A DNA stretch of 64,000 nucleotides from Takakia lepidozioides. Lineage: Eukaryota; Plantae; Bryophyta. The translations under genes and the position numbers were made by a program. The DNA is taken from assembly GCA_030704615.1 (NCBI GenBank), contig CM060733.1, positions 30,628,001-30,692,000 of the forward strand. Reading direction: 5' to 3'. Of the stretch, positions 1-64,000 are shown one piece after another. Position 1 is the stretch's first letter; each line of letters begins with the position of its first letter. A model generated the notes under the pieces. It did no database searches, was not told where the DNA came from, and saw nothing but the letters and a program-made list of their open reading frames with translations.

Positions 1-690
1 AGTGGCAGGTTGGCCCTGCCAAGGGCATTCATCAGCCGGGCATGGCAATGGATTGCGAGACTCGAGGTCGGGTCTGTTTTGGGAGATGGTGCGGGTTTTG
101 CGCCACTTGCAGCTTCATCAAGCTGTATCTCCAGCATACATCTTGGAGAATGTGCCACTGATGGGCGATTCTCGGGCCAGGGTGATGGCCGTGTGCATCA
201 AGTCCGGTCGTGGCTTGGGTCAGCAGTGTTGCTAGATGCAGCTACAGTGGGGTCACGGGCCATCGTCCACGGCTATGGTGGACTAACTTGATGCCACCCG
301 CACTGCTCAAGCGTGCATTTGATGGGTGCAGCGGCCAGCACATCTCACAGTGGATAGCATTCTGGACACAGGGAGGCAGTCTCAGCGTGTGAGACACGAT
401 GACCGTTCGCCTTTGGCAGTGGTCAACAAGGGGGGGTCAACCACGAGCATCATTACCTACACTGCTCAGCTTCCCAGGATCGCATGCTTTCCGGGATAGT
501 GGACCTGGCCTCCTGTGGGATGCTCAGTTGCAGCAGTTAGTGGAGCTAATGCTGACGAGCGTGAGCGGGCAATGGGTTTACCACTGGTACCACGGCGGTG
601 TCGTCTCTTTCTGAGGCATCACGTCGTCAAGTGTTGGGGCAAGCAATGGATCTCAATTGCTTGACCTGGATTATCAGCTTGGCTATGGCT
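1..690 (+). pseudogene. C5-cytosine DNA methyltransferase domain (DNMT3-like, motifs IV-X) inside the retrotransposon polyprotein; frameshifted
   Basis: Read across frames: AGWPCQGHS (motif IV, catalytic PC, 5-31), YILENV (motif VI, ENV 146-154), SRA-HRPRLWWTNL (motif VIII, ~250-290), ADERERAMG (motif IX, ~550-578), RRQVLGQAMD (motif X, 622-651). Motif I would lie upstream of position 1. Confidence 0.88.
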
Positions 691-971
691 GAGCAACGCA
701 GAGTGCGGAGTACACTTCCCTCGATGGTCTCTCTGCCTACCGAGACGGTACAGGCAGTGAGTGGGGGCGAGCATATGAGGACCACGGGGTGCATGCATCC
801 ATGGCACACGTGGGAGGTGCTCGAGGTTCAGAGGGAGTTGGCAGCCAAGGTGACGATGTGAAAGATGAGGTTGGGGATTCTTCTCGGGTTGAGGAGTCCT
901 CAAGGATGAGATGATGGGGCAGGATGAGGCCTTGTCATTGACTGAGCAGGCAGGGAGTACTGCTCAAGAGG

Positions 972-2854
972 TTGCAACATAGCAACCACTGGACGCGTCC
1001 TCTACCTCTAAGCCCACTGGACTTAAGGTTGCAGTTACGGAGGACAATTGGGAGCCTGACATTGGACCATTGTCACGGAGGAGAGAGACGACGTATACGG
1101 CGGTTCCTGAGGGCTTACAGGAATTGCTTTGCCTTCAGTTTGAAGGACTTGGGAGCACTGAAGGGTCAAGAGATCCGTATTGAGTTGGCCACTGACACGC
1201 CAATCTTTCGGAGACCCTATAGATACAGTGACATGGAGAGGTCTTTGATTCAGATGAGGACTCAAGATCTCTGGGAGGCAGGTTTGGTGGAGCTCTCTGG
1301 TGGAGAGTATGCTTCAGCCACAGTGATGCCAGCCAAGAAGGATGTCTATGGCAATTGGACGGAGAGACGTATGTGCGGTGATTACCGGCCTGTAAATCGT
1401 CAGACCAAGTCCGATAAGTATGCCATGCCAACACCAGAGGAGATCTTTGATGCCATCGGGCATGCTAAGGCCTTTAGCACTTTGGATTTACGATCCGGAT
1501 ATCACCAGTTGCCAATCAAGGAGGCGGACAAGCAGAAGACAGCATTCTGGGGGATCAATGAGCACGGCAAGGATTGCCTATATCAGTGGCGGTTCTTACC
1601 ATTTGGGCTTAAGAATGCTCCTGCAGAGTTTCAGAGAGTCATGGATAGGATTCTAGCAGGGGGGACTTTGCTCGGTGCTACATAGATGACATCATCATCT
1701 TTAGTGTTACGATGGAGGAGCATGAGAGACACCTTCAGGTGGTATTGGAGCGCTTGAGAGCGCACGGATTGAAGTTGCATCCGGGGAAGTGCAAGTTTTC
1801 CACAACCAGATTGAGTATCTGGGTCACATGATATATCCTGGAGGATTGGGGGTACAGCAGACTAAGGTAGAGGCCATTGCACAAATTCCACGCCCCACGG
1901 ATGTGAGCCGAGTTCGAGCTTTCATGGGGTTGGCAAACTATTATAGACGGTTTGTCAAGGGATTTAGTACCATTGCAAAGGCTCTAACCAAGCTGACCAA
2001 GGTGGACCAGGAGTGGCAGTGGGAAGATGAGCAGGAACGAGCTTTTCAAGAGCTCAAGGCGAGGTGACCTCGGCGCCTATCTGAGACGACCTATCAGGAG
2101 GCGTCCCTTTCAGCTGCATACGGATTGGAGCATGTTGGGGCTTGGAGCGGTGCTCACACAGGTGGATGATGAGGGAAGAGAGTTCGTAGTGGCTTATGCT
2201 AGCCGCTCGAACAACGCTGCAGAGGCTAAGTACAGCTCATATGAGGGAGAGTGCTTACCTGCAGTGTGGGCCGTGGCACACTTCAGGTGCTATCTATACG
2301 ACAATCTTTTCACCCTTGTCACGGATCACCAACCACTCAAGTGGTTGATGGAGTCAGACAAGCTTACGGGGAAGCTTGCACGGTGGGCACTCATACTCCA
2401 GGAGTATGACTTTCAGGTTGTGCATCGACCAAGTTTGGTCAATCGGGATGCGGATGGATTGAGTCGCAATCCATGCATGAGCCAGCAGGATGACACTCGA
2501 GCTCGGTGGCATGGTGAGACGGACGAGGAGATGGTGCCAGGATGGCACGCATCTGCATTGTGTATCTTGGCATCGAGAGGTCAGGTTGGACCTACAACAG
2601 GAATGACTGTAGACGGAGTGTCTGAGGACCCTGAGGCTAGTGATGAGCCAAGTGGTGCCAGAGATATATATGAGGATTCGGCTGTGTTGGACTACCTCCG
2701 CACGGGAGACACGGCAACCACTGTGACTGCCAGGGAGAGGGATCGGATCCTGCAACGAGCCAAGAGGTTCAAGTGGGAGGGGATACACCTACTTCGAGTG
2801 TGGGAGGATGGTCGGGTGAGGATTGTGCCTCACCCTACACAGTGTGTCTGTTAG
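972..2854 (+). pseudogene. Gypsy reverse transcriptase and RNase H (frameshifted)
   Basis: RMCGDYRPVN, FSTLDLRSGYHQ, LPFGLKNAPAEFQR, YIDD (1679-1690), IEYLGH, FMGLANYYRRFV; RNase H LHTDWS, YASR, YEGEC, LVTDHQPL, LARWAL. Split over ORFs 972-1685, 1789-2067 and 2027-2854. Confidence 0.93.
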
Positions 2855-4107
2855 TGCGGCATGTCCATGAGGAGTTGGGGCATTTTGGAGTGCGACGCAC
2901 TCACAGTTTACTGCAAGGGCAGTATTGGTGGCGTGGTATGCATACAGAGGTGCAACAGTTTGTGGCTAGGTGTATGGTGTGTAACAGGGTGCGTGCTTCA
3001 TTCAACACCCCTACACCACAGTTGCATCCTTTACCAATCATGGGATTGGGCTACAGGTGGAGTCTTGACTTCGCAGGACCGTTGCCACTGACTATGCGCC
3101 ACCACAGATATGTGTTGGTGATGGTGGAGCACTTCTCCAAGTGGATTGAGTTGGTTCCATTGCCTGACAAGGCTAGTGATGGGGCTGCGTATGCATTCTT
3201 GGATCGTGTGCTTAGCCGAGTTGGTGCTCCAGCTGAGGTACTCACGGACCAAGAGAGAGAGTTCTTGGGGGAGTTTCAGGCTTTGTGTGATAAAGCCTTG
3301 ATAGACCACCGCACCACTTCTCGGCATCATCCTGAGGCCGATGGCTTAGCAGAGAGAGTTGTTCAGACGGTGAAGAGGGGTTTGCACAAGTATGGCTTGC
3401 AGAAGGGACACCTAGGAGATTGGGATCTTCAGGTTCCTTGGTTAGCCATGGGCTACAGGTTCAGCAAACAAGCATCACTTGCCTCCTTCTCACCATATTT
3501 CCTTCTCTTTGGCCGAGAGCCGGATTTGCCTGCAGCCATTCGTAGGGACACTGCTCAAGTCCTTAACCTTGACAATCTGGACGTGTGGGTACGTGCATGT
3601 GATCAGCGTGCAGAGTTGTTCAAGAGAGTCATGCCCATGGCTTTTGAGAACCTTGCCATTGCACAACACCGTGATACGTTGAGGTATGCCACTATACGTG
3701 GTGGAGGATATCGTCCTGGGGTTCGGAGGTTTAGCCCTGGTGACTATGTTTATTTGCAGCAGACTATTCCTACGACTCTGGATGTTACTGCAGGGCGTGT
3801 TATTCTGAGGGTTCGAGAGGTGTTGCCCTCAGGGGTCCTGATCTTGGAGGGTCGGGATGGCATGACTTGGAAGGACCATGTGCGTAATTGTGCGCCATGT
3901 CACCTTCCCAATATTGATGGCAGAGTTGACCCAAACTTGACAGTGGTACCTGCAGGTTTGAGGTGCATGCTCTGTGGGTCTGCCAAAGGGGCAGCCACCA
4001 TGCTGGTGTGTGACCGATGCTCAAGGGGTTGGCATATGGGATGCTTGACACCACCTCTTGAGAAGGTTCCTGACGGAGATTGGTTGTGTCCACACTGCTT
4101 GAAATAG
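2773..4107 (+). CDS. Gypsy integrase (HHCC zinc finger, DDE core) with a C-terminal PHD finger
   Basis: HEELGH...CMVC; LDFAG/TDQ/ERVV core; terminal CMLC-x11-CDRC-x4-HMGC-x14-CPHC (C4HC3) at ~3964-4098. Confidence 0.9.
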   Translation: MGGDTPTSSVGGWSGEDCASPYTVCLLVRHVHEELGHFGVRRTHSLLQGQYWWRGMHTEVQQFVARCMVCNRVRASFNTPTPQLHPLPIMGLGYRWSLDFAGPLPLTMRHHRYVLVMVEHFSKWIELVPLPDKASDGAAYAFLDRVLSRVGAPAEVLTDQEREFLGEFQALCDKALIDHRTTSRHHPEADGLAERVVQTVKRGLHKYGLQKGHLGDWDLQVPWLAMGYRFSKQASLASFSPYFLLFGREPDLPAAIRRDTAQVLNLDNLDVWVRACDQRAELFKRVMPMAFENLAIAQHRDTLRYATIRGGGYRPGVRRFSPGDYVYLQQTIPTTLDVTAGRVILRVREVLPSGVLILEGRDGMTWKDHVRNCAPCHLPNIDGRVDPNLTVVPAGLRCMLCGSAKGAATMLVCDRCSRGWHMGCLTPPLEKVPDGDWLCPHCLK

Positions 4108-4367
4108 TGGCAGTGGACATGACTGGAGGCAGCTAACAAGACATGGGAGGCCAAGGTCATAGGAGTCAATACATGAGATCCCAAGCTCAAGTTCACAGGT
4201 TGCAAGATGGCGACTAACGATGGGGCAACTCTTGCACCCGGCCTCTTGATCTATCGAGTTTGAGTGTAGTAGGGATAGTGGTGGAGGACTTAGTGAGGCT
4301 ATGGTCACTATCACAGCTTGTGGCTACCTGGACTTAGAGGGACCTAAGCACCAGCTAGGGGGGCGAT

Positions 4368-5061
4368 TGTGTGGACTAGTGACTGCCATAGTGGGCAGCA
4401 TAGTGGCAGCCTAGTGACTGACTAGTTGTAGCCTAGTGGTTGGACTAGTGGCTGGACTAGTGGTGGACTAGTTGTATACTAGTGTGTGGTGTGCACATGT
4501 GTTGTGTGGTTTTGGACAGCGATGTAGTTGTGTAGCGATATGTATGCGCACGACAGCTGTCAAGTTATTTTACCATTAGTGTGAAACTAGCTAGGAAATA
4601 ACTAGCTTTTACATATTGACATTTGGGATTGGTCCAAGTGTCAATCCAGGGGTCAAGACAGATTTAGGCCCTGGAGTGGTTATCTTCACGGCAAGCGCGG
4701 GAGGCTCATCTTTCTCGAGTTGAGCCTCACCGCGCCTAACTATGGCGCCGTAGTGTGGATTCCCCATGGCGTGGGGTGCACTTGGCTTGACTTGTATTTG
4801 AGTGATGAGGTTATATATGCATGAGTTTATGCTTCAGCTTTGTGAGCTCGCATGAGCTTGTGCTTGTATTCTTCTTCTTTATCATTGTGTGGACTAGTGA
4901 CTGCCATAGTGGGCAGCATAGTGGCAGCCTAGTGACTGACTAGTTGTAGCTTAGTGGTTGGACTAGTGGTGGACTAGTTGTATACTAGTGTGTGGTGTGC
5001 ACATGTGTTGTGTGGTTTTGGACATCGATGTAGTTGTGTAGCGATATGTATGCGCACGACA
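4368..5061 (+). repeat. 3' LTR of the Gypsy element, with ~180-bp direct repeats at both ends (4368-4555 and 4886-5061)
   Basis: Starts TGTGTGG just after the PPT and ends ...CACGACA. The two ACTAGT-rich direct repeats align nearly perfectly. TATA-like TTATATAT at ~4811. Confidence 0.8.
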
Positions 5062-6490
5062 CCATCAACCCCAATGGTATCTCCCTTCGGGTCGGTAGCT
5101 AGAGAAATACCCCACACAAACGAAGACAGCGAGCGAGAAAGAAGCAGTAGCGTGCGCGCGTGAGTGACAAATTCGGGCATTTCGGGCAGTTCCGAAAACG
5201 TTGGCGCGGCAATTTCTATTGGCGTATTTCGGGCGGGCAATCCGGGCAGATTGACGAAATTTGACGACGAAACGTGGCAGCGATGATGTGGCGACGATGA
5301 TGTGGCGACAAAAACGTGGCACTTTGGCACCCTATTCCTGCTCTACGCTAAACTAGCTTCCGACCTTCGGTCATCGCTAGAATTAAAAAGAAACAGATAT
5401 TGGGACAGAGGCTAGTAGTTTTTCCTTTCACTGTAATCAAAGGGGCCTGATTTGTGAGCCTGCCAGGTGTATCTTTAAAAAATAATAATAAATAGATAAA
5501 TCAAATTGTTATATTGTGTTATATTACCTATTTGTTTTTACAATTGGGTGATAAGATGTTATATAAGTAGTGAAAGTCAGTATGATCACTATAGTTAATA
5601 TATTTTGCCAATAAAGTTTGGTTAGTGATTTATCCATGGTTGCTTAAATCACTGAATTGCATGCCACATCATCGTGATTTTCCTTACGGCCACAGATCAC
5701 TGAATGTCCCAAACAACCCTATGACTGAAACCGCTCATGTTTTGTGACCACGGATTCGCACAGTGATTTTGTCTGAATTCACCAGAATTCCTTGGTGACT
5801 TTTCCCAACTGTGTATCAAACCAGTGTAGTTGTTGGGCCACGCGGATGGTCTTGGGTTTATTGACATTTAGGGAGTCGGGATGGCCCCGACTACATTGAG
5901 GAATCACCTCTGCACAATCTTGGGAGTATCCGACAATTGTCCAAGTTGATGATCCAAGCTACAAATTTTCATTGTTTTTCACAAGGAGGCACCACTTCCA
6001 GGCCCCGAAATATATGCATCTGATTCATCCGCCAGTTCCAAGTCAAGACACTTGTCTGGTGATAAGTATACTGTTGCAATGCTCCCTGAACAGAACAAGG
6101 TACCAGATCCTTCATTCCCAGATCTTGTTCCACTATATTTCCCTCAAGGACCCCTATGAGGCTGCTGTTCTCAATAAGCTCAGACACTAGTATTGCCATA
6201 GGAATGCAGGTGAAATTTTGCTGGGGCTGACTATCACTGTTTTGCTCCAGTGTACTGTAGATGGTAGTTTGGAAGTCCGAAGAAAACCTTGATGTAACAG
6301 TTCAGGAAGATTTGAATTTATCAATCTTCATAAATAAAGCGTCAGGCATCTTGGGAAATGGTAGTGTCTGGGAATCACTCTCACTTTTGGGGCTTTCCAC
6401 ATTCTCTTCTACATACCTCTTCAACCAAAGTTCAAACAGTATATACAATATTATTGGTTCCTTCATGCCTCAGTAACTGAATGTCCACAC

Positions 6491-9400
6491 CTACTTCCTC
6501 TTCTTCTGCTTCGGGTTATGTTTCTTCTTGCTTTTCTTAACTTGTTTAGTGGGACCACTGGCTAAAGGTGCCACAGTTGCTTTGCCCATTTGTTCCAATG
6601 GCACTGTGATGTCAGAAGCTTGTAATAGATTCCTCAGCTGCTCTTGCAGCTGCTTTCGATCATCCTCCAATGATTTCTTAAGCTCTCTCACTTGCTCTTG
6701 TAACCAGTTCAGGTCCGCCTTCTTGTGCACTTCACACCTGCAACCGTCCATATAGCCATTTGTAATGGCAAGACAGGTCAGAACAGAACCACATATCTGG
6801 TATCTTTCCAAGGTTGGTCCCACGGCAGAACACCAGCCATCAACTGCTCTGCCAGCTCCATACATGGTTATGGAGTCTTTGAATCCAGTGCAAACCTAGT
6901 GAGACGGATGAGAGTAGAAGACTGTTTCCCTAGTATTCATACCACCACTCCAAGAGCCAGTTGTTTCGCACGCCACATTATGGAACCCAGCCGGAAATGC
7001 CTTAGTGCTGGCTGCGAGGCGATAACAATAAATGATAATGTACTTTACAATCTACTTATGGGGTTGATTTGGTGTTCATGTGAAGGCAGGATTGAAATGG
7101 AGGATGCGAGAGGAGTAAAAGAAATCCTAGAATTATAGGAAGAGACAAGGAACTATATAACATCCATGAGAAGTTCAAAGGGCTTTTGAGATAGAAGACA
7201 AGACTGAAATGAAATGGCACTTAATAACGTCCACAGAAAGCTCAAAGAGCTTATGGGACAAAAGGGAAAAACAAGAAAGAAGAGACAAAGATTAAAATTC
7301 ACTTAGGTCATGTGAGCTCATGGGACACAATAGGAGAAACAGATTGTACTCATAAGACGTTGTTTGCCGTAGCCTTGTGGCCATTGACCCCGTGCCCAGT
7401 TTGAGCGGGAACAAAAGGGACAGAACCTACCTCTGTCAGGGGCTGACGTTGGTAGCAAGACTTACCTTCATATAAAGAATTAATCCGGGTTTTCCAGATA
7501 TCCTCTAGAAATCCCTTCACACAAGCATCAATCTGCTGTGTGTGATTTGACCAAAAACTAGGCCTCAGGAGGGCCTGGGCTTTTGGCTCAGCCTCGAGAC
7601 TTTCAAAGTTGGTAAACAGGGATACAGGCACAATTCCCTTGATAGAGTTGAAGAGAGCGTCTCTTTGGTGAGAGAACCCCGGACAGTGTATCAGAAAATG
7701 AATACTGTCTTCAGATTGCTACCCCACTGCCACTTAAGATCACTTCCTCCCTCTCCTCTGTCATTGAATGCTACCACTGCACATTTGCTGACATTAGCCT
7801 CTAGCCCCCAAAGATTAAAGTATCTCTTCGCGCAATCAATCAACTCCTGGAGATTGGTTGGAGTCTCCCCTATGCCTGCAAAGTCATCCGCAAACATAAG
7901 GGCTGGTATGGTGGTATCACCCACCCTTAACCCAAATCCCTCACTTTCCACATCCTCGAGGAGTTGATTGATAAAAACATTGAAGAGCAGAGGGGAGAGA
8001 GTACATCCTTGAGCTACACCTTGGTCTATGTCAAAGAAGTTGGACTTCTGTCCGTTAACAGTGACACAGTTTTTGGTGTGAGCATACAAGTTGTGGACAA
8101 CTCTCCACATCTTTCCCTTGATCCCACAAGACCAGAGGCGGAACCATAGGCCATCTCTCCACACTGTGTCATAAGCCTTTTTGACATCCAGGAAAATAAC
8201 ATAAGTGGGTTTCCCTTCTTTTTTCCTTCCCTGGATAATCTGGCTTAGAGTGAAGATATGATCCACACAGCCCCTGTTTCGCCGAAAGCCAGCTTGGCCT
8301 TCGTGGAAACAACCTCTAGACTCCAGATCAACCTCGAGACGAGTACTTATAACTCTGCAGAATGTCTTGCCAACAGCATTGAGGAGCGTGATGCCACGGT
8401 AGTTCCCCGGTTCTTCTCTGTCACCCTTCTTGTATAGATTGACAATGACCCCCTGTCGCCAGCGAAAGGGGATAATTTCAGTCTTCCAGATAAGGTTAAA
8501 GAGGAGAACTAGGGCCTCTATCATGGGATCGCCACCGTGCTTGATAAGCTCGTTGACAATACCATCAGGTCCACCAGCTTTATATCCATTTAAATGTTCA
8601 ATTGCTTCCACAATCTCAGAAGAACTAATGGGAGCGTTATAAGCCATTGAAATATACTCCAGTTCATCAGGGCTGTTGTGAATCATAGGAACAGTTTTTC
8701 CAACTGTGTCCCTCCATTCAGCAGAAGACCCCTCACTGTTAGACCTAGAAGTTCTGCCAAGGATACTGTAGTGATTTTCAAAGGTTTTGACAATGTCAAC
8801 CGATGAAGTCACCACTGCACCTTTAGTAGTCTTCAGCGCTTGTACTTGCTGACCGGTTTTAGGCTTGTACAAACGTTGAAGGGCCAACCAGAATTTCTTG
8901 TCATTACCACCATGGTGGTTTGAGTTTATTTCACTGTATAACTTGTCCCAGTATAATTTCTTCTGAGACCTAACAAGCTGATTGATATCTTTACGGAGCT
9001 GGTAGTACCTCACCCACAATTCTCTGTCGGTTTTCAAATTGCAGCACTCTTTAGAAAGGGCTCGTCTCTCAGCTATCTTGAGTTTGATCTCATTGGTCCA
9101 CCAATTAACAGCTCTACCGCAGACAATTAGTTTCCTCCCAATGATCTTGTCAGCCACGGAGGAAACGAAACTCTCCCAAGAGTCCACTGCTCTTTCGACT
9201 TCATTTCTTGCGTTGTCAGAGCGAGACTGAAGTTCTTGGAGCGATTGGACAAAATGAGGGAGAGCCTCTTGCAAGGCCTGGACGTACTCAGCCTTGACCT
9301 CCTCATTATGGAATTTTTCTATGCGCCACTTCCGAATCGAACGTTTCACAGATCTCTTGGTGTTGGGAAAACACCTTTTGATCTCAGTCCAAACCAGGAA

Positions 9401-12400
9401 GTGGTCAGAGGTACCAATATCAGTTCTGTCGATCAACACATTGGCACACTGGGGAAACAAATTTTTGTCCATTATGATATAGTCCACAATGGAACGTTCC
9501 CCAGTTTGGGATTTCTCACGAGTCCACTGCACTTGGTCACCTCTTGTCCTGTTATTCAAGGTCAAAAGCTGAAGCTCTTCCAGACAGTTAATTAACCGTC
9601 TGCCATTAGAATTCAGCTCGTCCTCGCCAAAAGGCCCAATGATATCGTCCTGATGGAGCCCTTTGCCCACCCGGGCATTGAAGTCACCCAATAGCACTAC
9701 CTGACCTTTGGCAAGGAACGAAGCACAGTCCAGCTTTACATCTTCGAAGGCTTTGTCTGCGTCAGCACTAAGGGTCCCCTCTGTGGGCATGTAAACACAA
9801 CCCACAAAGAGGTCCTTCGTACTCATGCCGCCCTTCAGATTCAGTTTTAGCCAGATACTATGCTCGTACCTCAAACCCTTGTTGATAATTTCACAATTAT
9901 CAAACAAGAAATCACGGACAAAGAATCCAACCCCTTTTTGACCCCGTTTGGCAGAGGCTGCCTTGAGAGTACACATCCTACCTGCCCATTTATAACCATT
10001 GACATCTCCAACCAGTTTATCCGATGTTTCCCATGTTTCTTGCCCAGCACAGATATAAATATCATTAGTCCGAAGGACTTGTCCCACTTCGAGTTGTTTC
10101 CTTTGGTTAGTAAGCCCTGAGAAGTTGAAAGTGGCCAGCCGCAAGCCAGCCCTTTGCATGTGAATTGTTTGTCGTCTAGGTAGCTTTTGATTGCTCCTGG
10201 ACGGCGAACCGTTCTGCAAAGGGGGAACAGTTACCCCATGTGTAGATTTTGCTCGTCTTGTGTAGACTTTGAGAATTGGTAAGCCATTCAGGGTACCAAA
10301 TCCTTCGGTTACACGACGCACAGGCTCCGCACACTTAGGGGCATATTGTCCATCAGACTGCTTGGGGAAAATTACCCCGTGTATAGATTTTGCTCGTCTT
10401 GTGTAGACTTTAAGGATTGGTAAACCATTTAGAGTACCAAATCCTTCAGTTACACGACGTTCAGGCTCTGCACACTTAGGGACAGATTGTCCATCTGACG
10501 GCTTGGGGACAATTACCCCGTGTATAGAATTTGTTCGCCTTGTGTAAACCTTGAGGATTGGTAAACCATTCAGAGTACCAAATCCTTCAGATTCAGGACG
10601 TTCAGGTTCTGTACACTTAGGGGCATCTTGTCCTTCTGGCTGTTTGGATTCAACCTCATCCAGAGCATCAAACCGATTAGAAACTCTCAAGTTGAAGTCC
10701 TTGCCCTTGGTTGTCTTCCTAGAGCGCCCCATTGAATCACCAATGTCTAAGACCGCTCTCCAGCCAGTCAAGGGACGAACTTCTTTGAGATTGAATTGAT
10801 GTGGGACTCTATTAGAAGCACTTTTGGACATTGCAACCTTCAACGTACCCCTGTTATCAAGTCTGGAGATGGACACATCGTCCATCCTGGGATTCACCCC
10901 AAAAACTACACATGAAGCCCTAGATTTGGCATAAGTAACCAATTCCCAGGAATCACCCTGGGGAGTGTTGATGTTGATAGGAGCTAAAATATTGATTGAT
11001 CTCGCAGGCTATAAGTTTAAGCACAGGAACCAACCCGAGCCCAAGTGCCGAGTATGCTATACAGAGCATACGACTGCCCAAATTGGGCGGAGGGGCTGCC
11101 CCCAAGCGGTAGGGGTCCGCTTGTTACCATTCAGAGATCACACTCCAGGGAGTTGCAGGGAATGGCCCGTGTAGGCATATTCTAAAGAGGGAAAGGCCCC
11201 AAGCTTTCCAACTAAATCCAATGCACTACCTTACCTGGAGCAAAGCGCTTCAGGTCGAAACAAACAAGGACACGAGGTCACAAGGCCGGCATTTAGTCAC
11301 AGAGACATTAATGTACTCCCGTATCAAGACCACCCAATCGAAATAGGCTTCCTAGAGGACAGAGAGAAACAATAGGAGAAACAGAGAGAAGAATTAACTA
11401 CATCCTTGGGATGCGCAATACAACAGAGAAACCAGGGTTTGGGAGAGGACTCACTTTGCTCGAAGGGAGCGTGTTGCATCCTCCAAGGCATCTTTCTTGT
11501 CACTTATGATATCCAGCAATTCCTCTTCACTTTCAATCTGTTGAGTGTTGCTCTTGATTTGGTCAAGAGCACTGTTCAGCGTCATGAGCCACTCATCCAT
11601 ATTGGCCTGTACACATCAAACCAGGTATTGACTACTAGCCACTTGATGATTTCCATCATACAACAATGATCTGGATGTGAAGTACACTGGACCATGCATC
11701 AAAGAAGAATCCACAGGGGTGTATACCCTTTCTCTCTAGAATCTACACAAGGACTCTGACCTGATGTTCTGGGACAGGGAAGCAGGAGGCCAGGAACAAT
11801 GGAGGACACTTGTCATCACGCAACAAATTGCCATGCAAAATATTTGGCAGTTGCTGATTGACCAAAAATAGTTTCCTGGATGTACTGATGCAACGTCTAC
11901 AATGCACTGGGGAAGCTATGTGAACCAAATTCTAGTATGATTAATCGGGGAATTACTTATGCATAAGTCCAAACATCTCTGGTTTGACTTCATTTGTATC
12001 GAGTCCTGTACCTGCAGGGGGCAAGCCTCAGAAATGAAGGCTTCGACATAACCCTTGTCATTGAGCGCCATTCGTGTGAAGGCTGCACGTGCCTCTCGCT
12101 GGTAGCGCTCTATAGGAGATAAAGGCTCAAGCAGCCTTTGCCTGACATAATGCAGATGACGCTGCAATTGCCGAACAATAAATCCTGCGATGGTTACACC
12201 CTCCTCCAAACTTATGCGATCTGACAATATGATCGATGGAGATATTTCTTCTGGTACATCCATAGCTTGGCTTCCTGCTTCTACAGGTTGAACGTAAGTG
12301 TCAGCAACAACTTAGAAAGAAAGGTCATCATCATGTATCATATCATAGTCTTTGCTTTCACCCCCAATTTGTTGCTGGTTGGTGTGGGGGCTAGCTTATG

Positions 12401-15400
12401 GCAGACACTGATTTATCTCCAGGTTATTCATGCACTCATTTTGTTACGATCACAAGTCAGTTATCAGAAGTGATCATATTGCTACCCTTAATACATCATG
12501 ACAATATGCTACAATGTCACTTTACCCTGTCCTAAGTATTAGTGAGGTTCATTACCTGCAGTTCTCTCAGTCAACCTTGTTGGCCAGAGTTCCTCGGAGG
12601 TTACTCCTGTGTCGGTAGAAAGCTGGAGTAAACTTTCATCGTCACCATCCAGATGATTCTCAATGTCGTTTGTGTTCTCAAGGTTGCCCTCCTCCCTCTC
12701 ATGACCTGTCTTGTCTCCTGATCCGTCCTGCTCACACTGTCCATTGCCAAGCTCAGCAGTATCCAGGTTGAATCTGGACAAACCATTGTCTTCCTTGATC
12801 TCCACTGTTGCAATGAGTAAGTTGTTGCATGTCGCAAATTTCCAGATATGGTCGGGTACTCGTCCAGTGCTCTTTAACAGTATCAAGGGGTCTCCAATCA
12901 CAACCATGGCTCCAGCAAGTGTAGACACAAATTGCCCAATTTTCATTAGCGGTGCTTTCCTGTAATTGAAGGGCTTTTGCATCTCCTTCAGGAAAGTAAT
13001 AGGAAGCCCAGTAAGGATGGGGGATTTTTCCTCAAAGATCATGGTGAAGTTTCTGATTATTTTCGCCTGAATGGTTCCATCCCTGATATTGATGCATATA
13101 GTCATCAGAAGAACCAGCAAGCGAAGGACAGCCATAGGCAGAAATGTGGCATGGTCAAGTTTTGCATGCTGCAGCCAGGTCTCAAATTGGGTGACATGAA
13201 AAAGAAGGTCAAGTATCACATCAACAATACATTTCAAGGTATCTGCAGAAGTTAGACAAACCCAAGTTTATCAGAATGGTGTTTCAAGCTATGTCAAGTC
13301 TACCACTGGTACCTGAGTATCCCACTTGCCATGAGCAGACTCACAGTGCATCTGCGATGATAAAAAACCAGTGTCGGAACAAACACTTTTAGCTAGATCT
13401 CACATAGATGTGAGACTCATTTCATGATGGGACCACAACTGACATTTTGCATCAGGTCAGGGATGAAGACAGAAACACTAGCAAGAGAGAAAAGAAGTTG
13501 GAGGGTTATGAATGTGGTCCAGCAATGCCACCCCACTAAAGCACAGTTCAGAGAAAGACAGTACCTGTAAGTTTACCACAGTCTCTCGTGCATCTGGAAT
13601 TGAGTAACATGGTATAGTAGGGCTCTTGGTGTCTGCCACCCATATGAATCAGAGCCAGATTCTTTGGCAGAACGATGCTCCTCAGATGTGAGGAGCATGT
13701 GCATGTTCTCACTACCACTCTCTCCAACAAGGCCAGGAAAACGAAAGGAGTTATGTACCCCTGTGCCCACCACTGGAGATCGTAGAAGACTGACTTCAAT
13801 GAGATAGTAAAGTTTTGCGCATTCCAACTCCAGAAAAAACATCGACATATGTCCCGTGACACTGCTGTGGAGAGGGTAACACTGTGCTCCCCACAAGAAA
13901 TGCTCCAAAGCTTGAGCATGCATTGGTTTGGCATCTTCTGTAGTGCCCGACCGACAGCCTGGGAACACCTCCCTGAAACCCACTCCTTGCTTAGAAAGGG
14001 GTTCAAAGTAATCAGTTTACCGATTTCGTCGTATGTCATATTCTTGACTGCTGGATCCCCAGCCCCTTTGGTTTTAGTCTGACTAAAATGAACAGCAAGT
14101 GACTCCAAGACAGCCAATGATTTCGCATCCTCTCGTGCAATCAAAACATTTTGCATGCTTTCCAGTTGGTTGGGGATCGCCAGTGTCATATACAGATGCA
14201 TCAAACACAGTTGTTGTCTTTGGCATAGCAGTACTTGTGCTTCTTTTTCCCACGTCCTGCTATCCAGCAATGCTTGTACAACTCTGTATGAATCCACCAT
14301 AAGCTTCAAACGTGCACCTGTTGTAGGCTGGAAATGTCTATCAAGAGTTGAAAATGCAGTCAATTTGTTGTCTGAATTCAAATCTTCCTCGGCCCCTGCG
14401 AATACCTCCGAAACTTTCAACCCAGTGTGCAGTAACTGTCCAACCCAAAACTTCACAGCCAATGATGCAAATGTCATGGTGCCTATTTGACCCCGCTTAT
14501 TTTGCTTGGGAAGAGGCATTACACTGGTATTCTCCAACCAAGCAAAATTCATATCTTCCACTATTAAAGATTGTGGTTGAGAGTGCTTTGCCACCCCTAG
14601 ATGCAGGAAGACAAATTCCAACAAATTTTCATCATCAGCTGTATCCCGCCCCTTCAGGAGTCTCTCAAGGGCCTGTATCAAAGATACCAAAAACTGGCAC
14701 CAGTGTTCCCACACTTCATGTAGTTGAAGATCCTCTGCCTTCTCATAGGCAGCATGTGTGATATTACACCCATTCTTGGGTGCCTGTACAAATTTTATCT
14801 GCGGCGGCTCTGTAGAAGGAGCTGTATACAGAGACTTAAACATGGCTAGGGCTGCATCTATGACAAGGTGGCATGAAATCACTTCAAGCCTAACATTTTT
14901 CTGGGCCTTAGATCTTCCCCAGTTCTCCTTGTATAGCTCAAATGTTCCAGAGTTTACCGATTGCAAAACCTTGATTTCATCTAGTAAGGCAGTGTCAACG
15001 CCATTCCCTTCATTTTCTGCCAGATCTCTAGCTTTCTCCAGCAGCTGGGTTGTCTCATTGGTAGGCCTGAGAGGCCAACCGTTGTTGCCATTCCCCCACA
15101 GCATCTCCAACCACACAACCTGAAGCATTTTCACAACTGCCTGCCCAAAACACCCAGCCTTTTGCAGCAATGCAGCTGAAAGGTTCATATCCCCCTTTGC
15201 CTCTGCCAATTCAGCAGCTTTTGTGAAGTTCCCCGCGGCCTCCTCTATCTCGAGAAGTTGGTCGAAGTAATCTCTCCTGAGGAGAAATGACCTTCTTGAA
15301 ACCAAACTAGGGAACAACAACACAAATCTCATCATCCCTTCCATGTTCTTCTGCTGATGATGATAATGTGCACATTTCTTGAGGAAGTCAGTCTTCACTG

Positions 15401-18400
15401 AGTCGAACTCCTCCCACCCCTTTGCTTCACAGATTGTCTTTCTGCATCCTCTGTGGGCTGACAGTCCATCCGCAGCTTTGGATGGCCCTGTAAACTCTTG
15501 AATACCTTTAATTGCTGTGCCTTTAATGGTTGTCTGACTGTTTCGCTCCAGCTCCCACTCATAGATAAAAGACAATCCAATAACCAGAAGTTTGCCCCGC
15601 CAGCAAGCATTTAGACATTTGTTGGGGCATATGTGGAAGTAGGCATTGGCTGCCTCCCCCCAGCATTTTGCCTCACTGAAGCAGTGTCCGGCATCTTCCA
15701 GTCTAGGAGGAGTACATATGTCTCGATAAACTTGTCCTGTCAGTCAAAACATAAAAACTTTAGTGAACATGGTCAGAATATGATGTCTAGGGCTTCAGAC
15801 AAACAAGAACATATTTGTACCAGACTTTGTGGCGGCTGAGGGCCTTACATCCTGCTCAATTAACAGACATCCTGCGTTGTAATAAGGAATCCCAAGGATG
15901 ACTTGCATGAAATTGAAACAACTTCAGGGTGGAAGTGCATCTGTTACAATAACTTACCAGCTTTCTTATGGTCTCCCAATTTGCTGTAGCATTTTGCTGC
16001 ACTTTCCCCTTTACAGAGAGAGACATATCTCTCGGCAGCATCCCGTAGAAGGCGGCCTGCTTCATGGGGGTTTATGCCTTGCAGCCTCTCTGCGGCCTGC
16101 TGAAGGCTTGCAGCTTTTGCCCATTGAGCCCTGGATGTATCCCCTGCTCGCTCAAAGCATAATTCTGCTGCGTCATAGTGATGCTCATTGAACATCTGTG
16201 CCATGCACACACTAAATATGTTATGTACTATCCTCACGGAGGTATGATCACAAGAAAACAGTTCTGGCTGACTGGCCACACTTAGTCAATGCTCTGGGGT
16301 GCATCCAGACCTAGAAAGCCTCGAAGACCAAGTCTATAATCCAGCCTGCAGGACCTCAGGGGCTTGATTCAAGTACCTTGATTCCTCGCCTTATCCAGTC
16401 CTCCACGGTACTCTTTCCCTGCAATTCTTCAGCAAGGGATGCATCCAACCGCTTCACCTGCACCAGGCCTGCAGCCTTCCAGTAGTCTAGCATGGGGCGA
16501 TGATGCTCAATGCTCTCGTCATAGATCCAAAGCCTCTGCCGTGCCCTTGTCAACACGACGTAGAGTTGTTTCAACTCTGAGCACAAGAGATTGTGCCGAT
16601 TTGGATCAAAATGTGGGAAATTCACCTGGCTCTTCTCCTGTTCTGATAGGGGGATGTGCTCAACCATGAAAGAATAAACCACTCTCCATTTATTTTCCAA
16701 TGGAGAATCAGCAAAAAAGTTGTATAGTAGGACATCCTGCAGCCATGCTCCACAGTTAGGTGAGCCTATCCCCTCTTTGCTGAAGTTGCACTGGATTTCT
16801 AACAGTTCCGATAGCTAGCGTTCATTGTGACTATACTTTGTCAGGCAAGTTCGGACCCCACTTACCACTGTCATGCAGAAAACAGATAGAGGTCTTGTTT
16901 AAAATTTTCATACCTGAAACTCCAGCCCTTTGCATTCATGGACACTGAGGACAAGACCTCTCCGACCAAGCCGATCAACCATCCGGCGCTTGGTCTCAGT
17001 ATCACGGACCAGGATAACCTGCTCTGCTCCAAATTCACAGCCACCTCCCCCAGCCGTCCCTCCTCTATCGAAGAGGGTGGCAACCAAGTCATGATTTTCT
17101 TCTGTTTCCAGAAACACAGGGGTTTCCCCATGAAGCAAGCTGCTTTCAGGATCCAGTTTATCTACAGAGTTTGGGAAAAAGTGGTGCAGTAACTGAACCG
17201 TGCTGTCTGCAATTCTGACAATCCCCATATGTGTCCTGAAGTTCATGCTCAAATGGTGGAGGTCTGGCACCTTGGAGGCTCTTCGACTATATTTGCTGCA
17301 CTGTTGCCCTCTCAGCCCTCCAACAGCCCTACCTGTATTGTTGCCAATCTCATTGTGTTCTGTTGTTGGAGAGATAGAGGGACACAAGTGGGGAAGTTCA
17401 ATTTCCGTCTCTTCCCTTCCGAGAAACTCTGTATAAAACAATCGCCGGATATCTTGAAACCGAAACCCAACACCTCTGGCAATTGTTTGTGCAGTATCAC
17501 CAGCAAACACAAAGCCCTCCTCCAGATTGTCGCAGACAAATTTATAGAGTGCAATCTGGGCCTGCGTGAAATCTTGCACCTCATCAACATATACAAAGTG
17601 CAACTTTTGGCCTAAATACCCTCCATTCCGCAACTGCCAAGAGAGGTGAGATACAAAATCAGCCATATCATAATCCCTAGTTTCTCTTTTTTTCTTCTCA
17701 TACTGCAGGAACACCGAGTAAATGTCCTCTCGCTGCTGTTCATCAAAAATTGAGACCCGCCTTTCAGACATAGCAAGGTAGTCCTTCTTGCTTAGTTGGC
17801 CTGTTGGGTTCCGAAGGGCCTCCAGGCTGCCCTTGATGTAGGACATTATTTCAGTATATACGAGAGAGGCATCCAGCTTTTTGGTCACTCTGGTGTTGAG
17901 ATGCGGCCAATAGAAAGACACAAATCTCTCGTAGTCCACTTCTGTTCGTCTCAGCCGCTGGTCTTTTCTCTGCAGCCCTCCCCTGGTGGTGTCAAGGCCA
18001 CCCTCCAAGGTGATCTCACAGACATCCTCCCCCTCACTGGAGTATCCATTATCTTCCAGAGGATCTATGTTGTCATCTTGGTCTTCCTCAATGCTTTCCC
18101 CATCAGTCAAATTTGCTTCAATATCTGCAGCAGAAGATTCTTCTTCCAGACTAACAATCTTATTATCTGCACATGGACTGGAAGACAAGAAAGGGTTTTC
18201 AATGCTGCCATCGAGCATAGTCAAAAACTTTCGGAAAGTTATGACTAAAGGATATGCATCATTGGGAACATTGGAAAAGTTATTTGGGATCGATCCCATG
18301 AGCTTGGCTTCTTGCTCCTCATCCAGCATCATTTCTTCATAGACCTCATCACTCCCCGGATCTATCCCTCCATCAGCTTCCCGCATTGACCTGCAGGAGA

Positions 18401-21400
18401 TTGCATCATGGCAAAGCACAACATGATCAGATTTAGTAAGAACTGCCTTGAGGCATAGTCCATCAAAACACACAGATGACACACCCAACAAAATGAAATG
18501 GTACGTTATACCGTCTGTGGGAAGCTCAAAGAGCTCATGGAACAAAAAGGGGGCTTGCAAATCCAGAGTCTTCAGTCTCCAAGAACATGATCTTACAGGT
18601 GCTTGCTTTTATATTGCATGACTCTGGCGATCCCAGCAGAAAAGCATCAACAGTTTAGGCAAGCCAACTATCTTGTGAACTTTCTGTGGAGAGGAGCAAG
18701 AGGGGTCCAAGTGCGAGCACCTCGTACCTACGGGTCTTGCCAATATGGTGCTTGACGGCTGCACACAGCTTGGGGCTGAGTGTAACGAGAGCTTGTCTCA
18801 GGACTGCTGTGTCTTTAGAAATTTTCAGACGTCCACAAGCATCGTTTTCAGCTTGCTGGCATACAGACAACATACCGTTTGTTGCAATCCAAAATTTCTG
18901 TTCTCGCTGTAGTAGCTTTGTTGTGATAACAGTTGTTTTTCCAGTTCCAGATCTACCGATGATGAATGAGCTCATCGGATACTGAATAATTGCCGCCTCT
19001 TGTTCATTGACCTCAAAGGGTAACTCCACCTTTGAGCCATCTGAGACTGTCAGCAACTGCCGGGCTATGCCAGAGGAGAGGGAATAGAACTTCATCAACA
19101 GAACACTCTCATCCACTACAGAATTTTCAAGAGGTGGGTTATCTAGTCCATTAGGTGAGCCCCGTGGAGCTCCTCTCTCTCTAGGTTCGCGTCGCTCCAA
19201 AGCCTTGTACCAGGTGAAGTAGGGGTCCCACTCCCATTTAGTGGGGATAACCAATTTTCGAGTCCTGCTCCACAACATTACCCATGTTCAAAACATTCCC
19301 GGTTTCCTAAGGAGGAAAACAAATGAAGTGAAAAAAAAATGAAATGATACTTTTTAACATCGGCCGAAAGATCAAAGAGCTTGACAAGAAAGCATGAAAT
19401 GAAATGAAATGAAATGGTGCTTTATAACGTCCGCGGAAAGCTCGTAGGGCTTATGGGACAAAATGGAAGAGAAACAAGAGAAATAAATGGGACTTTATAA
19501 TGTCCACAGAAAGCTCAGGGAGCTTATGGGGTAAAAAGAAACAAGAAACAAGAAAGAGAACAATAGACAAAGAGTGAAGCCAGAAGCAGAGCCCAAAAGC
19601 AACTACTGCTCAAGCTTCGTGCAGATGGCATTTCTGATCCTCATAATGGAAGACTTCTTTTAGAGACTGTGTTATCTCCCACACATCTCATAGTAAAGAG
19701 GGTAGTAAAAGAAGTGTACAATGGTTGGGCCCCGTGCAGGCTGGGCACAGGCGGTCTTCTCACTGCAGGTTTTCCCACCTACCAGTCTCTATCCGTAAAT
19801 TGTGGGAGCCCACCCTGACCCGCCCCAATGCCTCAGAAGAGAGGGAGATAAAGGTGCACATAGGTAACTAGGCCGCAAGATTCTATCATCATGGAGAGAA
19901 AGGCCCTCCACAAGCAGCCCAAAAACAAATAGTGTTCAAGGGGTTGTCTAAGAGTGGATGCGTCATGCAGATATGCTGATCGCTTTCGATTTCCCTGTTG
20001 TTTCCAGTTAAAGAATGAAACTCTATAACTTCCATCGGAGAAATGATAGCAAGGGGTCGCATAATGCCTTGGTTGTTGTATTCAAGCTTTACCTGTCAAT
20101 ATACTTCTTTGTGCAGCGCTCGATGTAAGTCTGGGTGTATGTCAGATACCCAGCTTCGAGTCGCCTCACAAGCCCAGCAAGATGAGATATATCGACTGCA
20201 TCCCACACCTTGATCACTTGGACAACTGTCGGCCCCTTTTCAACATCAACCGTCCATACCAACAGAAGCCCTGCTACTGGTTGAACCTGTATCAGCTTGG
20301 CAAAAGCTTCAGTGGCAAGGTCTGTGGATGTGGGATATGGTGATCGCTTACCCTTGGCCAAATTGAGCATTGTGTTCAGAAGGAGCTGACGACCTTGAGT
20401 GGACCTCATTTGTGTTATTGTTACCTTCATCTCCTTAGCAAACAGTACCTGTGGGAGAAAATGAAGTTCAAACTATTGATGCAAGCTCCAGCAATGGGGT
20501 CTTCACACAGAAATCATCTGGTGTGTAACCAATTGAGAGTTCATAAATGAACAGCAGAGGTGAATCCAAACTATAGCCGAGCAACGGTAAGTCATCTCAG
20601 ACGACAGCACTAAGCTACAGTCATCTTTACTCACCTTCCACAAAGTCCCATTGAAAAGTATTGACTTTGGGTCAAGCAACTCTGCAAGCTGATTGAGCTC
20701 TTGCTTCACCCTCCTAATGACTTTTGTCATGCCCTCATCAAGTCCTGCAGAGACAAAGCACTTTCTCTGCCTCACATTCTCCAGCAACCTCTTCCAGACT
20801 GGGTCTTTCAATCCCAACGTGCTTGAATTGCCCACAATCCACATGCAATATCTGGAACAAACAACACAATGTTCTTATAAGCTTACAACTCTATTAACTT
20901 TTCAACTACAGAATGTTATATCCTCAGAACCATGGCAAGGTATAATTCTTCCCGGCTGATTGACAATCTGTACGGGATTGCTATGTGAGATTGAACTTTC
21001 TAACTCGTCACACCAACCACGTGAGTCTGGTCACCACACTATGATTGCTATTCTACAAACCTTGGGGGTATTCTTAGTCTAGGACTCAGTAGCTGCATCT
21101 ATTTGAATTGAAATGGAACTTTGAAGAAAGTTACACTGATACAAAAATCAGAAAGCCACGCGCATTCGGAGTCCAGTTTGGCAAGATAATCAGAGTGTCT
21201 TAGTTTTGGAGGACAAACTGGACGTTACCTAGCCCGTGTGATGGCAACATTGAGTCTCCGGTAGTCACTGAGAAACCCAATGATGCCTGATTTATTTGCA
21301 CGAACAGCTGAAAAGATGATGACATCTTTCTCTCTCCCCTGGAAACCATCAACTGACTTCACTTCAACATCCACACTGCCAGTGTGACCCTTGGTCTGTT

Positions 21401-24400
21401 GGACATTATCCAGGCGTCTGTTGAGGGCTTCTACCTGGCTTTTATATGGAGAAATAATTCCAATTGTCAATCCTGTAATCTCCCATTCTGCACACACTGG
21501 AAGCATTCACCTGTAGTTGAGGAGAAGATACTACCAGGACAGCAGACAAGTTGCAAATGCTGTACTAGAATCAAGAGTTCGACATGGTCGCATTGCTGAA
21601 ACAACCTGTCTTTTTTGTGCCTGGTAAACTCCGGACTCACGTTTGAGAGGTACCCACCCAAGATGAAATAAGAGCCAAATCCAAGGTAGGAGAGCTTTCA
21701 AAGATGAAAACTTCCAGGAAAGACCAGGTCAAAACTTCCACGAAAGACACATGGAAGAAGAAACAACAACAATCGGAAGGAAACCAGAAGAGTGCTGCCT
21801 CAACCTTATTTCAGTCTAATGCAATAATCTCACTTACACTCCACAAAAAGATCCAAACAACTTCCACTTGTGTTGTCTAGAAAATGATCAATGTAACCTC
21901 ACTAACATCTTCACAATGATGAGCAACATACTGGGTAGAGTTTCAGGAAAATATGAGCAGAACTACAGCTGCCGTATATACCTGCACGTAACCTTCCAAT
22001 CAAATGGAGCACAACCTCAACCTCCACTAGGTTCCTCCAAGATCTGCTCCCACTATTTTCGTCTCTATCCTCACTTCCATCACGGACATCAATAAATGCA
22101 TAGGGACCAAAAAGCTTCTGCTGATAGGGCAGGTTGGAATATGTCTCTTGCAAGACATTTTCCCCATCACTGACTTCTGCATTATAGAAGTGAAAATTTG
22201 GGAAAATACTAATAGCTGGATGCATCCTATACTGCACATTTAGAAGACTGCATGGATGCTTCAATGTCTGAAGCCTCTCAAATAAGCTTCGTCCATAGCC
22301 GCAATCCTTGGCAATCTGAAGTAAGAACAACCCACACAAGATGTCAGAGATCATCTCAGAGTCCCAATTCGATCGCCACAAAGTAGATTGAAATCACAGT
22401 CGAAGGTAAAAAGGAAGACACAGAAAAGAATTGAGGAGAACAGAAGTGAAGAACTGCCAACCTTAAAAAGGACCGGTGGCACAAGTAGACCGCATGTGTG
22501 ATGATATGGTTACTCAACCACTAGTACAATTGACAACCTGAACTTTCAAGAACAAGATTCTATTCATGCAGAGAAATCTGCATTGAAAATTTTTGGAGTG
22601 GAAGGGGAACACATTCAGGCAGGCTACCTGACTTAAGACTGTAGCTGGCAGTTGCATGTGGTCTCCTACTAAGATGGCCTGTTTCAATCCAGTCATCCGA
22701 GTGACAATGGCCATCTCAGCCTCTACACATTGAGAAGCCTCATCGACAATCAAACACTCAAAAGGTGGACTTGTGCACACAGATCTGCTTCCCGCTGAAG
22801 TGACAGTGCAGAATACAAGGGAGGCATTTTCCAGACAAAGCTCCTGCAGCAGCTCCTCCACAGGTCGAGGTAAAAAGATGGACCCAGGCTCCGTTAGTGA
22901 GGTCAACATCTGGCAAAGAGACTGTCTTGCATTCTGAAAACGGAATCCAGAGCTTCCCTCGTTACATTGCCCTGCCAGCAGTAAGGGCTCACTCCAACTG
23001 GCAAACAGATCAAACCAAAGCTGGACCTCTGCATCCGTCAAGGTGGCATCACTCACAAGCCTCAAGAGCTCTGTTATCTGATTCCCTGCGGCTTCCAGTT
23101 TCTGAATCGTGTCCCTACTAATATATTTACTAGGCAAGTCCGTGCACAGAATGTGACCCTTTTCCTTCATACTTGGTGCCAATATTTCCAATTTTGACCT
23201 GACAAACTGCAAGAAGCTTGACATGGGGGTTGTGGCCACCTTGTTCGTCTGATAATTTTCTTGATAGGCTTCATACTGACTGCCTGCCAAGTTCAGAAAA
23301 TCCAGCACCGCATTTGTGGTTGCCCGCCAACCATTGATCGAGTCAAGAGCAATCATTAGCCGCTTGACTCTATGGGTGAGATATATTTGTCCTAACAGGC
23401 CCTCCACATCCAGCCTGTCCTCATTACCAACCAAAACAAGATCACCCAACTGCAAAGGACAAGTGCTGCACTCACATTGAAATCTGTGCAATTGACAGAA
23501 TTCAGCAAATTGGAGGTCTCTGCAAGTGAAGAAGTTCAAGAACCTTCTAGCAACCTCAGAGATTGCAGTGTTTGTTGGTGCACAAACAAGAGTTCGGCAG
23601 TTCAGAGAGCTCAAAATTGAGAGCAGGGTAGCAAGGGTTGAAGTCTTCCCCGTGCCTGGGGGTCCCTGGATTAATCTCACCAGAGGTTTCTCTCTCCTTA
23701 GAAGCCCAAGAATTGTAGTCCTTATGGCAAGTGCTTGTGAATCATTCAGCCTCCGGAAATCACAGTAGCTGCAGATGCCTTGTTCAATTTCGAAGTCATG
23801 ATCCACCACTGAGCAATCTCTGTCTGTTACTTCTGTCCCCTGGAAAAAAGTAAAGAGTTTTACTTTGAATTCTGATTTGTTGTACATCAGCAGTGTTGCA
23901 TCTAACCCTCCAAAGAAATTCCTATATGTTCAGAGGTGCCTCCTTCACTGCTGTTTTCTTTTACTCCTCAGCAATACAGTGTCTCAAATTAAAAGCTACT
24001 ATTTATGTCCATGTCCCTCATGAGCTGCGTGGGCATGCTAATGGTACTTTGGAGGTATGAACTATAGTGATGGAAGAATGCAACCCATACCTCTGCCCCT
24101 CTATAAAGTGTCTCCTCAATAATGGGTAGCTTGACCTTTTCAGACGGATGCAGTGCATCCCATATCCGCAGCCCTGTTGCAAGGTTTCCCAGACACACAG
24201 CAAACCAACTCTTCTTTTCATCCAACATAGATGCATACTCCGGACTTTCTGATGGGGCATACACTTTGGCCCGCAAAATTTTTGAATCTTCAGAGTCTTC
24301 ACGACTCAACCCTGCTAGTGATGCAAGAGCATAGTGAACTCCCGGTCTCTGAAGTTCACTGTAATCATTGTCCGGCACATATGTGGTCAGGACAATGAGG

Positions 24401-26217
24401 TCAGTTGGTTTTGGCTTCCAAGTAGGCTTCCCGTTTTTGCCTTTGCTTATTGGGAGTTGGTCATTTTGTGTCAACATAAGAGTTTTCAGGTGGCTAGTTT
24501 TGTCCAACTGACGTTTTTCATCAATAGAAGTAAGGACTATATATGGTGCAACGCTGATCTCCTCAAAGGCCTGTTGGAGCTGCGCTCGAGTTTCCTCCAC
24601 CAATGGCCAAGCAAATACTTCCATGTACTTCTTCAAGGTGGCAAACTGAAGGGGTATGGCCTCCACCTGCTTAGGCAAGAAGATGGTGCACCTGATTAAT
24701 CTTCACTGCAAAAGGAATGACTCTTTAGAATGCCCACATCACTTTTGTCCCCAATCATATCTCTGTTGGTGTATTCACCAAAAATCCAGGAAATCAATCC
24801 CTAACCGCCCCCTCCACAACATAATTCTACAGAAGAAATCATCCTTGCCCACAAATCATAGCATACCAAGCTATCATATTTACAGCTTGTTCTTCCTTGA
24901 TCGGTGGCATAACAGTATCTCTTCTAATTTGCTAGTTTGCTAGTCTACTTGTTACTTGTGACAAGTTCCAGGTAGGTGGTGCTTTTGATAAGCAGTGGTC
25001 CAACTCAAAGTTTCCCAAGACCATTGTGAAGAGAGTTCTCAATACATCCGTAGCATACTGGTTAGTTCATTTAATTTAATCTGATCTGCACACCCATCGA
25101 AGGAAACAACCAATCTGCGAGTGGTACTTCCAATTGGGTAGGTATGCAGTCAGACTTCTCACACACTTTAACATAATGTCAGGTCCTGAGAGGAAAACGG
25201 CACTGACTGGGCTTCCAGCACAAATAGCTGTGGTTCTCATGAGTTACCAGGGTGAGGTTTTATACTAAATTACATAGCAAGCCATAAGTGATAATCATGC
25301 ACTTGTCACTACAGAGATGACCTCCCTTCCATGTTAAGAAAGCACCAAGTGCAGGCAGAAAAGTCTCATCCTTGGGGCAAGGTAAGAGCAAGAGACTAAC
25401 AACTGTGGTCGTTGAAATAACACGAACTAACCAGTAGGGTGCTTCAAGCAATGTCAGACTTCTGGAGTAGTACCCTGCCGTCTTTTGAACTTCAAAGTGC
25501 TACTACTTTGAGGCACTAGAGTAAAGCTCAAGTGCTAGGAGATGTTGGGGGGAACTTCGCAGGGCCACTGCAGTAGTAGGTCGGTGTAAGTACTGGCCTA
25601 AATGCTGGTATCACCTTTCCAGTTGATTTCCAATATTCACCAAAGTAGTACATACAGAGGGTTGGGTAGATTTTCACCTTGTTCACTAGAAGTCTCTCTT
25701 TCATGATGTCCTCGATTGACCACCTGAGCACCTCTTCTAATAGAGAGTGGTTTTCCTTATATTCCTTCGCATCAGCAGCACTCATTATCCGTACAGCCTC
25801 CCCATTTCCTTGTACAGAAAGCTTCTGGAAGAATTCTTTGTCAGGCTCTTGAATGAGCACAGGGATTAACTGAGCCAATTCTTTGAAAACCCATAACCTT
25901 CGGTTATCCAGACTGTACCAGCCACCTTTGTGATTGACAACTCGGATGGGGGGAATATCAGTGACCTTCAATTTTCCCTCCTTGAGCTGCTTAAGTGTAT
26001 CATTCAAAGACACAATTGGAGAGGCCTGCAAGGCCTCTGCATAGGATGTTCCTGTGGCAGCCTGGCCGGCACCAACATTTCCGGCCCCTTTCTGTACTGG
26101 TTTTAGGAGGGTCCTCCGGAAGACTTTGCTGATTGAGGCCTGAGTGTATTTGATGTCTTTGGGATCCATCAAGACCCTGGAATCCAATTCCACGGCTGAG
26201 GTTTCTTGATCGGCCAT
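6491..26217 (-). CDS. Giant TRANK1-like / plant UvrD-like helicase protein (~3200 aa): ParB/Srx-like domain, DNA2/NAM7 (UPF1-like) SF1 helicase, RelE-like domain, UvrD-like helicase, TPR-like repeats, Lys-rich tail
   Basis: Hand-assembled phase-consistent GT-AG exons: 25678-26217, 24091-24666, 22628-23839, 21982-22315, 21229-21496, 20635-20851, 20093-20448, 18728-19264, 16914-18390, 16377-16736, 15958-16195, 13565-15736, 12556-13242, 12012-12280, 11455-11606 (uncertain), 6491-6737. First helicase motifs: [65 protein letters not shown]. Second helicase motifs: [51 protein letters not shown]. Confidence 0.85.
7141..7326 (-). repeat. Stacked short stem-loop + (CATTT)n units resembling LINE/SINE 3' ends
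   Basis: GAAATGAAATGG...TAACGTCCACAGAAAGCTCAAAGAGCTTATGGGAC at 7206-7259, plus degenerate neighbours. The same unit recurs at 19321-19535. Confidence 0.6.
7691..10942 (-). CDS. LINE endonuclease/reverse transcriptase ORF, truncated after the RT core
   Basis: 1083-aa ORF carrying the APE and RT motifs listed for the element. Confidence 0.9.
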   Translation of the reverse strand: MVTYAKSRASCVVFGVNPRMDDVSISRLDNRGTLKVAMSKSASNRVPHQFNLKEVRPLTGWRAVLDIGDSMGRSRKTTKGKDFNLRVSNRFDALDEVESKQPEGQDAPKCTEPERPESEGFGTLNGLPILKVYTRRTNSIHGVIVPKPSDGQSVPKCAEPERRVTEGFGTLNGLPILKVYTRRAKSIHGVIFPKQSDGQYAPKCAEPVRRVTEGFGTLNGLPILKVYTRRAKSTHGVTVPPLQNGSPSRSNQKLPRRQTIHMQRAGLRLATFNFSGLTNQRKQLEVGQVLRTNDIYICAGQETWETSDKLVGDVNGYKWAGRMCTLKAASAKRGQKGVGFFVRDFLFDNCEIINKGLRYEHSIWLKLNLKGGMSTKDLFVGCVYMPTEGTLSADADKAFEDVKLDCASFLAKGQVVLLGDFNARVGKGLHQDDIIGPFGEDELNSNGRRLINCLEELQLLTLNNRTRGDQVQWTREKSQTGERSIVDYIIMDKNLFPQCANVLIDRTDIGTSDHFLVWTEIKRCFPNTKRSVKRSIRKWRIEKFHNEEVKAEYVQALQEALPHFVQSLQELQSRSDNARNEVERAVDSWESFVSSVADKIIGRKLIVCGRAVNWWTNEIKLKIAERRALSKECCNLKTDRELWVRYYQLRKDINQLVRSQKKLYWDKLYSEINSNHHGGNDKKFWLALQRLYKPKTGQQVQALKTTKGAVVTSSVDIVKTFENHYSILGRTSRSNSEGSSAEWRDTVGKTVPMIHNSPDELEYISMAYNAPISSSEIVEAIEHLNGYKAGGPDGIVNELIKHGGDPMIEALVLLFNLIWKTEIIPFRWRQGVIVNLYKKGDREEPGNYRGITLLNAVGKTFCRVISTRLEVDLESRGCFHEGQAGFRRNRGCVDHIFTLSQIIQGRKKEGKPTYVIFLDVKKAYDTVWRDGLWFRLWSCGIKGKMWRVVHNLYAHTKNCVTVNGQKSNFFDIDQGVAQGCTLSPLLFNVFINQLLEDVESEGFGLRVGDTTIPALMFADDFAGIGETPTNLQELIDCAKRYFNLWGLEANVSKCAVVAFNDRGEGGSDLKWQWGSNLKTVFIF
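10231..10625 (-). repeat. Three tandem 120-bp (40-aa) repeats in the LINE ORF N-terminus
   Basis: [36 protein letters not shown] occurs three times. Confidence 0.92.
19321..19535 (-). repeat. Three stacked copies of the same stem-loop + (CATTT)n unit, in intron 7
   Basis: (GAAAT)n-G...TTTATAACGTCC...GAAAGCTC...GAGCTTATGGG repeated at ~19339, ~19396 and ~19481. Confidence 0.65.
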
Positions 26218-28941
26218 TACAGAATATGTCAGGAGTTGTGTCTGCAAGTCAGGGATCGAAATGCGGTTGACCGCCTACATGTGAACTGATTGTACTCCGC
26301 GCTGCTTATACCGCGCTGGCCCACTTTGATCATCGACTGTCAAGACTGCCACATTCACCTGAAAACATGCAATTCTGCCAACCCATGTGATTATTATGAA
26401 GAAACCATATCAAGACTGAGTTAGATGAGTCTGGTCCTTACACTTGCTGTTTCTGGATCGGGGTAATAAATACACACAAATCATGGGCTGCAGAGAGACA
26501 TCAGATGAAGTGTGCTGAAGCTGTACCACACTCGTCAATTGTCTCCTTGGCCCTGGGGGCCCTGTGGACGTTATAATGTATCGATCTTTGAAGCAGCATT
26601 TCATTCTCCCACAGGATTTTAGACTGGGAGACAACCGGAGCTACGGATTTCGAGCTGTTTGTGCCGACAATCGGCCAGGCATACATGCAAACTGCAATAT
26701 CCAGAAACAGCAAACTCCTACCGAGACAGCGTTGGCGGAAGTATGCGCTCTCAGTCTTGCACGCATAAGCTATACACTAGCAAAAGCTGAGCAACCAGCT
26801 ACTTGGAAGTCTTCGACTTTAGCCAAAGTCGGAGCGCTGCAGAATTGCATGAATATGATAAACATATTGCACTCAAGCTTAAGATTTTCTTGAACGACGC
26901 TGCCAATGCCCAATAACAACAGGTTGACAGCACACTGTCGTCGGAGTGTCTGAGAACAAGAGACGAATTCACATAGCCAGGAAATGCGTGCTTGAAGATA
27001 CAAACCTCTCCTGAATTCACCTATGATGCCCACCTACGATGCCCTTGCCATCTCCAGCTCTCCAATGCCAGTGAAAAAGAGAATTCAGGAAACATTAACA
27101 TGCTATACCGAAATTGCCAGAAAGAGAATTGTCAATCTCTCAGCCCATCCCCGGCAGTCCTGCAACCGAACTCTCCACTCCGACACTACTCGTTTCTACA
27201 GTCCCCTGAATCCATACTCACACCCCGATGAGCAGCTCATCAATCGCCACTTTCCAACGAAGCTCCGGAACCAAACTCTCCACAACATCCCGCCCCCCAC
27301 CTGCTCTACCACTATCTAAATCCAGCATATCAACACCCCCAACGAATCTCCCAATTCTGCATCACCCAGCCTCCTGATCCCCCCCAATGCGCTGCCGCAA
27401 TCACTCTCTTCCCACCACCTCTCCATCCATCTCCACTGCTTCTGCGGACCCCCAAACTACACACCTCCCGTTAGAATCCTGCAACAACAATCTGCAGTTT
27501 CGCATCACACTCTCACCCCGCTACAACTCTCGAGCAATTTCCGCATCCACAATTGCATCAATCTTTCCAAACCTCCTCTCCTCCCGTCTTCGGTCTCAAG
27601 GGGGGTGGGGGGAACCAAGATTTGTAGCGCACTGTTTGCAATGAAGGCGCTGCATGTGCGGCACCCTTTTCTTAAAAGGTGGTATGCTAACAAGCTTGCG
27701 TGCCGTCGACGCTTGAATACAGCGAGAAAAGGGTGGCGAGCCCGAAGACGTGGCGCCGCCTTTGGCACTTGGGTTTAATGACTAGTAATGCCCATTGTCG
27801 TTTAGGCCCATATGGATATTTAGAGCCATCTTGGCCGTTGGAATCCTTGACACGTCACCAATCTCATGATTTCGGACCGTCCGGATGCGCTGGCGAGATA
27901 GTCGTATCGGCGGCGGATTGTACGGTGAGCTTGAACGGCGTAATTTTAGACGACTGTCTGACGTACATATATTTACGTAACAGTTTATTTTACCCATACG
28001 AATACAAATACGGTATCCAGTGGGCTCTTGGCCAGTTTCCTTTTTTGTTTATGTTTTGGTTTTGATTTTTTGGCGAATAAAAAAGGGGAAGGTCAGCTAG
28101 AGCTAACTTTTGGGCAGGGTTAAAAATAAAGTTGCTTAAATCTTTGGTAAAAACAAACTTACTCTTCGGCAGCATCTCCTCTATCAGCTGCCAGCAAGCT
28201 CTAGAACTGCAGACTGTGAGAAGAGGAATGTCGAACAGAGATCAAAGTGAAGGGTAGGGACATTGAGGAAGATGAAGATGGAGATGAAGACGAGCATGAA
28301 GATAGAAACATCCATGCTGTATTTTTGGGGAGGACGCCTTTAAGTCATGTAAAGATCCAAGGAAAAGTAACCTCCATGCTACTTCCTGTTCTACTTGCTA
28401 GTTGCTACAGTAGTCTGCTTCGCTTTCTTCTTATTCGTATTGCTATATAATTATTTATGGAAAGTAGGAGCAGGTGATGCAGGGGCCTCAATCTGTGTCA
28501 CTCCCTGGGAGTGCTGTCTTGGAAACTAGTATTCACAATCTATAGTGTCTACGATTTCAAGGCTCTTGTGGTAAGTGGCGATCAAGCAAAAGATGCGGAG
28601 CTAGCCTACGTGATGACAGAGGTAGGCGTTGTCTCATTACTGAAGAAATATGCTGATCAGTGTCTTTGTGATGAGCCTCACCTCGCCTGTCAGAGGTAAT
28701 TGAACACTTCAACACTTCGGAAAGAGAGACACGAATGACCGGCAAATTTGGTGGCCTAGATGCAAAAATGTTTTAAGCTCGGAAAGTTTCTCCGTTTAGA
28801 GTCTTGTTTAGGTCTTGGCAGAGACATTATCACTGTGGGTAAAGCTCATTGGGCTTGGATTCAGCTTCACTCTTCCCAAAGGAGTGCTGATGTGCAAACC
28901 TCCTTGGAGAATGAGTTATATGGTAATTGGTCATTTCGTGC

Positions 28942-31900
28942 TTACATTTGGATCATCTTTCCTGTGAGGGGCTGATTCGTTGGCATATGCCCCTGAGCAT
29001 TTGTTGGTGTTGTTGCTGAGTTGAGTTGGGGCCTGCAGCTCCTTACTGTTTCTTTAGCCTCTTTTGGCATGTTAAGCGTGTTCATCTTCCTTCCAAATAA
29101 AAACGGAGACACAATTTGTTGTGTCAAGTGGTATCGACCAGCCTCCAATAACCCCCTCAGCCCTCTCACTTGATCCTCTAAGCAGCTGAGGTCAGCATGT
29201 GTTTGTTGCACCTGTGACTGTTTTTCATATTGCAATCAGCATCATGCAAAACATCTTGCAACACAGGTCGGTTCTCACAGGGGCACTAGTACACTGGCCG
29301 GTTTCTAGCAGGCATTGGAAGGAGGGAGGAAGAAAGAAAACCAAAGAACAACTAGGGACCATGGGAGACAGTAGAAGAACAAGGCAGATAGTGACGAGAG
29401 TTTGGGAGAACTAACTTTGGTCGCAAGGATTGTGTTGCATCCTCCAAATTTTCAATAGTCCCTGATCATATTCAATCAACAAGAGAAAAAAAAGCTACTT
29501 TCATTTCTTGGTGCACTCTGGATCTGGGTGTAATGTGATATGATATGGCTGTGAATGCCACATATACTGGGAATGATGAGGCCAGGGAGGATGTCCAGAG
29601 GACATTCATGGTCACCAACTGCAGGGGAAACGTTCTCATGGCTACAGTACATTCTTTAATTTCTGAACAAAACCAAGGGTTGAAGGATTTACCACACTTT
29701 GAATCTCAATGAGGTGTTTCTGAAGGTGATATAAAGATGAGATACTTGACTGAAAAGCCAAAATTATTATGGGTGAGCTTCATTGCCTTTTCCTGTCAAA
29801 ATCCAGAGGTTCATTTCCATCTGGACATCATCGACCCTGCTGGATTGACTTGCAGAGTCACATTTGCTCATTGTATGAGCCTTGAGGTTGAATTGGGACT
29901 CGCCATTTTCTTCCTCAATCTCCACTGCGATTACATGCAGGTTGCCTTTTCCTGTCAAAATCCCCAGGTTCATTTCCATCTGGACATCATCAACCCTGCT
30001 GGATTGACTTGCAGAGTCACATTTGCTCATTGTATGAGCCTTGAGGTTGAATTGGGACTCGCCTTTCTTCCTCAATCTCCACTGCGATTACATGCAGGTT
30101 TTGTAATTCTTCAGCTCTATCAATGGGTCACTGATTGCAGCCAAGGCCCCAGCAAGTGCTGGTAAAAGTTCATCGATCGTCAACAGCTGTGCATTCGCTT
30201 CGTAGAAAGGCTTTTGCATGTCCTTGACAAAAGAAGGAGGAAGCCCAGTCAGGATGGTGGAGTTCTCCTTAAAGATCTCTGTGAGGTTACACATCACAGT
30301 TGCCTGGATGGTTACATCCCCCACATTGATGCATATTGCCATCAACAGAACAAGTAACCGTAGAACAGCCAGCGGCAAAACCTTTGCGCAGTCAAGTTTT
30401 GCAAGGTGTAGCCAAGCTTCGAGTTGGTGCACGTCAAAGAGCAGAAATAGAATCAGATCAACCATGCGGTCTAGAGTGCCTGCAGGGTTGGAATAAGTTA
30501 GAACATGTGTATGATTATGTGCCTTGAAGCTTCTTGTTGAACGTATTAGTTAGCTCTCGGTTCCCGACTGTGCCCACATGCAATGTACAGAATTATATCT
30601 GAATGTATATCGGATAGACCAGCGGAAAAGTTGGATTGCTCCCATAAGATGATAATAAGTCACTTGAGGGTACCCAACCTTCTTGGACTAGATCACACAC
30701 AACATCCACATCTTGCTGCAGGCCAGAGAATGTGGAATGTAAGCACTGAGAAAGAGAGAAGAGCTTGGCAGGTTATCATCGCGAGTTCCACTGTGACCCC
30801 ACGAGAGCAACAAATGCAGAGAGAGGACAGTACCTGTGAGGTTCTTGCAGCCCCCGGTGCATGAGCTATTCAGTAACATTGTATAGAAAGACACTTGGTG
30901 CATGCGACCCATGTGGATGAATGCTAGACTCTTTGGCAGAATCATGTCCCTCTGATGCGTGGAACATGCACTTGTGATCACCATCCCTCTCTCAAACAAG
31001 GCCAGGAATACAAAAGGAGTCTCCACTGCCCTCCAATCAAGATTGTGGAAGATTGAATTCAAAGCTCCAGTGAAAGATTTTGCAGTGGAGCTCCAGAAAG
31101 AATACTGCCACTCATCTTCCAAAAGTTGTGTGGACAGGACCCCTCTGTAAAGCCACCGGGAAGCTTTCCAAAGTTCGAACATGAAATTGCTTGGCATGTT
31201 CTGAACTGCTTCATTGATTTTCCTGGACCACCTCCATAACTCCCAGTCCCCACTCATTGATGAAAGACATTCCAAGATCCAGCAATTTTCCCAGCCAGCA
31301 AGCATTAAGACATTTGCCCCGGCAAATTGGGAAGTAGGCTTCGGCAGCCTCCTGCCAGCATTTCGCCTCACTGAAGCAGTCTCCAGCTTCTTCCAGTTTT
31401 GGAGGAGCGCATATATCTTTATAAATATGACCTGTCAGCCAAAACCAGAGAAATTGAATCACATGCTTATATTATTGTGTCTAAGACAGGGGGTTGACGA
31501 GCATGATTTGGGTAGAAGGTAGCAGCAGCTGACGTCTTACCTATGCTCCATCAGCAGACTCATCCCAAGTTCCTTCATTGCAATCACAAAGCTTAGAGGA
31601 GCCATCTCCTTCTGTGTCCAAGTCTAATGTAAAGTGCAGGAAAAGAAAAAAAAACCTGGCACAATCAAAGGGTAGAGTAAAGAGTGCATTTTGTTAGTGT
31701 GTGACATGACAACTTACCAGCTTGCTTATGATCTTGCATTTGCACAAAACATTTCGCTGCAGTTTCGGCTTTCTTTAGAGACAAGTAAATAGCAGCTGCA
31801 TCACTTAGAAGGTGATGTGCTTTCTTGGTGTCTGTTACTTGCAGCCTCTCTGCGGCTTGCTGAAGGCCTGCAGCTTTAGCCCATCGAGCCCTCCATACTT

Positions 31901-34900
31901 CCCCTGTTCGCTCAAAGCATAGTTCTGCCACATCATAATGATGCTCATTGAACATCTGTGCGATGCGGACGATATGCATTCATCAACCATCCTCAAACAA
32001 GTTCTCAAAAATTAACAGATGTTTGTGGCCACTGGAAGAAATTGAGCAAAGGCACTCCAACGGATTCAGACCAGAAAGTCTCCATGCATGCTAAAGGTCT
32101 AGCTCATAAGGATGGCCGCACGAGCCTAACTAGCTATTGTCAACGTTTCATCTAGTGCCTCAGAGGGTATTTCAGATATTAAAGATTTGGTACCAATTCC
32201 TGGTACAGCTAATGTCATCTTTCTCAGTCTGAGAAATTCTACTTCAAAGTCATTTGGAACCATTTTGGTCGCACAGCCCCAAGCAGAGGTTGAGAAATTT
32301 CCTGTTCGGCTGACTAGAGCTGCCAATACCAGTGAGCGGCTGTGTCCCTTGCATTCCCCCTGCCACTACAAATGGAGACTGACAGAGACTGCAAGGATGG
32401 TTTCCCGGGTCCTCTAGCTGACTCAATTTCCGCTCACCTCCCAGAGATGGTCACAACCTCTGCAGGTTTCTAGGGGAGTGACTGTTGACAGAAAAACCCA
32501 AGACCTCATTACCTTAATCCCGCGTCTTCTCCAATCCTCTGCTGAGCTCTTCCCTTGCATTTCTTCAGCAAGGGAAGCATCAAAGCGCTTTGTCTGCACC
32601 ACCAGGCCTGCAGCCTTCCAGTAATCTAGCATTGGCTGGTGATACTCAACACTCTCATCGTAAATCCAAAGCCGCTGACGTGCCCGTGTCAAGACAACAT
32701 ATAGCTGTTTTAACTCGCTGCACAAGAGATTGTAGCGTTTTGCATCAAAATTTGGGAACCTCTCCTGCCCAGATGGGGACGTGTGCTCGAACACGAAGGA
32801 ATTAATGAATCTCCATTTGTTTACCAAAGGAGAATAGGCGAAGAAGTTATATACTAGCACATCCTGCGGCCATCATCCAGTCGAACATTACTTGCAACTT
32901 GAACCATTGGATCTTGAGGCAAAGGCCTACAATATCTAACAATTTCAATACAAAACTACTTTCTACTTCAATGTGTCTGAGGGGCATGCATAGCTGAACG
33001 AACCTTAGACTGGTGTCCCAGAATATCTGGCATTGAAATGAAGTGCTTGGTTATTCATTTCATACCTGAAACTCTAGGCCTTTGCAATCATGGACGCTGA
33101 GCACTATGCTTCTCTGACCAAGCTGCTTAACCATCCGATCCTTAGTCTCCCTATTGCGGACCAGAATGACTTGTTCAGCTCCGAACTCACAGCCACCTCC
33201 TCCAGCAGCCCCTTCTCTACTGAAGAGAGTTGTCACCAAGTCATCATTTTCCTCCCTTTCCAAAAACACAGGGGTTTCCCCATGAAGCAAGCTGCTCTCA
33301 GACTCCACTCTATCAATGGAGTTGGGGAAAAAATGGTGCAACAACTGTACAGTGCTGTCAGCGATTCTGACAATTCCCATATGGGTTCTAAAGTTTATGC
33401 TCAAATGATGGACGTCTGGGACTTTCATGTCAGCCACATTGGAATATCTTTGCCTGCATGGTTGTTTTCCTAGCCCACTTTCAGTAAGATCCCTACTGGT
33501 ATTTCCCTCAATGTCTTTCTGTTCCAAGGTTGGAGAGACATGGGCATTTGAACGGCCCACTTCTACTTGAGTCCCTGCCCTTCCCAGAAACTCCCTATAG
33601 AATAACCGCCTCATATCGTGGAATCTAAATGCAACACCTCTGGCAATTTTTTGAGCTGTGTCACCAGCAAACACAAAGCCCTCTTCCAGATTGTCACAGA
33701 CAAATTTGAGGAGTCCAATCTGCGCCTGGGTGATATCTTGTACCTCATCAACATAGACAAATTGCAACTTTTGACCCAGATATTCTCCCTGTCGCAACTG
33801 TCGAGATAGGTGACACACAAAATCAGCTACATCAAACTCCATCAATTTCTGTTTCTGTCTTTCGTACTGGAGGAACAGACAGTAAATTTCCTCCCGCTGC
33901 TGTTCATCAAAATTTGAGGCCCGCTGCATGGCCATAGCAAGGTAGTCCTTCTTGCTTAGATGGCCCATTGGCTTCTGAATGGCCTCAAGGCTGCCCTTAA
34001 TGTAGGACATGATCTCAGTAAATACCAGTGAGGCATCCACTTTCTTACTCACCCGCGCATTGAGATGCGGCCAATAGACAGATGCAAACCGATCGTATCC
34101 ACTTCTGTTTGTCCCAGCCTCTGGTATTTCGGATTCTGGTACTTATTGTTTGCTCTCTTTGAAGAGAAGAACGAGTTTGAGATGCTGCCATCCAGCATCT
34201 TCAGAAACTTTCTGAAAGTGATAACTAGCGGATAGACATGACTAGGAACATGAACAAAACTATCTGGTATGGATGCCATGAACTTGGATTCTTGCTCCTC
34301 GTCCAGCATCATCTCCTCAAACTCCTCTTCAGCTCCATCCTGTATGTCTCCATCAGCTGCCCGCATCGACCTGCAGGTGAGAGAATCATAGGGACCCCTG
34401 ACATTCTCAGATTCCTGAAAGAATTACCTCCAGCATTATCCACAACTTTGAAACATCCCAATTATTAACAAAGTCCATCTACAATTTGGGCATGAACAAT
34501 GCCTCACAAGGTTTTCACTACAGATGCAGGCAGATGAAATTTTAGCATCTTAAAGAAGCCCATTATCTTAAGAAAATCTCTGCGGGAATGCAAGAAAGTT
34601 GTGGACTACCAACAACCATTACCTTCGGGTCTTGTCAATGTGATGCTTCATAGCTACACAAAGTCTGGCTGAGTGTAGTGAGAGCTTGTCTAAGGATGGG
34701 GGCGTTCTCAGAGTTTTTCTGACATCCTGACATAATCACATCCTTTTCAGCTTGCTGACAATCTGACAATATTCCATTTTCTGCAAGCCAAAATTCCTGT
34801 TCTCGCCGAAGAAGCTTTGTGGTAATGACTGTTGTTTTGCCTGTTCCAGATCTGCCAATGATGAATGAGCTCTTGCGATAATGGCTTATCTCTGCTTCCT

Positions 34901-37900
34901 GCTGATTAACCTCAAAGGGCAACTCTACATTGGAGCCATCCCTAGCAGTAAGCAGCTGTCGAGCTATGACAACATCTTTTTCTCTCCCTTGAAAACCATC
35001 AACTGACTGCACGTCGATATCCACACTGCCAATCTGGTCCTGGTTCTGTCGAGAGTGACCTAAGCGTCTTTCAAGGGCTCCCACCTGGCTTTTGTATGGA
35101 GATATCACTCCAATACTCAATTCCGGCACCTTGTTTTGTGCACACACTGTCAGCAATTATCCACAGTTAAGAGAATATGTTAGTGGACACTCTGCCTTCA
35201 GCTCAAGGTATTGGTTCTAATTATTAGATCATTTTCAAAACCAATTGCAAGCAGGCTGGCCTTGGATTTCCAATGCCACACTTTGGACTTGATCAGAAGA
35301 AAATCCAACAAAGTCCAACTCCTAAATCTATAGCTACTGCACCTCAGTTGCATCATGAGAGGGATTAAGTATACCTTTGCGCAGCTTTGCAATCAAATAG
35401 AGCACAATCTCAACCTCCGCAAGGTTCGTCCAAGACATTCTCTCATGTTTTCATACCTCCCCTCCATCCCATCGGGGACGTCAATAAACGCATATGTGCC
35501 TAAACCCTCACATTGTTGGAAGGGCTTATTACCATATGTCTCTCTCAGAACATTCTCCCCATTACTGATAGCTTCATTGTAGAACTGCATATTTGGGAAA
35601 CGGCCAATATCTGGATGCATTCTGTATTGCACATCCAGAAGGTTACATGGGTGAATCAATGTCTGAAGCCTTTCAAAAAGGCTGCGGCCATAGCCACAAT
35701 CCTTGGCAATCTGCAATGAAAGCCCCATACATGTCAGAGATGTCCTCAGCATGGATTCAATCAATCCGAGTCGGCTTGATTTGATGCAAGAATTCAAGAC
35801 GCTCAGAAGATGGGATCGAGTAGTCTTTTTGTGTTTCCTTAGTGACTTGTTTCTGAAGCACGAGTTTAGGGAGTATATTTTAGTGTACCTTACTCATGAC
35901 CGTAGCTGGAAGTTGCTTGTGGTCTCCTACTAAAATGGCCTGTTTTAAACCACTCATGCCAGTGACAATGGTCGTCTCCGCCTCCACACATTGCGAAGCT
36001 TCATCAATTATCGCACATGCGAAAGGGGGATTTTGAAAAACACAACTTCGGCCAGCTGAAGACACGGTGCAAAATACAATGGACGCATGCTCAAGACAAA
36101 GCTTGTGCAGCAGATGCTGCACCGGTTGAGGCAACATGATGAACCCAGGCTCTGTAATTGACGTCAACATGTCACAAAGGCGTTGTTTTTCCTCCCAAAA
36201 CAGATTGTGGTGGCGCTCCTGCGATTGTGTCCGAGTACTCCAACCACCGAATGAGTCTTCAAACCACATCCGAACCTGCGCATCGGTCGTAGTGGGCTGA
36301 AAAACGCGCTCCAAGACTTTGGCCAACTGATCACCAGCAGCCTCTAGTTGTTGGATTGCATTCATGTAAGCTATATACTTACTGGGCAAATCTGTGCACA
36401 GAACATGATAGTGTTCTGTCATTTTTGCGGCCAAAGCTTCCAATTTTTCCCTGAGAAACTGCAGGAAGCTTGGTATGCATCTAGTGACCTTGTTTGATCG
36501 ATGAATCTTCTCTGAAGTGATAAACTCCATATTGTGTGTCTGCTGAGTTCAGAAAATTGGGCATCGCGATTGTGGTTGCTCGCCAAACCATCAATGGAGT
36601 TGAGGGCTTTGAGGAGATGATTCACTCGGTGGGTGATGAATATCTGCCCTAGTCGGCCCTTTACATTTAGTCGATCCGCGTTTCCAATCAAAACCACATC
36701 GCCCAATCGTATAATGCGAGTGCTACCCATGGATAGCAATGGCTGCAATTCACAAAACTGGGAAAACTGGAGGTCTTTCGTATTCAAAAGTTTAACGAAC
36801 CTTACCGCCACTTCCGATACTGCAGTGTTGGTTGACGCACATACAAGAGTTCGGCAATGCAGAGAGCCTAAAATTGAGAGCAGTGAAGCCAGAGTAGACG
36901 TCTTCCCAGTGCCTGGAGGACCCTGGATCAGTCGCACTAGAGGCTTCGCTTTGTGGAGAAGCCCGAAAACTGTAGTCCTAACAGCGGATGCCTGGGACTC
37001 GTTCAGACCACGGAAGTTGCAACAGCCGCAGATTGCTTGTTCAAAGTCGAGTGGGTTGTCCACAGCTTCGCATATTCCATATGTTGCAGCCTGCGTCTCC
37101 AGGTAGATCAGCTATGTAAGAGCTTCCGATGGTGATGCTCCTTACCACTTGTTTAGAAACTTAAGTATAGATCCTTCAGTAATGGAAAATTCTTAGCAGC
37201 ACGATAGTGTACATATTGTATGTATTATTAAAATCAAAGTACCATGCATGAGCGAATATTAAAGTAGAGCCTATAGGAATTTGAGAGACAAAATTCTAAC
37301 TGTGTCCATGGAGCTGCAAGAGTTTAATGAGCTCAACAGAGATTCCCTGTACCTTTGCGTCAGTGTAAAGTGTCTCCTCGATCACAGGTAGCCTCACCAT
37401 TTGAGGGGGGTGCAACGCATTCCATATACGTAGTCCAGTTGCAATGTTGCCCAGACACAGAGCAAACCATCTATGATTCTCATCCAAGAGGGCTGCAGAC
37501 TCAGGACTTTCTGATGGAGCATACACTTTTGCCCTCAACAAGTTTAATGGCCCTTCTGACTCTTGGCCTGGTCCCATTCCTTCGAGTAATGCAAGAGTAT
37601 AGAACACTCCTGCTCTCTTAAGCTCGTTGTAATCATTATCTGGCACCACTGTTGACAAGAGAATAATGTCGAACTGTTTTGGTCTCCAGGCAGGGTCACC
37701 GTTTCTGCCCCTGCATACTGGGTGTAGTTCATCCCGGGACAATACGAGAGATTTGAAGTATCGATTCTCGACTGATCTCCTTCTTTAATTTTAAAGCTTA
37801 CAACTACGTAAGGTGCGGCCCCGATGTCCTGGACAGCACGTTCGAGCTGTACACGAGTCTCCTCTACCAAAGGCCAAGCAAACGCTTCCAGATACTTTTC

Positions 37901-39118
37901 CAGACTGGGAAATCTCCATGGTATAGCCTGCACCTGCTCCTAATGAAGGCAAAGGCACATTTGATTACGAACCGTCGGCATCAATAGATTCACCAGGTTG
38001 CACAGATGATCAAGCTTGCTGCGCTTGCAAGCTTTTAGTTACATGCAGTAAATGTACATCAGTTCTCTATACAGCATAGTTCTCGCAGCACTCGCAGCCA
38101 CCACGTTGAAGCGTAACGGTCCATCACCAATTAAGAGGTCCCACGAGTTCCCAAAGTACAGTAAGTAGCAGATCCACTCAGCGAGCACTCAGCTACTCCA
38201 GATCATACTAAAAAAGCTGGCTCCGGGGTACTAGTGTCAACTACAGGTCTGGGGATTCTTATAGCTCGTAATGCTAAAACTGAAAGCTCTAGTTACATCT
38301 TTTGTGACGTATACATAACATGTGATCTGATTTTGAGATATACCCATTAGATCGAAGTTACTGGATTAACCTTGGAAAGTTCATATGTATCATTTTTAAT
38401 ACATATTTGATTTGCAGGACCTTCAAGAAACACTCCAGAACATGTACATAGCTAGATACTCTTCTCCGTTGGGATAAACTCAAGTGACTCCATGTGATTA
38501 AGCCCTTGTGGCATGTATAGTAAGAAGGACAAAATGTGCAGAGCTACTAAACTGGACACTAACTAGTGTTCGGGCCATCTCTTTTAAGTCTCAGACCTGA
38601 ACTGGAAGGATTCCTCGTCGATCATCAGGCTGCTCAATCACTACAGCGATAACAAAATATTAAAAAACGCGCTTGTACATAATCTTTTGAATTAGCCGAG
38701 CTAAGGGCTGATCAATAGTTCAAGTAATATGTACATCTGATTGTACCTTGTTCGCTAGAAGTCTCTCCTTCATGATGTCATCGATTGACCATTTGAGCAC
38801 CTCTTCTACCAGAGAGTGGGTTTTCTTGTCTTCGTTTGCGTGGGGAGCACTGATGATCCGAACAGCCTCCCCATCTCCTTGTACAGAAAGTTTCTGGAAG
38901 AATTCTTGGTCAGGCTGCTGAAGTGTATCTTTCAAAGCTAATGGTTGGGTTGTGTGCAAGGTCTCTGCAGATGATGTTCCTGGACTAGCTGCTATCGCTT
39001 CAGGGGATCTCAGATGAACAACAGGGATAGAGGAGGTTGAATCCTGAGTGTATTTCATTCCATGGGCATTCAACCAACGGACCTCGTCCGCTTCCCTGGT
39101 TGAATGTACTTGACCCAT
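28942..39118 (-). pseudogene. Tandem paralog of the TRANK1-like double-helicase gene, disrupted by large deletions and frameshifts
   Basis: Collinear homologous exons from the N-terminus (38720-39118) through both helicases to the last exon (HADLSCLEDQVRGL vs [14 protein letters not shown]). Frameshifts at ~37745, ~36560, ~35430 and ~34095. Deletions at ~38915, ~34966, ~34140 and ~31240. Confidence 0.88.
29783..30098. repeat. Tandem duplication of ~159 bp within the pseudogene
   Basis: 29783-29941 and 29942-30098 are near-identical (a few substitutions and a 2-bp indel). Confidence 0.95.
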
Positions 39119-39247
39119 CTGCAGGACGGATTATGAACTATCAAAGTTATTAGATTTGAACACTTGGAGTGGGCTCAGAATTTTCTCTCTAATGAAGTAC
39201 TGGGAGACCTGTATATTCTAAATGTCGAGCCGCTCAGTCCATATAAC

Positions 39248-39615
39248 TGTTGGAAATCAACTCCTAACCAAGTTACTACTACCTAGAGTTACTGTGATGA
39301 CAAGTCCGGCTTCCATAATAGGAGTTCTGGCAAGTCACAGTTAACAATAGAGATAAGCCTCGGTTAACTAAAAGATAGCTAAAGTTAGTTTCAGTTATTA
39401 GTGACTCAAGTCATTGTACCAAAATAGCAGGTGGAGATAACTTAAGTAAAAGCATGGAGTTATGCTATAGTTATCTCAGCTATTTCTGGATTAGACTTTG
39501 AGTATAAATAGGGAGAGCTCGAGGGTGGACACAGCTTGTTGTGGTCCTATGGTTGGGTGGAGAGTTCTCAGTAATCAGTTCATCTTTTATCTCTATTCTC
39601 TGTCGAATTCCAACA
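39248..39615 (+). repeat. Copia 5' LTR (368 bp)
   Basis: TGTTGGAA...TTCCAACA inverted termini; TATAAATA at ~39503; followed by the PBS. Confidence 0.97.
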
Positions 39616-39677
39616 TGGTATCAGAGCCATTCTTCTCTAGGTGAGAGTTGGTAGTTGAGATTGAGAGAACTTGATTA

Positions 39678-42093
39678 TGGCTGAAGCGTCGTCTTCTAGC
39701 AATCCTCCTTCTATGTCTATGACGAGTGCATTAGATGTGAGAGTGGAAGATCGATTCAATAGAACTAACTATCAAACCTGGAAGTTTAGGATGGAGATGG
39801 TCCTTCTAGACAAAAGATCTATGGGGAGTGGTTGATGGATCAGTCCCAAGACCTGACACTATTGTTGGCCAAGCCATATGGGATATGAAAGATCAGAAAA
39901 CAAGAGCTAGCATCATCACAAGCTTGAGAGACAAACAGTTGCATCTCATTATAAGTGCTAAGAATGCTAAGGATGTTTGGGACAAGCTAGCAAGCATATA
40001 TGAGACGAAGGATGTCACATCGCAAGTGTATGCGATGCAAAAGTTCTATGGTCTGAAGATGACCGAGTCAGACTCAGTTGAACAACACTTGAATTTGTTT
40101 TGTGTGTTGCGAGATCAACTAGTCTCTGTGGGAACTAATGTGACTGATGAACACGCCGCAGTGGTGTTATTGGCAACCTTACCTGAATCCTATGATGGTT
40201 TTGTGGTGTCTCTAGCAGGACAAACCAACTTAATTATTGATGTTGTCATAGGACTTCTTCTCAAGGAGGAAACAAGAAGAAAAGGTCAAGGTACGTCTAC
40301 AGAGGTAGACAGAGCTTTGTTCACAGGCAAGACTGGAGTAGTCTTGAATAGAAGACTCCCTTCACATATGTCTCAGAAGTCCCAGAGGTTTCAGAAACCT
40401 CAATCTAGCTCAAAGATCAAAAAGGCCAAAGTAAGGTGCTTTTATTGCAAGAAACTTGGTCACATGATCAAGGATTGTAGAAAGCGCATTGCAGATGAGC
40501 GCAGCAGAGAGAGTCAAGGAAACATAACTACTCATCAGAGGAATGCTATTATATTTGTTGTGTCTCTCTCAGCCACTACTAGACAGAAGCATGTGTGGTA
40601 TGTTGATTCAGGAGCATCTCAACATATGAGTTCAGAGAGAGAGCATTTCTTATCCTATAGATCTCTTTCACCTACACAATATGTTCTTTTGGGAGATGAT
40701 AGCAAGCATGTCATTGGTAGGGAAGGAAATGATGGTTTGTAAGCTTCTCAAGTCTTTGTATGGTTTGAAGCAATCCCCTAGGGCATGGAATGCTAAGATT
40801 GATGCATATTTCATGGCTGAAGAGTTTGAGAGGAGCTCTGCTAATTATAGTGTTTACTATAAGAGGGCTTATGGAAACTCTTCTGTGATCATAACATTGT
40901 ATGTTGATGATCTGATCTTGGTCTCTAATGACTTGACTCTGTTGAAACACATACAGAGTGTCAATATCTCAAATGAGATTGAGATAGTGGTTATGTGATC
41001 ATAACAAATTGACTTTGTTGAAACAAATGCAAAGTGATATCTCAAAGAGGTTTGAGATGATGGATCTTAAAGAGATCATGTGATCATGTGTTGATCAGGC
41101 TTTGTTGAAAAAGACAAAGCGATATATCAATGAAGTTTGAGATGGTGGATCTGAAAGAGATCCAGTACTGCTTGGGGGTATCGGTAACTTGTGTTCGACA
41201 AGACCGAGCAATTTACCTAAACCAGCGTAAGTATCTTGAAGATATCTTAAGGCGCTTTGGTATGGCTGAAATTATGCCGGTAAATACCCCGTTTGTCCCA
41301 AATCGCAAACTCTCAAAGGAGATGAGTCCTAAGAGTGCTGCAAACTTGGAGACAATGAGAGATGTTCCCTATCAGAGTGTTGTGGGAAGTCTCATGTATG
41401 CTCTGTACTAGGCCAGATATTGCACAAGCAGTGGGGGTTGTAAGCCAATTTGTGGCTAACCCTGGGCAACTCCATCGGGTTGCAGTAAAGCGAATTTTCC
41501 GTTATATAAGAGGCACATTGGACTATGGTTTGTGCTTGAGAAAGAACAATGATAATGTTCAGTTGGATCATGTGGGTTCATATGGTATCTCAGATAGTGC
41601 TTGCAAAAGCACAGAGCTATACGGCTATTGCGATGCAGATTGGGCTGGTAATGTTGATGACTGCCACTCTACATCTGGTTATGTTTTTATGCTAGCAAAT
41701 GGAGCTGTAAGCTGGAGCAGCAAGAAGCAATCTACAATTGTTATGTCCTCGACTGAGGCAGAATATATGGCTGCATCTCAAGCTACAAGGCAAGCATTAT
41801 GGTTATCATCATTTATATCTAGTATTGGTCGTCCACAGAGGGATACAATGGTCATATATGATGACAACCAAGGGTGTATTGCTCTCTCAAAGAATCCAGT
41901 GTTTCATGCTCGCACAAAGCATATTGAGATTCATCAAAATTTGGTACGAGAGAAGACTGAAGCTGGAGTTGTCAAGCTTGTATATTGCAACACCAACAAC
42001 ATGGTTGCAGACATACTGACAAAAGGGCTTAGTGTTGAAAAGCTTGAACGCTTTCGAGGCTTGATGGGAGTAGTTAAGTGCTTAACTTGGTAA
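39678..42093 (+). pseudogene. Copia gag-pol remnant (gag, protease, partial RT, RNase H)
   Basis: Fragments in ORFs 39828-40742, 40681-40998, 41130-41411 and 41362-42093. Protease is joined directly to mid-RT at ~40715. Confidence 0.9.
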
Positions 42094-42108
42094 CTCGTTG
42101 AGTGGGGG

Positions 42109-42492
42109 TGTTGGAAATCAACTCCTAACCAAGTTACTCCTAACCAAGTTACTACTACCTAGAGTTACTGTGATGACAAGTCAGGCTTCCATAATAGGAG
42201 TTCTGGCAAGTCACAGTTAACAATAGAGATAAGCCTCGGTTAACTAAAAGATAGCTAAAGTTAGCTTCAGTTATTAGTGACTCAAGTCATTGTACCAAAA
42301 TAGCAGGTGGAGATAACTTAAGTAAAAGCATGGAGTTATGCTATAGTTATCTCAGCTATTTCTGGATTAGACTTTGAGTATAAATAGGGAGAGCTCGGAG
42401 GGTGGACACAGCTTGTTGTGGTCCTATGGTTGGGTGGAGAGTTCTCAGTAATCAGTTCATCTTTTATCTCTATTCTCTGTCGAATTCCAACA
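42109..42492 (+). repeat. Copia 3' LTR (384 bp)
   Basis: Matches the 5' LTR except for 2 substitutions, a 1-bp indel and a 15-bp tandem duplication. Confidence 0.97.
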
Positions 42493-44559
42493 ATAACTCT
42501 CTAGATGTAAAGATATCTACGATCTGTGAAGGCCTTGATATTCTAAGGAGAATGCTCGGAGAATGGAACACAGTCAGCAGTACACAAGCTGTTCGACACG
42601 CACAAGAACATCCTAACCCGGACCTAGTCCCATATTAAACACGTATAGTTCATATCTATCAGACTCATAAGGAATCACCAACATCATTTCCACCTTCCAG
42701 AGAGACGCCAATGAATGAAGTGACACAGTAATACAACTTACACTATGCCAAACTACTCCCAAACTGTAGTACCATGAGAGAGACGAAGTCGCACCTCTCC
42801 CCAAACCTGCATACTGTTAGGTGCCTTGAACAAAGATCGAGACCTGTCGACCAATTTGGCGAAGCAAGTGACTGCTAGAAGACCGCTGAACTGACAGTTG
42901 CAGGTCGAATGGAGCAGGCTCGCGTTCACGAATAGATCCACGATTAGGGATAAAAAAAAGTGGGCTTGGAGATGGCAAGAGTGGAGAAGAGAAAAGAATG
43001 ATGGTGTACAGGCATCTAGAGCAGATCTGTGTTGACAGGAAACTAGTGTAGCATGGCGTGGTGGCTGGGCGGACCGGACGTAGCCGGTGCTGTGCTTTTT
43101 GGTGAGCAGAAAAAGAGGTCGTGAGAAGAAGAAAAAGGATCGATCTGCATTGGTCTATGGTGATAGAATGTGTTGATGCACGGTGTGGTGGAGGGGCAGA
43201 CTGGACATCGTAGTCCAGTACTGTGCATAGATAGAATGGCATGAGATGAGTACATAGGTTGACAGGGAGATCTTTTGAACAAGGAATCAGGCCAGAGTAG
43301 GAGTGACGATCACTTGATCGATCTGTGAATTTGTAAATGAGGGAAGTGGAATAAGAATAGGGCCTTGGCTGGAATTCAGATATAGATGAGAGTCCGGTTG
43401 AAACAAAATCCCGAGCAATCAGTTTTCCTTGGAGTTTTGGTAAATTCCCTGTGAACAGCAAACCAAGCAAAGCGCCTGAAATTTTGTCATAGTTGGACAA
43501 AGAAAAGAGAGTCAGATCCTTTACACATACTCTTACATATCAGTACACATCTGAACGATGAGCTGTAAGCCAGGTCCAAAATCTCAGTCTATTCAGTATT
43601 GAAAGGCGGCTGCAAGTGCGGACGTGAGAGACAGAAGAGACAAAGATGGACTGATCATCTAGCGAGCATCTAAGTTAGCAGGAGTTTATAGGACCAATAT
43701 CCGTAGAGCTCGGCGAGTAACTTTTTCTCAGGCTTCACCCGTTACTGCCGTGGGTGCCGCTAAAACTGCCAGGCCTGCACTTATTCGACCTCTAGATAAC
43801 ATGGAGTGATGTCATGTGAATGGTTTGTGAAGTGATGTAAAAATCTTTACATCACTCTTTACTCAGAAGCATCCCAAAAGTGCAGAGTGCCAGATAGGAC
43901 CTTGTCATCATCATATATTATAGAAATCTTGAGCAGATCGCGACCAGATCAATGGTAGAATATGCTTACAACACCGCTGCAAGACGGGCATGTATTTGTG
44001 TGCCCCCATGGATTTTGAGTGAGAAGCCTAACGAGTTTAGATACCCCGACCGAAACGCCTGCAATGCCCAATACACTGCCCAACTCTGATTGAAACTCTG
44101 ATTGAAAGAGTTGGGTATCGTTTTTAGATATGGGTACTCCCTGTTTCATTTAGGGGTTTTCTTCCTCATGAGTCAGTATATGGAATCCCTAGTTCAATGC
44201 TAAATATGAGTTTGTATAATACGGCCTGCACTTGTGGGTAATACTTTCCATGCTTCAGACTAGAGTATGGATGGCCTGAGTCATCTCTCACTGCAGCCGG
44301 TATAATATGTGAGTCACTTTTGTAAAGAAGATTAAGCAAGCTTTGAACTGTGTCCAGGTAACCGGATATGTTGTCCTTGTTCGCTTGCTCAGGAAGCAGT
44401 GGTGGGTTGTGATGATCAACATGGACAACTCAAAAAGTTGCAATCGAATACACTTTTTCCCTCCAATGTCATCCTTGCTTATGCTTATTACTTCTGGTGT
44501 CTTCTTTGCCTCTTTCGATCATTTCAACAGTAATCCGGGCCACAAGAACAAACCCTAGT

Positions 44560-45070
44560 CTTAGAAGTGGCGAAAGCGGTTGTGTTTGTGTACTACAGCT
44601 CGGCCAACTTTGGTGGAGATGATCTTTGTGGCAGTGTAGCAGGCTTGGTGATGAGCCCAAAAGCAATGGCCAGCTTCTCAGTGTGGTAGAAGAAAAGAAA
44701 ATTCGGTTTGCTCAGCTTCCACATCTTGCAATACAAAAGGAGCCTTGTATCTGATCCACTTCACCGTAGCCTCACTTCTCGCCTTTAACGCATTTCGGCA
44801 CACGAGTTTCAGCGCGCTATGGGTCTTCTTGGTTGTTCTTCCCCCATCTGCAGGCACCGAGCAAGGCCCGCAACACCGAACCACCCGGTTCAGTAGGCAT
44901 TTGGTCAGTGAAGCTTTGTACGTTATCCAAGCTGACCATCCAAAATGGACCATTGAATTGGACTAAATCCACTCGTGGAATCAAAGTGGTGACATCTCGT
45001 GCTTCAAACTCCAAACCCTCCCGGTAGATTTCTTCTAGTACTTGCAGGGCTTCTCTGCATTTGGCATGCA
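44560..45070 (-). pseudogene. Highly degenerate PPR E-DYW remnant
   Basis: E-motif-like MPTEPGGSVLRALLGACR, then YHTEKLAIAFGLI (~44650-44688) and CYTATKIISTKVGR...NRFRHF in shifting frames. Confidence 0.75.
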
Positions 45071-45480
45071 TGTCCAGATATGTGGCGCAATTCGAGCTTT
45101 GATGACTGTCACCGTGGATCTCCCGGAGCTTCAGGACCCGGTGCTTGAGAGAACGAAATCGTGACTGTAGATGTTGGTAATGATGTAGGTTCCAGTATTT
45201 CCAGCTGAACCCTCGTGCTAAAGAAGCAGGTCATAGACCTTACTAATAATCTGTTCGGGGACATTTGGGGGATTGCAGAGAGCGAGAGAGAGATTGAGAA
45301 GTCCGTTTTAAAGACCAAGTAAAGAGACTACATCAGAAAGTGGAGCACCAAGCGATGGCACACACCTGTACGTGATTTTGTAAGCTGGATCATCATTCGC
45401 GGTATTGAGGAGCCTGGCATTCTTGCGTCGGTTCAAAGTGCACCTCGTGAATTATGAAATAGGTGTCTTGTGCGGTGGGA

Positions 45481-48064
45481 ATGGCAGCCTGCTCGGGTGT
45501 TCTCCTAAGCCCACATGCGGACTCGATACCCAAAGCCCTGCCGTCTCTGTTCAGTCATGCGGGAGGCTGTACATCATGCGGTGGAGTAAGGGGCTGGACT
45601 ATGGAGCCAAAAGCGGCATCTCCCCAGGCGTTCTTTACAGATCCTTCACAATGGTGGGACTACACCGTTCACAAGGTGCGCTTTCTTCATGTAGAAAGTC
45701 ATGAGGGATCCTGTTATAGAGGGAATCTGACTGACTTTGGGGTGATACTACTTTGTGGGATTGGATTCTACCCGTTGAGTTCAGTTAGAATCTCGGTTGT
45801 CCTTCAACAGCTGCGCTTACTGTCAGTGTTGTAAGGATCAAAGGCTGTTTGCCCTGAGCAGGGCATGGAGAGTACGATGCCCGAGGTGTTTTTCATGGAT
45901 TTTGCAATGTCGTTGGGAGGGTTGATGATTGTGGCTCGGTTAATACTGTGGCTGCTCAGCTACACCCTGGTGGTTTTCACAGACCAATCCAAAATCTCCA
46001 GACTGCCTACATAAGCAGTGGACACCAGAGGTCCTGTGGATTGAGGGTTTGTTCAATCCTCCCTGGGTGAAAGAAAAGCTAATTGCCATGACACAAAGTC
46101 AAGAACAATCTGGTGACGGAGGAATATCAGAGTGCGGTTTTGACTCTGGTGAGGAGGGTGAGCTCCTTGGAAGCTTGAAGATGACAGCAAGTGTGACTAC
46201 TTATCTCTCTGTCTTGCAAGAGTGCATTCAGATGAGAAATTTAAGGAAAGGAAAGCAGGTGCATGTCCACATCATCCAAAGCGGCTTCAAGCCAAACAAT
46301 TTTCTTCGCACCACTCTTTTCAAAATGTATGTGAAGTGCGGGGCCGTGGAGGATGCACGGCAAGTGTTCGAGGAAATATCACAACGCAATTTGTTCACTT
46401 GGACTATAATGATATCAGCATATGCCAAGCATGGGTGTGGCAGCGAGGCTTTGGAGCTCTACGAGCAAATGCAGCAGGAAGGGGTGATGGGGGACAAGGT
46501 CACCTGGACTTGTGTTCTTAATGCATGTGCAAGTCTAGCAGCCCTGGAAAAGGGCAAACAAGTGCATGCTGACTTCCTCAAAGCTGGAATTCCACTGGAT
46601 ATCATTCTGGAGACTGCCCTTGTCCACATGTATGCCAAGTGCAAGAGCATGAAGGATGCGCGTGGAGTATTTGACAAAATGGCTGAACGAGATGTGGTCT
46701 CGTGGAGTGCAATGATTGCAGGATATGCTCAGCATGGCTGTGGTCAGGAGGCTTTTGACCTCTATGAGCAAATGATTCAGGAAGGGGTGTTGCCCGATAA
46801 GGTCACATTCATTTGTACTGTCAACGCATGTGCCAGTCTAGGATCCCTAAAAAAGGCTCATGAGATTCATGCTGACATCATTAAAGCCCGAATTGTGCCT
46901 GATATCAGCCTGGAGACTGGCCTTGTTGACATGTATGCCAAATGTGGAAGCATCAAGGATGCACGGCAAGTGTTTAACTACATGGCTCAACGAAATGTGG
47001 TCTCATGGAATGCGATGATCACAGGATATGCTCAGCAAGGGTGTGGTAGAGAGGCTTTCGAGCTGTATGACCAAATGATTCAGGAAGGTATAACACCTGA
47101 CAAGGTCACGTTTGTTTCCGTTGTCAATGCGTGTGCCAGCCTAGGAGCCCTGGAAAAGGGTAGAAAGGTCCATGCCGCCATCAGCAAAAGTAGAGTTGCA
47201 CCAGATATTATTCTGCAGAATACACTTGTTGACATGTATGCAAAATGCGGGAGTGTAAAGGATGCACTTCAAGTGTTTGACAATATCCCTCAACGAGATG
47301 TGGTTTCCTGGAATGCTTTGATCACAGGATATGCTCAGAATGCATGTGATAGGGAGGCTTTAGAGATGTATGACCAGATGAAACGGGAAGGGGTGACTCC
47401 CAACAGAGTCACATTCATTTGCGCTATCGGTGCATGCACCAGTCTGGCAGCCCTTGAGAAGGGCAAAGAGATACATGCTGACATCGTGAAAGCTGGAATT
47501 GCTCAGGACATCATAGTAGAGACTGCCCTTGCTTACATGTATGGCAAATGTGGGAGCATACAGGGTGCACGGGACATTTTCAACAGTATGCCTGAACGAA
47601 ATGTAGTCTCATGGAATGCAATAATTGCAGGATACACTCAGCATGGGTTTGGTAGGGAGGCTCTCCAACTATTTGAACAAATGCAGCAGGAAGGCTTCAA
47701 GCCAGACAATATCACCTTTGTATGTCTTCTTTCTGCATGCAGCCGTGTGGGCTTAGAGGATGAAGGCCATCACTACTTTGATTCCATGAGTCAAGATCAT
47801 GGCCTCACTCCCACAGCAGAGCATTTTGGCTGTATGGTGGACCTTCTTGGCCGCGGAGGGCGATTGAATGAGGCAAAGGACTTGATTAACATAATGCCAA
47901 TTGAGCCGTGTGCTTCGGTGTGGCGATCCTTGCTTGGTGCCTGCAAAATTCATGGGGATGTGAATCTAGCAGAGCATGCTGCAATATGCCTTCTCGAGTT
48001 GGATCCACTGAATGCAGGAATTTATGCTCTGCTATCAAACACCTATGCTGCAGCTGGTACGTAG
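45481..48064 (+). CDS. PLS-class PPR protein (E subgroup, ~758 aa) with an N-terminal OSB-type PDF motif
   Basis: Exon 1 is 45481-45675 (MAACSG...QAFFTDPSQWWDYTVHK). A phase-0 GT-AG intron spans 45676-45982. Exon 2 is 45983-48064 (TNPKSPDCLHK...LWIEGLFNPPWVKEKL, then ~17 P/L/S motifs and E motifs MPIEPCASVWRSLLGACKIHG / YALLSNTYAAAG). The start codon is less certain than the PPR region. Confidence 0.85.
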
Positions 48065-48504
48065 GATGATAAAGCAATTTTGAGGAGGAATGATGGAGGA
48101 CAGGAGTGTCAGGAAGGAGCCAGGGTGAAATTGACATCCGGGTGATACGTTCATTGTAGAAGACCAATTGCATCTTCAAGTTGAACATCCATGCTGAGTT
48201 AAAGATATTGTCTGGGCGCAGGGTATGTGCCTGACATGTATGTTGTACTGCATGATGTGAAGGAGGTGAAGGAATTTTCTCTTTGCCACTGCAAGTCAGA
48301 AGCTGGTGCATTCGGGCTCATCAGCACACCACCTGGCACACCTATTTGTAGCATCAAGAACCTTTGGGTGTCTGTTGACTGTCACACTGCCCCTAAGTTT
48401 ATCACAAAGAGTGTTGGGCAAGAAGTTGTACGAGACGGCAACCGCTTTCACCACGTCCAATAATATGGAGTTTGTCTTTGTAGGGATGACCTTGTTGCAG
48501 TAGA
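48065..48504 (+). pseudogene. Disrupted E+/DYW deaminase domain downstream of the PPR stop codon
   Basis: TAG sits where Trp is expected (AAAGT*DD). Then RKEPG*, YVPD...VLHDV, CHCKSEAGAFGLISTPPGTPI..IKNLWVSVDCHTAPKFITK..VRDGNRFHH, with further stops and frameshifts. Confidence 0.85.
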
Positions 48505-49769
48505 TTTGTGGACAGACTACAATGAACAGTTGGCATGGAAGGACGTCTTGGAAGAAAGGGGGTTTGATGGGGACCAGCATGAAGCTGATACCCAATTCTT
48601 TCTGCACGAGGTTTCTCCCCTCCACTACATGCTCCCTCAACTTTCCCCCAGCCCTTTATCAGGACGTTTTACCCTACCGCAATGGAAAGATGACAAGGAC
48701 TAAATGAAATAGAGTTAAAGAGTGCTTGAAATTTCTGGGAGGGAAGTGAATGGAAGCATGGCAGGTTCTCCAGAATCAACTGAACAAATTATTTCTCTCA
48801 CTTCATAAGCTTGTGGAATGTCCGGTAGACACTACAATGATGCTGATTGGAGATGACAAGTAACTACCAGCCATGGTCATTAGCAAGGTATGATATGAAT
48901 GATGTTTTGAGATACCAGATTTGTCTTATTGCACATGCAGTAAAGAGGTTGGGGATGGTTGATAGATATCAAACTTGGAATGTGTCGCAATTTGATGATT
49001 GTTTTGGAGGAAACCAGCCAACTTCTCTGAATAACATTCTAGCCTAAACAGTAAGTCATGGAATGTTCATTTTAATCATTTGTTAGCTTGGAATTGTGGT
49101 TATGTTGTACAGGCCGCATGGAAATGTGGCTATGGTTGTAGTCTTTTCAACTGAAAAGGCTCGAGTTGTTACAGCAGCGCCAGCTCTTTAATGTTCAGTA
49201 TCACATTAACATCTTGCCCAACAAAGAATTTTATAATGGCCAAAGGGAGGTGGCCCAATTTGGAAGCAGCTCACTAGAACCGCCAAAGACAGACACAGTA
49301 GTATAGGCATTGCGCAGAGACTAGCGACACCCATGGCATGAGTGGGGAAGACAACTAAAGGTAGGGTACAACAGTCAAACATCGGTCTACACCCAAGTTT
49401 CACTCCGCTCTTCAGGTTGGTTTGGATGGGTCTGCGGTGCAACTGTAGGGATGGTAAACTTCCTACACTCAAATTCAGGCAACTAATACTGCAATGATAT
49501 ACCCACCCTATAAAGCACTGTAGTAAAGGAGAGTACTAGAGCCTTTCAAGATCACCATTTTTTTATCTTCTCAGCAATGTTCCAACTATGGGAATGAGCC
49601 TAAGAAACCTTTTTTATTCTTCTCTCACTGTTCCAACTATGGGAATAAGCCTAAGATACCATTTTAGTTCTCGGCACTACTTCAATTTAGGAAGTGGACT
49701 AAGCAGTAGTCAATTACATGTAGTCTCTCTAAATGTACGCAGAAGCTTCTTTGGTTGGCTACGTTTCCA

Positions 49770-51467
49770 CTAGAAACTAAAACATGTGAAGTTTATACTT
49801 CTCGTCCAGGTACCTAACTTCAACTCAGGGACTTGTTCTTTAAAACTAGAGAAATCTGGTTTGCCTGCACTGTCAGAGTGGACATAAATTTCTACAGAAC
49901 GTAAGGAAGGAAGAGTATTAATGAGCATTTGTAAAACTGATAGGCAACTGTCCAGTCTCTGCACAATCATATGGATAATCAGTCTCTCCACTTGAGGTAG
50001 CTTATGCGGTCTAGCCAGTTCCTGGTTGTTTTCCATGTCACATTCCATAGAATGCCATAGTCCAGGACCCACACTAAATGTGTGCAATGAAGGGCATGAC
50101 AGCCCTAAAACTTTCATGTTAGGGAGGGAGAGCGGAACTCCCTTCAAGACTCCCTCAAACCTGCCATCCTCATGCAATGCCATGCAGGGAACATCAAGGA
50201 AGGCTTTCTCGAGCCCCGGATTTGACTTGCTCAGCTCTGAAAGCGTTGAAAAATTATGTGAAGCGCCAAATAAAAGCTCCCGCACATTTTTTACATTGCC
50301 ACCAAACTCCACAGTTGCCTCCTCCTGTTTCTCCATCCCCAGTGCAAGGTGGGCCAGTGAGGGAGTTTCAACTCTGAGTTTCTCTGGGCTTACCATCTTG
50401 AGCTGCAGTTTTACCAAACTGGGTAAGAGTAACGTGATGCTCTTCGACTTGGTCGAGAGGCCTATGCACAGAACCTTAAGATGCTCCCAGTTGAAGTCGA
50501 CCTCCTGTAGCCCAGACACGCCCAAAAGAGCAAGAGTTTGGAGGGCTGGCATGTTCTTACTGATGTCAAGCAGTAAATCATCCTTCATTTTGATGCAGCG
50601 CAATGTGAGGGTCAACATCTGTGGCATCAGTTCCATTACCGCTTCAATTCCATCATTTCCCTTCTTGGCCAGAAACATGTTCCTCAGCTCCAATGTCTTT
50701 AGTCTCTTGCCTGCTCAGGCCCCATCACAATCATTACAAAATCTCCCCAAGAAGAATATGCACAGCACCAGAGATTCACATTCAAATGACTATGTGATAC
50801 ATCATCCATGGTCCTCACCACAGGACCCTGGACCCCTTCTATTAATGGCCAATCAGCAGACGCACGAGACTGACAAGATATCGCGCGGCTCAAACTAGGG
50901 ACAGCACATTCTATTATGTAAGCCCCACAAACAATTGTGGCAAATAAGGAAGAATAGAGGCTCACAATGGGCAGATAGGATTTGGAGAACAGTTGTTGGT
51001 CGCCTGATAGCTTGTGGGCCATAGTCAACAATGCACAAATGCTGCAAAGTGGCTTGCACTGATGGCACCCAATTTTTCACAAACTTTGGCTCACTCAGCC
51101 AGAAGTCTATCACAGTCTTCTCATTTTCTTGGAACATGTGAGATTGCATCTCCTGCTCAATCTCAATCCGTAGTTGCTCAACACACTCTGTTCGCCCCAG
51201 CACATCTTCCACGACCTCCTTGAAAGCTGTATACTCTGGTTCATAATTACCATCATCTTCATCTTCATCCTCGTCTTCATCTGAGTGGGACTGTATGGGG
51301 TGTGCCTTCCTGACAGTCAGATAGTGTCTATACAGGCAAATAAAACGAACACTTTGAGTGCGTCTCCCAGATTGATAGAAGGCCTTGTTCACACAGTTGC
51401 AGCTGGCACGATGGCGGGCATCAGGATTGCGATTCAGGATAAAATCCAGTAAATATGATGGCAATCT
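49770..51467 (-). CDS. F-box/LRR-repeat protein (At4g29420-like family); 5' exon not located
   Basis: Exons 50966-51467 and 49770-50710 join in phase 1 (SAHC|KRLKTLELRN). N-terminal F-box-like RLPSYLLDFIL...ASCNCVNKAF; LRR-like LQHLCI, LKTLEL, LTLTL, LQTLAL, LVKLQL. Confidence 0.8.
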
Positions 51468-54400
51468 CTGCAGGTATGAATTTCCAGCACTTTAGTTCTC
51501 GGTTAGGCAACTTTTAAATCTTTCCCTATAGACCCACTAACAAAGCCTTCAGTCCCTCTTCACAAAGCACCATTCCAAGAAACATGTCTGCTTGTGCCAC
51601 CACCGGGATTAAAGATCAGCAATTAATTAGAAGGGAATGCACAGCCCAAGGACCTTCAATCTCAGAATACACTAGCACATACAAATCACCAATTGCATGA
51701 AAAACTTAACCAAACTAAACCACACTTCCCACTGTCGAACTAGCATGGGATCCAGATCAACACAGAGGCAGTATGACACCACAAGTAGGGCTAAAATTAT
51801 CCTTCCGACTTTTTCCTGTGATGATGTCTTCACTACCATATGCCAGGTTCCCAGTCTTAGCATAGACTACAAACATTATCTCGACCATTTTAGAGCTTCA
51901 CGGAACTGATTACAAATATGATTTGGACTCCTCTCCGAAAGGACTCTGCGATACCAAGCTCTCACTGCTATTTCCTTTGGGAGTGGCTATATCGCTATTA
52001 CCTCAACCAACCCTAGTCGACCCGTGCTGCCTGCTTTTGCATCATTCGCCTGGTAGCCGGTAGAAGCCCACGTCCTCTCCCCCTCCCTCTCTTCAGTCCC
52101 CATCAATGCAGAACCCTCCTTACCAAGTCATTAGACAACAATGCACGGGGTAATAAATTTCCCCACCCCAGGATTGAATGTTACAGCCTTCCACACCCTG
52201 CCAAAGTCCAAAACGCTCAACCCAGTGATCATGACATCGCAAACTAGGGACTCAAGTATGAACCATCCATAGTCAGGCTCGAGTATCCTTCACCTGTAAG
52301 CTACACTAGCCAACAAAATAATAACCAGCAGGCTCCAACACCTGTGGGTCGACCTGGTTTTGTCCCCAGCACCATGGCCAGAAAAACACGCTCATCCATT
52401 CCAAGACAAACACACCACCAGTTCAGGTACTCACAAGTTCCTCTTTGATCCAACCCAGTACTCCTCTCCCCCGCACTCACACACCAGCAAACCAACTGCG
52501 TTTATATTGCTACCGACAATCTCCAAACCGAACTCATCATTCAACTGCCGCTGCATGGACTGAACCTTCCAGCAGGTCCGAAATATCCTGCGAAAGTCAT
52601 TTGAAAAGGGCAATGCTGCACAAACAGTTTTATCCCCACCTAACACCAGCCAAGCTCGAACAAGAACGTTGACAACATTCTAGATGCTCTTTGCTTTGCC
52701 GCCATCGCTGAGCTTCTTCTCGGAAGGCCCAGACCCGGACTTAGGTCGGCACCGGCAGTCGCAAACCACCGCCAGAGACCCCCTCCAAATTCATAGCGCC
52801 AAACGATATGGGATATATCTTCCATCAATTTGTTTTTTTAAAGGAAACCCTGGGAGCAACAGCCCCCATTTCAGCCCCTGGAGGAGGGGGGAAAAATAAC
52901 CCCCTTTCATTTATGGGGCATGGAGGCACACAGGACGAACAACATCCACACAGAACGCCACGAACAATCCACACACACGGCAGGCCAGCGGAGATTGAAC
53001 TTCGAACCACCCAGGCGACACTTCGTGCACTTACCAGCTGAGCTACCAGCCAATGTGCATAGATTGTGGTTGCCGGTATTATTACAAACATAGGCCGCCC
53101 ATAAAATACCTTCCGGGTGGTGGGAAGGCGCGGCAGACCGACCAAAAACAATCAAAATGAAAAAAAAAAGAAAAAAAAAAGTGAAAAAGTCCCTGATATA
53201 TTAATAAACAAAATATATCGTCAGAATAGGCGTGCGTGCGTGCGTGCACTAGGGTTGTTTCAGAGCTCATTCTCATCCACGAGGCCCACGTTTTGTCGTT
53301 CACCGACCTGCTCTAGTAATCCACGTGGGCGGCTTATTCATTCCCCTCTCATCCATCACTCGTCCAGACTCCTACGTGTACATTTTAACTAATTTTTGAG
53401 ATTCTTCTCTTACCGACGACACCTGTCAAGCATATATACGTCGTCTCCATACTGAGTCGGCAGATGCGGGTCTTATTCACTGACAAGTGTCACGTTTTGA
53501 GTATGGTACGGGAAAGGAAGTCTAGTGTCGCTCCCCCGTAAATAGCACAATCAACTAATGAACCAAAAATATATCCCATATTGTTTGCTGGGGATCTCGG
53601 ACTAGGGCAGGGGCGTGGGTCGTGGATCCGTGTGGACCTGCGGGGTGAGATCAGCAAGACACAGGGCTTTGGCAGATCGCGAGGAGACATTGCAGAGCTG
53701 AGTTGTGGAAAGTTCAAAAGTTCCTTGGAACGATGCACAGATGGAGTCTGACTGTGCATGAGCTGTGCTTACTCGTTGTCTAGGTGGACCATTAAGCTAT
53801 GAAGCGCCGACAAAGTATAGGTCAATGACACGGAAGGTGGAGGAGAAAGAGCGAAGTGGGTGGGACTGGGTGCAGGCTGCGTTTTAAATAGGCAAATCTT
53901 CCGGATGTGAACCAGCTTCGAGCATCGGAGTTTCGTGAGCAGGATCACAAGCTTGAGCAGCTGTTACAGTTTTCTAGGCTACTGTAGCAGTTGACCAGCT
54001 CACCGTCTCAAGGCCCCATCCCACTCTGTACCAGTACTTCACCAAGCCCTGCTGCTGCTCCCGCATACTCCTGCAGCAGCCATAGCCACAACCACTCCTA
54101 AGTTGCTTCTCACAATAGTAGAACTATCTAGAAAGGCAACTAGATAGTATTTGGCTATATCTAGTTGCAGAACTATCTAAAAACTAAAAATGTCAACTAA
54201 TGAACTCCCATACCAAATGGCTATACCTATGTGTAATCTGGAAAGTCAACTTGGTGTGAACTCGAAATGGTTATACCTCTACACCCTATATTCCCAGGAT
54301 CTCAAGGGTACTCAATTTCACACAGGTTCAACACACAGAAATTTCTATCCACAATCGGAAACCGCAGTTTAGATATGTGATTCACTTTTCAGCTACCCTT

Positions 54401-57400
54401 TTACAAGATTTCATTAGATATATGCTTCACTGCTCTACTCTAGTTTTATGAATATTGTATTTATTGCAACTTTTTGTAGCTTTTTAAACTGTTTATATTT
54501 GTCTGCAAGACCATCCACTATTTAATAGAGATGTCAATATATAGTTGAATTATGATGCCTCCTTATTGCCATTTCTATTCATTTGAAAATGGTTTTAGGG
54601 GTTCCAACTTTACTTTATTTAAGGGGGCTCTGCTCGCAGAGCCCACCTAAGTGAGGTGGAGGCAAAGGAAGAAACATTAGAGTTTAGCCCTTGCCCTCTT
54701 TATGTACTCTCTCAAGGCAGTGGTGGAGCCTTCTAGAAGGGGCCACCGCCTCATTGTGCTTCTAGAATGCTCTAGAACTATGAGGAGGCCCACCCTCCTA
54801 CTTCTATGCTACCCTCTACAGCTCTCCTCATATTTCACCCATTCCAATAGGTCTGCCCTCCATCCCCATTGGCTGGTCCAATCTTCTCTCTTTTTTTTAC
54901 CTCAGGAACAGCCCCTACCATGATATGGGGCCCTTATTGAAATTTATGATATATTTCAGAGGGAAAAACATGAGCATCGGGAAAGACAACAATGTCCAAC
55001 GAGCTCTCGCAAGGAACCAACAATCTTTTGAGGGCTCCCATTCGATGAACGTTGCATTTCTGTATTTACAGCCCAGGCTGCTAGTTGTTGGCGTTCATCA
55101 GCTCCTTGTAGGAATTATCCAAACCCAAACACACATCTAATATTCTTCGAACGGGATCTAACTTGACCCCGAGGCGGCTGCAAAGAGCCTCCAAAGACAA
55201 TTGTTGGTTAACACTCCACATGGTATTCTGCGGAGCTTTGTACTGTGAGCCCTGTGAGCCCATATATGTTCACACGGTCTCATTCTCACCATTTTTTCTT
55301 CACTCTACCTTTCAACCGGTAAGCAACTAGTTCTTCTTGGGAGATGGGTCCACACAAGTCAACTAGTGGGACTTGAAGGTCAAACCCATTACAATGATGA
55401 TGTGGGTGTACATGGAGAAAGTCGAGGCCCTATTATAGAATATAGTGAAATCCTAATATGTACCCCAATAGTTCAAAATATAAATTGAGCTTGAAGGGGC
55501 CAAGCCATCTTGGGGGGCTATTTTCATGGGCCCAGCTATTGCATGCCCCTTGAAAGTGGCTATTGCATGTGGGGCCACATGGAGTGCATGCAATAGTCAG
55601 GGGCAAGGTTCTAGCGGGATGGTGCCAAAGGGTAGAGGTGCTCTAGATGGGAAGCTTAGAATAGCCAAGAGAAAATGGTGATCTAGAGAGGGGTGAGATG
55701 AGTTGGAGAGGCCAGACTACTGTAGAGGTCGCTATATTTCGTCTTTAATTAATTCACTTTAAGAGAGAACAAATATTTTTAAAATTCTGCCCTGGGAGTA
55801 GACGAAATATGGGAATAATCTGCACTTAAAAAGATCAACTTTGAAAACAAAAGGTAACAATATGGTAACTCCTAAGCGTCAAGTTTGGAAAAAATAATAA
55901 AAAAAATAAAAAAATTGAAACGTATTAAAAATATTTACCACTAGCCATGCCAAAATGAATTGGGAAGGTAAGACTTCAAGGTTTTGTAGGAATCGATCAC
56001 AATACTTTGCTCCGGAAGAATTGAGTGCAAATCGGGAAACACTTCCAATGCCACAACACAATCCTCAACGGCTTCATCCAATGCCTCAATGGTTTGGAAA
56101 TGTGTCGTTTCATCTCTCGTTAAAAGCATCTCCTCGACAACTGCTTGTATCCCTTAACAGCAATCTGTAAGATAACACAAAAGTATTGATAAATAGAAGG
56201 AATAAAGCGAGAAACAAAGCGGAAGAAAAACCTAACTAATCAACACACAGGGAAAGATAGGAAAGTAGAAAACAACACAAGTAACCCGAGTGATCAAGAC
56301 TAAAACAAAAAGAAGAACCAAGGACCAAAGAGAAAAGATGTCCAAGGTTTTCTGGCTTTTGGGCAAGCACCATAAGATTTTCTTGGAAAGCACAGTTAGG
56401 GTCTGTTATTAGGAGGTTTCCATGTCAAAGACTCTACTTTAGCTCTATCATGTAGGAAACCTCATAGAGCCCAACCCTGAAGGGCAAGGGTAAGACACTC
56501 TTATTTTGTTGGCTTCGACCAACATCATATCTCACTCTGTATGGAGCCAGTTAGCCTGGGTGAGGCCCGAACTTATCTGCGAGAAGTGTAGTTCCTCAAT
56601 TGAACTTAATACATGAATTCTATTAAGTTTATGTTACTTCCGGAAGCAACTCGAGAAAACTCAGCCGTGTTGAAAAAAACTTACAATGACCTCTATGGCG
56701 ACACTAGCATGGAAAAGCTCCATTCCATTGCCTACTTTCTGTCCCTGCTTCTTCACAATTTCAGGACTTCGGCTGCACAGATTCGGATGTTCCGTTTGCT
56801 CTCCCACCTTGATAAGTTCTTCAAAACACTTATTTCCCCTTCCATCTCCAACATTTCCCCTTTCATGGGGGCGATTTCCGATGACAGACTTTCTAGGCCG
56901 GTTGTGGTTTCCGTTACCAAGGGAAGGTGATGGTGAGGACAGAGACGATGACGGTGCTGTGAGCGTCGATCTGTGCACACAAGACCACAATCATTTGGAT
57001 ACAAAGGTCTACACTTAGATCCTCTCAAATCACAGAGACCAAGGCAACTCACAAACGAGAATTTACTTGTCACAAATTAGGAACATACACAAGGAACTTA
57101 GAGACTATGAGCAACAATAGAGGGGAGATCACATTGTACTGTCAACATTGCCCAACAAAGGCAATCATGACTGAAACGACGGGTCAATTTCAAGCAAGGA
57201 GAGAGAGATCGACCTCCTTCTTTACTCCAGCCTCCAGCTTGTCCCAGTCCTTGGCTGGCGTTTTACTGGATTTTTTACTCGAGGAAAAAGAGCCACATAG
57301 TGAACCAACGACAACAAACAGACAGAGAAGGGGAATTCACCTTTTGGCAGAGCCAAGGGCTGCAACAATACATGCTCCATTGTGGTGGAAACACCTGCAC

Positions 57401-57956
57401 AGTTTGGTCCAAGATAACATGTTCAGCGTCATCACCATATCTGAAGCGGCAAACATCTCTCTCTCTCTCCCTCCGGTGGTTTTATTGGTTTCCGTGGTTC
57501 TACGGTGGTTTGTCTGTGATTCTGTGTTGTCCAAATTTTGGCCCATGGACCTTGACTGGACAGAGATTTCTCTCATTTGCACTCTCCATGTCATGCCCAT
57601 CGCGACTGCCACACACTGGTGACCCGACAGCTACATAACAAAGTGCGCATGCACAGAGACGCATGGAGCAGCTGAGCACCTCCATTTGGAAGCATCCGCT
57701 CTTCCAGCACTTCTACCAGCTCCCCCATATTCCTCTTTGCAACACCCTACCCCTGTTAGGTGCTAGAGAGCTTATTGAGCACACAGTTGTCTCCCTCCCT
57801 CCCTTAACCTAGTAAGTGAAAAATCCTCCAGCTCTTGAACAATCAGTTTTTTTCAAGGAATGTACATCACGGCAAACTTTCAGAGTTAAAGGACAACCAG
57901 AACGTTTTCTTCGTAACCAACCATCCTCTTCCAATTCTAGGCAAAGATAGGAATAT

Positions 57957-58032
57957 AGACCGTGTACTAAATCGAGCCGCTCAGAGTATATGACTCTCTA
58001 GATGTAAAGATCTGCACGATCTATGAAGGCCT
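57957..58032 (+). repeat. Short dispersed repeat; uninterrupted homolog of the Copia insertion site
   Basis: AGACCGTGTACTAAATCGAGCCGCTCAGAGTATATGACTCTCTAGATGTAAAGATCTGCACGATCTATGAAGGCCT aligns with 39204-39247 joined to 42498-42534. Confidence 0.8.
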
Positions 58033-59482
58033 CAACTGATCCAAATCGGGGAAAAAGAAGAGTCAAAAATCCAAGAGAGGAAAATATAACCTTTGAAATT
58101 CTGTTATTACTGCGGGTCGGTGACATGTACTTCAGCCGCCCTGGAAGATTGGGGCATTCATAGAAACTCTGATGGTCAGGTAGAATACCATGTCTGAGAT
58201 CAGAGCTTCATCACCGATTTACTTCAGATATCTCAGTTTTGTGAGCTGTCTGAGAGTTCAGAGAGTTTTTTGTCATGAAATCTGTAGCTAGTAATATGTT
58301 TTGAAACGGTGGGAGGATGGATCAATGTTGACTAGTGTTCCATTTGCCTTCTGTAAAGGAGGGGGGTGGAGCAGGTTAGAACCCGGCCTCCACCTATTGA
58401 CTCACATCATGGTAACAGGCAGTCTCGCCTAGCGGGAGGTGTACTCTTTCCGCGATGATGCACAAGTACAGGTGCCTGTACGTTGGTGACTTAGAGATGA
58501 GGAATCAGAAACGTCAGTACATCTGAAACTGTACAAGCAGGGAATGCTGGAACAAATCGTGCAATGGTCTATATGACAGATAGCATATGGCAAAATGACT
58601 AGAGAGGTTATGAGCTCTCAACTCTATTATGTCATGCTCGGTTTATGATTCTTTCTGTTGTGCAACCATCTGAATATCATAATCTGGAAGGCAATTTGGT
58701 GTCAAAGGTCCTTGTCAAGCACCCGCGCCATGGCCATGCTTCTCACACTAATTTGATCGATGTCCAAACTGAAGCTCGTAAAGCATGGATTAAACTGTCT
58801 GCGGACGTCCAAAGTTTAGGTGTGCTTTGACCGATCCTCTAGTCCACGCTTCCTCCCCCTCGATCCAAATTATCGTACGAATTCATGCGATATCTCCTGC
58901 ACAGAATTCTAATTTCGAGTACTTAAGTAGGCAGGATGGAAGGGTGAGTGGGCATGATTCTGCGATTTAAAGTTCCGGCTCACAGCGAAGTGATCTGCAT
59001 CAACTGTGCACACCCTTGATGGAGCCTGAAGAATGTAGCGATTTAGGACGGAGAGGAAAGAGAAAATGAGGTACAGTGCCATGCACTTCAAAAACATTCG
59101 CATCCAGTGCACCTTACACTGCCCACAAAACCAATGCACTCATTGAGGAGCTTGAAAAAACCGAGCTTGAAAAAATACTTCAAATGTGAACCTGAGCTTA
59201 CAACTCAATATTTCAAATCAAATTCCACTTTGAATTATGTTCAAAGCTGTTCGATGGATGTGCAAGTGGAGGTGAATTGGGTAGCATGTACACGTGAGCA
59301 TCCTTCTTCATCATCGCAAGGATAGATTCACTTCCTACAAACAAACTACAGGTCTATACATGTACCTACTTGCTCTTCAACGATCCTGTGCGTCATGTAC
59401 AATCCCATGTCTTAGAAGGTGGCGCTTGTCGTGCATATATCCACAAAACGGCCTAAATACAGCTAATAGCCTATCGAACCCC

Positions 59483-60606
59483 TCAGAACCAAGAGTGTTT
59501 TTTGTGATGACGACCTTCCGGGCCATTGTACTCTTCTTCAGCTTTACGGTACTTGTTCGACTCGTGATGCTCATAGAGGGCATATCCTCCGAGCCCAAGT
59601 GCTGCTGCCTCGGCAACCTCAGCCTCCACTTTGTGCTGGCGCGCATGTGCTGGATCCACTTTTTCCTCATGTTTTTCATACTGTTCACAGACAACCATCC
59701 ACTTTCATGTGTTAGACGTCTGATCTCCTTGAAATGATGAAAGACTAGCTCACACAATCTTCTGATCATTCAAGTTACAGTACGCTGATTTAGAGAACTG
59801 CTAAACTTGTTATTGGGAAGTATCTCATTCATCTCTTATGCTTCAGCTTAAATAGCTCAAGTGCTTTCACAATGAAGGTCCTAGTCCTGAACACTCGATC
59901 ATTTGCGTGTACAAGTATCGAAAAGCACGAATGTTCAAGTAAAGCCCAAGTGAATTTTTTCTTTAAGTTACTTTGCCAGATGCACCACCTACAAGTGGTG
60001 CTTATCTTGCCGAATTTCTTTAAGGCAACCTCGCTTATCTCTCCAGCAAGTTTCTGATGTACCTTACAGTGATCACTGGATGACCGGAAAGGTTTTCAAA
60101 CTCTTGATCTTCGTTTTGTACTCTTTAAGTCAATCAGTAAGTGTCCGGTATAATTCAAGACAGGTCAGACAGTACTTACTCCGCCATGACAAATTTACCA
60201 TGTAATCTTTCAATACTAGATCTATGCTTCGGGAAGGAAGAGATCTAACCATGGCGAAAGCTCCAGCAGCTAAGACACCCATTTCAGCCGTGTGTTCGCG
60301 GTTCTTGTGCTTATGCTCCTCCCGTTGCAGATATTCATACTGTTGTACGCGCTGCTCTTCTTGGTAGATGGCAGGCGCGCCATACCCATCCTGATAAGGG
60401 GAGTTCTCATAGGTCCCATACCCGCCATTTCCGTAGGAAGACTGACCGACATTAGGAACCGCCGGAGGGTAGCCATAAGAAGGCTGGATTTCGTAACCAC
60501 TCTCTTGGCCATAGCCATATGCAGGCGGAGGAGGCGCATAGCCGTACGGTGCTTCTTCGTAGCGTTCTTCATGGTGATGATGGTGGTGGTGGTTATGGTG
60601 AGACAT
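59483..60606 (-). CDS. ASR: ABA/stress/ripening-induced (ASR, ABA/WDS domain) protein, 184 aa
   Basis: Exons 60250-60606 and 59483-59680, phase-0 intron. Signature EEHKHKNREHTAEMGVLAAGAFAM|YEKHEEKVDPAHARQHKVEAEVAEAAALGLGGYALYEHHE; His-rich termini. Confidence 0.93.
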
Positions 60607-62194
60607 CTTGCTGGTATTGCCTGGGCAAACAGTCTTTGCCGCGCTTCACTTCAGAACTCCTCTCTGCAAACTTAGGCCCGTCCTGGGTCCTCACAAGCTT
60701 CCTTGCCAAATCAGAAGCAACTTCCCTTCTCTCTCCAAGACAAATCCAAGAATTCCTGATCCCCAACAACGCCTCTGATCCTTTCTGCAAGTTATAAATC
60801 TCCCTTCTACGTATTCCAATCAACCAGGCCTTCCACACTCCAAAAACCTTGATTTCCAGCGCTGAACAACACGATGAAGTCTCAGTGATACGCCAGAACT
60901 ATATATACTACACGCAAACACGTGAAGTGACCCAATGAACGCGCAATCTTGAACACGGCGGCAGAAACAGCGTGCAGATCAGCATGAACTTAGCAAGACC
61001 TATATTGAATCTTCCCACCCCAGTTGCGCATTGAACTAATCCGAGCCTTCCATGGACCTTGTCCTCATTTGGCAACTTCTGTGCACTGGAATGTTCCTCC
61101 CTCGCAACGCATCCATGCGCGCTGCTCCGCTGAGACCGCACCAAGTCAGCCTTTCCTTCACTGCACGAAACCTCGCGCTGATACAGTCTGTGTACGTTAG
61201 TAAAAGTCTTCACAGAAACTTTCACACATTTACTATAGGAATAGCTGATAACCCTAACCCTAATTGTTTGCATCCCTGGAAAGGCTCCAGATGTGTGGAT
61301 TGAAGACGAGGGAGCAGACAATGTGCACGCAGGTGCTGCAAAAAATAGATGGGATCATGTGGAAAGAAGGGCGATTCAGTCTGAGGAACAATTTCACGCA
61401 ACTCCCAGTACCCTACATTGAGCAGAAGAAGGTGGGGGAGCGGCTACACATGCAGGCAGAGATTGGCGTCCGGTAGGTACGTAAGTGAGCGAGCATTCAT
61501 AGGATTTCAGCGTGAACATGGTTGCAATTAGAAAATGCAGCGCGGCAGTACCAAGTTAGATCCCGACAGATGCAAGAAGCTGTATTTAGCGGTTCGTCAT
61601 TCCCAGGACAGTTTTCCATCCCTGAGGAGCTTTCTTTTATTTTCTTCCTCTGCTATTGGGATGGGAAAGTTTCCCCGGCGTATGTAAACTTGACAATCCA
61701 GCTTGCTAGCTCTTTGTTGTGTTTGCAACGGTTCTTTTAGTTCCCTTGCTAGGATTTATCCGGTTGGTGTTCAGGGCCTAAGAGAATGAGTCTTCTTCCT
61801 GACCTTTGCACTGAAATTTTTTCAGGTGAGCTCCTCCTCCCATTTGTTATGAGAATCGTGGGGATTTGGAAGCTGTATGAGAGGAAAGAACCTGCCATGA
61901 CACGACTCCACATAATTGCTTCGTCCCAGCGTGATGGCTTTGAAGACGTGTACTTGGAATGTCGGGTATGCTCAAGCTGATTCCTCCTTTGGCTTTCCTG
62001 TTGAATTCAACTATTTAGTTTGAATTGAAACAGATCGACTAAACAAATCTTGGTGACATAATTTTGTGTTTTGACAAGACAACTTTGATCTTCTAAATGT
62101 TTCTATGGTGATAATCCATGTCTTTCTATCAAAAGACTTGAACCTCAGAAGGAGATGATCTGGCAGGGTTGCACGATTTCGAGTGTGGAATCTG

Positions 62195-64000
62195 ATGCAG
62201 TTGCTCAATCGGCGTCACGGTGGCAAAAGTATTGGTCTTGGCTCATCCGCCATGACCACTGTGAATGGAGGTATAAGAGACCAATGGAGCCAGGAAGGAG
62301 GCAACAAGGAATTTTGCGGCACTGCTGGGGATGTGATCACACTCTGTAAGGAGGGACGGTTGAAGGAGGCAGTTCAGACTTTGGATCTTTTGGACCAACA
62401 AGGCATCCGAGCAAACTTGGAGGCCTATTCTTGTCTCTTGCAGGAGTGCGCCAAGGTAAAATCTCTGGCCGATGGCAAGCATGTCCATGCCCACATTGTG
62501 AAAAGTAGCTTTGAACCAGACATCTACTTGTCGAACATCCTTGTCAACATGTATGCCAAGTGCGGGAGTTTTATTTCTGCACGGCATGTATTTGACAGAA
62601 TGCATAAACGAGATGTGGTCTCATGGACTGCAATGATTGCAGGATATGCTAAACAAGGGCATAGTGAAGAGGCATTTGAGTTCTTTTGCCAAATGCAACG
62701 AGAAGGTGTGAAGCCAAACGGGGTCACCTTTGTGAGCGTCCTCCATGCGTGTGCCAGCCCATTGGCTCTGGAACAGGGCAAGTGCATCCATGCACATATT
62801 GTTCACAGCGGATTTGAACACCATGAACGTGTGGGGAGTGCCCTTGTCAGCATGTATGCCAGGTGCGGGGCTGTGTTGGATGCACGCCACGTATTTGACA
62901 AGATACGTGAAAGAGATGTTGTTGCCTGGAATGCGATGATTGGAGGATATGTTCAGCAAGGGCATGGTGAAGACGCTTTTGAACTCTTTTGGCAAATGCA
63001 GCAAGAAGGCATGAAGTCTGACGTGGTCACTTTCCTTAACATCCTTAATGCATGTGCTAGCCCAGCAGCTCTGGAACAGGGGAAGCAAGTCCATGCCCAC
63101 ATTATGAAAGCTGGGTTTGAGTCAGAAGTCTCTATTGGAAATGCCCTCGTCAGCATGTATGCCAAGTGTGGGAGTGTTGTGGATGCGCTCAATGTGTTTG
63201 AACGAATGCCAAATCGGGATGTGATCTCATGGACGGCAATGATTGCAGGATTTGCTCAACAAGGGCATGGTGAAGAGGCATTTCAACTCTTTGAGAAAAT
63301 GCAAGCAGAAGGTATGAAGCCAAACAAGATCACCTTCATAAGCATTCTCAATGCGTGTGCAAGCCCAGTTACCCTGGAAAAGGGCAAGCAGGTCCATGCC
63401 CAAGTCATTAGAAGTGGGTTTGAGCGAGAAGTCGTTGTGGGGACGGCTCTTGTCAGCATGTATGCCAGGTGTGACAACATGTTGGGTGCGCGGCAAGTGT
63501 TTGACACAATGCCTAAACGAGATGTGGTTTCATGGAATGCAATGATTGCGGGATATGTTCAGAAAGGGTGCAGTGAAGAGGCACTTCATTTTTTCCAGCA
63601 GATGCAAGTAGATGGTCTAAAGCCTGACAAGGCAACTTTTGTTAGCATCCTGAGCGCAAGTACCAGTGTAGCAGCTCTGGAACAAGGCAAGCAGGTCCAT
63701 GCCCAAATCATCAAAGGTGGATTTGAAGCAGATATCTTGGTGGGAAATGCTCTTGTCAGCATGTATGCCAGGTGTGGAAGTGTGATGAATGCACGTCAAG
63801 TGTTTGACCATATGCCCAAAAGAGATGTGGTGTCATGGAATGCAATGATTGCAGGATTTGCTCAGCATGGGCATAGTAAGGAGGCTCTTGAAATCTTCTG
63901 GCAAATGCAGGGAGAAGGGTCTACGTCCGATAATGTCACTTTTACTAGCATTCTAAATGCATGTGCCAGCCTAGCAGTCATGGAAGATGGTATGCAGGTT
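62195..64000 (+). CDS. PLS-class PPR protein, 3'-incomplete (absent from the ORF track because it has no stop in the window)
   Basis: Frame open from 62159 with first ATG at 62195. LCKEGRLKEAV, then P-L-S triplets at 303-bp period (RDVVSWTAMIAGY / VTFVSVLHAC / ALVSMYARCG). An upstream exon is possible (AG acceptor at 62165-62166). Confidence 0.92.
   Translation, partial: MQLLNRRHGGKSIGLGSSAMTTVNGGIRDQWSQEGGNKEFCGTAGDVITLCKEGRLKEAVQTLDLLDQQGIRANLEAYSCLLQECAKVKSLADGKHVHAHIVKSSFEPDIYLSNILVNMYAKCGSFISARHVFDRMHKRDVVSWTAMIAGYAKQGHSEEAFEFFCQMQREGVKPNGVTFVSVLHACASPLALEQGKCIHAHIVHSGFEHHERVGSALVSMYARCGAVLDARHVFDKIRERDVVAWNAMIGGYVQQGHGEDAFELFWQMQQEGMKSDVVTFLNILNACASPAALEQGKQVHAHIMKAGFESEVSIGNALVSMYAKCGSVVDALNVFERMPNRDVISWTAMIAGFAQQGHGEEAFQLFEKMQAEGMKPNKITFISILNACASPVTLEKGKQVHAQVIRSGFEREVVVGTALVSMYARCDNMLGARQVFDTMPKRDVVSWNAMIAGYVQKGCSEEALHFFQQMQVDGLKPDKATFVSILSASTSVAALEQGKQVHAQIIKGGFEADILVGNALVSMYARCGSVMNARQVFDHMPKRDVVSWNAMIAGFAQHGHSKEALEIFWQMQGEGSTSDNVTFTSILNACASLAVMEDGMQV

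Follow-up and report, generated by a model that had tools for sequence, protein, structure and literature searches.

The first 5061 nucleotides of the window (the whole 64,000-nucleotide stretch of Takakia lepidozioides DNA that was analyzed) make up the 3′ portion of a Ty3/Gypsy retrotransposon that occurs in multiple copies. Its domains follow the order cytosine methyltransferase (DNMT), reverse transcriptase (RT), RNase H (RH), integrase (IN), and PHD finger. In the clade to which this copy belongs, a conserved in-frame stop codon separates DNMT from RT, and the element ends in split repeats with a palindromic junction. Elements of this kind are known and rare; what is new here is the placement of the in-frame stop and the split ends with their palindromic junction. 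We lean slightly toward the explanation that combines the observed architecture with an active enzyme in intact copies and readthrough of the stop.

Organization of the element

The features of the element are collected in Table 1. Similarity to RT begins at about 1113, some 420 bp past 690, and the stop-to-stop RT ORF begins at 942; these values correct the spacing of about 300 bp between DNMT and the RT ORF given in an earlier note on this DNA.

Table 1. Features of the retrotransposon at the start of the window
Feature	Position	Strand	Evidence
DNMT3-like C5-cytosine methyltransferase, motifs IV–X, six frame changes; N-terminal part upstream of window	2–690	+	PF00145 E 3.5e-11; 73–75% identity of 2–190 to P0001/P0002; DNMT3A-like fold predicted for intact relative
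Linker at the C-terminal end of the Gag-PR-DNMT ORF, two frame breaks	691–979	+	ORF1 proteins of relatives end 93–163 aa past motif X start
Conserved in-frame amber stop, readthrough-type context TAG CAA CCA (UAG-CAR-YYA)	980–988	+	Sole internal stop in 1293 codons; invariant at 5% depth; stop at same junction in relatives
Reverse transcriptase, YIDD present, several frame breaks	1080–2061	+	PF00078 E 4e-14 and 2e-12
RNase H	2084–2545	+	PF17917 E 7e-35
Integrase, zinc finger and D-D-E core	2851–3930	+	PF17921 and PF00665
C-terminal PHD finger and final stop	3964–4107	+	PF00628 E 1.7e-10
Polypurine-tract-like run immediately 5′ of repeat B1	4357–4365	+	G-run at same place in 8/8 relatives with B1 start shown
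Repeat B1, 3′ end GACA	4366–4555	+	98–99% identity to B2 except 12-nt indel
Palindrome GACA-GC-TGTC joining the 3′ terminus through 2 bp to the 5′ terminus	4552–4561	.	Exact in L001, L037, L052, and L054; six others differ by C>T or G>A
Repeat A, internal copy, begins TGTCA	4558–4883	+	Second A copy predicted at element 5′ end upstream of window
Repeat B2; element terminus CA at 5060–5061	4884–5061	+	Repeat comparison; contig depth collapse after about 5050
Predicted 4-bp target-site duplication CCAT	5062–5065	+	Analogy with 5/6 complete relatives

The window copy has about 15 small frame breaks and zero nonsense changes; 24 of 25 long loci among the matches listed carry 2–20 stops per 1000 codons. 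The copy may be young, and its frame breaks may stem from assembly errors left uncorrected in repetitive sequence. Of 13 breaks, 8 touch homopolymer runs of at least 2 (background 56%) and 4 touch runs of at least 3 (background 14%), which is not decisive.

Relatives were collected by a metagenome scan with protease and DNMT patterns, so that DNMT-less relatives could not appear. The best 80 matches gave at least 69 loci, including 7 near-identical pairs.

A conserved stop between DNMT and RT

In frames matching those of intact relatives, the TAG at 980–982 is the only internal stop. Comparison with other copies, which differ from the window by single bases, places it in phase with both DNMT and RT. 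In four runs, no variant reached 5% of depth at 980–988, whereas positions 977 and 990 vary.

To follow the junction in relatives, we used 30 Sphagnum-type loci, picked among the matches listed for covering it; they represent one subfamily and include duplicates. Their junction codon is TAG in 18, TAA in 11, and TAC in one, giving a stop in 29 of these 30 listed loci, and CAA follows it in all 30. The full CARYYA is present in only one, the others matching five of the six bases; nearly all of these others read CAA CCC and then ATG, 6 nt after the stop, an arrangement that fits reinitiation too. At the same junction L042 has TAA CAA CCA. In L028 a lone TAG CAG TTA lies between a gag-PR-DNMT frame of 1369 aa and an RT-RH-IN-PHD frame of 1047 aa, both open, and L031 has the same stop context. 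The window, L028, and L031 all fit UAG-CAR-YYA, the type I readthrough motif known from tobamoviruses, and the window context is an exact match to that consensus as set out in the accessible text of PMC3542737. On a quick RT tree the stop-bearing elements form one clade (starred, support 99). A third subfamily, 18 of 49 loci among the matches listed, has DNMT and RT in one ORF with no stop, so the stop is unnecessary for the wider family.

The earlier note had predicted a single ORF running from gag through PR, DNMT, RT, RH, and IN to PHD. We rejected such a continuous ORF for the window's clade because of the conserved in-frame stop. A private CAG-to-TAG decay of the window copy was also rejected, given its invariance across runs and the stops at the junctions of relatives. 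A search of four sequences for a conserved RNA structure after the stop found none (z of +0.65, −2.0, −0.09, and −0.73).

From the codon context and its conservation, we consider it quite likely that RT-RH-IN-PHD is produced by occasional readthrough of UAG-CAA-CCA, with Gag-PR-DNMT made every time. Given readthrough, every round of translation that yields Gag would also yield protease and methyltransferase, and RT and integrase would be rare products; with the DNMT upstream of the stop, the enzyme would thus be present in Gag-like amounts. The position of the stop suggests a need for many copies of the methyltransferase in each particle.

With the same architecture, Pol could instead come from a spliced mRNA that lacks the stop, from reinitiation, or from a transcript of its own, and we judge this unlikely. 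Splicing has a parallel in Ogre elements, which have a spliced gag-pro/pol split, and the Marchantia gene models P0013, P0014, and P0062 do skip the stop region; however, each of the three skips at a different place, which is the behavior expected of predicted introns. One contig from run X12 (guessed to be RNA) crosses 780–1180 with no skip, which is weak evidence against splicing. Reinitiation would suit the ATG of the Sphagnum-type copies, but the window (which has CTG), L028, and L031 have no such ATG and yet keep CAR-YY. Moreover, in unbroken loci the stop and the downstream frame are in phase, which speaks against this alternative.

Readthrough at a gag-pol boundary would have precedents, since in-frame gag-pol stops occur in fission-yeast Gypsy elements. 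In Tj1, Tosmo1-3, and Tcry1 a single in-frame stop sets the Gag:Pol ratio, as proposed here; there the stop lies between Gag and protease, whereas in the window's family protease and methyltransferase both precede it (accessible text of 10.1101/2022.12.06.519325).

The methyltransferase domain

The earlier note had recognized five C5-methyltransferase motifs in canonical order on one strand, and we confirmed them on the + strand: IV (GWPCQGHS) at 8–31 with its Cys at 17–19, VI (ENV) at 146–154, VIII (HRPRLWWTNL) at 261–290, IX (ERERAMG) at 557–577, and X (RQVLGQAM) at 625–648. The PF00145 match covers 2–235 and scores 43.6 bits against a cut-off of 22. The motifs lie in different frames, spread over seven frame segments; the domain is broken at about 190, 260, 323, 433, 545, and 576. 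Motifs I–III lie upstream of the window; in close relatives the SAM-binding motif I is LFGG or LFAG.

Comparisons with solved enzymes were made with the unbroken domain of a relative, L001, rather than with the broken window copy. By phmmer it matched DNMT3A with an E value of 1.5e-11, versus 4e-4 for M.HhaI and 1e-3 for 4onj. An AlphaFold model of this domain (pLDDT 88.3, pTM 0.89) had DNMT3A/B/C structures as its top Foldseek matches (E 7e-20, TM 0.69–0.81, 22% identity). By its motif order and these comparisons the window's DNMT is non-permuted and DNMT3-related, not a DRM, as first proposed from its motifs. The further suggestion that the element had captured the enzyme of this host is unsupported; the domain is old, being common to elements of Klebsormidium, Closterium, and Cymbomonas.

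Between the near-intact relatives L028 and L031, dN/dS was 0.13 for DNMT and 0.05 for RT. The corresponding values for L001 and L003 were 0.69 and 0.65, as expected of decayed copies; between the window and L003, pN was 0.18 and pS was saturated. Judged from such substitution ratios, purifying selection acts on the element's DNMT.

In the window's clade the catalytic Cys, ENV, RxR, and SAM-binding motif I are retained, and intact copies are probably catalytically active. We put at about even odds the further step that the protease would free the DNMT inside the particle, where the cDNA would be marked before integration, so that a new copy would arrive methylated.

The domain might instead be kept for a non-catalytic job, such as cDNA or RNA binding or shielding from host enzymes, or might act on the chromatin of the insertion site and not on cDNA; we regard this alternative as improbable. 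Several relatives, some of them distant, carry variants of motifs IV and VI (ECQ for PCQ, ENT or EHV for ENV), and bulk synthesis with Gag would suit a coating role. No CpG or CWG footprint of self-methylation was found in the element, whose CpG value (0.51, vs 0.46 for the rest of the window) is not more depleted, which counts against a self-methylating activity. Expression of the Klebsormidium domain in yeast produced no methylation, an outcome described by its authors as inconclusive (accessible text of PMC5890265). Against a non-catalytic role stand the retained catalytic residues and motif I, together with a fold that is predicted to be complete.

The DNMT belongs to the element

Of 25 candidates obtained with the first 63 DNMT codons as the query, 11 were homologues, and a retropepsin lies upstream in some of them; the DNMT region of P0002 gave 45 longer and 71 similar-sized proteins. 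Named homologues come from Marchantia polymorpha, Calypogeia fissa, three Sphagnum species, Klebsormidium nitens (KFL_009030040), Closterium, and Cymbomonas. Family copies are annotated as hypothetical genes in M. polymorpha (Mp4g09160, Mp8g17980, Mp5g06330, MpVg00370, and others). One member of this plant element family, P0074, carries the annotation DNA cytosine methyltransferase and is assigned to a bacterial MAG (Obscuribacterales). The match between its C-terminus and L031 makes mis-binning probable.

Among the matches listed, DNMT is followed by RT in 50 of the 69 loci and, after an RT deletion, by integrase in 3; of the remainder, 11 end first, the C-terminal part is missing in 4, and a single locus is unexplained, the only such case among the 54 listed loci with room for a downstream RT. 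A protease lies upstream of DNMT in 57 of the 69 listed loci. The gag assignment in relatives is based on zinc-knuckle matches and on sub-threshold PF03732 matches (E 0.005–0.008). Single proteins, including Klebsormidium KFL_009030040, carry DNMT, RT, and IN together, and 16 of the 45 long homologues, as well as Marchantia and Calypogeia proteins, stop after DNMT with no RT. In run X1 of the window's organism, the summed contig depth was 17–28 thousand over DNMT, 19–47 thousand over pol, and below 500 after 5050; this depth is not a copy number and was read as "highly repeated" only. A 2173-nt contig spanning 607–2771 links DNMT with pol.

On quick trees with no host or bacterial outgroups, the DNMT of the window grouped with Marchantia, Calypogeia, and Sphagnum sequences (support 99; element domains only), and its RT grouped with Marchantia and Sphagnum-type sequences and L028 (support 99).

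We conclude, in agreement with the earlier note, that the DNMT is part of a Gypsy element; none of the outcomes that the note had named as refuting was encountered. A fragment of a host DNMT3 gene beside an ordinary Gypsy insertion, which might be entertained because the 5′ end of the window copy is outside the window, is highly improbable and was rejected in view of the colinear PR-DNMT-RT order in dozens of the listed loci and in single proteins, the repeat-level depth over DNMT, the lack of a terminal repeat between DNMT and RT, and the placement of the window with the same relatives by both trees.

Two other arrangements were observed. In L020, L035, and L036 the RT-RNase H region is deleted and the DNMT side is joined to integrase; these are possibly non-autonomous derivatives that keep Gag-PR-DNMT. 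In 16 of the 45 proteins (P0033, P0036–P0040, and P0042–P0051), which form a second Gypsy-PHD clade and group with a Cymbomonas protein, the same DNMT3-like domain lies between RNase H and integrase. The two locations, before RT and between RNase H and integrase, indicate that the domain has moved within Pol.

Element ends and integration

Two ordinary LTRs are absent, and split repeats are present instead. After the purine run, the order is B1, GC, A, and B2. The complete arrangement A-coding-B-A-B was found in L033, L037, L046, L051, and L058, and the 5′ copy of A is present in these five and in L001 and L064. For the window's own element, two contigs of run X12 connect position 4558 to other DNA; a doubled depth of repeat A was clear only in run X1 and absent in X2. 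Complete relatives start with TGTCA and end with CA (GACA in 5 of 6). Five of the six are flanked by 4-bp target duplications, as expected of a DDE integrase, with L051 mismatched; the window shows the CA end only. Inspection of four loci by eye showed no TGG-type tRNA primer-binding site following the 5′ repeat, no tRNA genes were found in the window, and no permuted insertions, as from a circle cut at the other junction, were seen in complete loci.

The internal GACA-GC-TGTC junction could be the template that regenerates both ends and is cut by integrase, an interpretation we advance tentatively. In its simplest form, the transcript would lack both ends, the junction would be copied to rebuild them, and an integrase cut would produce termini with CA-3′. 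Cleavage of palindromic LTR-LTR junctions is reported for the integrase of foamy virus (accessible text of PMC1180852); in both systems two ends meet in a palindrome that integrase may use as a substrate, and the window's junction differs in being permanent and internal and in having a 2-bp spacer.

The best solved matches of the PHD finger were those of CHD4, KDM5B, PHF12, and KDM5A, and it also resembles the finger of PHF21A. The PHD fingers of CHD4, KDM5, and PHF21A are readers of unmethylated H3K4. By this resemblance, the element's finger might read unmethylated H3K4 and steer insertion, which is conceivable but somewhat doubtful.

Taken as a whole, the joint reading would be a land-plant Gypsy clade with an active DNMT3-like enzyme, made at capsid stoichiometry by way of a leaky stop and packaged; the cDNA would be methylated in the particle and inserted in pre-methylated form with the help of an H3K4me0-reading PHD finger, and the ends would be rebuilt with no tRNA primer from an integrase-cut palindromic junction. 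That all of these parts hold together is rather unlikely. If they did, the many intact-looking ORF1 genes of M. polymorpha would be hidden enzymes that could add to the host methylome upon derepression of the element.

Relation to known elements

The closest known system is KnitGypsy-Dnmt3 of Klebsormidium nitens, a Gypsy element with a Dnmt3 domain (de Mendoza et al. 2018, PMC5890265, of which part of the text was available for this comparison). Both have Gypsy domains, an intronless, non-permuted Dnmt3-related domain under purifying selection, and DIRS-like repeats in the order A-coding-B-A-B. The Klebsormidium protein KFL_009030040 has the same order, DNMT-RT-RH-IN, and shares 42% identity with the L001 domain. 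In KnitGypsy-Dnmt3, however, the DNMT is in the Pol ORF with RT, whereas in the window's clade the conserved stop leaves it together with Gag and PR. The window's family also has a land-plant host and appears far more repeated; its junction palindrome and 4-bp duplications are unmentioned for KnitGypsy-Dnmt3 in the accessible text of PMC5890265.

Other retrotransposon-borne cytosine methyltransferases represent independent captures. SymbioDIRS-Dnmt3 and SymbioLINE-Dnmt belong to other element classes (tyrosine recombinase and LINE, respectively); SymbioDIRS-Dnmt3 methylates CG de novo in yeast, and methylation of cDNA was proposed by the authors mainly for the DIRS case (PMC5890265, same portion). 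EpiLTRs of Cymbomonas and Euglena carry a DNMT4-sister domain with DAM and a chromodomain (10.64898/2026.05.21.726589, accessible text). Gypsy-DNMT3 elements are mentioned in passing in the available portions of PMC12344493 and 10.64898/2026.05.21.726589, where "streptophytes (Gypsy-DNMT3)" may cover more than Klebsormidium.

The accessible text of PMC10952607, 10.1101/2021.11.30.470311, 10.1101/2022.06.16.496473, and PMC3441728 contained no land-plant case; a Chlamydomonas paper among these describes PHD fingers in green-algal Gypsy elements. The bryophyte literature, in the portions available, lists MET1, CMT, DRM, DNMT3, and an N4 enzyme as methyltransferases and does not mention element-borne DNMTs. 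Our search covered mostly open-access literature, without supplementary figures in the case of PMC5890265 and PMC12344493, and found no report of this land-plant family, of its stop, or of three Marchantia gene ids. The earlier note knew of no characterized land-plant family; close relatives exist, unnamed, in Marchantia, Calypogeia, and Sphagnum. The question of why a retrotransposon keeps an enzyme of the class that silences it dates from 2018 and has stayed open in part because the algae that supply the known cases are hard to manipulate; the many copies in the model plant M. polymorpha make it testable.

Neighboring features in the window

About 100 bp past the end of the element, a different short repeat occupies 5160–5400; depth rises at 5237–5423, with many loose ends in run X12. 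A LINE at 7691–11008 (−) has a 1105-codon open frame with endonuclease and RT, and three 141-nt repeats at 10223–10645 precede it. Two large helicase genes in tandem, with AAA_11 and UvrD-type domains, lie at about 12500–38900 (−); they are about 75–85% alike, and the second looks rearranged or decayed. A Copia element at 39260–42397 (+) has 262-nt LTRs that are 99% identical and a broken, shortened pol.

Two intronless PLS-type PPR genes at 45944–48064 and 62159–64000 (+), the first with an E motif, contain 303-nt repeats and are likely organellar RNA-editing factors. An ABA/WDS (ASR-like) gene is located at 60130–60645 (−). PLS-type PPR proteins with an E motif and ABA/WDS proteins are land-plant families and point to such a host; the relatives of a neighboring F-box/LRR gene make a bryophyte likely. 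The At4g29420-like F-box/LRR gene at 49770–51491 (−) has its closest named relatives in Marchantia, Physcomitrium, Sphagnum, and Riccia, with 39–46% identity (10 of 80 matches).
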